Positions 1-64,000 of a stretch of DNA of 64,000 nucleotides are shown here, piece after piece. The stretch is from a virus: positions 3,220 through 67,219 of the IMG/VR virus record IMGVR_UViG_3300044699_000032, one strand, 5' to 3'. The notes beneath the pieces were generated by a model. It did not search any database, was not told the DNA's origin, and saw nothing but the letters and a program-made list of their open reading frames with translations. Made by a program: the position numbers and the translations under genes. How positions within the stretch are numbered: position 1 is the stretch's first letter; each line of letters begins with the position of its first letter.

Positions 1-1406
1 GTCTCTCAAATCACGGTGGCGCTCGCGAAAGCCCGGACGCAACTTCTCATGTCTGGAGTGTCCGGCGCTTTCCATGGTGCGCTTCGCAATGTCGCTTGTG
101 CCCGTCATTCGTCCCGATATCGAAACCGCCGCAACGGACGGACGGCATTTTTTCTACAACGCAACATGGTTCGACACGTTGTCGGAGCGTGAACGCGTTG
201 GCGTTCTCGTTCATGAGATCAGGCACCTAATCGCGCTACACCATTGCCGCCGCAACGGCCGCGAGCTTGTCGGAATTCAATATCGCGGCGGACTACGCGA
301 TTAATCCCGGCATCGTCGCGGATGGTTTCAAGCTTCCTGCAAGTGTTCTGATCGATCCGCAGTATGCCGGTTTGAGTGCGGAAGAGATTTTCCGCTTGCG
401 GCAGGTGCAGCAGCAACAAGCGGCGTCATCGGAGGGCGACGCGTCCGATGATAGCGGCGAGCAATCGGACGAAAGCGGCGAGACCAGCGAGGATGAAACC
501 GAAGGCGATCAAAGCGACACCAGCGACAAGCAAGGCGAGACCGAAAGCGAGTCGTCCGATGTCGACGGCAACGGCGATACAGAGTCGGAGAAAGGCGACG
601 GCAAAGGCGACGGCGAACAAGGCGACGACTCCGAGGGCGAGGGCGAGGGCGACAACGCCAGCGACAACGCCGCGCCTATCTCTGATCCCGGTTCATGCGG
701 CGGGATTATGGACGCCGCGCCAACGCAAGACGCTGCAGCGATGGCGCAAGCGGAGTCAGATATCGATCAGAGAATCCGACAAGCAATTGCCGTTGCGCGC
801 AAGGCGAATGGTGGCGAATTGCCTGCGGACCTTGCGCGGCTTGTCGGAGAGTTGAAGGCACCTAAGCTAGACGCGCGCGACATGCTGCGGCGCTTTCATC
901 GATCGCAGCATTCAAAAGTCATACGCATGGACGCGACCGAACAAGCGCTATCTGAGTCACGGCTTGACACTGCCGTCCCTAATCTCAGATCGGCCCCGGT
1001 CACATCGTTGCGCTTGTCGACGTGTCCGGTTCACTTTGGTCGGATGCCGCACAAGCGGCTTTGACCAGTGAACTTGCAAGGCGCACTCGACAATGGTGCA
1101 GCGGACCAAATCACCATTGTCTATGCCGACGTCGACGTGACCGGATCAGCCGAATATTTTCCCGGCGATCGAATTGAAGTTCAGGCCGAAGGCGGCGGCG
1201 GTACCGATTTCGCCGCGCCGCTGCAATGGGTGGCTGACAATTGCGAGAACGTTGCAGCGATCCTTTACCTAACGGACATGCAAACATGCGACTACGGAGA
1301 TGAGCCGGACGCGCCGCTGCTGTGGCTTGTTTGCGGCGATCCGCGCGAAGCGAAATACTGGGTAGAGCGCGCGCCGTTCGGTGAGGTAATCTATATCGAT
1401 GAATGA
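1..1406 (+). CDS. DUF2201-type metallopeptidase (HExxH) plus VWA-like domain protein, 5'-truncated, split by probable read frameshifts
   Basis: Pieces 74..304 (TAATDGRHFFYN...VLVHEIRH), 267..1064 (FNIAADYAIN, acidic linker, DPGSCGGIMDA) and 1068..1406 (GGGGTDF, ILYLTD, APFGEVIYI) join into the usual DUF2201_N + VWA architecture. Frame 1 is open from base 1 (VALAKARTQLL). Confidence 0.8.
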
Positions 1407-1473
1407 TCGGAGTTTAAGCCCGCGCCACGCGCGCGGGCATATGCGGCGATCATGCCGACAACGGAAAGTCACA

Positions 1474-2253
1474 ATGGAGCATGTCCAGATAACAAAACCG
1501 GCGCGCCGATATGTCGCCAAGGCTTTGCCGCTCGACACAGGGGGCTACCTTGCGCATTTCGCGTTTCCCGGAGTGCCGCCGCGCTATGTGCTGCAAGAAC
1601 GGCCGTGCTGGTCATATTCGAATCGTCTCGCGACGCAGAGGAAGGCCGCGCGCGCTTGCCTATTCGACGCGCTCAACTCGCGTCCTTCTGATCGGTCGAA
1701 ACGGGAACGCTATCGACTCATGTCGGGCGCGGAACTGGCTGACATGGTGCGCGCGGTTGGGATCACGCCCACCTTTTTCTGCTACCTCTGGGGATGCAGC
1801 ACAGAACGGTTTTTTTCTTGGGTGGACGAAACGCCAGACAAATCGGGCCGCGTCCACGGTCCGCCGCATGGCGTTCGCCTGCTGCTAGAAACGTGGCTGC
1901 GCTACCCTGAAACCCTAGGACCTAGCCGAAGTCTTAACCGAGCAAAACACCAGCGAAAGGAATCCACGACGGGAAACCAGCAACGCCGCAGAATAGAACG
2001 GGCAGGCGGACCGGGAAACCGGCCGCGCGTGCGTTTCTACGGTTCGCCCCCGCCTAGTGAGGGCGGGACCGCGTCCGAAACGCGCCTACGGGCTCGCGAC
2101 GGGCAGCGCGCGCCTATGGTGCGAGCGTACCGCGATGGGACCATTGTGCGCCGCAGCATGAGGCGAGAATTGTGCGGTGCGGCACGGGGCGAAATACCCC
2201 CATCCGCGTTTATGAGCCCTACCCCGTGCCGCGTTTATGAGCCCTATTTTTGA
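1474..2253 (+). CDS. hypothetical protein with a possible HTH-like segment; 3' end uncertain
   Basis: ATG at 1474 in ORF 1399..2253. MSGAELADMVRAVGITPTFFCYLWGCSTERFFSWVD resembles an XRE-type HTH. The Arg-rich tail after about 1920 looks like frameshift read-through. Confidence 0.45.
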   Translation: MEHVQITKPARRYVAKALPLDTGGYLAHFAFPGVPPRYVLQERPCWSYSNRLATQRKAARACLFDALNSRPSDRSKRERYRLMSGAELADMVRAVGITPTFFCYLWGCSTERFFSWVDETPDKSGRVHGPPHGVRLLLETWLRYPETLGPSRSLNRAKHQRKESTTGNQQRRRIERAGGPGNRPRVRFYGSPPPSEGGTASETRLRARDGQRAPMVRAYRDGTIVRRSMRRELCGAARGEIPPSAFMSPTPCRVYEPYF

Positions 2254-2318
2254 TTTTTGACCCATCCGCGTTTATGAGCCCGATTTTCCAGCCGGACCCC
2301 TGCCGCGTTTATGAGCCC
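2204..2318. repeat. four perfect 16-bp direct repeats CCGCGTTTATGAGCCC
   Basis: Copies at 2204, 2229, 2266 and 2303 (start-to-start spacing 25, 37, 37), between convergent transcription units. The last copy overlaps the HNH stop codon. Confidence 0.95.
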
Positions 2319-2695
2319 GGTTTTGGATAACCGTCCGCGCCGATCGCCGGTTTGACTCGCCGGAAAATATTTCGTCGCGTGATCGCGATCGCTTCCGCGC
2401 TGTCGAGCCGAAGCTGGTCGACCTTGATCGCGCCCGCTTCCCACATCCGTTCGAGCGCCGCCTTCACCATCGAATGGTGCCAATGGCACGCTGGTTGCCA
2501 ATTACCCGGATCGCGGAATAGCGTCTGATCGCCGCGGTGCGGAATGATATGGTCAACTACATCCGCAGCAATTTCCAAGTTAACCGCCGCGCAACCGACG
2601 CATAACCGATGAGCGTGTAAGTAATTCGTGCGAGCACGCAGCCATTTCTCGTCGTAACCTCTTGGCTGTCTCAGCCGTGTCGGCCGACCACGCAT
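2309..2695 (-). CDS. phage HNH endonuclease (terminase-associated type)
   Basis: RGYDEKWLRARTNYL-HRLCVGC-VVDHIIPHRGDQTLFRDPGNWQPACHWHHS motif. GGAG RBS before the ATG at 2695. Confidence 0.9.
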   Translation of the reverse strand: MRGRPTRLRQPRGYDEKWLRARTNYLHAHRLCVGCAAVNLEIAADVVDHIIPHRGDQTLFRDPGNWQPACHWHHSMVKAALERMWEAGAIKVDQLRLDSAEAIAITRRNIFRRVKPAIGADGYPKPGS

Positions 2696-2744
2696 CCGCA
2701 CTCCCGCTCGCTGCAGGTTACGCAAAATGGGCACTTCTGAATTT

Positions 2745-3230
2745 TCAGACCGTGACCAGATCGCGCTCGAATAATTCCAACTCGACGTCAGACCCCAACA
2801 GGGAAAACAGTACCCGTGCTTTGAACTTGTCAGACAGGCCAAGATAAACGCCTGCCCATTCTTCCTTGCGCCTTAGCTTTACTTGCTGACCGGGACAGAA
2901 ACTACTGTCGACGCGCACATAGCCGGTCGGACCCTCGCGCGATCGTAATTCCGCGACCACTCGGGGATCGACCGAATAGATGAACCCGCTATGTCGAAGG
3001 AAATCTCGCACACCGATGAGATTGCGGATGAATTCCCACTGGTCGAGAACCCATGCGAAGAGGTAGCTCGGAAACAATTCCCTGGCGACCATGCCGCCGG
3101 CGCGGAGATTGACCAGATAGCGGGGGCAGTAGGTTTTCATGCCGCGCGCCTTGATTTGGGCCTCAACCGTCTTTTCGGAGCCGGTGCGACACGCAACTAG
3201 AACGATTACGGGTTCGATTGCTACCACCAC
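2745..3230 (-). CDS. nusG: NusG-family (NGN + KOW) antiterminator
   Basis: TYCPRY...ELFPSYLF NGN signature and C-terminal KOW-like FCPGQQVKL...ARVLFSLLG. Lies at the end of the early-middle arm, the usual late-antiterminator position. Confidence 0.8.
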   Translation of the reverse strand: MVVAIEPVIVLVACRTGSEKTVEAQIKARGMKTYCPRYLVNLRAGGMVARELFPSYLFAWVLDQWEFIRNLIGVRDFLRHSGFIYSVDPRVVAELRSREGPTGYVRVDSSFCPGQQVKLRRKEEWAGVYLGLSDKFKARVLFSLLGSDVELELFERDLVTV

Positions 3231-3314
3231 GAATTTTATTCCGCAATATTGTTCCGTCTATCCTTTGGGGCATCGGGATATTTTTCGTCAAGGGGTTGGG
3301 GCAGACTGTGAACC

Positions 3315-3354
3315 AAAAAAAGTGGGGTAGACTGCTCGGGAGGAGTCTACCCCA
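3315..3354 (-). terminator. intrinsic terminator upstream of the nusG-like gene
   Basis: 11-bp stem TGGGGTAGACT/AGTCTACCCCA (3323-3354) with an A7 run at 3315-3321, which reads as a U-tract on the - strand. Confidence 0.75.
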
Positions 3355-3436
3355 ACCGTCGGACGGTCCGAGCTATGCCACATGCGCGCATAGCTCGGGG
3401 GTAGGTCACCCTACCGGCCATGCCCTCAAATCGCTT

Positions 3437-3667
3437 CTAGACGGCTCCGGCGTCGGTTTCTTTGGTGTTTAAAATCCCGAGTGCCAACCCGCGAGCCGCA
3501 TCCCGAGCCCGTGTGATGTTGACCATGTCAGTCAGCGACCCGTCAGGTTTCTTAACGCGCCACATCCCAGGATATTTGGAATCCTCCACTATCTCGACGA
3601 TTGTGCGCCCTTTCAGGCGCAGTTCATTCCCTTTCCACAGCAGATCAATGTTGTTGTAGACACGCAC
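3437..3667 (-). CDS. small phage hypothetical protein
   Basis: Compact 76-aa ORF tightly packed in the operon (YPGMWRVKKPDGSLTDMVNITRARDAA). Confidence 0.7.
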   Translation of the reverse strand: MRVYNNIDLLWKGNELRLKGRTIVEIVEDSKYPGMWRVKKPDGSLTDMVNITRARDAARGLALGILNTKETDAGAV

Positions 3668-3668
3668 G

Positions 3669-4193
3669 TCACGCCCCCTTCGGTCCGGCGGTCACCACGG
3701 CCGGAAATGGATCGTCGCCGGGCTCGGGCTCGACGGCGATCGCTTCGGGCTGGTCGGCGGACCGCTCGATCTCGGCGGCCAGCGTCCCGAGATTCACCTG
3801 ACCACCACTCGTCTCCGTGTTGGCTGCGTCGAGGCACTTGAGAATTATCGCGCCGGCGGTGTGGAATTGTGAAACCAGATTGTTCAACTTGAACCTGTAA
3901 GCGTCCCGCTCGGTCATCAGTCGTTCCTGCTGCCGCTCGATCGCGTCCGTCAGATCGGTCGTGCGCTTTTCGAGCCGCTTGATCTCGGCTTCCGCCATCA
4001 GCGCGCGCCGCCGCCAGTCGTCCATTTCGCGGCCGAGCCGCTCGATCTCGTCGACTTGGTCCAGATGCCGCTGCGCAACCCGCAACGCCTCTTCGGCGTA
4101 GACCGCCTCGGTATTGTTCCGGCGCGGCGGCTCGGGCGGGCGCGGCGGCGCGGGCATCGGCGTGACTTTCGGCAGCGTGCGTTTGTCGTTCAT
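3669..4193 (-). CDS. coiled-coil hypothetical protein
   Basis: 174-aa ORF with a long heptad-rich centre and an AGGAAGG RBS. Confidence 0.7.
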   Translation of the reverse strand: MNDKRTLPKVTPMPAPPRPPEPPRRNNTEAVYAEEALRVAQRHLDQVDEIERLGREMDDWRRRALMAEAEIKRLEKRTTDLTDAIERQQERLMTERDAYRFKLNNLVSQFHTAGAIILKCLDAANTETSGGQVNLGTLAAEIERSADQPEAIAVEPEPGDDPFPAVVTAGPKGA

Positions 4194-4211
4194 GGTGCTT
4201 TCCTTCCTCGG

Positions 4212-4787
4212 TTAAAATTCGAATAACGATAGCTGTCGCAAGGCGATCGGCGTCGCGTTCGTTTTTTCTTTTGGGCCGTTTTCATTGCTCTTCCGCGCGC
4301 CCTCTTGCTCGTCGAGCCATTCAGCGAACAGTTTTTTCCCTTGGTTCGATTGCACGAACCGCAACCGAGCCGAAGATTTCGAGCGTGCAAGCGCGCCCAA
4401 TCCTTTTCGGTGCGTGGGGCTTCCAAGTGTTTCGATTTGAATGTCGCGCTCGTTCATGAACTTGTGGCCACAGCCTTGGCACAAGCCTTCCGGCGTCATC
4501 ATGGCGCGCAGAACAGGAACCAGCGCGCGATAGTTCATGGCCGTCCAAAAGAAGTCGAAGCCGGTCGAGGCTTTCGCCGCCGCTGATCGTGCGCGTTGTT
4601 CGATGATTGCCTTCGGTCGGTCGGCGTTCTTTTTTTCGTTGCGAGCTTTTTGCTCGCAGTCACGACAGACGGGGCTGAACCACACTTTCGTGGCAACAGT
4701 ACTGTTGCCACGCTTTTTGACGTGAAACCGCGAGTGATGTTTCCACTCATGGCATTGTTTACACTGCCGCTCGCATGGTCGCGCCAT
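4212..4787 (-). CDS. Zn-finger/HNH-like nuclease, frameshifted in this read
   Basis: N-terminal CxxC pairs. Joining 4212..4787 with 4190..4426 gives CQGC...IQIE..APRTEKDWARLHARNLRLGCGSCNRTKG, an HNH-type C-terminus. Confidence 0.65.
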   Translation of the reverse strand: MARPCERQCKQCHEWKHHSRFHVKKRGNSTVATKVWFSPVCRDCEQKARNEKKNADRPKAIIEQRARSAAAKASTGFDFFWTAMNYRALVPVLRAMMTPEGLCQGCGHKFMNERDIQIETLGSPTHRKGLGALARSKSSARLRFVQSNQGKKLFAEWLDEQEGARKSNENGPKEKTNATPIALRQLSLFEF

Positions 4788-4805
4788 TGAAGCCCCCCTT
4801 GTGTT

Positions 4806-5378
4806 TTAGCGTCGGTCCTTGGCGGCAAGCAGCATTGCTGCCTGTCGCTGCTCTTCGGTCATGGGCGGGACGTCGGGCTTGGCGCGCGGCGGGGAGCGAT
4901 ACTCGGTCCCGTCGTCTCGAAGTCGGCGCGCTCTTTCGGGGCCTGCGCCCTTGCTTCCCTTACCATTAGGAAGATTCTCTATAGGTAGCTGTAGTGTAGA
5001 TGGAGGCGTTTTGCTTGTGCTAACATGGATGCAAAGTTGCTGCATTTGCTCCGCGTTTGCTGTGCATTTGCTCGGCCGCGGCCTTGCGTTTGTTAGATAT
5101 TTCGGCCGCCCTGGCAAGCTCTATGAGGACGCGTTGACTGGTCCAATATTGAGTCACCTTCAAGGTGTCAAAAAATGGCTCCATTCGTGGCCGCACGCGA
5201 GGCCAATGCCGATTGCTAATCCGCGCCACCCGTTGCAGATCGGCCACAGCAACTTTCCCGTCATGCTCCCAAGCATGCGCGATCAGAAGCACAGTACGCG
5301 CCAACCTCCTGCGCGGTTAGGTGGTGGCAATTGGCCGAAGAAGTCGCCCAAGAACATTGGCATGAACTGATATTTCAT
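4806..5378 (-). CDS. DUF1376 (YdaU-like) replication initiator-type protein, frameshifted
   Basis: ATG at 5378 gives MKYQFMPMFLGDFF, followed by AQEVGAY and LLIAHAWEHDG...LQRVARIS...QRVLIEL...SNKRKAAA, the typical DUF1376 N-terminus. Confidence 0.75.
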
Positions 5379-5389
5379 GGACGCCCCAT

Positions 5390-5623
5390 TCAATGGAGTG
5401 AGCATGACCCAACGCCCCCGCCGCTCGTGCTAGGTTTCTTGAGGGCCATGTCGGCCTCGAAAGCTGCTCTCAGGAGGGTCCGCGCGAGCGCGCACGCCTC
5501 GCCGACAGTGAGCACCGTAACCAACGCCGAGTCGTCTTCAAACCCGAACGCAAAGTGAACGTGGCCGAATTCACAGGCGGTGATTAGGATTTCCCCAATC
5601 TGGTCGTTGTGGTCATCGGTCAT
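5390..5623 (-). CDS. hypothetical protein
   Basis: 77-aa ORF whose start overlaps the upstream stop (ATGA). Confidence 0.55.
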   Translation of the reverse strand: MTDDHNDQIGEILITACEFGHVHFAFGFEDDSALVTVLTVGEACALARTLLRAAFEADMALKKPSTSGGGVGSCSLH

Positions 5624-6164
5624 GGGCTCGCCTCGCTGGTGAATAGGGGGCCGGTTCGATAGGCAAGGTGCGGGCCGATCTTGGATTCAGCCCATGCGAA
5701 GATGCCCGCGGCGTCGGCGGCGTTGTCGTCCGGCGCGTCCCATTTGAGGCGGCGGCATTGTTCGAGCGCGGCAGCTTTGGCCTGCGCGCGCGGAAGTTTA
5801 CCGTTGCCCGCGCCAAGGAAATGCTTGCGCCAAGTCGACGGGGTGACGGGTAGGAGTTTGATCCCGCGCGCGGTCGTCGCCCCGGTGAAGATGCCATACA
5901 AGCCGACGAGAACGCGGGTCGCGTGTTGTGGTTGGTGCTGCCGGCGATGAACGGCGGCTCCTCGATCGCGACGAAGTCGACTGGCGTGCTGGTCGAAGAC
6001 CAAGTTGATGTACGCCGGCGGCGCGGCCGAAACGATCCTCGATCCGGTCGTCTGGTCGACCGAACCATCGTTGCGTCAGCAACTGTGGGCTCCTGCCCAA
6101 CATCCCGAGCGCGAAGCCAGGTCGCGAGCGCGGGATCGATCGCCAGGATGACCGGGCGGATCAT
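5620..6164 (-). CDS. RuvC-like Holliday junction resolvase, frameshifted
   Basis: ILAIDPALAT, VAIEEPP, VTPSTWRKHFLG and DDNAADAAGIFAWA motifs spread over ORFs 5613..6227 and 5620..6003. Confidence 0.8.
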
Positions 6165-6165
6165 C

Positions 6166-6356
6166 TCAAAGCAGCCGTTCCAATTCCGAGTCGGCGGTGT
6201 AATCCGCCACGATCGCCTTCCATGCAAGCGATCTCATGCGCGGCCTTAGCCATCGCTCATCCGACCTTCCGCAACCCAACGCGGATACACGCGCTTGCGC
6301 ATTTTTAGTTCGCGCTCGGCGCAGGCCAGCTTGTCGGCTGCGGTGATGCTGGTCAT
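6166..6356 (-). CDS. small phage protein (MTSITAADKLACAERELKMRKRVYPRWVAEGRMS...), frameshifted
   Basis: Translated by hand from the ATG at 6356. Continues HEIACMEAIVADY after a 1-nt shift. Confidence 0.6.
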
Positions 6357-6370
6357 CTCAAAACCTATGC

Positions 6371-6868
6371 TTAGCCCTTATCGATCGATTGATAAAATGC
6401 GGGTAGGCATTTCACATGCACGGTGACGCCGCCCTCGGGCGCTCCGACATAGGTCGCCTGTTGCGTGTAACCGCCCATCTGGCCGCACACCTTGCACAGT
6501 GCTGATGGGTTTCGCTTTGGCTCTGGCTCAGTAAACAAAACCGGGTTGGCGAACTCTTTGCATTTCCAGATCACTCGTTGCGCACGCGGGTTGTAGGAAT
6601 CCTTGACCGATCGAGTGCCGTCCTTCACCAACAAACCCATTTGCTCTAACTCTGAAACGCGAGTGCGCCACGTAGCGCCGTGAGAGCCGCAGATTTTCTC
6701 AATTTCCCACTCTGTAAGTCCGTGCGGATGGTCACGGTAAATCGCGTAAACTTTACTTTGCTTCTCGGTCAGAGTTTCTGCAATCCGACCAGCCGCTGCC
6801 TTTGATGTCCAAGGATCATCCTTGCGTGACCGCGTGTGAGCACCGAAAAGATCATCATCGTCGTTCAT
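6371..6868 (-). CDS. winged-helix DNA-binding protein
   Basis: ATG at 6868 overlaps the upstream stop. DPWTSKAAA...GLTEWEIEKICG...TWRTRVSELEQMGLLV is wHTH-like. Confidence 0.65.
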   Translation of the reverse strand: MNDDDDLFGAHTRSRKDDPWTSKAAAGRIAETLTEKQSKVYAIYRDHPHGLTEWEIEKICGSHGATWRTRVSELEQMGLLVKDGTRSVKDSYNPRAQRVIWKCKEFANPVLFTEPEPKRNPSALCKVCGQMGGYTQQATYVGAPEGGVTVHVKCLPAFYQSIDKG

Positions 6869-7464
6869 TCTGCTGCCTCCCGAAACTTGTCGACTTCGTT
6901 GCCCCAAGCATCCCATCCCGGTCGGCGCGCGCGCGCGAAAAGCTCGACGTAGGGTCCGGCTACAAGCCGCTCGATCCGGCCGTGCACGCTCGGCTTGCGG
7001 CTGTGCTCGCGGCGCGGCTCGATGATCGCTTGGCGCACATCGGCATTGAGGCGCTTCGGCTTGCCGCGCGTGGCCAGCAAGCACGGTTCGGTGTTGGCGC
7101 GGGTCCAATAACCGAGCCCCATGTACGGCTCGATATCATCCTGAAACATATGGACCTGTGTTGCGTCGGCCTTCGTCCAGCAGAACGCGCAGGTTTTATA
7201 GGTGAAGCCCCAGCCGCCGATGATCATCATCGTTTGCGCTATCGTTGGCCACGTCGACCACATGAACAGCACACAGTCTTTCGCGGCGAGATCGCGGACC
7301 GGCAAAGCCATGATGTCTTGCCAGCGCATTGTCGGGTAATGCTGCGATGCCGAACGGCCCTTGCCGACATCCGACCACGTTTGGAACGACGTCGCCGGAT
7401 CGGCAAGGATCGCGCCGTAGTGCCCCGCCGGCAGGCCGAACGGATCGACCAGCGGGGCCGTCAT
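6865..7464 (-). CDS. MT-A70 family N6-adenine methyltransferase
   Basis: YGAILADP, HYPTM, LPVRDLAAKDCVLFMW, WGFTYKT, GLGYWTRANTEPCLLATRGKP, EHSRKP, YVELFAR, GWDAWGNE. Confidence 0.92.
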   Translation of the reverse strand: MTAPLVDPFGLPAGHYGAILADPATSFQTWSDVGKGRSASQHYPTMRWQDIMALPVRDLAAKDCVLFMWSTWPTIAQTMMIIGGWGFTYKTCAFCWTKADATQVHMFQDDIEPYMGLGYWTRANTEPCLLATRGKPKRLNADVRQAIIEPRREHSRKPSVHGRIERLVAGPYVELFARARRPGWDAWGNEVDKFREAAE

Positions 7465-8051
7465 CAGTGCGCCGCCGCTTCGACGGTGCCCTTTGCGACG
7501 TCGCCGATCGGCCGGAAGCCGGTCGACGGGTCCGCCGCGCGCTCAAGGTTGACCTCCGATGCGTGGTCGAAGCCCGCATACCAACGATCGGAGTCTGCGA
7601 TGTTGAGATGTGCCGGTGCCTTCCGGGGCTGGCCGGCGAAGTTCGCTCGCTTGCCTTCCTCGAAATGCTCATCCCGGCGGATGTCCTGTTCGGCGAACAG
7701 ATCGGCCTGCGTTCCGAGCGCAACGCCCTTCCAACGGGCGATCCGGTAAAGCGCCTCCTGCTTGGCGGCGATTTCCGCCTCGCCTTCCGGCGTCGCAAAC
7801 TGCCGGGAGTATTGGAATTCGAACTTGTGGAAGCCGTCCGCCTTGGCGTTGGCATAGACCTTTTTCAACTCGGCCTTGACCAAAGCCTCGCGTGAAAGGA
7901 TGGGCGCAAGGTCGCGTTCGTGCTTGAAAAATAGCTTTTGCCGCTCGTCGTCGGTCAGTGACGTGAAGCCGGGTTTCCTGGCTTCCTTGGCCTTGGCCGT
8001 CCGTGTCTTGCGTTCGCTGTCTGCTTTCTTCGCCATGCGGTGTCCCTTCAT
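7464..8051 (-). CDS. GapR/DUF2312-like segment plus an RMF-like C-terminal segment
   Basis: ELKKVYANAKADGF resembles GapR (IKDVYAEAKGNGF). FEEGKRANFAGQPRKAP...RWYAGF resembles the ribosome modulation factor pattern. Confidence 0.5.
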   Translation of the reverse strand: MKGHRMAKKADSERKTRTAKAKEARKPGFTSLTDDERQKLFFKHERDLAPILSREALVKAELKKVYANAKADGFHKFEFQYSRQFATPEGEAEIAAKQEALYRIARWKGVALGTQADLFAEQDIRRDEHFEEGKRANFAGQPRKAPAHLNIADSDRWYAGFDHASEVNLERAADPSTGFRPIGDVAKGTVEAAAH

Positions 8052-8575
8052 CGCTGCCGGTAAGATGGCTGTGAGCGTGGTGCCGGGGAGCGCACATAGG
8101 CGATCCGCCGGTGCTCGCTACAGTAGCATCCCGTCGAGTCGGGGTCGCGCGGCCGTCCACAGTAAAGCGCACGGCTGACGTCGTCGTTGATGATCCAGCG
8201 GCAGGACCAATCACGTAACCCAATGATGGTCACGGGACCGGGCTCGGGTTCAGGTTCGGGTATCGGCTCGGGTATCGGCTCGGGCATTGCCATGGGTCGC
8301 GCCTTCCTCAACGGGGCGCGCGCCTCCCGCGCTACCCGCGCCGCAATTGCCCGCTGCGTCCCGCCGCCTGTGTCGGCGACGGTCCGCTTGAATTCCGCCC
8401 GCCGCAGCCGGTCGAGCTTGCCAAGGACGGCCGATCGCGAGCCGCAGCCCAACTCGTCGGCGATCTGCTGTCCCGTCATGCCGCTGGCGTGAAGCTCCTT
8501 TAGCCGCTCGATCGCGGCCTCATCCCATGTGAATTCCCAATCCGGGCGGCGGACAGGCGTCCCATCAAACGGCAT
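8048..8575 (-). CDS. gcrA: GcrA-family cell-cycle regulator homologue
   Basis: WDEAAIERLKELHASGMTGQQIADELGCGSRSAVLGKLDRL HTH and C-terminal LRDWSCRWII...YCG...YCSEHRRIAY. Confidence 0.9.
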   Translation of the reverse strand: MPFDGTPVRRPDWEFTWDEAAIERLKELHASGMTGQQIADELGCGSRSAVLGKLDRLRRAEFKRTVADTGGGTQRAIAARVAREARAPLRKARPMAMPEPIPEPIPEPEPEPGPVTIIGLRDWSCRWIINDDVSRALYCGRPRDPDSTGCYCSEHRRIAYVRSPAPRSQPSYRQR

Positions 8576-8588
8576 GATCCCCGCCTAT

Positions 8589-8807
8589 TCACGACTCGGC
8601 ACGCTCGGCATGCAGATAGGTCAGCGACTCATACGTTACGCCCGAAATTCGGCGCTCCCGTGCCGCCGCGATCAGCTTCGGCCAATACGGGACCGGGATC
8701 GATCGACGACGCTTCATCGCAGCGGCGTGCTCAGTCGTGACGCCGATCGCCCTCCCAATATTGGCGGGGCCATCGAAGGCGTCGAATAGCTCGGCGACTG
8801 TACCCAT
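8589..8807 (-). CDS. Cro-like HTH regulator (alphaproteobacterial phage type)
   Basis: TVAELFDAFDGPANIGRAIGV...AAAMKRRRSIPVPYWPKLIAAA. First gene of the leftward arm at the divergence point. Confidence 0.8.
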   Translation of the reverse strand: MGTVAELFDAFDGPANIGRAIGVTTEHAAAMKRRRSIPVPYWPKLIAAARERRISGVTYESLTYLHAERAES

Positions 8808-8916
8808 TGTGTCCTCTACAATACGTCAACAATCTCATTTGTACAGTTTTTTTTCGTGGGCCATCTTGACGGCGAACTATACATGGTGCATCGTGACTTT
8901 GCAATAGGAGGGATTA
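8808..8916. promoter_or_regulatory. divergent promoter region; candidate rightward sigma70-type promoter
   Basis: AT-rich intergenic gap between divergent arms. TTGACG at 8866-8871, a 17-nt spacer, CATCGT at 8889-8894, then an AGGAGG RBS. Confidence 0.45.
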
Positions 8917-9141
8917 TTGGCAATGAGCGCCGAGCTATCGAGACAATATGAAACAATCATCCTGTTGTTCCTGCGGGGCAAAATCAGCCGCGAAGAACGC
9001 AACGCCAGGATCATTGCGCTGCGCGATCATCCCTCCGCGCAAGACATGTCATTCGAGCAACGTGATGCGTTGGCCAAGCACGCCCTTGAGCGCGTGATAG
9101 ACATACTCGACGAGGTTCATTTCGAAGGAGGTTGGCAATGA
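8917..9141 (+). CDS. small hypothetical early protein
   Basis: 74-aa ORF after AGGAGG. No repressor HTH or S24 peptidase motif seen. Confidence 0.6.
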   Translation: MAMSAELSRQYETIILLFLRGKISREERNARIIALRDHPSAQDMSFEQRDALAKHALERVIDILDEVHFEGGWQ

Positions 9142-9302
9142 GTCAGGGTAAAAGTAGCGGTAACCAAGCCGGCATTGTTTCCGAAGCGCGCACTGGGCGG
9201 ATGGCGCGAGTTGCAGTCAAGATGAAGCGGCCTGATCCTAACGGGAATCGGCGGTCGCGCCGAGCCTATGTCTCACTGCACAAAATCAGAGTGAAGAAAT
9301 AA
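9138..9302 (+). CDS. small basic hypothetical protein (54 aa)
   Basis: Hand-translated MSQGKSSGNQAGIV...IRVKK*, with an AGGAGG RBS and an ATGA overlap. Confidence 0.5.
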   Translation: MSQGKSSGNQAGIVSEARTGRMARVAVKMKRPDPNGNRRSRRAYVSLHKIRVKK

Positions 9303-9306
9303 CCCC

Positions 9307-9486
9307 ATGACTGAGGAAAAATATCTCGGCGACGGGCTCTGGGCCAGCTTCGACGGCTTCATGATCAAGTTGCGCGCGCCGCGTGAGAACGGCACTCACA
9401 AAGTTTATCTGGAGCCGCTGACATTTGAGGCGTTGCTCGAATACGCGGTGCAGGTCGGCTTGCTCGAAAAGGAAACGCCGGCATGA
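9307..9486 (+). CDS. small phage protein (MTEEKYLGDGLWASFDGFMIKLRAPR...VYLEP)
   Basis: Hand-translated 59-aa ORF. The YLGDG..FDG..YLEP pattern recurs in phage hypotheticals. Confidence 0.65.
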   Translation: MTEEKYLGDGLWASFDGFMIKLRAPRENGTHKVYLEPLTFEALLEYAVQVGLLEKETPA

Positions 9487-9559
9487 TGTTCGAACGCGAC
9501 CGCTCCACAGCCGCGCTTGAACTTGTCGCGCTCATGCTTGTGCTCGCGAACATCGTCGC

Positions 9560-9925
9560 ATGGTTCGAAATCGTCGGGAGGATGATGAGATGATGGGGAG
9601 AAAGCCTGCTACCAAATCCGCGAAGATCAGCCTCGCTGATATCGCCCGATCGCTCAACATGTCGCCCAAGACTGCGCGTCGCAAGATGCGCGCCTACTGG
9701 CATGGACAGCGGCAAGGCGGCTGGACGTTCGACGCATCGAAGCGCAAGGAAATCGTCGCGGTGCTGGAGGGGAAAATGTCATTCACCGTTCTTGAACTGA
9801 TCGCCGTCGAGGCGGCATTGGAGTTTGTGCATAAGGTCGGCAGCTTCGACGAATGGCCGAAATTTCAATGGGACGCCTTGCGACGGGCAGAGGCGAAGAT
9901 CAAGCGGTTCACGGGAGTCGCGTGA
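9560..9925 (+). CDS. small HTH DNA-binding protein, possibly two fused ORFs
   Basis: ISLADIARSLNMSPKTARRKMR HTH-like motif. The true start is probably near 9590. Confidence 0.55.
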   Translation: MVRNRREDDEMMGRKPATKSAKISLADIARSLNMSPKTARRKMRAYWHGQRQGGWTFDASKRKEIVAVLEGKMSFTVLELIAVEAALEFVHKVGSFDEWPKFQWDALRRAEAKIKRFTGVA

Positions 9926-9929
9926 TGAA

Positions 9930-10820
9930 ATGCGGGAAACGCTGATGATCACCGAGCCCGGTTTTTACCCCGACATGCCGATCGAGGAATATCATTCGGA
10001 CCCGTGTCCGAAGCCGTCGCTGAATCAATCGCTGGCGAAGGTGTTGCTCGACAAGTCGCCGTTGCACGCTTGGTATCAGCATCCAAGGCTCAATCCGAAT
10101 TACGAGCGCAATACCGATAAACAGTTTGATCTCGGCACGGCCGCGCACGCGATGCTGATCGGGCGAGGCAAGGAAATCGTACCGATACCGTTTGACAACT
10201 GGCTAACGAAGGCGGCCAAGGAAGCGCGCGAGGAAGCCGCGTTGGCCGGCAAGCAAGCTGTGCTGCAATCGCAGTATGAGCGCGCGGCTGAAATGGTCGC
10301 CACCGCCCTCTTGCAACTCGACGCGCGCGGCCTGTCCGGCTTGTTCAATTCGAAGCTCGGTGCCGGCGAACTCGTCATGGCCTGGGAAGAGTCCGGCGTA
10401 TGGCTTAGGCAGATGGTCGATTGGCTCACTGCCGATGAACTGACGTTCGTCGATTACAAATCGACCAATCTGAACTCTGCCCCGCAAAATCTCGGTCGCA
10501 TCATGCATAGCGCGGGCTGGCCGATCCAAGCTGCAATGGCTCGTCGTGGGCTGGACGTATTGTCACCAGACACCACGGGGCGGCGGCACTATCTGTTTAT
10601 TCTTCAAGAGACAGTGCCGCCGCACGCTTTGCAAGTTTGCGAGATGTCCGAAGCCGTGCAAACGATGGGCAGGAAGATGCTCGCCGTGGCGGTTGAGATT
10701 TGGGAACGGTGCATGGCCGAAAATAACTGGCCTGCTTATCCGTTGCAAATCCAGCGTCCCGAGTTGCCCGCATGGGCAGAAAACGAATGGCTCGCAAGAG
10801 AGATCGAGCGCGAGACATGA
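9930..10820 (+). CDS. RecE/ExoVIII-like PD-(D/E)XK exonuclease (DUF3799-like)
   Basis: PGFYPDMPIEEYHSDP...SLNQSLAK...SPLHAW...FDLGTAAH...VDWL...VDYKST...GWPIQAAM...FILQET. Confidence 0.85.
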   Translation: MRETLMITEPGFYPDMPIEEYHSDPCPKPSLNQSLAKVLLDKSPLHAWYQHPRLNPNYERNTDKQFDLGTAAHAMLIGRGKEIVPIPFDNWLTKAAKEAREEAALAGKQAVLQSQYERAAEMVATALLQLDARGLSGLFNSKLGAGELVMAWEESGVWLRQMVDWLTADELTFVDYKSTNLNSAPQNLGRIMHSAGWPIQAAMARRGLDVLSPDTTGRRHYLFILQETVPPHALQVCEMSEAVQTMGRKMLAVAVEIWERCMAENNWPAYPLQIQRPELPAWAENEWLAREIERET

Positions 10821-10833
10821 TCACACTTTACAT

Positions 10834-11023
10834 CGCGGCGCGTCGCGGCGCTCCGCATCGCGCCGCAGCGCATCGCGCCGCGCCTCTCCGCATCGCCTCG
10901 CGACGCAACGCCTCGCGTCTCACCGCCCCGCGCCGCTACGCTTCGCAACGCCACGCACCTCCCCGCGACGCTCCGCTGCTCGCCGCATCGCACCGCAGCG
11001 CATCGCAACGCATCGCATCGCAA
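10834..11023 (+). repeat. pentamer array 1: 38 x (CGC/CTC + NN), putative guide-like ncRNA
   Basis: Unbroken 5-nt phase. NN string: gg gt gg tc at gc ag at gc gc tc at ct ga aa ct gt ac cc gc ta tt aa ca ac cc ga tc tg gc at ac ag at aa at at aa. Followed by a T-rich linker. Confidence 0.95.
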
Positions 11024-11051
11024 GTTTTCGTTTTTGTCCTTTCTTTTTCAC

Positions 11052-11347
11052 CGCGCCGCGTCGCCGCGCAACGCAAGCCCTCGCGGCGCAACGCCTCGCA
11101 TCGCAGCGCACCGCGACGCTACGCTTCTCTACGCCACGCATCTCGCCACGTCGCTGCGCGACTCTTCGCGTCGCTTCGCAGCGCGACGCTACGCAACGCC
11201 CCGCTACTCGGCTCGACTCCCTGCAACGCTTCGCAGCGCAACGCCCCGCTGCGCCACTCTGCTCGACGCCGCGCATCGCATCGCCGCACCCCGCAACTCG
11301 GCTCGGCGCTTCGCAGCGCCACGCACGGCAGCGCAAACGCAACGCAT
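11052..11347 (+). repeat. pentamer array 2: about 59 x (CGC/CTC + NN)
   Basis: Same phase rule. Ends CGCAA-A-CGCAA-CGCAT, then the linker GTTTCATTTGTTTGTATTTT. Confidence 0.95.
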
Positions 11348-11371
11348 GTTTCATTTGTTTGTATTTTCCGG

Positions 11372-11568
11372 CGCATCGCTCTACGCGACGCAACGCCTCG
11401 CCCCGCCGCGCCTCGCGTCGCGACGCCCCTCTCCACCGCTCGACGCACCGCGTCGCAACGCCACGCTTCGCATCGCACCGCAGCGCAACGCCACGCGCCG
11501 CCGCGCACCGCGGCTCTCCACAGCGCTTCGCAGCGCCCCGCAGCGCTTCTCCACGCAACGCAACGCAA
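11372..11568 (+). repeat. pentamer array 3: about 39 units
   Basis: Ends CGCTT CTCCA (CGCAA)3, then the linker GTTTGGTTTGTCAATTTT. Confidence 0.95.
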
Positions 11569-11591
11569 GTTTGGTTTGTCAATTTTGCCCG

Positions 11592-11786
11592 CGCCTCGCA
11601 CCGCGTCTCCCCGCCTCGCTGCGCCCCGCACCGCAACGCAACGCAACGCTCCTCACCGCATCGCAGCGCCACGCCACGCCCCGCGTCTCTCCGCAGCGCC
11701 GCGCAGCTCTGCGCTTCGCAACGCCTCTCTGCGCAGCTCAACTCAGCGCCCCGCATCGCAACGCAACTCGATTCAACCCAACGCAA
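11592..11786 (+). repeat. pentamer array 4: 39 units, abutting the RBS of the RAMP-like gene
   Basis: Contains an internal (CGCAA)3 run. Ends CGCAA immediately before CAGGAG and the ATG at 11800. Confidence 0.95.
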
Positions 11787-11799
11787 CAGGAGAACTAAA

Positions 11800-12387
11800 A
11801 TGCGACAGGTTAAGGTCTTTATCGAAAACATCCCCGGCAGTCCCTATTCGCAATCGGCACAGCACGACGCGCCCATGCTCGATCGCGAAAGTCACGACGA
11901 TTACGACCGCCGGACATGGCGCAAGAAATGCACGGTCGGCCGCGACGGCGTCGTTGCGATCCCGGCCATGGGGCTCAAGCAATGCCTCGACACAGCCGCG
12001 TTCAAACTCGGTTTGAAAGTACCGAACCGACGCGGCGCAACGTACAAATCATTCTTTGCCAGCGGCGTGATCTGCGATAGCGATGTGCCCATCAGCAATG
12101 GGAAGCCGCTCAAGCCGGATGACGCCGAGATGGTCACGATCAGCGCAAGCAGCACGGGCGAACGCGGCGGCGGCAAACGTGTCCCGCGTCGTTTTCCGGT
12201 GTTTGATAAATGGCACGGTGTTGCGAGTTTTACGATTTTGGACGATCTAATTACCGAAGCGATTTTCGAGCACCACTGCAAAACTGCCGGTATGGTCGTT
12301 GGTATTGGTCGCTTCAGACCGGAAAAAGGCGGCACTAACGGCAGATTTAAGGTTTCGAAATTCGAGTGGGCCGATGTAAAAATTTAA
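11800..12387 (+). CDS. stand-alone RAMP/Cas7-like protein (195 aa)
   Basis: AGGAG RBS. N-terminal strand VKVFIENIPGSP; VAIPAMGLKQCL (compare Cas7/Csm3 IPGSSLKG..R); RRFPVFDKWHGVASFTIL; C-terminal Gly-rich loop AGMVVGIGRFRPEKGGTNGRFKV typical of RAMPs. Recognised by eye only. Confidence 0.75.
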   Translation: MRQVKVFIENIPGSPYSQSAQHDAPMLDRESHDDYDRRTWRKKCTVGRDGVVAIPAMGLKQCLDTAAFKLGLKVPNRRGATYKSFFASGVICDSDVPISNGKPLKPDDAEMVTISASSTGERGGGKRVPRRFPVFDKWHGVASFTILDDLITEAIFEHHCKTAGMVVGIGRFRPEKGGTNGRFKVSKFEWADVKI

Positions 12388-12393
12388 CAACGC

Positions 12394-12553
12394 CGCGCCG
12401 CATCGCTTCGCAGCGCAGCGCAACGCCGCGCAACTCGCCGCTTCGCAACGCAACGCAACGCCTCACGGCACCGCTCAACGCGGCTCTCCGCACCGCTCCG
12501 CAGCGCCCCGCAGCGCCGCGCCTCGCATCTCGTCTCCGCGCCACGCATCGCAA
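12394..12553 (+). repeat. pentamer array 5: about 32 units between the two cassette genes
   Basis: Starts a few nt after the RAMP-like stop. Internal (CGCAA)3 run; ends CGCAT CGCAA. Confidence 0.95.
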
Positions 12554-12580
12554 GCCCACTTGATTTTGAAGGAATGTCAA

Positions 12581-13093
12581 ATGGCAAAAACAATGTTTGA
12601 ACGATCCAAAGAAACCGAGCAGCTTATCAATTATCTGCGCTTGAACGACAAGGGCGCACTCGTAACGTACACCGATCTGTCGACGTTGATTGGCGACAAG
12701 GTCGACGCGCGCTATGCAAAACTGATCTCCGCTCGAAAACTTTTGCAGCGCGACCATAATCAGGTTTGGGTTTGCGTACAGCCGCGCGTCGGAGTGCAAC
12801 GACTGACCGACCTCGAAATAGCGGAACGCTTGCCTAAGTTTTGGTTGATGGGCGCGCGTAGCAAGTTGAAGCGCGGCGGCACCCAAGCCGAAGTCGTAGA
12901 GTTACGCCAGCTTGACGCCGATCAACAGACGCGGTTTGGCGTTGATTGCATTCAACGTGAGTTGGCTTTCGACGCCTTGTCGCGCGCGACGCGACGCAAG
13001 ATGGAAAGGGTAGCGCGCGGCACATCCAACGATTTGCCCGCGTTTACGGCGATTGAATGGGCGATCTCTTTAAGCCCGAAGAATCTGAAATGA
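12581..13093 (+). CDS. uncharacterised partner protein (170 aa), possible N-terminal winged helix
   Basis: AAGGA RBS before the ATG at 12581. LINYLRL..KGALVTYTDLSTLIG...ARKLLQRDHNQVWVCVQPRVGVQRL is wHTH-like; the C-terminus is helical. Confidence 0.75.
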   Translation: MAKTMFERSKETEQLINYLRLNDKGALVTYTDLSTLIGDKVDARYAKLISARKLLQRDHNQVWVCVQPRVGVQRLTDLEIAERLPKFWLMGARSKLKRGGTQAEVVELRQLDADQQTRFGVDCIQRELAFDALSRATRRKMERVARGTSNDLPAFTAIEWAISLSPKNLK

Positions 13094-13097
13094 ACAA

Positions 13098-13367
13098 CGC
13101 CGCGCTCCGCGACGCAACGCGACGCCTCGCAACGCGACGCATCGCAGCGCATCACGCCGCCACGCCACGCATCTCACCGCCTCGCGCCGCAGCGCTACTC
13201 GTCGCAGCGCCACTCTCCGCGCCGCATCGCGTCGCGTCGTCCCGCGTCTCGCCGCTTCGCATCGCGTCTCTGCGCCTCGCAGCGCCCCGCCACGCCCCGC
13301 AACGCATCTCCGCGCCCCGCACCGCGGCGCAACGCCCCGCCGCTCTCCGCAGCGCGACGCAACGCAA
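13098..13367 (+). repeat. pentamer array 6: 54 units
   Basis: Unbroken phase. Ends (CGCAA)2, then the linker CGTTTTGGTTTGGCAATTT. Confidence 0.95.
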
Positions 13368-13386
13368 CGTTTTGGTTTGGCAATTT

Positions 13387-13542
13387 CGCGACGCGCCGCA
13401 TCGCCGCTCGCCGCTTCGCCTCGCGTCGCCACGCCTCTCGGCGCTTCGCAGTGCGCCGCCACGCTACGCCACGCCGCGCTGCGCACCTCAACCGCATCGC
13501 TGCGCTCCTCGCCGCTTCTCCACGCCCCGCAACGCAACGCAA
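13387..13542 (+). repeat. pentamer array 7: about 31 units
   Basis: Ends CGCTT CTCCA CGCCC (CGCAA)3, then the linker GTTTTGTTTGGCGATTT. Confidence 0.95.
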
Positions 13543-13564
13543 GTTTTGTTTGGCGATTTCCCAC

Positions 13565-13679
13565 CGCGCCGCATCGCCTCTCATCGCCACGCCGCGCGTC
13601 GCTACGCCCCTCTTCGCGACGCTTCGCGCCGCCACTCTTCGCTGCGCCCCGCTTCTCCACGCCCCGCAACGCAACGCAA
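13565..13679 (+). repeat. pentamer array 8: 23 units
   Basis: The last 30 nt (13650-13679) are identical to the last 30 nt of array 7 (13513-13542). Followed by the RBS of the ATPase gene. Confidence 0.95.
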
Positions 13680-13695
13680 CGTTCTGAGGAATGAT

Positions 13696-14724
13696 ATGAC
13701 CGCACCTGTACGCAAGTTCGAAGACAAGCCGGCGGTTCGTGAGCAAGTTCCAATCTTGGTCGGCTGATGGGGCCGAGTGGAATCGGGCAAGACCTATTCG
13801 GCCCTGCGGCTCGCGACCGGCATTCAGCAAGTGGTCGGCGGGGACATCTATGTCGTCGACAGCGAAGCAAGACGAAGCCTGCACTACGCCGATGATTTCA
13901 AATTCCAACACATCCAGTTTGATCCGCCGTTCGGCTCGCTCGATTATCTCGCGGCCATTCGTCATTGCGTGGCAAAGGGCGCGAAGGTTGTGATCATCGA
14001 CTCGATGTCGCATGAGCACACCGGCCCTGGCGGCTATCTGCAAACGCAAGACGCCGAAGTAGAGCGCATGGCTGGCAACGATATGGCCAAGCGTGAGCGC
14101 GTGAAAATGGCCGCTTGGATCAAGCCGGCGTACCTGCGCGGGCAGATGATCAGCGGCATCCTGCAACTCAATGTCGATTTGATTTTCTGTTTCCGGGCGA
14201 AAGAAAAGATCAAGCCCAAGCCCGGCGGCAATCCGATTGAACTCGGATGGATGCCAATCGCTGGCGACGAACTGCTGTTTGAGATGACAACGAATTGCCT
14301 GTTGTTGCCGAAGGCGGGCGGCGTGCCGACGTGGAGATCGGACCAGATCGGCGAAAAATTAATGATGAAGCTGCCGAAGCAGTTCGAGGCGGTGTTTGAG
14401 AAAAGCAAGCCGCTGGATGAAGAGATTGGCCGCAAGCTTGCCGAGTGGGCGAAGGGCGGTGTGGCTAGGACTGCGCCGGTATCGCCACCGGAGGAAGATT
14501 TTGACCAAGCCGAGATGGACGTCGGTGATGAAGTGGATTCCGATCTGGTCGCGGCGCACATGGAGCGGTGCGCTGCAGCGGCGGCGCGGGGATGGGAGGC
14601 GTTGCGGATTGAATGGGAGAGCACGCCGGACCCGATCGCGGACATCTTGCGGGGGCCGCATTTGCCGCGATGGAAAGCGATAGCAAAGGCGGCGAAGCCT
14701 GCCGGGGAACAGGAGTCCGTGTGA
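13696..14724 (+). CDS. Sak4-like (AAA_24) recombination ATPase, frameshifted near Walker A
   Basis: MTAPVRKFEDKPAVREQVPILVG + LMGPSG.GKTYSALRLATG, YVVDSE, VVIIDSMSHE (Walker B), IFCFRAKEK. Confidence 0.8.
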
Positions 14725-14793
14725 ATGAACGCGATCGTGCTGATCAGCCTGCTGGCGTTCCTGCTAATCGCTTGCCAGATGCCGCTGCGATAG
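14725..14793 (+). CDS. 22-aa hydrophobic peptide with a lipobox-like LIAC
   Basis: Hand-translated MNAIVLISLLAFLLIACQMPLR*, with AGGAG upstream. Starts directly after the ATPase stop. Confidence 0.4.
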   Translation: MNAIVLISLLAFLLIACQMPLR

Positions 14794-14861
14794 GAACCCC
14801 TTGGGCGCGGACGCCCAAGGGTAGGACTTGCGGGGCCTTACGAGCGGCCGGATTTTAGACG

Positions 14862-14890
14862 AAAAAAAAACCCCGGCGAGAAGACCGGGG
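14862..14890 (-). terminator. intrinsic terminator ending the late transcript
   Basis: CCCCGG-loop-CCGGGG stem preceded by A9 on the + strand (U-tract on the - strand), where the two arms converge. Confidence 0.75.
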
Positions 14891-14965
14891 GCTTGGGAGG
14901 CGAAGAAGTTGCGCTACGAATTACATATTGGGCGTTGGTCGCGCCCCTAAACCCTGGAGCTTCAA

Positions 14966-15341
14966 ATGAAACATTCCAAGTTGCCCGACACAATCCCGAC
15001 CGTGCTGCATTACGACGGAGCCAACGGCGGCAATCATACCGGCACTGATGGCGTAAGAGACGTGTTCATGTTGGATGCCAAGCATCTGGTTGCAGGTTTC
15101 GATGGGCTTACGAATTGGGAACCCAGGCGAAGACATCATCGCCATCAGCAATTATGACGGCAAACTCAAAGACCTCTTCCTTACACAGCCATACGAAGCA
15201 GCAGCGTTGAGGATCACCGGCGATAGCCTCGACGTGCTAATCTTCGACACGACCGTGAAGGAAGTGAAATCGATGATCGTCTTCGGCGATCCGTTGCCTT
15301 CATATGAGTTGAGACGGGAGCGTCAGCGTAGCCACGGGTAG
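14966..15341 (+). CDS. hypothetical protein resembling an RTX/T1SS-substrate C-terminal segment, frameshifted
   Basis: Joining 14966..15157 and 15075..15341 gives TGTDGVRDVFML...GFDGLTNWEPGEDIIAISN, similar to G.D.F.F...G.D.I.DF..GED.I.L. Confidence 0.35.
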
Positions 15342-15748
15342 CCGTCGAGTAGCCGAGCAAGCCCGACACCCACACCACGACTGCTATTAGATAAGCAAGG
15401 CGACGACGGCTTGTCCGGCCTTGTAGACCAGTGGATCAATCCCGATCCCGAGCCATTTCAGCACCCACAGAATGCACGCGGCGATCAGGATGATGACCGC
15501 AATGTGCAGCAGCAGGTAAAGGAAACTGACGAGCAGGTTCATGATCACTCTCCTACAGTATCAGCCACACGATCCCTACGACCATGAGAGGCCATCCGAC
15601 TAGCCAGAAACACAACGCTGCGAGTGCACCGTTTTCCATCTTATGGTTCGACCTCCCACAGCCCCGCGCCGTAGCCGACGAGCGCAATGACGATCAGGCC
15701 AAGGATGATCGCGCCGGCGATCCAGACAGTGAGCGGGACTCGGTTCAT
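15330..15748 (-). CDS. three very small membrane-protein ORFs at the end of the lysis cassette (about 15330..15542, 15553..15639, 15641..15748)
   Basis: Hand translations MNLLVSFLYLLLHIAVIILIAACILWVLKWLG..., MENGALAALCFWLVGWPLMVVGIVWLIL* and MNRVPLTVWIAGAIILGLIVIALVGYGAGLWEVEP*. Tightly packed, with RBS-like purine runs before two of them. Confidence 0.55.
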
Positions 15749-15806
15749 GGTGGCACCTTGAACAACATGTGAATCTTTGATTGGTGACGAGGCCACGTCG
15801 TTGCCG

Positions 15807-16279
15807 TTAAGATCGCCTGCGTCTTTCCGGCACGATGCACCGTGATAGAATTTCACGGACGTTCTGCTGTGAATCAAAGATTGATTTCAACAGCGCTTCA
15901 CGCTCGGAAAAGCTGCGCGTGCCCTGCGCGTATAGAATGAACACCACGCCCGCGATGATAGGCGGACTGCACCAGCAGAAACCGGCTGACTAGCCGAGCG
16001 CGGTACTAAGCCGCTTGCAAACTTTTGCGCTTTCCTCGACTGGTCCGGCCATTATCGCTCCCTATTTTTGGCTGACAGCTTGCCATCGCCTTCTCTGTCA
16101 GCCTCTCCCAAATCGCTTGATTATCGGTGAACCGCTTGCCTTGCTCGTGCTGCAACCAAGTTGAAAAGCCGATGTAGAAAATGTTGAACACCGACGAGCG
16201 CCAAGATCATCGGCGTCGTGGTGAGCGACTCGATCAGCGTTCGCGCTGTCGAGCCGGCTTCCTCGACCGGGCCGGGCAT
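15807..16279 (-). CDS. two tandem paralogous holin-like single-TM proteins (starts 16279 and 16052), frameshifted
   Basis: MPGPVEEAGSTARTLIESLTTTPMILALV.FNIFYIG... and MAGPVEESAKV...IIAGVVFILYAQ...EILSRCIVP, directly downstream of the endolysin. Confidence 0.55.
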
Positions 16280-17927
16280 CACATCATCTCAACGTCTGTC
16301 GCGCCGCCCACGATGACCACGCGCGCACTGCCGGGCGGATCGATGGTGATGGTGATCGTCGGCACAACATCAGTCGGCGGGATTGGCGGCTCTATCGGCG
16401 GCTCTTCGCCGACCAGCCGCTGGACCTCCAACAGCATCTCGTTGGCCTGATCCTTTAGCTCGACTTCCCGGCGATTGATCGGACCCCAATGCTGGCGAAG
16501 CGAGCGCAGCCCGAGTGCGGTCACGAAGGCATGGAACACAGGACAATACTTTGAGAGGAACTGATATCGGGCACCATCGCCGCTGCCGAAGTTGTCGAGA
16601 TCGTTCGCGTCCGGTTTGACGCCCTCCTGAAACTCCATCAGGAAGCCGTTGGGGTTTTCCCAGAATTCCGCCAGCAGCGGCGCGATCGCCGAGTCGCACG
16701 AGCGGATGTTCCATGACGTCTGATACATGCCGGCTTCCGCCGTGTCGCTCTGCACATTGGAAGCCGACATGTCACGGCCCTCGCAGTATCGGCCAGATGA
16801 CTCGCGAGGACCAAGCCCGAGCATGAGCGCGAACAGGTGCCGCAGCGTGTCGATACCGTCCTGCTGTTATCCATGCCGAGCGCGTCGAATTTCTCGTCGT
16901 ACCAAGCCAGCACGTCCTTATCTTCATTGCCGGTGTTCTTGCGCGCCATGCGCACCGCCGCCGGATCGACATCGGCCAGCCATTTCTGCGCGAGCGCGAA
17001 GCACAGGGCAACGCCCTGCGTATAGCCGAGCGGCATCTTGCCCCGGTTGTTCCAGTTGTAATTTGCGATCTCCGAACGCTCGACTGCGTCGCAGATATCG
17101 GCGATGAGCTTGGGCGACAGGGGTTCGACTCCATTGGTCTTGCGCGACTCCAAGTCGTCGAGTTCGTCCCAAGTGTCCGGCCCGACGATGCCGTCAGCGC
17201 CGAGCCCGGTCGCCCGCTGGAAGCCTTTGACGCCGCCCTCGGTGATCGAGCCGAAGTCACCGTCCGCCGGGATAATGCCGAGCACGGTCTGCACCTGTGC
17301 GACATCCGGTCCGGTGTCGCCCTTGCCGATCGTCGGGTGATCGCCCGGCTCTACCGGCGGGCCGGGCGGCTCGGGTTCGGGCACTGGGGCGATGGCCTTG
17401 CCGGCAAGCGACTCGGCGATCGCGCGGCAGATCGGATCGAACTTGGCTTCGTAGATGCCTTCGTCTGCCTTCGAGTCGACGAAAGCAAGGTTTCGATCAG
17501 GACCGAGACTTCGTCGCAGGCATTTAGGAACTTGAGATCGGTGCGCTTCTTTGGCCCGCGATTGATCAGGCCGGACGCCGAGCAGATCGCATCGACCACA
17601 TCGTCAGCAACTTCGCTGCCCGCCGATGATACGTAAAGCACCTCGCTTCCCATCGGCTTGCTGGTCGTTTGATATGCATTGAAAGTGCACCGACACGTCG
17701 AGATCATGCGACGGCTGGCTGTTGTGGAAATTCACGATGCGATTGAGGTTGTCGCTTTGCGTCGTGCTGACGTCATCGTGGAAGACCGTCGTGGTGACGC
17801 CCGCATTGCGCAGATAGGTTGCGACCTTCTCGACGACGCGCCGGGCTTCGTCGACTTCGTCGAGGTAGCCAGACGCGCCACGGATTTTCTTACCGTGGCC
17901 GGATGAGATCACGATGCTCTTGGTCAT
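16279..17927 (-). CDS. endolysin: Amidase_3 + peptidoglycan-binding domain + C-terminal lysozyme-like domain, several frameshifts
   Basis: ISSGHG...DEVDEAR...VSVHFNAY...GSEVLY...LIET (amidase_3); PTIGKGDTGPDVAQVQ...DGDFGSITEGGVKGFQRATGLGADGIVGPDTW (PG-binding); RESSGRYCEG...EAGMYQTSW. Confidence 0.85.
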
Positions 17928-17952
17928 TGGTGTTTACCTTTGGCGCGCCATG

Positions 17953-18651
17953 CTATGCCCACGACGCAATGATGGCAGCGTTGCCATCAGCAGTAGCACC
18001 AGTCATGGTGAAGGTTACAGTCGTGTTGACAGAGGCAACGGTGTCAACATGGACATACTCAAAATTCATAGCAGAAGTGGTGAATTGTTCTGCTTGCTCC
18101 ACAAACGGTGCGCTGACCGACATTGCAATGTCAGAACCAGCGCCTGATTCGAAGGCCATTCCAACTGCAAAACCATTTGCATTCACAAGAACGCTAGAGA
18201 TAGCAACACTATTTGCGGCACCGGAATTATTGACACCGGTGAAGGTTGTGGTGCCAACCGCCATGTTGACGGTCCAATAAGCAAACTGCCATCGAAAGCC
18301 AGTGCCGCCGCTAGTAAACACGATATTTGCAGTGGTCCCGGTCGGCACGTTCACGGCAAAAATAGCAGCATCAATACCAATGGAAGCCTGAAACCCGGTC
18401 GCAACGCGCGTGGCAGATATTCCCCCAACGGTACAGGTTATGGCACCAGAAGGAGAAGATTGCACGGCCGCCGTGATAATGACCCATCTATCGGAAGCGG
18501 CTGTCCCTATGGCTTGCGAGGTAAAAGTGTTAGAGGCTGCTGTCGTTTCATCAAACGTCGCTGCGCGAAACGTCAGATTGCTGTGCGCTGCAGCAGCAGC
18601 CACGGTCGGATTGTTGCGCACCTGCGCGGTGCGCGCGAGCATGGTCAGCAT
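17953..18651 (-). CDS. virion structural or fibre-associated protein
   Basis: Ala/Thr/Gly-rich beta-type ORF downstream of the tail fibre. Confidence 0.6.
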   Translation of the reverse strand: MLTMLARTAQVRNNPTVAAAAAHSNLTFRAATFDETTAASNTFTSQAIGTAASDRWVIITAAVQSSPSGAITCTVGGISATRVATGFQASIGIDAAIFAVNVPTGTTANIVFTSGGTGFRWQFAYWTVNMAVGTTTFTGVNNSGAANSVAISSVLVNANGFAVGMAFESGAGSDIAMSVSAPFVEQAEQFTTSAMNFEYVHVDTVASVNTTVTFTMTGATADGNAAIIASWA

Positions 18652-18663
18652 TGAGCGGAGTCC

Positions 18664-19212
18664 CTATGCAGCCGGCCAATTGGCTTTCGGATCGTAAGCG
18701 CTGATCAAGACGGGGTCGGTCATCACTTGCAATTCGCTGACCTTGTCGTCTTCGGCCACGCGCATCGATTGCGCGTCTTGCACGCGCTTGATCATGTTCG
18801 TGACCGTGGTCTTGTCAGGCGCGCTCCACGACGTTCGATCGGTGTATTTGTACAGCAACTGCACTAGCGCGGTGAGCGCTTGAAGTTGTTGCGATCCGGC
18901 CGCGCCAGCCTTCGGCGTCAGGCGTGTTGTCGCTTCATTGTGCACGCCGTTGATCTTGCCGGTACGCATCTGGTCAACTTCGGCAGTGGTCTTCGCGCGC
19001 AAGGTGTAGCGCCAGACGACGCGTGCGGCTTCGATAATGACCTGCGGCGGCTCAGCGCGAACCTGCGTTACCGGATCATAGGTCGCGTTCTCTTCGACCA
19101 CAGGCAACCATTTCGGCTTGTTCGGCGAAATGAGCGATTGATCACCCATCGAACTGAACTCTTGATATTCAAGGATCGTGTTGCCGCTTTGCACCTTTGC
19201 ATAGGTAGCCAT
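18664..19212 (-). CDS. tail fibre assembly/chaperone-like protein
   Basis: YDPVTQV...W.YTLRAKT.AEV motif and terminal ISAYDPKANWP; follows the fibre gene. Confidence 0.6.
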   Translation of the reverse strand: MATYAKVQSGNTILEYQEFSSMGDQSLISPNKPKWLPVVEENATYDPVTQVRAEPPQVIIEAARVVWRYTLRAKTTAEVDQMRTGKINGVHNEATTRLTPKAGAAGSQQLQALTALVQLLYKYTDRTSWSAPDKTTVTNMIKRVQDAQSMRVAEDDKVSELQVMTDPVLISAYDPKANWPAA

Positions 19213-22200
19213 TAGTCGTGTCCTGCGTCTGTCGTGATGAAGAGTGTAATTCCTTCAAGGCGCGCATCTATCGCCAAGGTGTCACTCGCGTTTTGCGTAA
19301 GACGTGTGACTCGGAAGTGAACGAAGTCGCCAGCGGCTGGTGTACCGGCAACAGTTATCGCGGCACTCTCCGCGCCGATGTAGCAGATGTTGAGTGTGCC
19401 AGCAGTCTTGGTGGACGTTTGCCCGGTGCCGTAAGCCGCATCAAAGGTGTCTCCATCTGACGCAGCAACCGCTGCCAACTCGAATACGACGCCACCGGCC
19501 GAAGTCGTAAGCTGACTGAATACTGGCTGGAACGTTACCGTGCTTTCGTTCCATGAGGCGGGCATTCGCCAGCCGAAATATGCGACCTCGCCGGGGTTGA
19601 ACGAAGCATCGAAGTCTAGCGTCTGCAGTTGGACGCTATTCGTGACTGTCACAGCATTGCCAACGGATGGCCCGTTTGTCGCTCTTGGAAACATGGCGGT
19701 GGCGGGAATATAGATCGCCTGCTTGCCGAACGGCGTCGCCGCAGACGAGAGCCGCGCATCTGGCAGCGTGCCCGTTGATAGATTGCTTGCGTCGTTAGCA
19801 CCCAATGTGCCGCGAGCGGTTGTTGCGTCGGTGTCGTCGAGCACCGTCTTCATAAATGTTGACGTTGGAATGCCGAGCGTGGTGAGCGCAGTCGTGGCAT
19901 CAGCATCGTCGACCAGACTGCGGCCGAACGTCGTGATGGTACCGAGCGTCACCGTGTCGGTGCCGGTGCCGTAAAGGTAGCGATCGGCAATCATCGCCTG
20001 CCCGGCGATTGACGTCAGCAGCGCATCGAAGGCTTGCACATTGGTCCCGATCGTCAGGCCGATGGCAGACTGCAAGGCCGTTTGATCGGCCGCGAGCAAC
20101 ACCGAGCGCCCGCCAGCGCCGGACGGGCCGCCTTGCTGCGAGAATGTTAGTGCGGTCGTGTTGAGCGTGCCGCCGGTGTTCGCGGTGCATAACCAAGTCG
20201 TATCGGCGTTAGTGGTGCCTTCCTGCACCGCGACCCATGCGCCAGGATGCGCGTTGAACGTCGCATATTCTGTATGCCGCGTCGGCGTCACGCCGACGAC
20301 ATAGATGCCGTTTTCACCAGCCGATGATTGGCCAGCCACAAGCACGAGGTCGCCGGTCGCGAGGGTGACGCCGTCGAGGCTGTCGGCGTTATTGAGTGCT
20401 GTGGCGATGGTGATGTTGGTCGTCGAGCATGCCCGCACGCGCACGTCGGATCGGATGTCGAGCGCGGCCCGCGTTGCCGTAGAGATCGGCTTATTGGCAT
20501 CGCTGGTGTTGTCGACGTTGCCGAGCCCGACGTCACCCTTGACGATGCCGGTAGGCGTGTTGATGACAGGACTGGTGAACGTCTTGCCGGTGAGTGTCTG
20601 CGTGCCGCCGACCGTCACCACGGACGATGCATTGCTTCCGCTGTGGTGACTTGGAGATCGCCAACGGTGACATTGATCACGCCGGATGAATGCGTGATGG
20701 TCGCGTTACCGTTGTTGTAGTTGATGACCGCGCCGCTCGCGAGGAAGATGTCGGACCACATCTTAGCGGTCGTGCCGAGCGTGACAGTGTCGGTCGTGAT
20801 CGGCGAGAGCGCGCCGCTTGTTTGGTCGACCGAACTATTTCGCAGCAGCTTGCCGGTCGCGCCGTCATAAAGCGCGACGGCCATGTTGGTTGCGGACGCG
20901 GGACCAACAACGTCGCCAGCACCAGCGCCGGCATTGCCCGAGCGGGTGAAGGCGAATGCGCAAGCCTGTCCTGCCGTAAACCCACCCGGCCCCGAGACGT
21001 ATGTCAATGCAACCGTGTCATGAGCACCGAGATCGGTGACGGTGCCGGTCGTGAAGATCGCGTACTTGGATGCGTCTGTCGTTTGGACGATGAACAGCGT
21101 TCCGCGATGAGCGCTGTTTGTGGAGTCATCCCACGACAGGAGATAGGTCGAGAGATCGCTTCCGCCGACGCCCGTCTCGCTGATGAACAAGGTATTGACA
21201 GACGACATGGTCGCGCTGTTCAGCGCAAATTCGTTGGCCGCCAAACCGCTTGCGTCTGTACCGCTATCAAATAGCCATGTCGGCGCGGTCGTCGGTCCTG
21301 CCGCACCTGTTGCACCCGTGGCCCCCGGTTCAAGCGGGATCGGTGATGACTGTGGAAGGTGTCGTTGTTCGCGATCGTTCCGGCGGTCGAGATCGGCGTG
21401 ATGTTGAACGTGTCGTAAGCACCGGCATCAGCGAGCGCCGACGTGACGTAGAATGAAAAGTATGCCGCGCCGCCTTGCTTAATCACGAACACCAAAATCT
21501 TGTTGGTGCCGGTGCCGTTGTCGATCGCGTCCAGCAGCGCGCGAATGTTCAATCCGTTGTTGTCGGTTTCACTAACATGCCACGCCGTAGCGTTTGGTAC
21601 GAACGTCGCGTGGTTGAATAGGAATTTGCCGCTGCCGGGGTCACCGGAGGTAGTGCTATTGAATTGAAACTCAAACCCAGCATCGTCGCCCGCCGCGCCG
21701 GTCGTGCCGGTCGGACCGCGCTCGCCCGCGACGCTCAAGTTCCAATTGGCGATGGTGCCCGAGCCGCTGGTCCCATCGACGTTGAGCGTAAGCGATGAGC
21801 CGCTGTACGCGGTGACGACGCCTTCCATCCAGTTCGTCGTATTGGCGGCATCGGTGGCACGGGCGCGCGTGCCGACCTGATAGGCCAGCCCGGTCTGTGT
21901 CGTGAAGACCTTGCTGCCAGTGCCGATCGTCAGGCTGGTCGTGCTGGTCGCGGCGTAGCTCGGGCCGGATGGGCCGGTCGAGCCGGGATCGCCGTTCGGC
22001 ACAAATATCACACCGACTTGCATCCCATCGGCGAGCGTGCCGCCGCTGGAAACTGAAGTGGCAGCAAACGAATCGTAGACGCCGTTGTCGGTAGCGCCCG
22101 AAGTCAAATCGATGATGGCAAAATTGGTCGGCTGTGTGATGCTGCGGATATACAAGCGGCCTTTGGTCGACGACAGTGATGCACCCCACGTCGCGAGCAA

Positions 22201-22860
22201 CGGCCCGAGTGCGTTGCCGTCGAAATCAGTCTCAGAAATATAGACTGCCGTTGCCGAGCCAACCGCCGCATTGAACCGCAGTTTGCCGGTGCCTGGATCG
22301 GTCGGAGACACCGTTGTGACCGTCGACCACAGATAAGCCAACGCGCCTGACCGTCCCGGTACGCCGGTCGCCCGGATGGTCCAGTCGGCGCGCGAGCCTG
22401 AGCCCGAGAACTGGACGCAGGTGCCTTGCAACGCAGTGCCCGAATAGGACGTGACCTGCAGCACCATCCAGTGTGTGGTCGGATTGGCGTCCGACGAGAT
22501 CAGCAGATAGCTGCCGGCGGGCCACGTCTTGCCGGCCTGCGTCGCAAATGATTTTGAGCCGGTCGAGATCGCCACGCTTGACGTCGAGGTGCCGGATAGG
22601 TTGGCGACCGCAGCCGCCGCGGAGACCGCCGACGCCGACGCCGAGTTGGCATAGGTGACCATAAGGTCAGCGAACAGCGCGAACCCATCGGCGACCTGCG
22701 CGGTGTCCGCAAGGGCGGCGGGGAAGTTGGTAATATGCCCGCCGCCGGCGAGCCCTAGAGGGTTCGTGGCCGGGTTGAAGTTGTTCGAGTTGTAATCATC
22801 CAACCGATTGATCGCGTCCTCGGTCGGCTGATTGATATCTGTACCCCAATCGAATGCCAT
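19212..22860 (-). CDS. long tail fibre protein, frameshifted into three ORFs
   Basis: Starts MAFDWGTDINQ at 22860. Repeated STSSVAISTGSKSF and DPG.GK.RFN modules, short G-X-Y stretches, VGLGNVDNTSDANKPISTAT and VRVRACSTTNI fibre motifs. Confidence 0.8.
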
Positions 22861-22862
22861 GG

Positions 22863-23744
22863 CTACAGCACCTGTATGAAATCGAAGCCGATTGCGGCCC
22901 CGGTGTCGCTGTCGAGATAGGCTTGGATCAGTCGTATTTCCGGCATTTGCTGAATGCGTGCGAGGAATGCGGTCTTGCGACCGCTTGTCGTGCTTTCGGG
23001 ATCGAGATCGACGTAGACCGGCCGGTCGATATCGTGGATTTCGATGATCTGATCGATATCGCCGAGCACTTCCTCTTTCGGCAGCAGCGGCCATGTGACC
23101 GCCAGCCGCTTGCGTGACGCGCGCCGATTGAAATACTGGCTACCGCCGACCGTCTCCTGCACCGATGTCAGCGAGAGCCGGGCGAAGGTCGGATCAACGG
23201 CGACGTTGATCGACGGAATAAACGGCGTGCCGATGAACACATAGCCGACCTCGATATAGCCCTCGGCGTTGGTGGTGTCGTCGAACTCAATCTTCATATA
23301 CTGCACTGACGTTGCGGTCGTAAAATTGTGCCTGATGTCGCGGCCTTGACCGTCCGGATCAAAGAACGGCTCGGCCCCAAGCCAGAAATTCACATCCAAC
23401 CAATCGAACCACTCCAGAACGTTGGTCCAGTCGATGCTGTTGCCGACCGCGATCCAGTTGGTTGTGCCAAGCAAGATGGTGAAATTGATATCGCTGTACC
23501 AGGAGATGCGATATTGCGCGGCGGATGAGAGGTTGGTTGAGATGATTTGCAGGCCGCGAGCGATCAGCGGTTCCGCCATCGCTATCGTGAATTGCGTACT
23601 GACCAACTGCGTATCGACCGAACGCGCTCGTCGCGTCGGAGTCGGGTTGTACAGGTTCGCCAGCGGCAAATTCGGTTGCCACGCGCCGCCGCCAAGCTGC
23701 GCGCTGTCGATCTTGTTGGTGTGATAGAGGGTGAAGTAGCTCAT
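22863..23744 (-). CDS. minor tail (distal tail-type) protein
   Basis: LPLANL...RRARS...NLSSAAQYRI...YMKIEFDDTTNAEGYIEVGYVFIG pattern and position in the tail-tip module. Confidence 0.7.
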   Translation of the reverse strand: MSYFTLYHTNKIDSAQLGGGAWQPNLPLANLYNPTPTRRARSVDTQLVSTQFTIAMAEPLIARGLQIISTNLSSAAQYRISWYSDINFTILLGTTNWIAVGNSIDWTNVLEWFDWLDVNFWLGAEPFFDPDGQGRDIRHNFTTATSVQYMKIEFDDTTNAEGYIEVGYVFIGTPFIPSINVAVDPTFARLSLTSVQETVGGSQYFNRRASRKRLAVTWPLLPKEEVLGDIDQIIEIHDIDRPVYVDLDPESTTSGRKTAFLARIQQMPEIRLIQAYLDSDTGAAIGFDFIQVL

Positions 23745-24448
23745 GTTCCAAACACCCGCCAGTAAACCCGGATGCCGTTTAACGCGGTGAATTGCACTTC
23801 CGCGCCATTTTGGGCGAGCACCGCCCTTAGCCGCATCTGAGTCGTCGTGAGCAAAACCACGCTGACGATCACGTTATTGATGTCGAAAGGCAGAACGGTT
23901 TCGGGCGGCAGATAATCAAGCTCAAGCTTTGCGATGGCATGGATGCCGAACACTTCGGCGAACGTAGTCTGAAAGGTGTGCTCAACGACGCCGTCGTAAG
24001 ATTGGTCTTCGGCATCGGTAGCACTAAGCACCGCGCTCTGGCTGATCGTCTGACCCCATTCCTCGACCCTTCCATCTGGGTAACGCATGAAGCCGTTCGG
24101 CTGCAGCACCGCGTCGACGACGTTCGCCTCGGTACCGACGACGCCGGCGGTCGGTGATGCCGGGAACCACTCGCCATAGAGGTGCGAGCGATCGCGTGGT
24201 CTGACCCAGTAGTAGTAACTAGCGCCGCGGGGAACGCCGCGATGGGTAAAGATATTGCCGGACGTCTCACCAACGAACTGCGGCGCGTCCCGGTTGTTGG
24301 TGCTGTTTTTCCAAACTTCGGTCGCGTCGAAACGCAGGTAGGGCAGGCCGTTGACGTTGGGATCGAGCGGAGTATCCCATGCCAATGTGATTTGGTTCGC
24401 CTCACCGGTGGCGGTCAAACCAGAAACTGTGATGTTGGAGTCAGCCAT
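23741..24448 (-). CDS. minor tail protein with an Fn3-like N-terminus and a gp53-like C-terminus
   Basis: GLTATG...ITLAW...TEVW...YYYWVR (Fn3-like); NGFMRYPDGRVEEWG (gp53-like). Confidence 0.65.
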   Translation of the reverse strand: MADSNITVSGLTATGEANQITLAWDTPLDPNVNGLPYLRFDATEVWKNSTNNRDAPQFVGETSGNIFTHRGVPRGASYYYWVRPRDRSHLYGEWFPASPTAGVVGTEANVVDAVLQPNGFMRYPDGRVEEWGQTISQSAVLSATDAEDQSYDGVVEHTFQTTFAEVFGIHAIAKLELDYLPPETVLPFDINNVIVSVVLLTTTQMRLRAVLAQNGAEVQFTALNGIRVYWRVFGT

Positions 24449-26057
24449 AGAGCGTCAGCGTCAGTGTGGCCACGTCGTCGAAATCATCGATCCGCCCGAG
24501 CACGCGGTATATCTCGCCATTGCCGACTTCGGCCCCGAGCCCCATGCGACCGGACCTCGATCTTAGTTCGACCACTTCGCCGACGCCGGGATCGTCGGCA
24601 GTGTCTTCCGACATCGGAACGGTGATCCGCCAGATATCACGCTGACCGCTGTAAATCGTGAGCAACCGATTTGCTTCTGCCTGAGCAGCGGCTTGCGTCA
24701 ATAGGCGGGTGTCCACAGTGATGGTCGGGGCGTGCGGCCACTTGATCAGAACGCTGGCGTCCTCAGCGCTGGCCTGCCGCCATTCCTGCGCCAGATACTG
24801 CGCGCGCAGCGGATTGCTTTCGACCACTTGCCCGAACAGATCGCCGCTGGTTTGCACGACGTCCAATTGATCGTAGCGAACAATGACCTTCCACGCCGGC
24901 ACGCCTTTGCTGTCGTCACCGGATTCGATCCGCTCGGGATTGCCGCCGATGTTGTCGTCAAAATCGTAGGATGTAACCGGCGACCCAGTTGGCAGATCGA
25001 ACCGGCCGCAATCGAACATGGAAGAATTATCGCTCTGTGGCAGCATCCAAGCACCGACCGAATTGAGCACGCGCATGATGGCGCTCAAGGCGCTTTCGGT
25101 ATCGCTGACGACGACGCCGCATTCGGCGGAATTGAGCACATCGAGTGCGGTCACATCCGAGAGCGACAGGACAACCGTCGATCCCGGATACATGGATTGA
25201 AACCACTGCATCATGCGGCGCGCGATCTGCCCCGCCGTTCGCGCCGCTGCGTTGGTGCCCTCGACCACATCGGCGGTGACCGCGCCGACCGCGGCCGTCC
25301 CCAACCGAAACAGGCCAAGCGAGACGCACGAGACGTAGTGCCCTGGAAGAACGCTCGCGGCGAACAGGGCCGTCAGATTGCCGACGTCGCCATCGTTCGT
25401 GAGCGCGATGCCGCCGTCGTAAACGGCGATCGACACGACCGGCCCATCGCTGACTTGCCAAACGAGATCGAAGTGATTGACATCGACACAGGCGACGTTG
25501 TGGACCGTGCCCCACAGCTTGCGCTTGATCTGATCTTTCAGATCGGTGTCGCCATCGACAGTGCCCTGCCCGCCGCTGGTCGTGGTGCCGAGATATTTGT
25601 TGACCAGCAGCGGCTTGTCCAAATCCTGCAGCCGATCGTGAATGATGATGTCGAATTGCTCCAGCGCATTGGTCGACACCAGATTCTCGACCGTGCCGAC
25701 AAACCGCGTCATCCGCTGCGCGAAGGGTTCCGTCTGCGTCGTCAGGCTGTAGATAGTGACAAAGCGGAAGGCGTAGTCTTTCCACTCATCGATGAATTCC
25801 TCATAGCCGCCGGGCGCGCCGTTGAAGACCGATATGTTGCCGAACCCGACCTCGGACTGGCCGCCGGTGGTGCCCCCGCTGACGCCGTCGCCGTTGCCGA
25901 ACATCGATCGCTCAAGCCGACCGACCGACGCCAGCCGCGGGCGATAGAATTGATTGGCCGGCACATCGGCCGGGCCGGAACGCACGCCGTGCGTGGCGAC
26001 GTAGAGCTTGCTCGTCGAGACGCCGTCGTGCACGTCGAATTCCACGAGAAAGATCAC
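24441..26057 (-). CDS. tail-tip/baseplate hub protein (in frame with the TMP in this read)
   Basis: GTG at 26057 gives MIFLVEFDVHDG...YRPRL...YLGT...WGTVHNV...VYDGG, a globular hub-type sequence unlike the helical TMP. Confidence 0.7.
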   Translation of the reverse strand: MIFLVEFDVHDGVSTSKLYVATHGVRSGPADVPANQFYRPRLASVGRLERSMFGNGDGVSGGTTGGQSEVGFGNISVFNGAPGGYEEFIDEWKDYAFRFVTIYSLTTQTEPFAQRMTRFVGTVENLVSTNALEQFDIIIHDRLQDLDKPLLVNKYLGTTTSGGQGTVDGDTDLKDQIKRKLWGTVHNVACVDVNHFDLVWQVSDGPVVSIAVYDGGIALTNDGDVGNLTALFAASVLPGHYVSCVSLGLFRLGTAAVGAVTADVVEGTNAAARTAGQIARRMMQWFQSMYPGSTVVLSLSDVTALDVLNSAECGVVVSDTESALSAIMRVLNSVGAWMLPQSDNSSMFDCGRFDLPTGSPVTSYDFDDNIGGNPERIESGDDSKGVPAWKVIVRYDQLDVVQTSGDLFGQVVESNPLRAQYLAQEWRQASAEDASVLIKWPHAPTITVDTRLLTQAAAQAEANRLLTIYSGQRDIWRITVPMSEDTADDPGVGEVVELRSRSGRMGLGAEVGNGEIYRVLGRIDDFDDVATLTLTLYG

Positions 26058-29000
26058 GCGGCCTTTTTTCTCGCCCCGCCGCGAGCGACTTAGTTTGTTG
26101 GCCTCTCTCAGCGGTTCGGCCGTGACGCTTGCCGCCAGCATTTGCGTGTCGATCATCACTTTCATGCAGCGCACTAGCGTCCGCTCCAGACTTCTGATCG
26201 CTGCAATATTTGCGCTGCTGTAATTGTCGTTGGTGACGCCGCCGCTATTCATGGCGTACAAAGTACCGAGCCCGGCCGTTGCCACACCGCGCCGACTCAT
26301 GACGAATTCGCCGCCTTCGACATTGATGCCGACACCGCCGGACGAATGCCGGTTGCCGACGACTAGGCCGCCCTGTTCGTGATTACTGCCCGGCGACCAT
26401 GACGAGATAGAGCCAAGGAAGTTCGATATTCCGTCCAGCTTGACATTGCTCGCGACAATCGTTGCGTTGATCTGATTGGTTGAAGCCAGGATGGCGTTCG
26501 TGTTGCTAACACCTGACGCGGTCCCGGCATTGATCGCAGCCAAGTTGGCGTCAGCCGACGTCAAAGTCGCGTTGGTCGCATTCAAGTTCAAGTTTGTGTT
26601 ATTCGTGTTGGTAGCAACCGTGGGAAGGCTGTTTGCTTTGGTATCAATGGAGCTGGTATTGGTACTAACCGTTCCGACCCCTGTCTGCGTGCCCTGCGTC
26701 GCGGTCTTGATCAGTTCAAGCTGGCTGATCGATCCAGAGGTATCCAAATCCAAGCGCGTGAACATATCGCGCAGTGCGGAGTCGCTTGCCATTCCAGATA
26801 AGCCGGCTTGGAATTCATTGAAATCGAGCAAGCCATCAAGATTGGTATCTAAATTTTGAAACAACGGCGTGAGTGCCAACGCGACAGCTTGTGCGTCGCC
26901 GCTCTGCACTGCGTTTTGCAATACATCGAGTTTATTGGTGAGTGTTTCGGTTTGCGTTGTGATTGAATCCGTAATGCCATCGACAATGAATTGCTCGGCC
27001 GACACTTGCGACGGCAACGCCTGCAGTTGTCCGAGCATCTGATTGATGATCGTCTGCCCGGCGGCACTCGATCCGTAGTAACGGCGGACCGCCTCGACCA
27101 CGTCTTGCGCGTAGCTGGTGATGTTCGACAGCGCATCTCGACTGCCGCCTTGCGCCTGCGATAATTGCCCAGCGAACGCCGATTGTGCCGCCGCCAATTG
27201 CTGCGACGGCGGCAGGTTCGATTGTGTGCTGGCTTGGAAATGCGCGATCCAGTCTTGGACACGGCGCAACGCGCCCTCTAGGAAGTTTTGCGCTTCCTCA
27301 ATGAGGCGTTGCTGTTTCTCGGCGGCTTGCTGTTGCGCCTTCAATGCGTCGTCTGCCGCCTTCTTTTGCGCGTCAAGCGCACGATCGTTGAAGTCTTTGA
27401 TGATGTTGTAGCGCTGCTGCGCCTGCAGCGCTTCCAGGGCGGCGAGTGCTTGGCCGCCGAGTTTTATTTCCTCCTGGCGTTGACGCAACGCCTGCTGGTC
27501 GAAGACCGCCAGCGCGCCAGCCAGCGTGTTCTGGTCTTGCTTGAGAACAAACAACTGATCTTCATAGCTCTGGATCGTTTTTGCGATCTCTTCCGTCGAT
27601 CGCTTGGCCGCCTCTGCGACTTCCTCGATCGCCTCGCTGAATTCATGCAGGCTGGTCCCCGCGAGCCCAAGCATGCTTTGCAAGGCATCGAAGGAACTAC
27701 CAGCCAGTTCAGCGCCATCGACAATCTTCTGTGCCGAGCGGACAAAGAATTCATCGATCAGCGATGTCTCGATACCAAGCGCCGCCGCGTCGGCACGCAT
27801 CTGCTTGACCTTTGCGGCAAGCTCGGTGGCCTGATTAATCCACTCACCGCCGGCGAGTTCGTTCACTTGTGTCGCAAGCCCGCCCAGGAAATCGCCGCGC
27901 AATTTGTCGAGCGCGACATTGAGCTTTTCGCTGACTGCAGCGGCGGCATCTTCCGCCGATACCCCGAGTTCGACCAGCGCACCTTGCAAGGCAGCAGCCT
28001 TACTGGTGAGGTCGGCAAGCTTGGTCGCCGTCTCAGACAGCGGCGCTGGAATATCCAGCAGCGCCAGCAATGCCTTCTGCGCCGCCGCGTTTAGGTCCGT
28101 GAATGCCGCTGTCTGGTCCGACAACGTCCTGCTGGAAAATTCTTCGATCGACGCGTTTAGCGATTTGAACTGATCCATCAGCGACTTTACCGCTTGACGC
28201 GCTTCGGCAAGTGGACCGTGCGCGCCGAACCCACTGATGAGGTCCGGCAGATCGCTGGCAAATTCGCGCAGCAGCCGACCGACGCCCGCGATCGATGTTG
28301 CTCCGACCGCCGCCTCGCCGGCAAAGTCGTGCGCCGCATTCGCGGCCTTCATCAATTGTGCGGCAGTGTTGATGATCGATTCGATAGAGGTTGTCAGCGC
28401 GCCTGTTCCCAGCCCCTTTGCTTCACGATTGAACTTCGCAAGTTCATCCGTCATTCCGGCCCAAGCTTCCTGCGCCTTCTTTAATTCTTCGGCGGCACGG
28501 CGGTTTGCCTCTTCCTGTTTTTTAGATGCTTGGTCGTCGCCGCCCTTGCCGAACATCTTGCCGATCAGGCTGGCTCCGACGCCGACAGCAATGCTGCCAA
28601 GCGGCCCGCCGAATGAACCAAGCGCGGGCGCAAGCTGGCCGATGAGGTCTGTAATACCGCCGCTGATCTGCTTGGCGAATGAAGCTGTGCCAAGCTGAAT
28701 CAGTTGCTTGCCCAAACCTTCAAGCGCCTTGCCGAGCGCCTCGGTGGCACCGACGCCGTCGAGCATACCTTGGATGAACGTGTTGGCGAATGTGCTGGCG
28801 ATGCCCTCAACCATCTGCAGTTGGCGCTCACGCTCGCGCATCGCCTCCCGCTCCAGCCGCGCGGCTTCCCGCGCAGCTTCGGATTGCGCTCGTCTGGCGT
28901 CGCGCTCGGCGTCTCGTTGTGCCTTCGCGGCTGCTTTCGCCGCTTCGGCTTGGTCGACGATGATTTTTTTGCTGCGTGCGATCGAGTCCGCATACTTGTT

Positions 29001-30443
29001 GATCTGAGCGATGACCTCGGGCGTGAGCGTTTTCCCCTCGGACAGTATCTTTTGCCGCGCAGTTTCGGCGGCGGTAAACCGCGCCGCTTCGACCGCGCTC
29101 ATGCCGGCGGCCTTGGCTTGGATTTCCATCGACACGGCCTGCTGCTTCATGCCGTCAAGTGTGGTGGCGATGACGTCTTTCAATCCAAGCAAGGCGGTCT
29201 GCGCGTCGGTGGCCGTTCCTGCAAGCTGCGCAAGCATCGCCGCAGCCCTTTCATAGCCGGCCGCCGCATCGAGTGCCGGCTGCATTTGTTTCAGCATCTC
29301 GGCCGCCGCTTTCGCCAATTCTGGATTAGCGGTCTGCGCCGCCGTTCCGATTTGCGACACGCGATCGGCCAGCGATTTGACATCGCCCGCGCCACGCGCG
29401 CTCGAATTGAACTCCTTGATCGCATCGCTCAATTCTTGGAACTTGCTGGTGCGCTCGGTGATTTGCATGGCGTCGATTCCGACGACGCCGCCCGCCATTG
29501 GCGCTGCTGTTGTACTGAATTGATCGGCTAATGTTTTGAGTTGCTTTTCCAGATCAGCCAAATTGCGCGTGAGTTGGAATTCGGTAACGAGTTTGCTCTG
29601 ATCCAGAAATTGACCGGCCGCACCAGCCGCGCCGGAATAGGCGTCTTTGACGACGCCGAGCAACCGCGCTTGCTCTTTGAGGCTTTGCTCTAATGTCGGC
29701 TGCTGATCACGAAATATTAGATAAAAGGCGGTCGCAGCCGCGCCCACGGCGGCAAGCGCCAACCCGGCAACCCCAAGCGGGCCGATCATTCCGACAATTT
29801 GCTTGCCGAAGTTGCCGAGTGATACGCCGCTGGAGGTAAATATATCGGCAATCTGCGAGCCTTGCTGAACGGCGACGGTCATAATGCTTTGACCTGAGAC
29901 CAGCGACACGCCGACGTCTTGCACTTGCCGCGACAGGTTGACCAACTCGTAGCGCGCGAGCTTAGTTTGGCTCCCGTATTTCTCGACGGCTTGGCCACCC
30001 TTCCCGAAATTGTCATTGGCAGCTTGCGCGGCTCTGCCAACGTCCGACATTCCGCGCACGAGTCTATCATTAGCCATCGTGCTTTCCGACATGCGCTTGG
30101 TCATGTCGCTCATGGCAGTGGACGTTCTGCCGTACTGTGCCGCCGCCGCCGCCATCAGTTCATTGCTACGTTCCTGCGTCGCCAACCCTTGCGCCTGCGC
30201 GCGCTCAAGGGTTTGCGTAACCTTTGCCATTTGCTCTTGCGACTTAAACGTCTGATCGAGTTGGCGCTGTAGCCGCTGATAGGCACGCTCGACGCCAAGT
30301 GTCGCCTTCTCTTGTGTGACGGCAGACGCCGCAACTGTATCTCCGGCCGCCGCAAGCCCCTGCAACTGGTTCGTCGATTCCTGCACGCCCTCGGTCTTCG
30401 ACCGGATCGTCAGGGTACGGATCAGATTGGTGCTAGTCGCCAT
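26058..30443 (-). CDS. tape measure protein
   Basis: About 1460 aa, Ala/Gln-rich helical sequence. NLSRQVQDVGVSLVSGQSIMTVAVQQGSQI lambda-type TMP motif; follows the tail chaperones. Confidence 0.92.
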
Positions 30444-31303
30444 TCAATGCATCTTCTTTTGCTTGGTTTGCCTTTTGTTTGCCGCTGCAGCACGCGCTTT
30501 GATCACTTCCATCACGGCTCTTGTGCGATCGGGATCAGACGCCTCCGCGACCATGCCCTTGTCGTTCGTGTTTTTGCTAGGGCTGTTGGCGAGCGAGATA
30601 TATTTGTTATCCATCTGCCGAATGATGGAATGGAAGACGTCGTAGTCCTCGCCCTCGATCGCGAACTCGGCGGCGTATCGCTTGATCGCCGATCGCGGGA
30701 TCGGTCCCATGCCCATCCCGATTTGCCGCTCGCTGGACAACTCGTTGAACGCTTCCCAATAGAACCGGTTCTGCGTCCAGATTTCGGGCTGCGTAAATAA
30801 CCAAGCGGCCGGTTCAATGCCACGCTCGACCTTGTCTAGCTCGCCTTCAACTTTCGACCCCCATCTGTGCTGCCAGATGAGAGCCTCAATAAGTTTCCCG
30901 CGTCTTCCTCCACGTCTTCCTTGCTTTGCTCCGCGACCCAATTCGCCGCCCACGACACTGACTCGCGGAAGCGCCGATAATCAGGATCGGTCATGAGCTT
31001 GTTAGCCGTCTCACGACTGTACGGAAGCGGATTACCGTCGTCGTCATCCAGCCCGTCCCAATCGAGTAAGGACGTGTTGAGTAGGCACTTAGTGGTGATG
31101 TCGTCAGAATCCTCCGGCTCCAATTGGCCGGACATTCTTCGCTTGCGCGGAATGGCCTGGATCAGCTTTTGCTGCAGCTTCCGCCAATCCTTGTTATTGC
31201 TGCCGCGCACCTTGAGCCGAAGACCTTCCATGTCTGGAATGTTGTCGACCCAAGCACCTTCCTCTGCGCGGCCAGAATCAACCGCGACATCTTTGAGCTT
31301 CAT
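30444..31303 (-). CDS. tail assembly chaperones G (30836..31303) and GT via a -1 frameshift
   Basis: Overlapping ORFs with the slippery heptamer G GGA AAC at 30899-30893. The -1 frame continues GKLIEALIW...YWEAFNELSSERQIGMGMGPIP. Confidence 0.85.
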
Positions 31304-31338
31304 GTAGCTTCCTCCTGTTGAAAAGAAACGGCGTCAGC

Positions 31339-31824
31339 TTAGGTTGAGATCGCCGCCAGCACCGTGAACAACTCGGAGTTGACGCCGACGTTGTAGGTAT
31401 TTCTGATGACGTTGTCGTTGGTGCCGATATTTTTCCGCCGCGACTGCACCAGCCCACGAAAGTATTGAACCGTGTCGTTGTACGCAGCGGTTGGTCCGTC
31501 CGGCAGAATCACCTTGAACGCATAGTTGAAGTTGGTTTGCTCGGCCGCCTCGATTGCTGCCTGACCAACGTCGAGCGGATCGTGCGCGACGGTGATGGTC
31601 ATCTGACCGGCGTCGCGAGCGCCCTTGGCATGTTGCGTGCGTGCGTCGCCCAACGCGGCGAATGTCACGTCGTTCGACTGATCGCCAAACTCGCCGACGC
31701 TTTCGATGTTCCTGATCTCGGTCCATGTCGACATCGCTTGGAATTCAGCCAAGCTGTCGGCCTCTAGTGTGGTGACCGCTGCGCCGATGAAGACTTGCGT
31801 ACCCGATGCCGTGACGAATGCCAT
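31339..31824 (-). CDS. major tail tube protein
   Basis: WTEI..IESVGEFGD...VTFAALGDARTQHAKGARDAG...DPLDVGQAA. Confidence 0.85.
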   Translation of the reverse strand: MAFVTASGTQVFIGAAVTTLEADSLAEFQAMSTWTEIRNIESVGEFGDQSNDVTFAALGDARTQHAKGARDAGQMTITVAHDPLDVGQAAIEAAEQTNFNYAFKVILPDGPTAAYNDTVQYFRGLVQSRRKNIGTNDNVIRNTYNVGVNSELFTVLAAIST

Positions 31825-31857
31825 CGTCGTTTCTCCTATGATCGCCGTGGTTGCTGG

Positions 31858-32280
31858 TTAAACGCTAAGAGGTTCGTACACGGCAGACACGAACTCGTAG
31901 CGATAGGGAACGATGATGCTGTACATGACCCAATTGCCTTCCTCGATTGTGTCGTCGATGACGGGTCCGTCCGGCACGAACGTCTCGATGCCGTCGAACT
32001 TCACCGCGCGAAACATCCATGCAAGCTCGTCGGACCATGCGAGCCCTTGCGCGGAACCGACGCCGCGCACGACATTGAGCACGATACGGATCGCGCCTTC
32101 CTCCCAGAAGGTCCGGCCAAGCGCGGGGCGAACGCCATTCGCAACCGGGTATTGTACGACGACGAAAGACTCGACGCCGTCCGGCGGTTGTGTTTGTGCG
32201 TCGTAAGGAATGATTGGCGACACGGTCCAGTTCGCCATCAACCGCGCCTCGACTGCGTCCGCTACTGCTTTGCTAGGCAT
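31858..32280 (-). CDS. tail terminator-like protein
   Basis: MPSKAVADAVEARL...FWEEGAIRIVLNV..GVG...IVPYRYE; directly upstream of the tube gene. Confidence 0.7.
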   Translation of the reverse strand: MPSKAVADAVEARLMANWTVSPIIPYDAQTQPPDGVESFVVVQYPVANGVRPALGRTFWEEGAIRIVLNVVRGVGSAQGLAWSDELAWMFRAVKFDGIETFVPDGPVIDDTIEEGNWVMYSIIVPYRYEFVSAVYEPLSV

Positions 32281-32863
32281 TGGTTTTGACCACAATCGCG
32301 GGATTGCGCTCGCCGCCGGGAAGCGTGGCGAACGTGTAGCTGATGCGGGAAATGTTGCCGGCGCGAACGCGCGCCAGCGCAGCGACCGCTTGATAGACGC
32401 CTTCCGGTGCCTGCGATGACGAACCGCGCTCGACCTTGCGGGCATACGGAACGGTGTTCACAAAAATGTATTCATCGGCGACCGGGACAAGTTGGTCGAC
32501 GACCGCCACGTGTCTGCCGTCCGCAAACAGTTCGTGTGACTTCTGATAGAGCCCGCTCTTGACCGGCGAGAACTTGAACAACTGTTCCGAAATCCAGATC
32601 AGGACATCCGAGACAAGCTCGAATTCGGCGACGATGATGCCGTTCGGCCGGACAGCTGTAAGCGGCTTGCCCTGCGCACCGTCGACGAAGATTTTGTATG
32701 GCGGCACACGACCGAGCGCAGCAGCATTGATACGCTTCGCGTCCTCGATCTCTTCCTCTGCGAATGCAGCAAGCAATTCCGATGCTGCGTCGCCCCCAAG
32801 ATCGCCGACAAGAACTTGGACGTCCCTGGAAAGCGGCTCAAGTTTGATGGTGAGAGCCATCAA
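32273..32863 (-). CDS. neck/tail completion protein (HK97 gp10-like)
   Basis: SPVKSGLY...IFVNTVPYARKVERG.S.QAPEGVY motif. Confidence 0.7.
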   Translation of the reverse strand: MMALTIKLEPLSRDVQVLVGDLGGDAASELLAAFAEEEIEDAKRINAAALGRVPPYKIFVDGAQGKPLTAVRPNGIIVAEFELVSDVLIWISEQLFKFSPVKSGLYQKSHELFADGRHVAVVDQLVPVADEYIFVNTVPYARKVERGSSSQAPEGVYQAVAALARVRAGNISRISYTFATLPGGERNPAIVVKTNA

Positions 32864-33410
32864 TCACCTGTTCGAACGTCAGATACGGGAAGCACGTCAA
32901 CGCCGAGTCCGGCGTACAGTTTATGATCGTGGTGCCACGGGCCGCGAACTTGTCGGCGACGTGCTCGATATCCTCGCGCCAAATCTTCATTTCGTTTTCG
33001 CCGGGATTGCGAAGCCCGACGCGCGTGCTGTGCGGCGGATGCCAATGCACGCCATTTCTCGGGTGCATCTCAAAGCCGACCAGCAGGATCGGGTTAGCTC
33101 CCAACTTTTCGGCCAGATAGATCGCCCGCAAACCGCTCGTCGCGCCGTTGGAGATAAAGCAGTCGATGCCGAACATCTCGGTGGCGTGAGGCGACGCTGT
33201 CACCCGCCGACCGGGGAACTGCGGCACGCCACCGTTGTCGACCCACCAAATCCCATCCATGGCGAACAGGATGTCTGCCCATGGCACGAGCCGCCACGAC
33301 TCGTTCACCGCCACAACCCGCGCCCACCCACGCGCAAGCTCTAGCGGCGTCCTGGCTGCGCTAGGACCGGCACCGACCACGATGGCCGTCTGGTCTTTCC
33401 AGCTAACCAC
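32838..33410 (-). CDS. Maf/DUF115 (MptE-like) glycosyltransferase-fold protein, copy 1
   Basis: IVVGAGPSA...VVAVNESW...ADILFAMD..WW...SGLRAIYLA..LGA.PILLVGFEM...IINCT. Confidence 0.7.
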   Translation of the reverse strand: MVSWKDQTAIVVGAGPSAARTPLELARGWARVVAVNESWRLVPWADILFAMDGIWWVDNGGVPQFPGRRVTASPHATEMFGIDCFISNGATSGLRAIYLAEKLGANPILLVGFEMHPRNGVHWHPPHSTRVGLRNPGENEMKIWREDIEHVADKFAARGTTIINCTPDSALTCFPYLTFEQVIDGSHHQT

Positions 33411-33783
33411 GGGCCTGTATTTCGAGCGCTATCAACACGCCGCGAACGCGCCGGGTAGAATCGTCACTGGCAATGATCTGCAGTTCCTTGCCGTCGCGGG
33501 TTACGATCTTGTCCGATGTCAAGATCGGCAGGGTCAAAGTCTGCGGCGGGCTGTCGGTCGTCGGCTGCGTGATATCGTCCGCCAAGGCGATGACGCGGCG
33601 ATCGCCCTGCATAATGGTGCCGACCAACTCGGTTGGCCCGTAGCCTGCGATGCGTGCCAGCACCGGCCGGTCAATCTTCGGTCGATTGGTGCCAGTGCCG
33701 GTGTAGCGCCGGATGGTGACCATTTCACCGACAAGCGCGAGTTGCGCGCGGTAGTCGGCCTTGATCTGGCTAGGCGTGCTCAT
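33403..33783 (-). CDS. head closure/head-tail adaptor
   Basis: GEMVTIRRY...ELVGTIMQGDRRVI...IALEIQARG; follows the connector gene. Confidence 0.7.
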   Translation of the reverse strand: MSTPSQIKADYRAQLALVGEMVTIRRYTGTGTNRPKIDRPVLARIAGYGPTELVGTIMQGDRRVIALADDITQPTTDSPPQTLTLPILTSDKIVTRDGKELQIIASDDSTRRVRGVLIALEIQARG

Positions 33784-34412
33784 ACCACGACATGCGACTT
33801 GTAGGGGGCGAGCAGTGTTTTCACTTCCGGCGGCATCCCGCCACCCTGCCCCACGCCACCCACCCAATAATCGTAGGTTGATACGCCGGGGATGGCGACG
33901 CCCTTGATCATCGGATCGCGCGTCTTGGCGAAGTAGCTTTGTTTCATGAGCAAGAGGCAGGCTTGTTCAAGATCGTGCGGCAAGGTCTGCAGCAGTTCAT
34001 AGCCAGCGCTGTACGTGACGATGATCCTGCCGCCGGTCCAAGCGGAGCGATAAGCGCCACGCACTCGATACAGGAGCCCGTTGCTGCTTTGAAACTCATA
34101 CTGATCGGCCGGCAAGACTTGATTGGATTCCGTTATCGACACCACTTCGCTGATCGGATAGCGCGACAGGATCAGCGCGTCGTCGCATGATTGCCAGCCA
34201 AGATTGAAATGGTCGGCGACGGTTTCTAGTTGAAACACCCGACCGCATGCCGACGCGATCGCGACCGACGTTTGCGTGATCTTGGTTTGCAGCCATGCGT
34301 CTTGCTCAGTGTCGGTGATCCCCAATTCCAGCTTAACGGTTGCGAGCGTCGTCAGATCGAGCGATGCGCCCGGCATGACGATGACGGTTTTGAACGGCGA
34401 TGCTGACATCAT
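33780..34412 (-). CDS. head-tail connector (gp6-like)
   Basis: DLTTLATVKLELGI...ACGRVF...LSRYPI...VTYSAGY...LPHDLEQAC...LLAPY. Confidence 0.85.
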   Translation of the reverse strand: MMSASPFKTVIVMPGASLDLTTLATVKLELGITDTEQDAWLQTKITQTSVAIASACGRVFQLETVADHFNLGWQSCDDALILSRYPISEVVSITESNQVLPADQYEFQSSNGLLYRVRGAYRSAWTGGRIIVTYSAGYELLQTLPHDLEQACLLLMKQSYFAKTRDPMIKGVAIPGVSTYDYWVGGVGQGGGMPPEVKTLLAPYKSHVVV

Positions 34413-37162
34413 GACCTCGGTTCAGATGGCGTTCCTGGCGGCCTCGGCGTTGCAACATTAGCGGCTGATCTCGGATCAGATGGTGTTCCCGGTGAGCGAG
34501 GTGTTGCAACGTTAGCGGCGCTTCTGTTCGATGCCTCATCGTACCACTCACGCCGGGGAACATTTCCTATTACACCCCCTCGGATATGCGGAACAAAGAA
34601 CACATCGGCATCAGCATAATGATTGGCAAACAAATGCTGATCATCCAAGTTCCCAATAATGGGAATCTTAAATATGTCAGCATCAACGAACGTATTCGGT
34701 AGCAGCACCAGCGACACAACAGGAGTGAAGAATGCGTCGCTGTCCACATAGCGCGTCGGCAACAGCGGATTGACCAACACCACGATCGGCGCAAAGAATG
34801 CATCAGCATCGGAATACTTTGTTGGCTCCACACTGATGGTGATAGTGGGAGCAAAAAACGTATCGGTATCGACGAATAGATTAGGTTGAACAGTTGCCGT
34901 GCCACCCTGTGCGGTGGGCGTGAAAAACGCATCTGCATCGGTATATAAGCTTGGCTGCAGCGCACGGACCGACAGCACAACGTGTGTGAAGTATGTGTCC
35001 GTGTCTGCATAGAGCGCCGATGCAAGGTTGACCGCACCGGGTGCGACCACATGATTAAAAAAGGCGTCAGCATCAGTAACCAGTGCCGGTGCTAGATTTT
35101 TGATCCCCGCAGCATCTAGCACCTGCGTAAAGAAGGCATCCGCATCGGTGTGCGGCGTCGGCTGCAGATTTTGATCTGCTGCCAGGAACAGAGCGGCAAA
35201 ATCAATAAGGCCGGTATCAACAAACTCTTCATCAACAACCAGTTCCAGAATCGGATGCGCGGCAGTCGGTTCGGGTACAATCGCAATAACTGTGTGCGTG
35301 AAGATTAGATCTATATCGGCAAATAATATTGGCCGCAGATCGAGGATTACGTCATCAGCGGTCGTGGAAATAAAGCTTCCAAGTTCTGAGGCAAAAATAA
35401 CGGGGTCATAAATTGAAAAAACTTGTTCAACCAACGCAGGCAGCACTACATCGCTCGGCACTACATGCGTCAGGAACGCATCGGTATCAACATGCAATGC
35501 CGGCGCTAAATTAACTGCGCCGACCCCTACGGTGGGCGAATAGAACGACTCTGCGTCTGTAAATAGTGCTGGTGCAAGATCGACACTGCCAAACGACACC
35601 GTATGAGTGAAAAATGCGTCATCTGCTGCGTGGAGCGTCGGCGCAAGATTGACCGCGCTGACCCCCGCGGTAGGCGAATAGAACGACTCTGCATCGGTAA
35701 ATAATGGTGGCGCAAGGTCGACACTGCCGACCCCCACGGTGTGCATGAAAAATGCGTCATCCGCTGCATAAAGCGATGGTGCAAGATTGACTGCGCCGAC
35801 CGCTAAGGCGTGCGTGAAGTAGGAGTCCGCATCATCAACCAGTGTTGGCGCAAGATTGAGCGCGCCAACATTCGCAACGTGCGTGAAGAATGAATCAGTA
35901 TCTTCAAATAGCGCTGGTGCTAGAGCGACACCGCCGGGCGCTATGACGTGTGTGAAGTACGTTTCGCCATCGATAAAAACACTGTCTTGTGTCAACGATT
36001 GCGAAGGAACATCCGCCGGACGTGTGAAGCTCCCTAACTCTTCTGCAAAAATTACCGGATCATAAATTGAGAAGACTTGATCAATGTAATCCGCGACTGC
36101 CGCGGCTGCCAGTGTATGCGTGAAGAACGCATCGCTGTCAGTGTAAGAAGTAGTTGGGCTTAAATTCTGTGTGCCTCCTGTATACGTGATGACGATAAGG
36201 CCGGATGCGCCCGCGCCCGCCGTCTTGGTGCCTGCTGCAACGCGAGTGCCGCCAGCACCGCCACCGCCACCGCCATAGTTGCCGCCAGCCGCCACCGCTG
36301 GTGACGGGCGTGCCGCCAGTGTTAGAGTTGGCCCCGCCGCCACCGCCACCACCACCCGGTCCACCGGTCGCGCTGTCGGAAGGTCTGGGTATAGACCGCA
36401 TTGACACCGCCAGCACCGCCGGACGTGGTCGCGCCGCTAACAGCGGAGAAGAAACCGCCGCCGCCGCCCTTGCCGCCAGAGACACCCGCGCCGCCCGCTG
36501 GCGTGCCCGATGTGCCGCCCGCGCCACCTGTGCCACCGCCTGCCGTTCCATTAGCTGTGCTGGCGTTGCTTGCACTGCCGCCATTGTCACTGGCACCGCC
36601 ACCGCCGCCACCGAACAATGTTGTTGTACAAGCGCCGCCGGTACCGCCAACACCGGTTGGACCACCGGCACCGCCGCCGCCACCGCCCGAGCCGGTGACA
36701 GCAGCGACCGCGCCACCCGTTCCACCATTCTGTCCGAGCGACGCGGTGTAGGTCGGTACCGTTGGCGTGCCGACCGTGGTCGTAGTCGCGACGCCACCCA
36801 CGCCGCCTGCAGTGTCTGTGCCGCCAGCGCCGCCGCCTTCGCCCGACTCCACATAGCGGCAGTTCGCGAACGAAGCTGAACCCCAGCAAGTAGCGACGCC
36901 GGTCGTTTTGACCGTCGTGCTCGGGTTGTCGATCGACACCAAGAACGCCGTGGTGGACGCCAACGCACCCGACGTTTGCGTAAGCAACACATGCGCGCCA
37001 CCGCCACCGCCCGGACCAGAACGGTACGTGGTAACACCTTGTGTTGCCAGTACCACCGCGTCCGCCGCAGCCAATGAGCCGAACGGTATGGCCCGCATCA
37101 GTCCAGCCGGCCGGACGGCTGTAGGGGGACGTACTGCCGTTGACCAGGAAGACGGTAGGCAA
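34409..37162 (-). CDS. large Gly-rich plus tandem-repeat virion-associated protein, frameshifted
   Basis: TTG start after GGAG (MPTVFLVNG...LIGCGGRGG). Gly-rich domain ending GASGLIVITY, then many roughly 23-25-aa repeats of L.P.L..D.D.FFTH.V. Confidence 0.7.
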
Positions 37163-37471
37163 AACTACGTCTCCACTATGTCGTGAAGATTGACAGACTC
37201 CCGATGAAAGCCTGCGCTTGCGCCTAAGCAGAAACAGCGCCACGGCCGGATGCTTAAGGTCGTCCGGGTCGTTGCGCGAGCCGATCCACCATAACGCATG
37301 CAACTCGGCGCGTCGGATCACGGTCGGTATTTGGTCGAATGGCACCGGCTCATCGACTTCATAGTTTGGCACGATGAGCAGAAGTTGACCGGGCGGATGT
37401 GATGCTTCAAGCCATTGCGTGGCGCGACCACAACGTGCCAGCCGCCATAACCGTCAAGCACGGCCGCAACG

Positions 37472-38215
37472 CTACTCAACATAGACGTAATGCGATCTTA
37501 GAATGATGTCCAAGGCAGGAGCAGTCGTCGACACAAAATTAATGTTAGAACTGCGGCCCGCGAATAATGACATCACAGGCGGATGGTCGACCTGCGTAGG
37601 CGCGTTGTTCAGTGTGAGCGAGCGATTGGTGGAGTTCTGTGAATAGTTCGGCTCGGGGCTGCCGTTCCCATAGAGCGGCCAATAACTAACCAGATTTTGA
37701 GACCGAACTCTAAGCGGTGAAACGCCCTCAGATAGTGCAAGCACTTCATCATCAGTCAGGACGACATTCCATATTCCGACTTCCGCCAGCCGGCCATTCA
37801 TGGGGCCGAACAAAGTCGGGTCGGCGAAGTACCCGCCGATAAGCACCTCTTGAATAGAGGACACGCCCCCTGAAGGAGTGACGTTTGTTGCCTTTCCCCC
37901 ACCGTTCAAATAAGCGGAGCGTGTTGTGACGTCAGTAAAAGTACCCGCTGCGTGATTCCATGTACCCGCCGAATATGTGGTAGTGGTTTCCGCAGTTATT
38001 TCGTTATCTGTAGCCCCGACCTTGGCAGAGGCTCCGGTCGCATTCAGGTATATACCGAGGTAGGGCGTCCCGCCGGTATCTCTCAGGAAGACCGCGTCGT
38101 ATGTGACGTTTGTTGCAACCGGGTAAAACCACAGTGATATGGACACAGGATATGTGGTTACTGCGCTTACGCCAATACCGAGATATTGGTTTGATCCGTT
38201 AAATAAGCGTGCCAT
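37472..38215 (-). CDS. LamG/concanavalin A-like domain protein
   Basis: FNGSNQY...SISLWF...GTWNHAAGT...YLNG...IGG...MNGRLAEVGIWNVVLT..EV...LVSYWPL. Confidence 0.85.
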   Translation of the reverse strand: MARLFNGSNQYLGIGVSAVTTYPVSISLWFYPVATNVTYDAVFLRDTGGTPYLGIYLNATGASAKVGATDNEITAETTTTYSAGTWNHAAGTFTDVTTRSAYLNGGGKATNVTPSGGVSSIQEVLIGGYFADPTLFGPMNGRLAEVGIWNVVLTDDEVLALSEGVSPLRVRSQNLVSYWPLYGNGSPEPNYSQNSTNRSLTLNNAPTQVDHPPVMSLFAGRSSNINFVSTTAPALDIILRSHYVYVE

Positions 38216-38229
38216 TGAACGGCTATGCC

Positions 38230-38742
38230 TTACACGTCTGCGTATTGAAACAGCAGGTCGAACAACACCGAGTCCGCTTCACACGTATCATCGCTGGCGT
38301 TGTCCTGACGCTCAAACAGAAACTCAACCGTCTCTCCGGCCGCAAAGTTCGCAGCCGTGACTGAGATCGAAGGCGTCAGGCGACGATTGGCGGCACCGGG
38401 GGCAACATCGGCTTGGCGCGTCTGCTGCTCGTTCGATGTCTGGTCAAGAGATGTAGTGTCGTCACCGCCCACCGTGCGGTAGGTGATGCGCCATTGATGA
38501 TTGCCGGTCGTCGCGGTCGTCGTCCACACTGGGATGATGACGGACGTGCCAACGTAGTTCTGCGGCACCGTGAACTGTCCATAGATGCCGTGCGCCTGAT
38601 TGGCGGTCGGGTTTTTGAACCTGATGACGAGATGTTTCCAAACGTCGTTGGTTGCAATCGTGTCGTAGGTTTCAAACCAACATCGGCCCGTCGTGTCGGG
38701 AACAGTGCTTCCCCCAAGCATACTGATTTGATACGTGGCCAT
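38230..38742 (-). CDS. virion-associated beta-sandwich-type hypothetical protein
   Basis: 170-aa operonic ORF resembling the C-terminal domain of the tail fibre (F..P..Y/W...AAG..V.F...R..NASD). Confidence 0.55.
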   Translation of the reverse strand: MATYQISMLGGSTVPDTTGRCWFETYDTIATNDVWKHLVIRFKNPTANQAHGIYGQFTVPQNYVGTSVIIPVWTTTATTGNHQWRITYRTVGGDDTTSLDQTSNEQQTRQADVAPGAANRRLTPSISVTAANFAAGETVEFLFERQDNASDDTCEADSVLFDLLFQYADV

Positions 38743-38748
38743 CTTCGC

Positions 38749-40349
38749 TCACTGCGTCAGAGGATGTGGATACGTGTATGGCGCATAATGTGTAACCCAA
38801 TCATTTGTCGTACCGCAGCGGTACAAGATGCCGAGCCCGGACATTACGGTCGTCGTCACCGCCTTAGATGAACTCTGCGCGGACTCATTGCCGGCGGCAT
38901 CGTATGCCGACACAGTGTAGTTGTACGAAGTCGATGGCGAGGCGGTGTCGTCGGTGTAAGAGTTGGTCGCGGACGTTCCGATCAAAGAACTGTTGCGATA
39001 AATCTTGTAACCTGTGACCCCGACATTGTCGGTCGATGCCGTCCAAGTGAGCCTGACGTGCCCCGCGCCTGCGTCAGTAGCAAAGTAGCCGACGCCGCCC
39101 TTGCCGTCATCTTCCGGTGAACGGGTCGGGTTGGTCGGGTTGCTATGCGTGCAAGTCGTCGGGCGGTTGGCCACCGTGCCGAACCCCATCCCGACCGTGC
39201 CGTTGAACGGACTGGTCGGTGAGGATTGTGCGCTTGCGCTGACTGCATTGAAATAATCGCGATTGTCTTTGATGTATGTCGTACCAGCCTCGTTCACTCC
39301 GTCAACCTTGGCACCGTTGCTGGTATTGGTATTATTCCAAGAATAAACTGGCAGCAAATCACCGGTAGCAAAATCGCGTCCCATTTGATGAGAGCAAGGA
39401 TAACCGGTTCCACATGAGTCCACATAGTTTTGCCGTAATCGAAATTGCCGAAGAGTCCATCGTCCCCACTGCCGTGAGGGTGTTGTTGAAATACATCCCC
39501 GTGCCAGACCCCTGATGATGGATCAATCGATATCCATTGGGATAAGTCGACGACGAATTGGCGATGACATGATTGTTGTAGATTTCGAAATTCTGAAAGC
39601 CGCCGTTGTGGCCAAGCTCGTGTGCAGTCACCAACGAATTGGTGACGGTGTTGTAGCGAAACACTAGGTTCGAACCAGCGCCCCATCCATCCACCGCGCC
39701 CAATCCGGCGTTGGTCATAGTTGTGACGGTAATGGTGTTGTCCTCGAAAAACATATTTTTGCTAGTACCTTGAGGATTAGCCAAAGGACTCGGGTCTTGT
39801 GCTCCAAGGAAATACAGGGGTTCATGAGATGAGCTTCCAGTAAACGTGTTGTGGTCGATCACGCCCTGGACGTATTGAGTCGAGGTGTTTTCTCCTAAAA
39901 CAATCGAATGCGCTTCGGCTCCTAAAGCGAAGGAATTATGATCCATTCGAAACTGACTGATCGTCCCGCTACAACCGCCAGCGGGGCACGTCCAGACCAT
40001 AAAGTCGCTTGCCGGATTAAAGTTAAATCCCGAGATGCGATAGAGCTTCGTGCTGCTGCCAGTAGGAAAACCGAACACTGTCCCACTTGTCGAAACGTTG
40101 CACGTAGCGCCAACAGCACAAATCAATGTGATACCCTTGGTGAGGAAAACGTTAGCGTGCTGTTCCAGGTGTAGGAACCATTAGCGAACGTGAAGGTCGC
40201 CCATCCGAAGCGGAGCTATAACTCGTATTTATTTGCGCGATGGTTGTGCCAGACGTGCAACTCCATGTCGTTCCACTGCCAGAGCACGCAGCATCCGCGA
40301 CGCCACCGGACAAAGCCAAGGCAAAGAGCGATAGCAAGATTCGACGCAT
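38749..40349 (-). CDS. parallel beta-helix + fibronectin type III protein with an N-terminal signal peptide, frameshifted
   Basis: MRRILLSLFALALSGGVADA signal; FRMDHNSF, GVIDHNTF, FFEDNTI, VFRYNTV, FEIYNNHV beta-helix rungs; LTWTASTDNVGVTGYKIYRN...YTVSAYDAAGNES (Fn3). Confidence 0.75.
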
Positions 40350-41349
40350 TCATATTTCCTCTACATCCAGCCCGCCAGGAACGCTCGGGGCCTGTGTGTC
40401 GCCCCCCGCCGCCGATTCAACCAGATGGAAAATGTCGGCAGCGAGGATGATCGGCGCAGGCTCGTCAAATGCCTCCAAAGCAAACACGATGTCGCCAACG
40501 AACGGCAACTCACCCGTTATCGGGGTGCCGATCGGCAAACATAGCCGCATCAGTCTTCCTCGATAACCGCCGAAATGCTCATAGCCTGATAGGTCGGACC
40601 GCTTGGCGCTCGGATAGAGATCACCTCAGCGTTGCGTGCTTCAACATCGATCCTTTCGGCGGAATCCAACGATTTGCGCCACCGAGAGCATTCCAACCGA
40701 TAACTTCATAATTCGTTTTCCGGCGTTGGCTGCGCGGACCATGTCGTCGCAGTCGTGAAGTTCGCAGCCGGTTGATCGGTGCTATCAGCCTTGCTCGGCG
40801 TGATCGCGCCGCCCGGTGTCGTGCCAGTAGTCGACCGAGAAACGTTGACTTGTTGTGCGGCCGATGTCGTGCCTCGACCAGCAACACTGATCTCAATCAC
40901 ACGAATGCGGCGACTTGATCCCGATATGCAGGTGAGAACATCGTTTGCCACCTGTCGGAGTGATGTTGTCACGAGCAACAATATAGCGTCCCATGGCTAG
41001 TTGTTCCTTCTCTTCGACGGAGAAAATTCGGGATCGATGAAACGATCCGGTCGGATGACTTGATCATATGGGAAGATGCCCTTCTTTCGCCCTTCCGCGT
41101 CGTAATGGTTTTTAAGCAATTGTTTCGAGCGGCCATAGACTTCGTCAAATGTCATTTCGGCCTGCGCCAATCAACAGCAGTTTGGCGAATAGCATTGATC
41201 AAAATATTGGAAGCGGCATTAAGAATGGCCTCAACCGGGCGGCCCGCCGCAAGTTTCCCCATCATCCGAAATAATTCGAGCGAAACGTCAGGCGCAGAAC
41301 CCTGCAGCGGATCATTTGGATTCCGCAGTGGATCGGTCGGGTCAGTCAT
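40350..41349 (-). CDS. three small hypothetical ORFs (40350..40550, about 40550..40994, about 41000..41349), frameshifted
   Basis: Contiguous operonic ORF pieces. The Ser/Thr-rich RRIRVIEISVAG...SRSTTGTT segment looks structural. Confidence 0.45.
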
Positions 41350-41355
41350 TTATAT

Positions 41356-41985
41356 TTACCTCATCTGCGCAATCCGATTGAACACCGCACCATAATCAAC
41401 CGCTCGCCGACCATTCATTCGGCATACGGCTTCTGGCGCAAATTGTTCGATCTGTTGCGCGATGAAACCAACCCGCGGCTGATGATCGCCACGATAGTTG
41501 TATTGCACAATCTGCGCTGGCCCGACCTCGCCCAGTACTCTGATGTTTTCCTTGGCGTCGGCATCAGAGAGCGTGAAGATGCCGCTTGCGTTCCAAGTTA
41601 TGGTGATGTTGCCGCCGTTCGGCGTGACCGGCAATCCTGTGACACTGGTGTCCAGATAGAGCACCAGCCGCCACGTTGTGTTGGCACCAGCATTCTTCAC
41701 GTAAAGGACCAGAGCCTCTACGGAGTTGCCCGACACCGCCGTATAGGTCAAATCCCCACCGTCGAAGGTGCCAGCCGTGTAGGTTTTGGTCGCGCCTATT
41801 TCCTGATCAGTGCCAACGACACCAGCCAGATCATTGTAAAAATCGTGTGCTGCCGAATAGACATAAGGGGCACCGATATCAATGAGGGCACAATAGACAC
41901 CAGTTGTTCCTGTGCCGGTGAGCGCGCTGTTCGCAGAAGCCTGCATCAGCGCCTCTTTCCAAATCGGGTAGACTGCATTTGCCAT
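41356..41985 (-). CDS. small structural protein fused to an S74-type intramolecular chaperone domain
   Basis: MANAVY...TPNGGNITITWNASGIFTL followed directly by SDADAKENI...YNY...VGFIAQQIE..APEAV...AVDYG. Confidence 0.75.
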   Translation of the reverse strand: MANAVYPIWKEALMQASANSALTGTGTTGVYCALIDIGAPYVYSAAHDFYNDLAGVVGTDQEIGATKTYTAGTFDGGDLTYTAVSGNSVEALVLYVKNAGANTTWRLVLYLDTSVTGLPVTPNGGNITITWNASGIFTLSDADAKENIRVLGEVGPAQIVQYNYRGDHQPRVGFIAQQIEQFAPEAVCRMNGRRAVDYGAVFNRIAQMR

Positions 41986-42004
41986 TGACGTAGCTCCTAT
42001 CTGT

Positions 42005-42687
42005 TCAGATCAGCCAATGCTCTTGCACCCATGGCAGACGGGTGAACGCATTCGGATCGCGCCAGCCGATGAAAGAGACGATGCGCGCGTCGGAGGGCAA
42101 CGCAGTGCCGGACGGCCAGCCCGGCTTTTGGAACGCATAGATGCCGCTGCTCGATCCGACTTGCCAACCCGCCAACTTCGGTGCGCGATACCACAGCCAA
42201 CCCTGATCGTCGGGGAACTCATGGCGCGGGATGTGGTCAAGCTGTTCGAGGTTGAAATCGGCCCATAGCTCGGGATGCGCGTTCTTCCGCAGCATCATGA
42301 CCGAGCAATTATACGGGCAAGGATTTGAGGCATTAGCACCCTTGAGAACCACCAATGGCTCCGGTCGGTCAAACAACGGATCGAGCGACCCCGTGAGAAC
42401 AACATCCAAGTCCAGACAGACGAGACGGTCGGAGATATCGTGTTGTGCTTGCCATGAGGGATCAAACATGCGGAGCCGCGCAAAACAGCCGTTGATTGCC
42501 GTGAGCGACGAATCTTGGATGCCATGACGCTCGATCCCATTTGACAGATTGGCGATGCGATCGCTTTCCGTCAGACACAGAAACCGAAACGGTTGCTTGA
42601 GGTGCTTGCGCAACCAACGTGCAAGCGCTCGACATACGCCGGCGAATATTTCTTGCCCCATAGCCACGTACAGACGACTAGCGCCAC
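42005..42687 (-). CDS. GT-A (GT8-like) glycosyltransferase
   Basis: VVCTWLWGKKYSPAYVER (after a 1-nt shift)...FRFLCLTE...ARLRMF...VCLDLDVV (DxD)...YNCSVM...DDQGWL. Confidence 0.8.
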
Positions 42688-43226
42688 AGAATCCCGATGC
42701 CGTTGTCGCGCTTGGTGTGGCACAGTTTGATCTCTTCGTGCCGGTAGCCTTGCTTGACCTCATTCCAGACTTTCGGCACTTCGATCTTCCACGGCTTCGG
42801 CGGCCGATCGCCGAGGTCATAAGCGATGTCGTGAAACGCGACGATGCGCGCCATCGGACCATAGTTGAGCCAATCCATACGCACGTAAGGCTCGGTATGG
42901 TTGGCGTCGATCAGGCACAGATCGTAAGGGGCGAGCGCCCGCACCGACTCGACGATCTTCGGATCAGCGCTGTCGCCGACGAACAAGTGAACCTCATGTC
43001 CGAGGTTCTGCAGCCTGCTGATACACTCTTTCAGTTCGGCGCGGCCTTCCAGATCGACCGCAACCGCGCGCGAGTGCGCTTGCATTGCAATGGTCACAGC
43101 CCACAGTGAACCACCGAACTTCGATCCGATCTCAAGATAGCTGCGCACGTCCTCACGACGCACGATGCGCAGAAACTCGACCAGTTCAGCCGGGTCTTGT
43201 AGCGCGCCGCTCTTGGCCTTGATCAC
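42678..43226 (-). CDS. class I SAM methyltransferase (Methyltransf_24-like)
   Basis: YLEIGSKFGGSL...GDSAD...DLCLIDANH...VAFHDI...GIGIL. Confidence 0.85.
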   Translation of the reverse strand: MIKAKSGALQDPAELVEFLRIVRREDVRSYLEIGSKFGGSLWAVTIAMQAHSRAVAVDLEGRAELKECISRLQNLGHEVHLFVGDSADPKIVESVRALAPYDLCLIDANHTEPYVRMDWLNYGPMARIVAFHDIAYDLGDRPPKPWKIEVPKVWNEVKQGYRHEEIKLCHTKRDNGIGILWR

Positions 43227-43903
43227 AGCGCGGCCCGTAAATTGTCCAAGGTGTCATCTTTCCAAACCATGTGTTGGCTCGCAAGCATCCACGGGAATTT
43301 CGTCTCGGGCATTATTCCAATTTTCCACAATCCATGACGCGACGCAGTGGTGGCAAAAATTGTCGTCGGATACGCGGTCAGCGAGAGCAAGGTTGCGATG
43401 CCGCCATTGATGACAAAATTCATTTTAGCTCCGGCATACAAGGCCATTCTGTCGTGCAGATGGATCGGCCGCACATAGTAATCATCGATGATCGTTGCGC
43501 CGATCTCTTTACCAAATTGCCGCCACGCCGGTTCGTTGCTGTTGCGGCCCGGCACGCGATGGCTACAGCGCAACGTGATCGTATATTCGCAAGTTGCCGC
43601 AGGCTTCGCCGAGTACAAGCGTTCGATTGGTCGACCCTCACGCGCCCATGAGAAGAATTCAGCCGCAGAACCCCTGACGTGCGGTTGATCGTCACCAAGC
43701 CGCATCGGCAATCCTGCAAGCGCCGGTCCCGGCACGACGATGCTATCAAAACGCTGCAACACTTCCTGCACTGGAAACTTGCTCGTCTTCGGACGTGATC
43801 TGTCAATCACGATTTCGGTCGCGCCCTTTGACTTCATCAGCACGAGCCACGGATAGAAATCAAAGCTCGCGATCTGTTCACTCGCGGCATAGCGCGCGAT
43901 CAC
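43223..43903 (-). CDS. putative GT-B-like glycan-modifying protein
   Basis: TITLR...RNSN..AW...RMALYAGAKMNF..NGG resembles GT-B C-terminal domains; inferred partly from context. Confidence 0.45.
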   Translation of the reverse strand: MIARYAASEQIASFDFYPWLVLMKSKGATEIVIDRSRPKTSKFPVQEVLQRFDSIVVPGPALAGLPMRLGDDQPHVRGSAAEFFSWAREGRPIERLYSAKPAATCEYTITLRCSHRVPGRNSNEPAWRQFGKEIGATIIDDYYVRPIHLHDRMALYAGAKMNFVINGGIATLLSLTAYPTTIFATTASRHGLWKIGIMPETKFPWMLASQHMVWKDDTLDNLRAAL

Positions 43904-44508
43904 AACCGTTTCCAGATTGCGGCCGGATGGCCGATCCCGCCAATCTCCGACGTGTGAATGCGCTTAAGCCCACATGCGCCCAAGTCGAAATCGAGTTGCG
44001 GGAGTTCGTCGGGATAGCCGCTCCAGCCGAAATACTCGATCGTCCGCCGACCAAGGTTCTGCATCAGTGCCGACACCTGTTCCGGCGTCATTTCCCGCTT
44101 AAGCTTGTGGAGCACTCCGATCATCAGAACGATGTCATAGCGCATATTGGCGAACGCTTGCTGTAGCACGTCTGGGCCTTTGCTCAGATCGACCGCCGCA
44201 AATTTGCTTTCACAATCGCGTACCTCTGCGAACCACTGCTGCGCGGCGGCCATGCCAGGACCAAAGACATCGCAACCGTGGACCAGCTTCGCGCCGTTCA
44301 GTGCGAAGTCATATAAAGTATGAGCCCGGTTGCAACCCACATCGAGAACGCTACGACCACGAGCACGAAGCAACAGATCACTGAGACCGTCCCATCGAAC
44401 GTCATGCAGCCCCGCGACGACTCGCGCGATCGGATTCTTGTCATCCATAAGCCCTGCCTTTAGCGCTTCGTCCTGCCAGCGTTTAGTGGACATGGCCGCA
44501 GACTTCAT
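43900..44508 (-). CDS. class I SAM methyltransferase
   Basis: GRSVLDVGCN...GAKLVHGCD...YDIVLMIGVLHKL. Confidence 0.85.
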   Translation of the reverse strand: MKSAAMSTKRWQDEALKAGLMDDKNPIARVVAGLHDVRWDGLSDLLLRARGRSVLDVGCNRAHTLYDFALNGAKLVHGCDVFGPGMAAAQQWFAEVRDCESKFAAVDLSKGPDVLQQAFANMRYDIVLMIGVLHKLKREMTPEQVSALMQNLGRRTIEYFGWSGYPDELPQLDFDLGACGLKRIHTSEIGGIGHPAAIWKRL

Positions 44509-45247
44509 CGACCGTGATCCTGTCGAGCGCTTTGCGGCAATGATGACACTGCGTGAGCGAGCCGCATGCTTCCTCGGTCCCGCCGGTCAGATTGACGTGC
44601 GTCGTGTAGCCGGTGACCTTTGGCGGAATGAACCCGCCGAAGATCACGACCGCGGGCACGCCCAGTGCCGCTGCGCCATGATGCAAACCACCTTCCGGCA
44701 GCACCGCAAACTTGGCCTTGGACAGCGCGGCCAACGCAATCCGAAATGTCGGCGTGACAATCGTTCGCACGCCATGCAGCCGATCGCGCCCGTGCGAGAA
44801 TTGCACGATGTCGTGCCCGGCGTGACGTAGCCGGTCGGCGACCGCCTGATATCTGTCGATGCCCCAATCCTTGTTGACGGCCACCGATTTGTGCCAGGGC
44901 ACGTTCGGTTCGATCACGATGAAGTCTCGGCCGATCGTCTTGGCGAACTGCTTTTCGTAGGGCGAGAAATAAATCTCGCCGGGCTGCGGCACAAAATCAT
45001 AATTCCAAATCCACCGCGTCCGTTGCTTGTTCAAGCTGTTGTATTTGCGATGGCCCTTGTAGTAGTCGACCCAGAACAGATCAGCGGCATTCTCTTGGCC
45101 CGGTCCGGCGATGTGCGGATTGTGCCGGAAGATTTCTTCCGACCACGGCCCCCAGATGATCTTTTTGCCATCGCCGAACGCGAGCCGCTTGAAGCCGCGC
45201 AGGCCCTTTTCCATTCCAGAGCCAATGATGTCGTCTCCGAAGCCCAT
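44483..45247 (-). CDS. GT9 (heptosyltransferase-like) glycosyltransferase
   Basis: MGFGDDII...IFRHNPHI...NKDW...EGGLHHGAAALGVPAVVIFGG...C..ALDRITVDEV. Confidence 0.85.
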   Translation of the reverse strand: MGFGDDIIGSGMEKGLRGFKRLAFGDGKKIIWGPWSEEIFRHNPHIAGPGQENAADLFWVDYYKGHRKYNSLNKQRTRWIWNYDFVPQPGEIYFSPYEKQFAKTIGRDFIVIEPNVPWHKSVAVNKDWGIDRYQAVADRLRHAGHDIVQFSHGRDRLHGVRTIVTPTFRIALAALSKAKFAVLPEGGLHHGAAALGVPAVVIFGGFIPPKVTGYTTHVNLTGGTEEACGSLTQCHHCRKALDRITVDEVCGHVH

Positions 45248-45256
45248 GCAGTGACT

Positions 45257-45508
45257 TTAACTTACCCACGGATTGGACGGAGTACCATTCTCGGCCTTGC
45301 GGGCACGTTCTGCCAGTGCGCCCCACGTGCGCGGGTGATCTGCCGCCAGGGTTGAGATCGGTGTATCCCACGCCGATACTCCGTATTCCATGCTGTATTG
45401 AGCGCACGGACAAACATGAAATCCCCACTCGTAGGGGGCGGCAGCGTCCTTGCTATCGAGCCACAGCAGGATGTGTCCACGTGTTCCGATTTCGGGTCTG
45501 CTCAACAT
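45257..45508 (-). CDS. hypothetical protein
   Basis: 83-aa ORF after an AGGAG RBS. Confidence 0.5.
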   Translation of the reverse strand: MLSRPEIGTRGHILLWLDSKDAAAPYEWGFHVCPCAQYSMEYGVSAWDTPISTLAADHPRTWGALAERARKAENGTPSNPWVS

Positions 45509-45526
45509 GGTAGTTCTCCTTCTCTC

Positions 45527-46336
45527 TCACTCGATCATCTTCCAAAGCGTGCCATCGACCAGTTCGGTCTCATTCCACTGATGATAGGCCAGCGAGTTGA
45601 GCCATTGCTGGCGCTCAGGATAGACCGGATTTTCTAGATCGTCGAAACCGACCTTGCCGACCAGGGCTGCCGCTGACTCCTGATCGACGAACACCGGGCA
45701 ACCCATAATCACGGCCTCGACCGCGGCGATGCTGCCATGTGCCACAAGGCAATGCGCGTCCTTGATCTCGTCGTAGAGCGACATCTTGCTTTCCTTGTCG
45801 CGGATCACGATCGGCCGATCGGTCTTGGTACGGAGTAGGTTGGCGGTGCGCTTAGACCAATTGACCGGCAGTCCGCGAACGTTCCAATAGTCCGGCAACG
45901 TGTCGGCAATTATGATTTTGCCGCCGCCCCGACGCCATGGCCGAACTTCGTGAATGAGGTTGAGCGCGCGCCACCGATCATCGGGCACATCGCGAATTCT
46001 TTCCATCTGAAACGCATTGACGTGCCAGCGATAATATCCGCCATTGGCACCACGGGGCAACCAAGTGGCGAACACGCGACGGAGATATCCGCGATCCCAA
46101 TATATGAATGGCCGTTTTGCCCGTCGCCACTTGGCATAGAATGGTTCAAGTTCGGGCGAACATCCTGTGATCGGGAAGATGTTGTTCGGCAGAGCGTCCA
46201 GCAGAAACCAATCATGGCGCAGGATCATCCCGCCCGACTTGTGGATTTTCTGGCCTATCCGCTCGAACAGCGCCAGCTTGAAGTCCTTTAGACCGGGAGG
46301 AATGAACAGTGCTACTTGGGCGGGATTGATCATCAC
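45527..46336 (-). CDS. KpsC/KpsS-like GT-B glycosyltransferase
   Basis: FIYWDRGYL...RPIVIRDK...AHCLVAHGSIAAVEAVIMGCPVF...WLNSLAYHQW. Confidence 0.65.
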   Translation of the reverse strand: MMINPAQVALFIPPGLKDFKLALFERIGQKIHKSGGMILRHDWFLLDALPNNIFPITGCSPELEPFYAKWRRAKRPFIYWDRGYLRRVFATWLPRGANGGYYRWHVNAFQMERIRDVPDDRWRALNLIHEVRPWRRGGGKIIIADTLPDYWNVRGLPVNWSKRTANLLRTKTDRPIVIRDKESKMSLYDEIKDAHCLVAHGSIAAVEAVIMGCPVFVDQESAAALVGKVGFDDLENPVYPERQQWLNSLAYHQWNETELVDGTLWKMIE

Positions 46337-46459
46337 CTATCAAATCGTTGACGCAAAGCCGCAGAAGGTAGCCCTGCCCACGTACACGATTGTCGTCACC
46401 GACCTCATAGGCAACTCGCATCGCAGTCAGCAGCCGTTGCATTTTGTCGAAATCGGGCG

Positions 46460-47245
46460 TCATCGCCCATAGTCACCGAACGGTGTCGGATTGCGGTAGT
46501 TGTCGAGCGCATAGCCGGCGGCGATCGCCGACCGCATTTCGTTATCGAAATACGCAACCGCGTCCTTGCGATGGTGCGGACGGATCGCTGCCTTTTTGTA
46601 CCAGTGCGGTCGGCCTTCCTGCTGCAATCGTTGCATCGCATACGGGAGATGTGGCTGCGTCGGGATCGCGGTGAAGTGGAGGATTTTGATATCTGGATCG
46701 TTCACGTCGGCATATTCGCCGCCGGTATCGCGCCGCATGTCGAGGCAATTCCAATTGCCTTTGTAGCGCTTGATTGCCTTCGATCCCGTCACGCGATTGC
46801 GGACGTCGCGATAAAATCCCGGCTTGCGTTTGATATCTTCGACCAGCGGCAGGAGTTGCTTCATCTTAGCGCAATCGTACAGCGTGACGCAGATCGCTTC
46901 CGGCTTCGACACCATGGCGTATCCGCTCGGAATGTCGGTATTCCACAGCTCGGCGATGTCGGCCTTGGCGATCATGTCCAAGTCCATATAGATCGCCTTG
47001 CCCTCGAAATTGCACGCTGCAGGAATGCCCCAACGCAGCGCAGAGAACGGCGTAGCCCATCCCTTCGTACACCAACCTTTATTGGCTTGCGGGTCGGAAT
47101 ACCAAAAGCTCTGTGGGTCACGCGACAACCTCAGCCATGTGATGTCGAGCGGCTCGCTGGCATGACGCTGCAGCGAATAGTGCACGACGGCCTGGAATTC
47201 CAAGTCCTCGTCGTTGGCCGAACAGCCGATAAAGATGCGGATCAT
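46460..47245 (-). CDS. GT-A (GT8-like) glycosyltransferase
   Basis: IRIFIG...WATPFSALRWGIP...GKAIYMDLDMI (DxD)...WNCLD...ILHFT...QP. Confidence 0.85.
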   Translation of the reverse strand: MIRIFIGCSANDEDLEFQAVVHYSLQRHASEPLDITWLRLSRDPQSFWYSDPQANKGWCTKGWATPFSALRWGIPAACNFEGKAIYMDLDMIAKADIAELWNTDIPSGYAMVSKPEAICVTLYDCAKMKQLLPLVEDIKRKPGFYRDVRNRVTGSKAIKRYKGNWNCLDMRRDTGGEYADVNDPDIKILHFTAIPTQPHLPYAMQRLQQEGRPHWYKKAAIRPHHRKDAVAYFDNEMRSAIAAGYALDNYRNPTPFGDYGR

Positions 47246-47399
47246 GCAGAGGCTGGCGGCAGTTGCGCCAGACAGGCGTCGAGCTTGTCTTTGAGATTGT
47301 CGACGTGCGCTTGCAGATCAGCGTTCTCTTGTTTGAGCCGGGCAATCTCCGCGTCCTTCTCGGCGACCCCTTCCGCGACGTACTCGCCCGGATTTTCAT

Positions 47400-48040
47400 T
47401 CAGTTTTCTGCCCATCGCATTGCCTCCTGCACTGTCATCTTGGGATACGCCTTCAACAAACTGACCGTCGAGCAGTTGATCACGGTGACGCCGAGGCTGC
47501 GCAGAACGGTTGCTGCGCCATCGATCGCGGCGCGCCAGCGCGGCAGATTGTCATTCGGGTGCGGGTTCGACAGCGGCGGATAGTGCCGCGGATGCCAGTG
47601 CTCACCGAGATCGACGCGCATGTCGAAACCGATCAGCAGGAGTCTTGCAGCGCCGAACTGCACCGCGAGATTGATCCCCTGGAAACCGCCGTTGCCGCCC
47701 GAGCCGATCGTGCCCGGTGTATCAACCAGCAAGTCATTGCTACGTGACATCACCGTGACTTTGCGGATGTCCTTGAACTGGTCGCACGCCTCGCGATCCT
47801 GCGAAATTTTCAAGCCGCCGAACGCTTCCACCCCTTGCCGCATGCGCCACCATGCGGCGTCGCAGCCATAGAGCACGTCGGCCCACTTACACAACTGCCA
47901 GCTTTCATTGATTGCAATGATGCGCGCCTTGGCGCGCAGTAGGTCGATCGGGGCAGCCTTGGCGCTCGGGCCGGAAGCGATGATGGCGCAGGCTTGTCCG
48001 CGCCAGTCGGGAAACCAGTCAGGTTTTGCCGTGCTGCCAA
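47400..48040 (-). CDS. Maf/DUF115 (MptE-like) glycosyltransferase-fold protein, copy 2
   Basis: DWRGQACAIIASGPSA...IIAINESW...ADVLYGCD..WW...NGGFQGINLAVQFGA.RLLLIGFDM...VINCS. Start approximate. Confidence 0.75.
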
Positions 48041-48918
48041 TGCGGAATTCCGGGCTCGCCTTGGGGGCCGCGCTCGCCATTCTTGCCGTCCTTGCCGTCC
48101 CGTCCATCCCGACCTCGCCGCGATGCCAAATCCCAATCATCGCCCTCACGCGGCGTGCTTTGTGGCTTGTCCTTGCGCGCGATCCAAGTCGATCCGCCAT
48201 AGGTGACTTGATCGCCTAGCAAATACTCTTTTCCACTCTTGAAGCTGCCGCGGTGCAGCACGATAGGGAATGTCAGGGGCGACCATTTGGTGATCTCGCC
48301 CTGCTTGAAACCGAAGTTGAAACTGCGATCATCGATCCGTTCGATGGTGAAGTCGTCGAGCGAGAACCCGTCACGGCCGTCCTTGCCAGGAGCGCCGTCC
48401 TTGCCGTCCTTGCCGTCCGCACCGTCCTTGCCGAGCACCGGCCCGAGTGTATGGACCGCCCCGTCCGTCAGTGTCACGACCAGTTGACCCTCGCGATTGA
48501 TGACCGCGCCAGCGAGGCCAATGCCGTCCGCACCCCGCTCGCCTTGCGCCCCGTTAAAGCCGTCCTTGCCGGCCAACCCCGGCTCGCCGCGCTCACCCTG
48601 CGGCCCCGCTTCGCCCCGCTCGCCGACGCCTCCCGGCTGACCCGGCTCGCCCTGCGGCCCCGCCGCGCCGTCCGCGCCCCGCTCCCCGGCTGGCCCCGCC
48701 TCACCGGCCGGTCCCTGTGGCCCCGGCTCGCCCGATAGGCCGCGCTCGCCCGGCGGCCCTTGCAAGGGCTCGGCCGCCTTGAGCGCGGCAATCTCTGCCC
48801 TTAGCTCGGTGATGACTTGCTGCATCGGTTCGATCGCCTTGGCGACACATTCGGCGATGTGATCCCGCACGACGGGCGCGAACCCTGCCGCGACCGCGCT
48901 GATAGCGGCGTGGTTCAA
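48019..48918 (-). CDS. collagen-like (G-X-Y) head-associated protein
   Basis: Long GPPGERG/GPQG runs and C-terminal FPIVLHRGSF...Y..GDQVTYGGSTWIA...DWDLASRRGRDG. The TTG start overlaps the portal stop. Confidence 0.85.
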   Translation of the reverse strand: MNHAAISAVAAGFAPVVRDHIAECVAKAIEPMQQVITELRAEIAALKAAEPLQGPPGERGLSGEPGPQGPAGEAGPAGERGADGAAGPQGEPGQPGGVGERGEAGPQGERGEPGLAGKDGFNGAQGERGADGIGLAGAVINREGQLVVTLTDGAVHTLGPVLGKDGADGKDGKDGAPGKDGRDGFSLDDFTIERIDDRSFNFGFKQGEITKWSPLTFPIVLHRGSFKSGKEYLLGDQVTYGGSTWIARKDKPQSTPREGDDWDLASRRGRDGRDGKDGKNGERGPQGEPGIPHWQHGKT

Positions 48919-50338
48919 TCCGTTGCTGCTTGTAGAAATTTGCGTAACTCCCAATTTGCCAGCACCGTGATCGCTGCCAAATCAGCCTCATCGACCTCGA
49001 TATCTTTGGTCGGGGCGGGCGGCGGCGGGGGCGGCGCTGGTGGGGCGGGGGGCTTCGCTGGTGCGAACGGATCGGCTTGCGCATCGCGCTTGGCTAAGGC
49101 TTCAAGGGAATAGTTTTGCTGCTGACTCAACGGCGCTTCGCCACCCTTGACCGGCCCGAGATTCAAGCGCGCGCGGGCTTCGTTTGGAGATTTGATGGCG
49201 GCCTTGGTCGCGGCAGCTTCCGTCTCGACTAACGTCTTGGTGTCCATCCGCAGCAAATCGTCGAGATCAAACCATGTGCCGTAAGAGTGGCCCTCGACGT
49301 CGACGAGCCCCAAGCCTTCGTCGAGCAAAAGCTCGATGCTTTCAAAATGCTTCTGCAGCGTTTGGCTGTAATATTGCTGATTCAACGACTCGATGTTGTT
49401 GTAGCTCGGGGATCGCCAACCTGCACCATGTGCGGCGGCACGCCGAACGACGAGCAAACCATCTTGGCTGACACACCAAGCTGTTCGATCAATTGCGCGT
49501 CAACAAAATCCATTGTCATCGTTTCGAATTTCAATCCGCTACCGACAACAGCAACCTTGCCGGATTTTGCGCCGCTGAATTCCGACTCGAAGTGAGCTTT
49601 GATCCGTTGTTCGTCTTCTTTGCTGATGTCACCGGGCGCGCTCATCATGCCGCTCGGCCGCGCGCTGTTCTGAAAGAATTGCGTCGATGTGCGCTGAATG
49701 TTGATGCCATGCACCGCCGCCAGCGCGGCCGGTGCCATCGGTGATAGACCATGCAACGGATGGAATTTCAGCGTCATCATGTCGTGGATGATCTCTGACG
49801 CGGGCACGGTGACCTTTTCGACCGTCGTGCCGCTCAGGTTGTCCTTGGACAATTCGTAATAGACGGCACCATCGGGCGCGACCAGCAACCGCACACGCGT
49901 CGGATCGAGCACGTACATGCCAACTACAACACCGCGACCATCGCGCTCTTTCAGAATGTAGGTGTTGCCAGACATCAGTTTCGAGAACATCCATGCCTCG
50001 AAAAACTGAATGCGCGTCTGATAATGATTAGGCTTGCGGATCACCGGGCTAAATGCTGGCGCGGCGACTTCCGTCCATATTCCCTTGCCATCTTGCTCGA
50101 CCAATCGCAGGCGGCATTTTGCAACATCGGAAGCAATGCGATCGACGCACGCATAGACAGCATGAAAGCTCAGAATGTTTTCCGGGCGGGCTTCGATGTT
50201 GCGTTGCCACGCTCCGGTGTATGGCTCATGGACAACAGGGAACCACCAATTGCCGCGATCCACCGGCGTTGTTGGCGTGAACGTGTAATCCTTGCGCCCG
50301 AAGAATCGCCCGAGCGCAGGCAGATTAAAACGCATCAC
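48915..50338 (-). CDS. HK97-family portal protein, one frameshift near 49410
   Basis: AVYACVDRIASDVAK...KPNHYQT...SGNTYI...EIIH...GLSPM...FFQNSARPSG...DAQLIEQ...FGVPP...SPNEAR. Confidence 0.95.
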
Positions 50339-50541
50339 TCATCCTCTGCGCGCATGTCCATGCGGTGATAGCGGGGATCATCCTTGCGTGGACGACCGCG
50401 TCCATAACGCATCGGTGCATCCGATGCCCAACCCTTCCCGCGCCAGACGATTGCTTCCTTGTCGGTGCATTCGAACTCTTCACCGGCTTGCATCATCCGG
50501 CCGTGAATTTGCTTTGGTACATTCAAAACAAGTCTCGGCAT
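50335..50541 (-). CDS. small head-associated hypothetical protein
   Basis: MPRLVL...AGEEFE...GRGRPRK...YHRMDMRAE, between the capsid and portal genes. Confidence 0.65.
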   Translation of the reverse strand: MPRLVLNVPKQIHGRMMQAGEEFECTDKEAIVWRGKGWASDAPMRYGRGRPRKDDPRYHRMDMRAEDE

Positions 50542-50638
50542 CACAGGAACTCCAAAAATGGGGAGAGTAGTGAGGGCCAGGAAGGAGGAAGGAACATCCA
50601 TTCCCACCACCCTCCCCAAGTTGAGTCGCTTCCAACGC

Positions 50639-52574
50639 TTACGTGTAAGCAGCGCCAGCGATGTACTGCACCGCATTCGAGCGGCGTTTGGTCCAATTGA
50701 TGAATCTCTCAGCTTTGATCGCAATCATATTATTTTGCCAGAGAGATGTCAGAACGGTCGATGCGGTCGAAGGCGAGTCCGGTGTCGACTCCATCTGCAA
50801 CGATGCTTCACGGCTGGCATCGATCGTCACTTGTCCGTCGTCAGCCAACAGAATCTCGTTGGCCTTCGCCAATATGATCGGATAGCCCTCTGACGGCGAG
50901 CCAGTCGTCGACGGCATATTTTCAGTTGCGACAACAGGAATGCCAGCGAACGTGCCGCCATTCACGTTGATGCCAGCAAACTCCGGCTGACCGAGCGTGT
51001 TGTTCATCAGCCCGATCCGCATTGCCGTGCCTTGCGTCATGATCCACACCGCACTCGCGAGCGACATATTCGCGGTGAGGAAGGTTTGCATCAGCCGAGC
51101 TACGTCGGAACGCAGCGCCGCCGCGTTGGTGCCGCTCGGCGTGATCGGCGTCACGCCATTCGTGATCGACGCGGGCGAGATGCCGGTTGCCGCTTTCGAT
51201 GGATCGACGAACTGCGCATCCATGAACTGGATGATTGCAGCCGCCAACTCATCACGAACGATCGTTTCGGCAGACGGCGAGCTAAATCGTACAAGCTCCT
51301 CAGTTAGCGGGATAATCCCCGGCGATCTTCGCGAAGTCGAGCGTGATGCTGTCGAACGCGAGCGCACTTAGTGGCTTCGGAGCCGCCTCGCCGACCCAGT
51401 TGACGGTCGATGCACCGGTCATGCGCGGCACTCTGACCTTGAATGGCACGTTACGCAGTCCGGGGATGCGACCGATAAGAGTCAACGGGCGAAGATATTC
51501 GGCGAACGCTTCGGTGAGGTTCTGATATTGCACCAGCGGTCCCGCCCAAGTCGCGTCCGATGTCGTGCCGACAGCAACCGCCGCCTTGCATGCGCCAGCA
51601 ACTTCCGGCGTTTCCGCCATCCATTGCTCATTGGCCTTGGCGATCTCTCCCGCCATGAACCAGTTGCCTTGCGCGCGCGCATTGGCAAGCACCAGCCGCA
51701 CGAATGGCCGCCACCGCTCGACTTCGCGCTGACGAACCACGATGCCAGACGTCTCACGCCCGCCGCTACGGCTTTCCGCCGCCTCTGCCGGTTCTGCGCC
51801 ACGGACAGGAGCAGCACGCGTGACATTAATCCGCTCCATGTCCTGCAATCGACCGATGTGCTTGTCGAGTTGATCGACCTCGCCTTTGAACCCGGTCCAT
51901 TTCTCATCCTGCTCGGCGTCGAGGGCTTCGCCCTTTTCATCCGCAGCATCCATCAGCGCCGTCATCTGCGCCGTCAAACTCGCGCGCCGCGCCTCTGCTT
52001 CGCGCAACTTTTCCTGATTGGTCCTAGGCATCACTCGCTCCTTAATTTTCAATGGGGGTTTCGGTGGAATCCCGGCAGCGCCAACGTCCCGCTGCTTGCC
52101 AGCCCGCAATTCCTCGTCGAGCGAACGGACCATCGAAATAGTCGCGTCTTGATTCGCGGGAATTGTTACAACGCTTAATTCCAGCCAGTCCCAATCTTTG
52201 ATTCTGAGACCGCCTTCTTTCATGATCTCGTAACTGTTGACGGTGAAACCGATGCTCAGTCCCGTCGTCAGTCCAAGCTTGGTCGCCTGCCATGCTTTAT
52301 CGGTACTGTTTTTTAACTCGCCGGGCTCATCGACCTTGGCGAACGTTGCTGTGATCGGAATGCCGTCCTTGGTGGGCTTCGCGGCAGTCACCCAACCAAC
52401 CGGCTCGCGGCTGTTGTGCTGCCACAGCAGCGGCAGCGGCAGCTTGAACTTCGCGCCCTCCGACTCGACGATGTCGCCCATGCGATCGGTCGAAGGTGTC
52501 GACGCAATGCCTTTGATGATGCGCTCGTCTTCCTTCACCGATTTGATGTCGAGAATCGAATAGGCGCGATCCAT
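50639..52574 (-). CDS. HK97 prohead protease fused in frame to the major capsid protein (frameshift near 51320)
   Basis: GIASTPSTDRMGDIV...LLWQH...GLSIGF...ELSVVTIPAN (protease), coiled delta domain from MPRTNQ (52031), WVGEAAPKP...LTEELVRFSSP...LWQNNMIAIKAERFINW (capsid). Confidence 0.92.
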
Positions 52575-52617
52575 CACCGCTACCTCCTTTGATGCAGACA
52601 GAATTGTGAGAGAGTGG

Positions 52618-54130
52618 TTAGCCGACGACAAAAAACTGGTAGCTCGGCTTCGCTACCGGCTCGGGGCGCGCGGTCGCGGACCCCACAGCCATTGCCAGCG
52701 CGATCAGCGCATCGATGCGATTGGTCGCCCGGCGTTTACTGAACCAGAAGTTTCCGAACGGATCGTTTTCGGTCGCGGCCGACATCATCGCCGAGATCAG
52801 CACCGGGTTGCGCCTGATCCTGATCCGCTTTTCGAGAATCAAGGTTTCGAGCGTCACCTTCGATCCGGGCATCCATAGGCCGGTCTTGCCTTTGCGCTTG
52901 CCGCCCTGCGGATGCTCAACGATCGGCAGCGTCAACCCGAGCGCGTCCAACTCGGGCTCGAAATGCTTGTTGAACCCATAGGTGTCGTAAGCCACGGCTT
53001 TCACCGTGTAGAGCGACGACGCTTCCGCCAGCCGCGCCGCGACGTAGTCAAACCCGATGACCTTGCCGGGTGTCGCATTCAGGTGCCCGCGCTCGATCCA
53101 GAGATCATACGGGGCCTTGTCCCGAAACGCCCGCTCGCTGACGGTCGCCGCCGGCGTCCACGCCTCGATCCACGCGTCAAACGTCGGGCGGTTCTCGACG
53201 TCGACACCCGTCTGTACCACGTAGCCGATCGCCGTCATGTCCTGCGTCGCCGACAGGTCGAGCCCGACATGGACCTCTTCGCCCGAGTGCAGTGCGGGAT
53301 CAAAGTCGGCCTGGACGCTTTCGAGCGTCTCGCGGCTCATCCATGCGTCTTGCGAGTCCGTCCACCGGCAGAAGTGGAGCCGCAGGATGTTGTTGAGCTT
53401 GCCCGGCAATTGCTTGGCCTGCTTCACGACGCCAGCCAAATATTCTTCCGTGATCGTGACATTCAGCAGCGGGTTGGCCTTCGGCCAGCATGTCGGGTCT
53501 TCCAGCGGATCGTCGTCGTCGTCGAGCGAGCACACGAAGCTGAACGTCTCGTCGTCCTCGATCTCGCCGCCCGCGACCTTGACGGCGTGTTCGTGTTCCT
53601 CCCAGCACACCGTGTGCCGGTCGCTGCCGCTGTTCGTGATCATGATCAGCAGCGGTTGCCGCCGAAACTTGAACCCACGTTCCAACATCTCGATCATGTG
53701 GCCGTTGCGATGCTCGTGAATCTCATCGCACAGCGCGCACGACGGCCGCGGGCCGGAATGGTCTTCCTCCGACGAAATCGGCCGGAAAAAGCTCCCGCTC
53801 TTGAGATCGGCCAAATTCCAGATCGGATTGCCGCCGGACGGCGTCAGCCGCGCGCCAAGCGCACCGGATTGTTGCCACATGGCGACGGCATCGCGGAACA
53901 GGACCATGGCCTGTGACTTGATCGACGCCGCCGCGTAGACTTCGGCCCGCTGCTCGCCGTCTGCGACAAGGCAATACATACCGATGCCTGCCGCTAAAGG
54001 GCTCTTCCCGTTGCCCTTGCCTTGCTCGATATAGGCGCGGCGGAACCGGCGTCGCCCGTCCCGCCGCTTCCACCCGAACAGCGATCCGATGACGAATGCT
54101 GTGCGACGGATGCAGTCGAAACGGATTGCT
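52618..54130 (-). CDS. terL: terminase large subunit, 5' end lost in the fold-back
   Basis: RRFRRAYIEQGKGNGKS (Walker A), LCDEIHEH (Walker B), MITNSG, GLDLS...D and RIDALIALAMA nuclease motifs. Confidence 0.95.
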
Positions 54131-54249
54131 CTTTCGGGAATGACCCGCGAAGTTAGCTCTCGATCTCGCATCTCGACGCCCAAAAGCCCGAAGAAAGACA
54201 GAACGCTCGGCGTCGCGGGAGGTTCTTCACCTGACGATCATTTACCGGG

Positions 54250-57200
54250 TGATCCGGGCGGATTACGCGTTGGGCGTTAGCGGTCCGGATCGGGCACTGA
54301 GGTCATCGCGCGCCCATGTGCGGGCAGGCGTCGCGGCGCGGCATCTGCTGTGATCTGAGACTGGTCCGGCTCGCGATCTTGGTGTGGGATGGGCGGCAGG
54401 TCTAGCGCGTCGCTGGCGTTTCTTTTCCGGGCGTGTGCTGTGTCTGCCGCGCGGTTCAAATCGAAGGCAATCCGTTTCGACTGACATCCGTCGCAGCATT
54501 CGTCATCGGATCGCCTGTTTCGGGATAGGAAAGCGGCGGAGGGCGCGACGGTTCCGCCGCGCCATATCGAGGCAAGGCAAGGGCAACGGGAAGGGACCAT
54601 TTAGCGGCATGCATCGGTAACTGTGTATGCCTTTATCGTCGCAGACGGCGAGCAGCGGGCCGAATCTACGCGGCGGCGTCGATCAAGTTCACAGCCCTGG
54701 TCCTGTTCGCGCGAACTTGCGCCGTCGACATGTGGCAACAATCGGTGCGTTGAATTATAGTGCTACATGCGCTCGCGGCTGGAGACGCCGTCCGGCGGTC
54801 TAAATACGAGTCGCTGGAATTTGGCTCCTGTATCTCATAGAGCGGGAGCTTTTTCGGCGATTTCAGTCGGAGGAAGACCATTCCGGCCCGCGGCCGTCGT
54901 AGCGCGCTGTTCGTCGATGAGATTCACGAGCATCGCAAACGGCCCACTGTCGAGTTGTGGGAACGTGGGGTTCAAGTTTCGGCCGGCAACGTGCTGATCA
55001 TGCTCACGACAGCGGCAGCGACCGGCACACGGCTCTACTGTGCCTAGGGAGGAACACGAACACGCCGTCAAGGTCGCGGGCGGCGTGATCGAGGACGACG
55101 AGACGTCAGCTTCGTGTGCTTCGCTCGACGACGACGACGACCGCTGGAAGATCCAGACATGCTGCCGATGGCCAACCCGCCTGCTGAATGTCTCTGATCA
55201 CGGAAGATTTATTTGGCTGGCGTCTGTGAGAGGTCCAAGCAATTGCCGGCAAGATCAACCAAACATCTCTGCGGCGTCCACTTCTGCCGCAGGTGGACGC
55301 GAACTGCAAGACGCATGGTTTGAAGCATCCGCGAGGGACGTCGAAGAGCGTCCAGGATCCGACTTTGATCTCGCACTGTCAACTCGGGCGAAGGTATGGT
55401 CCATGTCGGGCTCGACTGTCAGGTCAGACGCCGGACTAATGACGGCGATCGGACTACGTGTGTACACAGACAAGGGTGTCGATACGTCGAGACATCCGCC
55501 CGATGTTTGAACGCGTGGATCGAGGCGTGGACCAGCCAGGCGGCGGACCTCGCATAGCGAGCGGAGCGTCTTCGGACAAGGCCCCGGTATGATACGTGTT
55601 CTGGAGAATCGAAGGCGCGGGCACACGGTCACCTGAATGCGTATCTACCCGGCTAGGGTTCATCGGGTTTGCTATGCGTCGCGGCGCGGTGGCTCGGAGC
55701 GTTCGCTCGCTCTACACGGTGAAGATGAAAGACGTGAGCTTACGGACACCTATGGGTATGCAACAGAGAAGCATTTCTCGAGCACTGTAGTTTGTGACGC
55801 GCTCGGGGTAGATCGCTGCCACGATTCTCAGATGCGTGAGCATGCCGCAGGGTCTAGGCAGCGCATAATAGCAAGACGGCTCTATCGGACCTTGCGCCCG
55901 GGATCGAAGGTGACGCTCGAAACCTTGTTTTCTCGAAAGTCGGATTCAAGGATCAGGCGTCTCAGAATCACCACTCGGGGCCTGGATCTCGGCGATGATT
56001 GTCGGCCGCTCGAGCGATAAAACGATCCGTTCGGAAACTTCTGGTTCAAGTAAAACGCGGACGCGACAATCGCATCGGATGCGCTGTCTCGCTTGCTGGC
56101 AATGGCTGTGGGTCCGCGACCGCGCGCCCCGCAGTCCGTAGCGAAGCCGAGCTACCAGTTTAGTCGTCGAGCTAACCACCTTATCACAATTCTGTACCCC
56201 GGATCCAAAGGAGGATAGCGGTGATGGATCGGCCGTAATTTCGATATCTCGACATCCGAAATCGGTGAGGGTAAGGAGGCGCATCATCAGGCATTGCGTC
56301 GACACCCTTCGACCGATCGCATGGGCGACATCGTCGAGTCGGAGGGCGCGAAGTTCAGCTGCCGCTGCCGCTGCTTATTGATGATATGGAAGACTATAAC
56401 CACACAGACGCTCGAGCGCGGTGTTGGTTTTGGGTGTACCTGCGCCGCGAAGATGCCATTCCCAACCAAGGACGGCATACACCATTCCGATCTGCAACGT
56501 TCGCCAAAGGTCGATGAGACTCGGCGGTTAATAAAAAATCACTCACCAGAGTACCGATAAAGCATGGCGGCGCCACAAGCATGGACTGAGATACGGGTAA
56601 TGAGCATTCGGTTTGTCATCCCGTCAACATAGTTAACGAGATCATTGAGAAAAAGGAAGGCGGTCTTCAGAATCGCAAAGGAGGAGGGGAACTGGCAGGA
56701 GAAATATTACCTATAAGCGTGTAACCTTACATTCCTTAACTCGTAAGACAAATTTTCATACGCTGAATCAAGAACGCGATATACTCGTTGGCTCCGTTCG
56801 CTCGACAGAGGGAATTGGGAGCTGGCATGCTAAAGCGGGACGTTGGACTCGCTGGCCGGGATTTCTACCGAAACCCCATGTAAATATTAAGGAGCGAGTG
56901 TGCATACACAGGACCCAACGCAAGACGAGATATATAGTTGCGCGCTAAAGCTGCGGCGACGTGCGCACGCCGAGGGGATTTTGACGGCGCAGATGACGGC
57001 GCTGATGGATGCTGCGGATTGAAAAGGGCGAAAGCCTCGCGACGACTCGAGCAGGATGAGAAATGGAACCGGGTTCACACAAGGCGAGGTCGATCATAAC
57101 TCAGACAAGCCCATCGGTCGCGATTGAGGCGACATGGAGAGCGGTTATTGTAATGTTCACGCGTGTGTTTCTGTCCAGTGGCGCAGGACTCGGCAGAGGC

Positions 57201-60200
57201 GGACGGACAAGCTCGTAGCGGCGGGGCGTGAGACGATCTAGGCATCGTGGTTCGTCAACGCGCGACTAGTCGAGCGGTGGCGGCCATTCGTGCGGATGGT
57301 GCTTGCCAATGCTCTGCGCGCGCAAGGCTAAATGGTCTTGGCGGAGAAGGATCGCCAAGGCCAATGAGGCAATGGATGGCGGAAACGCCCGGAAGTGTTG
57401 GCGCATGCAAGGCGGCACGGTTGTCTGTCGAGAACGACATCCGATAGTTCTCGTACGACTGGGGCGGCTGATCAGCGCTGGTTTTTTTTTTTTTTTTGTG
57501 CAATTATCTGAACCTCACGAGCGTTCGCCGAAATTATCTTCGCCCGTTGACTCTTTTCGGTACGCCAATCACCGGACTGCGTAAACGTGCCATTCAAGGT
57601 CAGAAGTGATCCCGCGCTTCCTACTCAAATTACAAAATGACCGGTTGCATCGACCGTCAACTGGGTCGGCGAGGCTGGCTCCGACAGCACTAAGTCGCGC
57701 ACGCTCGCACTGTTAAGACAAAGCAATCACGCTACGCACTTCGCGAAGATCCGCCGGAATTATCTCCGCTAACTGAGGAAGCTCTGTACGATTTAGTCGC
57801 CCGTCTGCCGGAACGATACGTTCGTGATGAAAGTGTGGCGGCTGCAATCATCCGAAGTTCATGGTCATGCAGCAGTTCAGTCGATCATCTCGAAATGCGG
57901 CAAACCGCATTGTCTCGCCCGCGTCGATCACGGAAATGGCGTGACGGCCGATTCCGCACGAGAGCTAGAGGCACAACGCGCGGGCATCATCGGCGCTGCT
58001 GTTCCGACGTTAGTCGGCTGATGCAAACCTTTTACCTCACGCGATATGTCGCTCGCGAAGTGCGGTGTGGATCATGACGCAAGGAGCACATGCTCAATGC
58101 CGGAACGCGGCTGATGAACAGAACCCACGCTCGGTCAGCACGGAGTTTGCTGGCATCATAACGTGCAATGGCGGGCACGTTCGCTGGCATTACTGTTGTC
58201 GCATGCTGAAAATATGCCCGTCGACGGACTGGCTCGCATCGGTCAGAGGGCTTTATCCGATGTATTGGCGAAGGCCAACAGACCGATTCTGTTGGGATAG
58301 ACAGAACGGAACTCAAGTGACGATCGATGCAGCCGTGAGTAGAGCATTTCGTTGCAAGAGTGGATGGTCTCGACAGACCGGACTCCCTTCGATCCGGCAA
58401 TCGACCGTTACTGACAGTCTCTCTGGCAAAAATTAATTATGATTGCGATCAAGAATGACTGAAGAGAATTCATCAATTGGACCAAACGCGCTCGAAGGCG
58501 CGGTGCAGTAACATCGCTGTGCGACTGCTCTTAGCACGTAAGCGTTGGATTGGAAGCGAGTCTCAAACTTGGCTGTGAGGGTCGGTGGGAATGAGTGTTT
58601 CACTTCGATCTCCTCTTCTCACTGGGATCCTTCACACTTACTCTCCCATTTTTTGGTGGGTCACTTGTGATTGCCGTGACATTGTTTTTGTAATACTGTA
58701 CCAAAGCAAATTCATCGGCGGATGCATGCATGCCGGTGTGAGAGTTCGATAATGCACCGACAAGAGAAGCGCAATCGTCTTGGCAAGCTCGGGAATGGGT
58801 TGGCGTCATTCGGCATGCACCGATGCGTTATGGAGCGCGGTCGTCAAGCAAAGGATGATCCCCGCTTTATCACAGCCCTATTTGGACATGCGCGCAGAGT
58901 AATGATGTGATGCGTTTTTTTATTGCTGCGCGCGCGCTACGGGCGATTCATTCGGACGCGCAAGGATTTCACGTTCCCTGCCGCACGCTCACGCCGGTGG
59001 ATAGCGGCAATTGGTGAGTTCCCTGTTGTCCATGAGCCATACACGCTGGGAGGTTGGCACGCAACATCGAGCCCGCCCGGAAAACATTTCGCTAGTCGCT
59101 TTCATTGCTGTCTTGCGTGCGACGATCGCATTTGCTTCCGATGTTGCAAAAAGCCGCCAGCGATTGGTCGAGCTAGATGGCAGAGGGACTATAGGACGGA
59201 AGTCGCCGCGGCCAGCATTTAGCCGGTGATGTCCGCAAGCCTAATCATAATCAGTACGCGCATTCAGTTTTTTCGAGGCATGGGATGTTCTTCGAAACTG
59301 ATGTCTGGGGCAACACCTACATTCTGAAAAGAGGCGCGATAGTCGCGGGTGTATGTAGTTTGGCATGTTACGTGCTCGATCCGGACGCGTGTGCGGTGTT
59401 GCTGGTCGCGCCCGTGGTGCGTCTATTTACGAGAGTATTGTCAAGGGGGACAACCCTGAGACGGCACGACGGATCTCGAAAAAGGGTCACCGTGCCCAGC
59501 GTCAGAGAGCTTCCACGGACAGATGATGACGCTGAAAATTCCATCCGTTGTCGATGTCTATCGACGATAGGCACGGACGCGCTGGCGTCGGTGCATGGCA
59601 TCAACAGATTCAGAGCACATTCGACGCAATTCTTTCGCAGAAACAGGCGCGCGCGGATCACGAGCGGCATGATGAGCGCGCCCAACAGGTGATTCATCAG
59701 CAAAGAGAAGACGTATACAAAACGGATCAAAGCTTCACTTCGAAATGTCGGAATTCATGCGGGCCGCAAATCCGGCAAGTTGCTGTTGTCGGAAGCGGAG
59801 TTGAAATTTGTCGAAACGATGACAAAGGATTTTGTTGACTGCGCAATTTTGATCGAACAAGCTGGTGTGGTGACAGCCAGATGGTAGAGTGTTCGTCTGT
59901 TCGGCTGCCGCCCGCACAAGGGTGCAAGAGTTGGCGCAGATCCCCGAAGCTACAATTCATACATTCGATGTCGTTGAATCAGGCAATATTCATGAACTCA
60001 AACATCGACTAGCTAGAAGCATTTTGTAAAGCGCATCAGAGGCTTTTTGTCTCGACGATGGCTTGGGGCTCGTCGACTCGTCGCGGGCCACTCTTACCGG
60101 CACATGGTTTGAATGTTGTCTCGACTGATTTGCTGACGGTAATGTGAAGATCACCTAGAAGTTACGCTCGCCAGAATCTCGGAACAGCTGTAATAGCAGA

Positions 60201-63200
60201 CAAGGCCTCGCTAATCAGAATCTCCAATCTAGCGAAGCTTACCGCGCAGCGCGTCTGTGAAAGATCTTCGGGCCAGTTATAGGGTGGACTCTGCGACAGC
60301 TCGCCTGTGTTTGAAATTGTGAGTGCAAAACCTATTCCCTTGATGCCTTAGCCAAAGCGCGTTATGCGAGAAAGCTGGATCCCTGTTCAGACCAGCGATA
60401 GCCTCCCCCGCCCCAATCAGCGCAGCCCCCGGTCCGCCGCTGTGTCTACGACAAAGATTGTTATGCGAAGGAGGGGGGGACCCTTGTTGGGGAGTGGGGG
60501 TGGTCGAATATGCTGATGATCTTGGCAGGCGAGCACGGGGTGATCGGCAAATCTGGGAGGGGTGATTACGCAAAATTTATCTCAAGAAAAGCAACGGATA
60601 TGAACCAGACCTTATCGCGCAGGTGCGGGGCAGGGTTCGCGCCCCGTCGAGCGGGATCTCATAGCCGAATGTGTCGCCAAGGCGATCGACGATGCAGCAA
60701 GTCATCACCGACGCTGAAGGGCAAGAGCGCAGAGCATATCTGCCGCGTCTCGCTAGGAAGGTCCGAGCCCTGTTTGTGCAAGGGCCGCGTCGGGCGTCGC
60801 GCAGGCGTTCGGGCGAGCCGGCGGCACGGGAACGGCGCCGTTGAGGCGGGGCCAGCAGGGGAGCGTCGGGTGAAAGCGCGGGTCACTCACTCACGGACGT
60901 CAGGCCGGGTGAGCAGCAGGGCGTAGACTGTGGTGTCAGCGGAGGCGTCGGCGAGCGGGGCGATGCGGGGCCGCAGGTGTGATGCGCTCGGCTCGAGCCG
61001 GGGTTGGCCTGGCAGGACGGCGCAATTTAACGGTTGGCGCTCAAGGCGAGCGGGTACTGCGACGGCGCATTTGGCTGTCGCTGGCTGCGTGTTCAATCAA
61101 ATGCGAAGGGTCAACTGGTACGTGACAATCTGACGGACGGCGGCGGCTTTCATACATCGGGCCGCGATGTGTGATCGCAAGGACAGGTGGCGGTAACTGC
61201 AAGGACTCGGCTCAAGGACGCGAGCGCTTATGCTGGTGATAACTAGGACCGCACTAGAGTCAATGTTGAGCGGTGTCTCTACGCTCGCACGAGCTTCTCC
61301 TCATCGCGAGTACGGAATAACGCGATGTTCGCTAGGTTTCTCAACTTCGGTTTTCAGATGCACAGGGCGTCGATCACGCCAAATATGGTCGTCCTCTGAC
61401 TAGTACCGATCGTGACTTGCACGCCGCACGGCTGCTTTCAAAGAGTGGAATAAGGAGTTATTTTGCTTAAGGCTCGATCTCAAGCGCACCTGGCGGATCG
61501 ACTTGGATCGCGCGCAAAGGTAGAAATGCCACAAAGAACGCACTGGTCGTCGTGGCGATGATTGAGGACTTTGGCATCGCGGATCTGAGGTCGGGATGAA
61601 CGGACGGCAAGGACGGAGCGCAAGGATATGGCGAGCGACTGGCCCCCAAGCAGCCCGGGTATTCCGCTTATTAGGCAGCACTGGCAAAACTGAGACTGAG
61701 TTTTCCCGACTGGCGCGGACAAGCCTGCGCCATCATCGGCCTTCCGGCCATAGCGAGCGCCAAGGGCTGCCACGTTCGACCCTACTGCCGCGCCATGGCG
61801 CGACAATCCAGTTGCAACAATGGAAAGCCTGGCAGTTGGTGTGTACGTGTGGCCGTCGTGTTCTATGGCTGCGTCGGCGCTGGTGGCGCCATGCGGCAAG
61901 GGTGGGATGCGTTGTCGGCGCTTGATACAATTTAGCAGGATCGAGGGCGTGCGGTACCAGTTTCAAGGGACAGATCCGCAAAGTCACGGGTGATGTCACG
62001 CGTAGCTATTATGATCTCTTGCTGGTTGATACACCCGGGCACGATCGATGCATCGTTTGGCGGATGCAAAAACGGCGGTTTTCAGGGGATCAATCTCGCG
62101 GATTGCAGTTACAGTCTGAACTTGCAAGACTCCTTGTGTGAAGTCGGTTTTCGACTATGACGCGTCGATCTCGAGTGGATGCACTGGCTATCCGCAGGCA
62201 CAACTCCGCCGCTGTCGACCTGCACCCGAATGCCAATCTGCCGCGCTGGCGCGCCGCGCACGCATCGATAGGCGCTCAGCAACCGTTCTATGCGCAGTCC
62301 TTCGGCGTCACCGTGATCACCTGCTAGTACTCGGTCAGATTTGTGAAGGAAGCGTCATTCCAGTGACTAGTGCAGGAGGTCAATGCTGATGGGCAGTAAA
62401 CTCCCCCTCGCCCGTCACGCCCGAAATGAAAATCCGGGGTAAGTACGTCCGCTAGGAGAGGGTGGTCGCCGAGTTAAAGGACGCGCGAGAATATTGCCCG
62501 GCTTTCAAACAACGACGAACTCGGCTGATCTGGCAAGCGCACGTCGCAATCTCAAGACAAAGCTCGACGCTGTCTGGCGCAACTGCAGCCTAGCCTCTGC
62601 ATGATCCGCTCTTCATCGGCTGATGCGGCCATCGACGAGGCTTGAATTCCAGGCTCTTCGTGCCCTATCGCTTGCGCGTCATGCCAGCGAGTCCGCTCGC
62701 ATCACATGGCTGAGGTTGTCGCGTGACCCCACAGAGAGCTTTTGGTATTGCGACGCAAGCCTATAAAGGGTTTTGGTGTACGAGGGATGGGATACGCCGT
62801 TCTCTGCGCTGCGTTGGGGACATTCCTGCAGCGCTGCATTCGAGGCAAGCGGATCTATTTGGACTTGGAATGTTCGCCAAGGCGACATCGCGAGTGTGGA
62901 ATACCGACATCTCCGAGAGGTACGCCTATGGTGTCGAAGCCGGAAGCGATCTAGCGTCAGACTGATACTCTGATTGCGCTAAGCATGGAAGCAATTCTTG
63001 CGCTGTCGAAGATATCAAACGCAAGCAGGGGTTATTATCGCGACGTCGCATCGCGTGACGGGATCGAGAGGCAATAAGAGCGCTACAAAAAGGCAATTGG
63101 ATTGCTTCGGACATGCGGCGCGTTACACGGCTGGCGAAATATGCCGATCGGTGTATCGATCCAGATATCAAAATCCTCCACTTACTCCGCTGATCCCGAC

Positions 63201-64000
63201 GCCAGCCGACATTCTCCTCGTATGCGCGATGCACTCGATTGCAGCAGGAAAGGCCGAACCGCCACTGGTACAAGATAACGGCTGCGATCCGTCCGCACCA
63301 TCGCGAGGGGCGCGGTTTGCGTATTTCGATTAACGAAATGCGCGGTCGGCCGATCGCGCGCCGGCCTATGCGCTCGACAACTACCGCAATCTCCGGATCA
63401 ACCGTTCGGTGTATCTATGGGCGCGGGACGCCCCGATTTCGACTAAAATGCAACGGCTGCTGACTGCACACGATGCGGACGTTGCCTATGAGGTCGCGAT
63501 GACGACATTCGTGTTACAGTGGGCAGGGCTACCTTCTGCTCGGCCTTTGCGTCACGATTTTGATATACAGGTGATGATGATCAATTCCAGCCCAAAAGTT
63601 GCACTGTTCTTTCCTCACGGTCCCTACCTACTATAACAGGACTTTCAAGCTGGCGCTTGTTCGAGCGGAGAGGCCAGAAAATCCACCAGAAGTCTCGGGC
63701 GGGTATGATCCTTGCGACAATGATTTGGTTTCTTGCTGGCACGCTCTGCCGCGTACAATCAGCTTCCCGAGCACAGCGATGTTCGCCCGAACTTGAAACC
63801 ATTCTAGGACCCATGTGCGTCGACGGGCAAAAATACGGCCCTTCCATATATTGGGGACTCGCGGATATCTCCGTCGCTGTCGTTCGCCACTTGGTTGGCC
63901 CCGTTGGTGCCATATGGCGGATATTATCGCTGGCACGTCAATGCGTTTCAGATGGAAAGATTCGCGATGTGCCCGATGATCGGTGGCTAGCGCTCAACCT
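54250..64000 (+). other. low-accuracy inverted copy (fold-back) of about 45955..54200; probable sequencing artefact
   Basis: About 54470-54515 matches the reverse complement of 54081-54130. 56294.. gives STDRMGDIVESEGAKF (protease). About 63940-64000 matches the reverse complement of about 45955-46020. Dense indels throughout and no intact ORF. Confidence 0.95.

Follow-up and report, generated by a model that had tools for sequence, protein, structure and literature searches.

The phage locus at positions 10824-13679 very probably encodes a VIPR (Viral Interference Programmable Repeat) system that belongs to a non-canonical class. It was found in the window, the whole 64-kb stretch of DNA analysed here, which is part of a 67-kb tailed-phage contig with terminase, portal, head, tape-measure and endolysin genes. 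The locus is minimal: it contains vipr and one accessory gene, without a CRISPR array or other cas genes, and is situated in the recombination/replication module, with an exonuclease VIII-like gene on one side and an AAA_24-like gene on the other. VIPR is only months old and is presented as RNA-guided DNA recognition by a gapped code and as a proposed forerunner of CRISPR. With 310 IMG/VR contigs, the phage clade that includes the window locus is large. Its guides are built on a different constant triplet, and the sequence comparisons suggest that the use of VIPR by phages against phages, reported for enterobacterial and Pseudomonas phages, would extend to alphaproteobacterial phages of soil type.

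Pentamer arrays in the window and in related loci

A phase-locked chain search of the + strand counted 311 in-phase pentamers between 10824 and 13679 and no further in-phase pentamer chains elsewhere in the 64-kb window. They form nine in-phase runs, or eight arrays if 13387-13542 is taken as a single array with a 1-nt slip, in good agreement with the roughly 315 pentamers in eight arrays of the preliminary description. Concerning the window as a whole, a strand-agnostic period-5 detector gave a signal at 10816-13696 only. Each unit combines a near-constant C-G/T/A-C triplet (column entropies of 0.13, 0.83 and 0.03 bits) with a high-entropy NN dinucleotide (1.94 and 1.99 bits), which bears out the near-constant triplet and freely varying dinucleotide described previously. 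The longest runs without a phase break measure 285 and 270 nt; the claim that phase is kept is correct, and the maximum of 270 nt given with it corresponds to the second longest run.

The arrays, all on the + strand, flank and interleave two + strand genes, vipr (11800-12387) and the accessory gene (12581-13093), both of which are genuine genes placed as first described. vrRNA array 1 (10824-11023) has 40 units, the first two degenerate and the regular CGC units starting at 10834, and is followed by a T-rich spacer (11024-11051). Array 2 (11052-11336) is the longest, with 57 units, and past it there are a 1-nt slip, two extra CGCAA-like units and a T-rich spacer up to 11378. Array 3 (11379-11568) has 38 units, of which the last three are CGCAA, before the T-rich spacer at 11569-11591. 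Array 4 (11592-11771, 36 units) extends into the vipr ribosome-binding site, and its units 9-11 are three internal CGCAA units where a guide boundary is possible; array 5 (12394-12553, 32 units), between vipr and the accessory gene, also carries three CGCAA units in its interior (units 11-13). Downstream of the accessory gene, array 6 (13098-13367, 54 units) precedes a T-rich spacer at 13368-13386, and array 7 (13387-13542) consists of 21 units (13387-13491) and 10 units (13493-13542) with a 1-nt phase slip at 13492, followed by a T-rich spacer at 13543-13564. Array 8 (13565-13679, 23 units) shares its final six units with array 7 and extends into the ribosome-binding site of the next gene. 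A T-rich spacer is present 3' of five of the eight window arrays. A frame change interrupts both the start of the AAA_24-like gene (13697-13800) and the portal gene (48019-50338), so the indels that had been suspected elsewhere in the read are plausible and the two 1-nt array slips may be assembly errors.

Relatives of the locus numbered 310 in IMG/VR, of which 80 were fetched, and comparisons were made on 82 related loci; loci were located with the closer alignment A2, since the more diverse A1 varied too much for that purpose. In 79 of the 82 loci there are similar arrays in the orientation of vipr, and their NN strings are unrelated; the expectation that homologues would have period-5 arrays at their sides, each with its own NN strings, is thereby confirmed. 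Chains of eight or more C[GTA]C-NN units, one or more per source, were detected in 80 of 83 sources (the 82 loci and the window phage). These chains lie on the vipr strand in 386 of 391 cases and on the opposite strand in five, and array-flagged bases are concentrated within 2.5 kb of vipr (30,708 of 341,090 bases, vs 364 of 711,798 elsewhere). The relatives' arrays reach 79 units. No guide is common to the window phage and the relatives, the longest common NN run being 5 units. Four relatives of the window protein (L008, L073, L074 and L081) have CAC/NN arrays, and on contig L050 a CGC-type system lies 4 kb from a GGC-type one. In cellular genomes, 2 loci were found among 185,579 species genomes and 2 among 401 alphaproteobacterial genomes, in keeping with the mainly viral or proviral occurrence of VIPR systems; the family assignments of two MAG records with relatives support an alphaproteobacterial host range.

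Regarding the array ends, AA occupies the last three units in 55%, 56% and 43% of 333 unique chains, vs 8.8% in chain interiors, so that the chains have a conserved 3' element. Triplet-AA terminal units also occur in canonical GGC-type VIPR loci (L162 and the second system of L050), and L162 has a T-rich spacer too, on the vipr strand. A structured tail was considered for the window arrays and is unsupported, as no stable fold was predicted at the array/spacer junctions (z-scores of +0.5 to +1.5); a search of Rfam, including hammerhead ribozymes, gave no family above threshold. No promoter-like site was found upstream of the arrays, and the single one in the region falls within the accessory gene (0.5 expected).

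The Vipr protein and the accessory protein

The vipr gene (11800-12387, + strand) encodes a 195-aa RAMP protein with the G-loop GIGRFRPEKGGTNGRF at residues 168-183. Its AF2 model (pLDDT 95.7) has a Cas7-like RAMP fold, and the best Foldseek matches are all Cas7-type RAMPs (type VII Cas7, Csm3 and Cmr; E 3.6e-7, TM 0.55). Furthermore, the family profile matched PDB entry 36pp, 'SUSP1 Vipr protein' (E 2.1e-10), and hhalign against the SUSP1 Vipr CDS (NC_028808 28474-29061) gave 97.8% (E 1.2e-12, 167 columns). By these sequence comparisons, the product, a single-RRM RAMP with G-loop and thumb, is homologous over its full length to SUSP1 Vipr, which has been characterised experimentally. The preliminary description had seen RAMP hallmarks in this gene and had proposed its comparison with Cas7/Csm3; the model, the structural matches and the SUSP1 homology all agree with that assignment. 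Conservation within the family is high, with identities of 64-84% among 120 listed homologues, and the wider Vipr protein family comprises 959 clusters at 50% identity, while tblastn of the window Vipr against GenBank phages gave no match.

The accessory gene (vap-like, 12581-13093, + strand) encodes 170 aa with no match in Pfam or PHROG, and the protein atlas gave solely unnamed, mostly viral clusters for it. The protein probably consists of an N-terminal winged-helix-like domain and a helical C-terminal part, as judged from an AF2 model with a pLDDT of 70.4 (above 90 over residues 11-50). Its Foldseek matches are weak (E of at least 0.026) and every one is a winged-helix regulator; the profile search against the PDB gave E 0.26, to an HTH repressor only. 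It has 158 homologues, and in all 28 loci having one, out of the 82, the homologue lies immediately 3' of vipr. A relationship with SUSP1 vap1 was also considered, and no similarity was detected (hhalign probability 0.4%).

The absence of cas1/2/3/5/6/8 and of a CRISPR array, noted from the beginning, was upheld: PADLOC found no cas family among 91 ORFs, and a tandem-repeat scan of the window gave no CRISPR-like array. A class 1 CRISPR-Cas system (type III or VII) was rejected on these results.

Guide matches, proposed mechanism and alternative readings

The all-vs-all comparison of guides, drawn from related and partly redundant loci, gave 1318 seed matches at step 3 (one base skipped) vs 1013 +/- 51 with shuffled guides (20 shuffles), a baseline that is itself inflated by codon periodicity. 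Diagonals scoring 14 or more at step 3 numbered 138 vs 72 +/- 7.6 (20 shuffles), and steps 2, 4 and 5 gave no excess over shuffles. With 64 deduplicated sources, step 3 gave 836 diagonals vs 673 +/- 40, exceeding all 30 shuffles. At the sequence level, therefore, the relatives' NN strings match the relatives' DNA under a one-base-skip rule above controls. Relatives' guides match each other's VIPR loci. Among the best pairs, an L039 guide matches L055 at 25 of 26 bases over its first 13 units, an L056 guide matches L055 at 22 of 24 bases, and an L012 guide, the first 12 units of a 68-unit array, matches the L030 accessory gene at 22 of 24 bases. This guide of the rival phage L012 also has a predicted footprint in the window accessory gene (13043-13077, - strand; 20 of 24 NN bases). 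At three frame-checked sites (both in L055 and that in the window accessory gene) the base passed over falls on the wobble position of the codon.

For the window's own guide modules, about 25, no target was found in any sequence set searched. Against its own genome and L001-L008 the best score was 12, equal at all skip lengths; against the 82 loci there were three 7-unit matches, not above other skips and none extending; and scanning 390 Vipr and accessory homologues at the codon level with degeneracy allowed gave one 7-unit match, which is the shuffle level. In 288,510 further bases from the 10 closest relatives none scored 16 or more. Of four gapped seeds scanned against IMG/VR and metagenomes, one of 8 units had 56 matches in IMG/VR, none of which extends, and two of 9 units had no match. 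The 11 metagenome matches of a 10-unit gapped seed are one identical gut sequence with 42% GC and were taken as chance. These typed seeds covered about 26 of the 311 units and required exact matches, hence the negative result is weak. The excess of gapped NN-x-NN matches over shuffled controls that had been anticipated was thus seen among the relatives of the protein family and not for the window's own guides.

By homology with SUSP1, the + strand arrays would be transcribed along with the early recombination operon, and Vipr protomers (11800-12387) would polymerise on the RNA, one per pentamer. Each protomer would sequester the constant C-G-C and leave the NN pair exposed, and the exposed NN could pair with dsDNA with a single unpaired base between pairs (NN-x-NN-x), leading, if the parallel with SUSP1 holds, to silencing of genes of competing phages. 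The winged-helix accessory protein (12581-13093) may help at the DNA. The relatives' matches suggest guide modules of about 12 units, so that long arrays would carry several guides, and array ends of two or three constant CGCAA units that would not pair with the target.

The G-loop residue tracks the triplet, with Asp accompanying GGY, Arg CGC and Gln CAC. Val, Ser, Thr and others occupy the same position in further relatives; the IMG/VR scans found no loci for those with Val, Ser or Thr, so the link is limited to three residue classes. We put forward only tentatively, and with more doubt than confidence, the joint proposal that the G-loop residue and the thumb set the triplet, that the handle classes are orthogonal and coexist, and that the CGC class consists of long, tail-less concatemers of guides of about 12 units. 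If true, such handle classes could share one phage without cross-loading, as L050 might illustrate. If a simple residue switch explains the triplet, it would offer a natural set of orthogonal guide scaffolds and a direct test of how Vipr reads the handle.

The strand of the guides has to be considered first among the alternatives. The array strand transcribed is not derivable from the matches because a dsDNA target is symmetric, and the guides of a VIPR-type system could be read from the - strand as NN-GCG; the five opposite chains among the relatives' 391 and the lack of a mapped promoter at the arrays would fit this. However, the arrays run in the direction of vipr, which is also the case in SUSP1, the + strand triplet retains the position-2 G and position-3 pyrimidine of GGY, and the constant AA units stand at the + strand 3' end like those of the GGC-type L162 and L050, so that transcription from the - strand is quite unlikely.

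It is also quite unlikely that a genuine locus is here mostly without activity or serves as a decoy, its long arrays being drifting remnants or sponges for rivals' Vipr. The window guides have no target found, the arrays far exceed published vrRNA lengths, CTC makes up 15% of the triplets, and solo vrRNAs of satellites that redirect a rival VIPR are documented (10.64898/2026.10.15.759431). Nevertheless, vipr and the accessory gene are intact in a well-conserved family, phase is kept over 285 nt, the conserved terminal CGCAA units are retained, the relatives' arrays are equally long, and the target searches covered a small sequence space.

A third reading takes the arrays as DNA: phased sites resembling iterons, centromeres or origins would be bound by the winged-helix protein or by host factors, and the RAMP would have another role. 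The adjoining gene with a winged-helix-like DNA-binding domain, the setting among recombination and replication genes, and arrays that no promoter-like site precedes would all suit it. But a symmetric DNA site would not need 386 of 391 chains on the vipr strand, and near-random NN strings that relatives do not share leave no fixed site beyond CGC. Moreover, the protein is homologous over its full length to Vipr, which binds RNA with the same 3+2 repeat; the NN strings match relatives' genes with one-base skips; and 54 of 82 loci have Vipr with arrays but not this winged-helix gene. We regard this reading as very improbable. An ordinary microsatellite, or a low-complexity coding repeat in read-through ORFs (e.g. 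10546-12387), can practically be dismissed, as the preliminary description had argued for the former: the arrays are spanned by long ORFs in several frames only because CGC-NN seldom yields a stop codon, the period of 5 is no multiple of 3, the NN entropy is 1.94-1.99 bits, and 79 of 82 related loci show the same arrangement with different NN strings.

Comparison with known systems

The VIPR reading can be set against Cas7 first. Class 1 Cas7 backbone subunits polymerise along a guide RNA with a fixed step. The window protein resembles Cas7 (type III Csm3/Cmr4 and type VII) in its predicted RRM-based RAMP fold, glycine-rich loop and thumb, with 11-17% identity to Cas7 structures. Unlike class 1 CRISPR systems, the window has no other cas genes, CRISPR array, large subunit or nuclease partner, and VIPR advances by 5 nt and sequesters three bases per step, in contrast to Cas7, which advances by 6 nt with one base flipped.

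VIPR was published in 2026 with a GGY/NN code (bioRxiv 10.64898/2026.04.26.720920), so the preliminary description was right about such a system; the GGY-NN order on the vipr strand of SUSP1 was shown there by RNA sequencing and cryo-EM. The closest known system is the type II VIPR of Escherichia phage SUSP1 and a Pseudomonas fulva prophage (10.64898/2026.04.26.720920, 10.64898/2026.04.26.720927). Like it, the window has a stand-alone RAMP (195 aa in both, with full-length homology) followed immediately 3' by a small accessory gene as the only other gene of the locus, pentamers of three constant and two hypervariable bases on the vipr strand at both sides of the genes, and carriage by a phage without cas genes. 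One-base-skip matches with the wobble base skipped and targets in rivals' VIPR loci are likewise shown by the window protein's relatives.

The differences are also clear. The triplets of the window units (CGC 249, 80%; CTC 48, 15%; CAC 8, 3%; other 6; n = 311) do not follow the canonical GGY motif (YNNGG repeat), which the solved structures explain, and with CGC in 249 of 311 units, the earlier suggestion of a different code variant was well founded. Vipr identity to SUSP1 is only 19%, with G-loop Arg in place of Asp177 and thumb Phe132 in place of Arg138. The window arrays have 10-57 units, whereas published vrRNAs have 9-16; SUSP1 vrRNAs end in a structured pseudoknot tail, whereas the window has only CGCAA units and a T-rich spacer with no predicted structure; and no sequence relationship links the accessory protein to vap1.

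GGY does not define the family as a whole, because the papers admit 'a related consensus' and non-canonical triplets. Among the latter, GAC, CAC, WGT and TGH were reported in October 2026 by a genomic language model survey that describes 21 clusters of non-canonical VIPR arrays (10.64898/2026.10.21.760802). As in those arrays, a non-GGY fixed triplet with two variable bases adjoins a protein with a Vipr-like fold, and CAC/NN is used by relatives of the window protein; the survey motifs are reported to have about 10 repeats, in contrast to window arrays of up to 57 units. CGC is not named in the searchable text of that survey, whose full motif list is in its fig. S10A, and the window clade may or may not be among its 21 clusters. 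The VIPR classification includes the alternative vrRNA consensus classes NNNGG, YNNNG and NNNNG; read in that frame, the window unit is C-N-N-C-G, a formal fit to YNNNG, but one of the N positions of that class is 98% C here and makes a second fixed base.

With both the system and non-canonical triplets already in print, the locus is a variant of VIPR and not a new category. The CGC triplet, the G-loop residue that tracks the triplet, the very long multi-guide arrays and their lack of a structured tail are possibly new.

Setting and components of the locus

The locus at 10.8-13.7 kb of the window is very probably a VIPR (Viral Interference Programmable Repeat) system with CGC/NN guide RNAs (vrRNAs). 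The window spans bases 3220-67219 of one viral contig of 67,219 bp and belongs to a tailed phage, since it encodes a large terminase, a portal, a head protein/protease, an endolysin and a tape-measure protein of 2000 aa. Its GC content is 58%. The locus lies in the early region, on the + strand, where it is preceded by an exonuclease VIII/PDDEXK-like gene (9825-10820) and followed by an AAA_24-like gene (13777-14724). PADLOC gave no match to cas families among the 91 window ORFs and a tandem-repeat scan of the window gave no CRISPR-like array, as the preliminary description had stated. The sole defence-type match among these ORFs was a type II DNA methyltransferase (6868-7464, - strand; PDLC03262, E 1.4e-54). 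A 138-bp tandem repeat (35501-35805; 2.2 copies, 79% matches) was also found within a 651-aa ORF (34409-36364, - strand) that has no PHROG match.

A phase-locked + strand search, in which C[G/T/A]C had to recur at 5-nt intervals, revealed nine runs, located at 10824-11023, 11052-11336, 11379-11568, 11592-11771, 12394-12553, 13098-13367, 13387-13491, 13493-13542 and 13565-13679, and none elsewhere in the 64 kb. Moreover, the only stretch flagged in the window by a motif- and strand-independent detector was 10816-13696. The runs contain 311 pentamers (CGC in 249, CTC in 48, CAC in 8, other triplets in 6), with entropies of 0.13, 0.83 and 0.03 bits in the triplet columns and 1.94 and 1.99 bits in the dinucleotide (NN) columns, which agrees with the near-constant triplet and high-entropy NN described at first. 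Phase is kept for up to 285 nt (270 nt had been claimed), and there are two 1-nt slips, at 11337 and 13492. Both could stem from assembly errors, as at least two genes outside the arrays are broken across frames, namely the AAA_24-like gene at its start (13697-13800) and the portal gene (48019-50338, two frames). Hence, indel errors are probably present in the contig, as had been noticed before. An intact frame across the Walker-A segment of the AAA_24-like gene (13697-13800) is obtained only with two frame changes within ~30 nt. The long ORFs spanning the arrays are artefacts, since stop codons are rare in CGC-NN and a period of 5 is non-coding. Arrays 2, 5, 7 and 8 (starting at 11052, 12394, 13392 and 13565) open with the same or nearly the same two units, CGCGC followed by CGCAT or CGCGT. 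These may represent a constant leader at the 5' end, in which case the target seed taken from array 5 contained non-pairing units.

The vipr gene (11800-12387) encodes a 195-aa protein with no Pfam match and only a weak PHROG match (PHROG 4652, function unknown). It has 433 close homologues, with identities of 64-84% and nearly always 195 aa among the 120 matches listed, and the wider family comprises 959 representative clusters (E <= 0.001). The AlphaFold model (pLDDT 95.7, 59-sequence alignment) was compared with the PDB by Foldseek, and the best matches were all Cas7-type RAMPs, namely type VII Cas7, Csm3 and Cmr subunits (E 3.6e-7, probability 1.00, TM 0.55), so the Cas7/RAMP-like nature proposed from sequence was borne out by the fold. 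Furthermore, the family profile matches PDB 36pp, "SUSP1 Vipr protein" (E 2.1e-10), from the Escherichia phage whose VIPR has been characterised. Aligned by hhalign with the SUSP1 Vipr CDS, which was traced via the protein accession in the October 2026 paper, the family matches end to end over 167 columns (97.8% probability, E 1.2e-12). SUSP1 Vipr has 195 aa, like the window protein.

The accessory gene (12581-13093) encodes a 170-aa protein with neither Pfam nor PHROG match and no similarity to SUSP1 vap1. It has 158 homologues; three of the 120 listed carry the source name "Atl1 alkylated DNA nucleotide flippase" and one listed homologue sits in the Bradyrhizobium septentrionale chromosome. 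Its model is good only in the N-terminal part, where the order of helices and strands is that of a winged helix, and Foldseek gave weak matches only (E >= 0.026), all to winged-helix regulators, such as those of the MarR, PurR and CodY families. An accessory homologue is found in 28 of the 82 related loci, namely where Vipr is most similar, and in all 28 it is directly downstream on the same strand. In more distant relatives a SNF2-helicase-like gene follows vipr instead, as in locus L055 (ORF 4291-5799), where a CGC/NN array (5186-5263) sits in an open frame between the two halves of this gene.

Relatives of the system and possible reading of the triplet

A Vipr relative is encoded by 310 IMG/VR contigs, and 80 of these were analysed together with 10-kb flanks. 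A scan of 185,579 species, one genome each, gave only two relatives, on MAG contigs titled Acetobacteraceae and Xanthobacteraceae, and the family is present in only 2 of 401 sampled alphaproteobacterial genomes. The clade is thus large and almost entirely phage-borne.

In-phase runs (chains) of at least 8 C[GTA]C-NN units were found in 80 of the 83 sources (82 loci plus this phage), and 386 of the 391 chains are on the vipr strand. Of the 341,090 bases lying no more than 2.5 kb from the G-loop codons, 30,708 show the period-5 signal, versus 364 of 711,798 further off. Chains have a median of 15 units (5th-95th percentile 9-44, maximum 79), and hence the window arrays are long yet not unique. 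This phage has no guide in common with any relative, shared NN runs reaching 5 units at most, in one case; the preliminary description had proposed looking for homologues flanked by arrays with different NN strings, and this is what was found. The last three units carry AA in 55%, 56% and 43% of 333 unique chains versus 8.8% in the interior, so that array ends consist of 2-3 constant CGCAA units.

Some loci show other arrangements. Arrays on the opposite strand, GCG-NN in locus orientation, occur at L033:11461-11604, L010:9135-9203 and L090:2786-2930 and may be orphan or inverted arrays. The viral contig L050 carries two VIPR systems 4 kb apart (10001-10531 and 14613-15807): the first is CGC-type with the G-loop GVGRFRP, and the second is canonical GGC/NN, with a 199-aa Vipr (14925-15524), the G-loop GLGDYRP and arrays on both sides. 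Such a pair would be sensible if neither loads the other's RNAs. In a MAG contig, L162 (G002:C90:3047-6250) represents a canonical GGC/NN VIPR. Its arrays, at 1788-2688, are short and eight in number; most have GGCAA- or GGCGA/GGCAG-type units at the end, and after several of them comes a T-rich spacer like those between the window arrays.

Regarding the triplet, G1 is contacted in SUSP1 by His17 and the G-loop residue Asp177, G2 is held by the thumb residue Arg138 and the G-loop, and the Y3 pocket includes Arg179, as described in 10.64898/2026.04.26.720927. In profile and multiple alignments, the SUSP1 G-loop G-V-G-D177-W-R179-P corresponds to G-I-G-R171-F-R173-P in the window, and Arg138 to Phe132. 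Arg at the Asp177 position goes with CGC in 65 loci, the exceptions being L078 (called CGA), L058 and L059 (a 14-unit CTC call) and eight loci without an array call. Gln goes with CAC in all four loci that carry it (L008, L073, L074, L081), and Asp accompanies GGY in all four systems that have it (SUSP1, the second L050 system at 14925-15524, L162 and L163). This residue therefore tracks the triplet and may have a role in reading it. Shared ancestry alone could also account for the pattern, since there are few independent lineages. Among the 150 best family representatives the position is occupied by Arg (80), Gln (15), Val (8), Ser (8), Thr (4) or other residues (11), never by Asp, and 24 do not match the G-loop pattern; the comparison with triplets covers the Arg, Gln and Asp forms.

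Matches to dsDNA, being symmetric, fit transcription of either strand. Several features favour the + strand: 386 of the 391 chains are co-oriented with vipr; the triplet precedes NN, which is the order established for SUSP1 on the vipr strand; the second triplet base remains G and the third a pyrimidine; and the end that bears the terminal triplet-AA units is shared with the canonical GGC-type systems of L162 and L050, of which L162 also has a T-rich spacer like that of the window. No sigma-70-like site was found ahead of the window arrays, and array RNA would thus be produced by read-through from the early operon and then processed. No structure is predicted at the array-spacer junctions, nor did any Rfam family, hammerhead ribozymes included, match.

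Gapped matches of the guides

The NN strings of all 391 chains were searched against all 83 sources on both strands, with arrays masked, at steps of 2, 3, 4 and 5 nt between dinucleotides, using seeds of 6 exact units followed by extension. At step 3, which skips one base (NN-x-NN-x), there were 1318 seed hits against 1013 +/- 51 in 20 shuffles and 138 diagonals scoring >= 14 against 72 +/- 7.6. The other steps stayed at shuffle level (858-861 seed hits, 43-50 diagonals >= 14), and guides in reversed order gave 76 diagonals >= 14 in all sources. After deduplication (64 sources, 287 unique guides), step 3 gave 836 diagonals against 673 +/- 40 (maximum 747 in 30 shuffles), 93 of them >= 14 against 55.6 +/- 9 (maximum 75), with the other steps at shuffle level. 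In 288,510 further bases from ten relatives there were 315 step-3 diagonals against 227 +/- 24, steps 4 and 5 being at shuffle level and step 2 at 177 against 151 +/- 13. Codon periodicity raises the step-3 shuffle baseline itself and the loci are related to one another, so that z-scores for these comparisons are generous, but the direction of the step-3 excess was consistent.

By sequence comparison, the best individual matches exceed chance for this search space. The 16-unit arrays of L039 and L056 match L055 at 25 of 26 bases over the first 13 units and 22 of 24 over the first 12, respectively, and both sites are inside the helicase-like ORF adjoining the L055 vipr. In a 26-unit array of L024, the opening 12 units match L054, 10 of them perfectly. 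In L012, a 68-unit array opens with 12 units whose matches lie in the conserved 3' end of accessory genes, namely those of L030 (22 of 24 bases), L027 and the window (20 of 24 bases; footprint 13043-13077, - strand). The skipped base is the wobble position at the L055 and window sites, where the frame was checked, and the terminal AA units of the matching guides are unmatched to the target. Since matches end after ~12 units even in long arrays, we read the latter as probable concatenations of guide modules of ~12 units each. Taken together, the matches are evidence that the relatives' guides would aim at each other's VIPR loci, the accessory gene of this phage included.

The gapped-match check suggested in the preliminary description thus succeeded for the relatives' guides, which exceed shuffles at step 3, and found no target for the window's own. 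Against their own genome, the latter scored at best 6 units, equal at every step, and this lack of self-targeting agrees with published VIPR systems. Searches with these guides covered a very small share of guide and sequence space, and gave nothing significant in the 82 loci, in the rest of the ten relatives' contigs or in a codon-level scan of 390 Vipr and accessory homologues; four exact gapped seeds gave chance matches only in sequence-collection scans.

Comparison with published VIPR systems

VIPR is described in 10.64898/2026.04.26.720920 as consisting of a stand-alone ancestral RAMP (Vipr) and an accessory gene (vap), and as being found chiefly in phages and proviruses. Its vrRNAs consist of 9-16 YNNGG repeats (GGY/NN), in line with the code named in the preliminary description, followed by an invariable tail, and they read dsDNA while skipping one base from one NN pair to the next, frequently the codon wobble; targets are satellites, prophages and other VIPR systems. 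The same source distinguishes seven types, some with "a related consensus", and alternative NNNGG, YNNNG and NNNNG repeats. The published target workflow builds one profile for each guide, allows zero gaps and demands an NN match of at least 80%. VIPR-like arrays with non-canonical triplets (e.g. GAC/NN, CAC/NN, WGT/NN, TGH/NN), in 21 clusters, are reported in 10.64898/2026.10.21.760802. The word "CGC" does not occur in the main texts of 10.64898/2026.04.26.720927 and 10.64898/2026.10.21.760802 or in the supplement PDF of 10.64898/2026.04.26.720920; the motifs themselves are listed in figures and data tables.

The window system is therefore a variant of the kind published in 2026. Non-canonical triplets have already been reported, among them CAC/NN, which is used by relatives of the window Vipr itself. 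The CGC class is perhaps new, if absent from the published motif figures, and the same may be true of the link between G-loop residue and triplet, the multi-guide arrays (up to 57 units in the window and 79 in relatives), the predicted lack of a structured tail, and the evidence that relatives aim at one another's VIPR loci, including the accessory gene of this phage.
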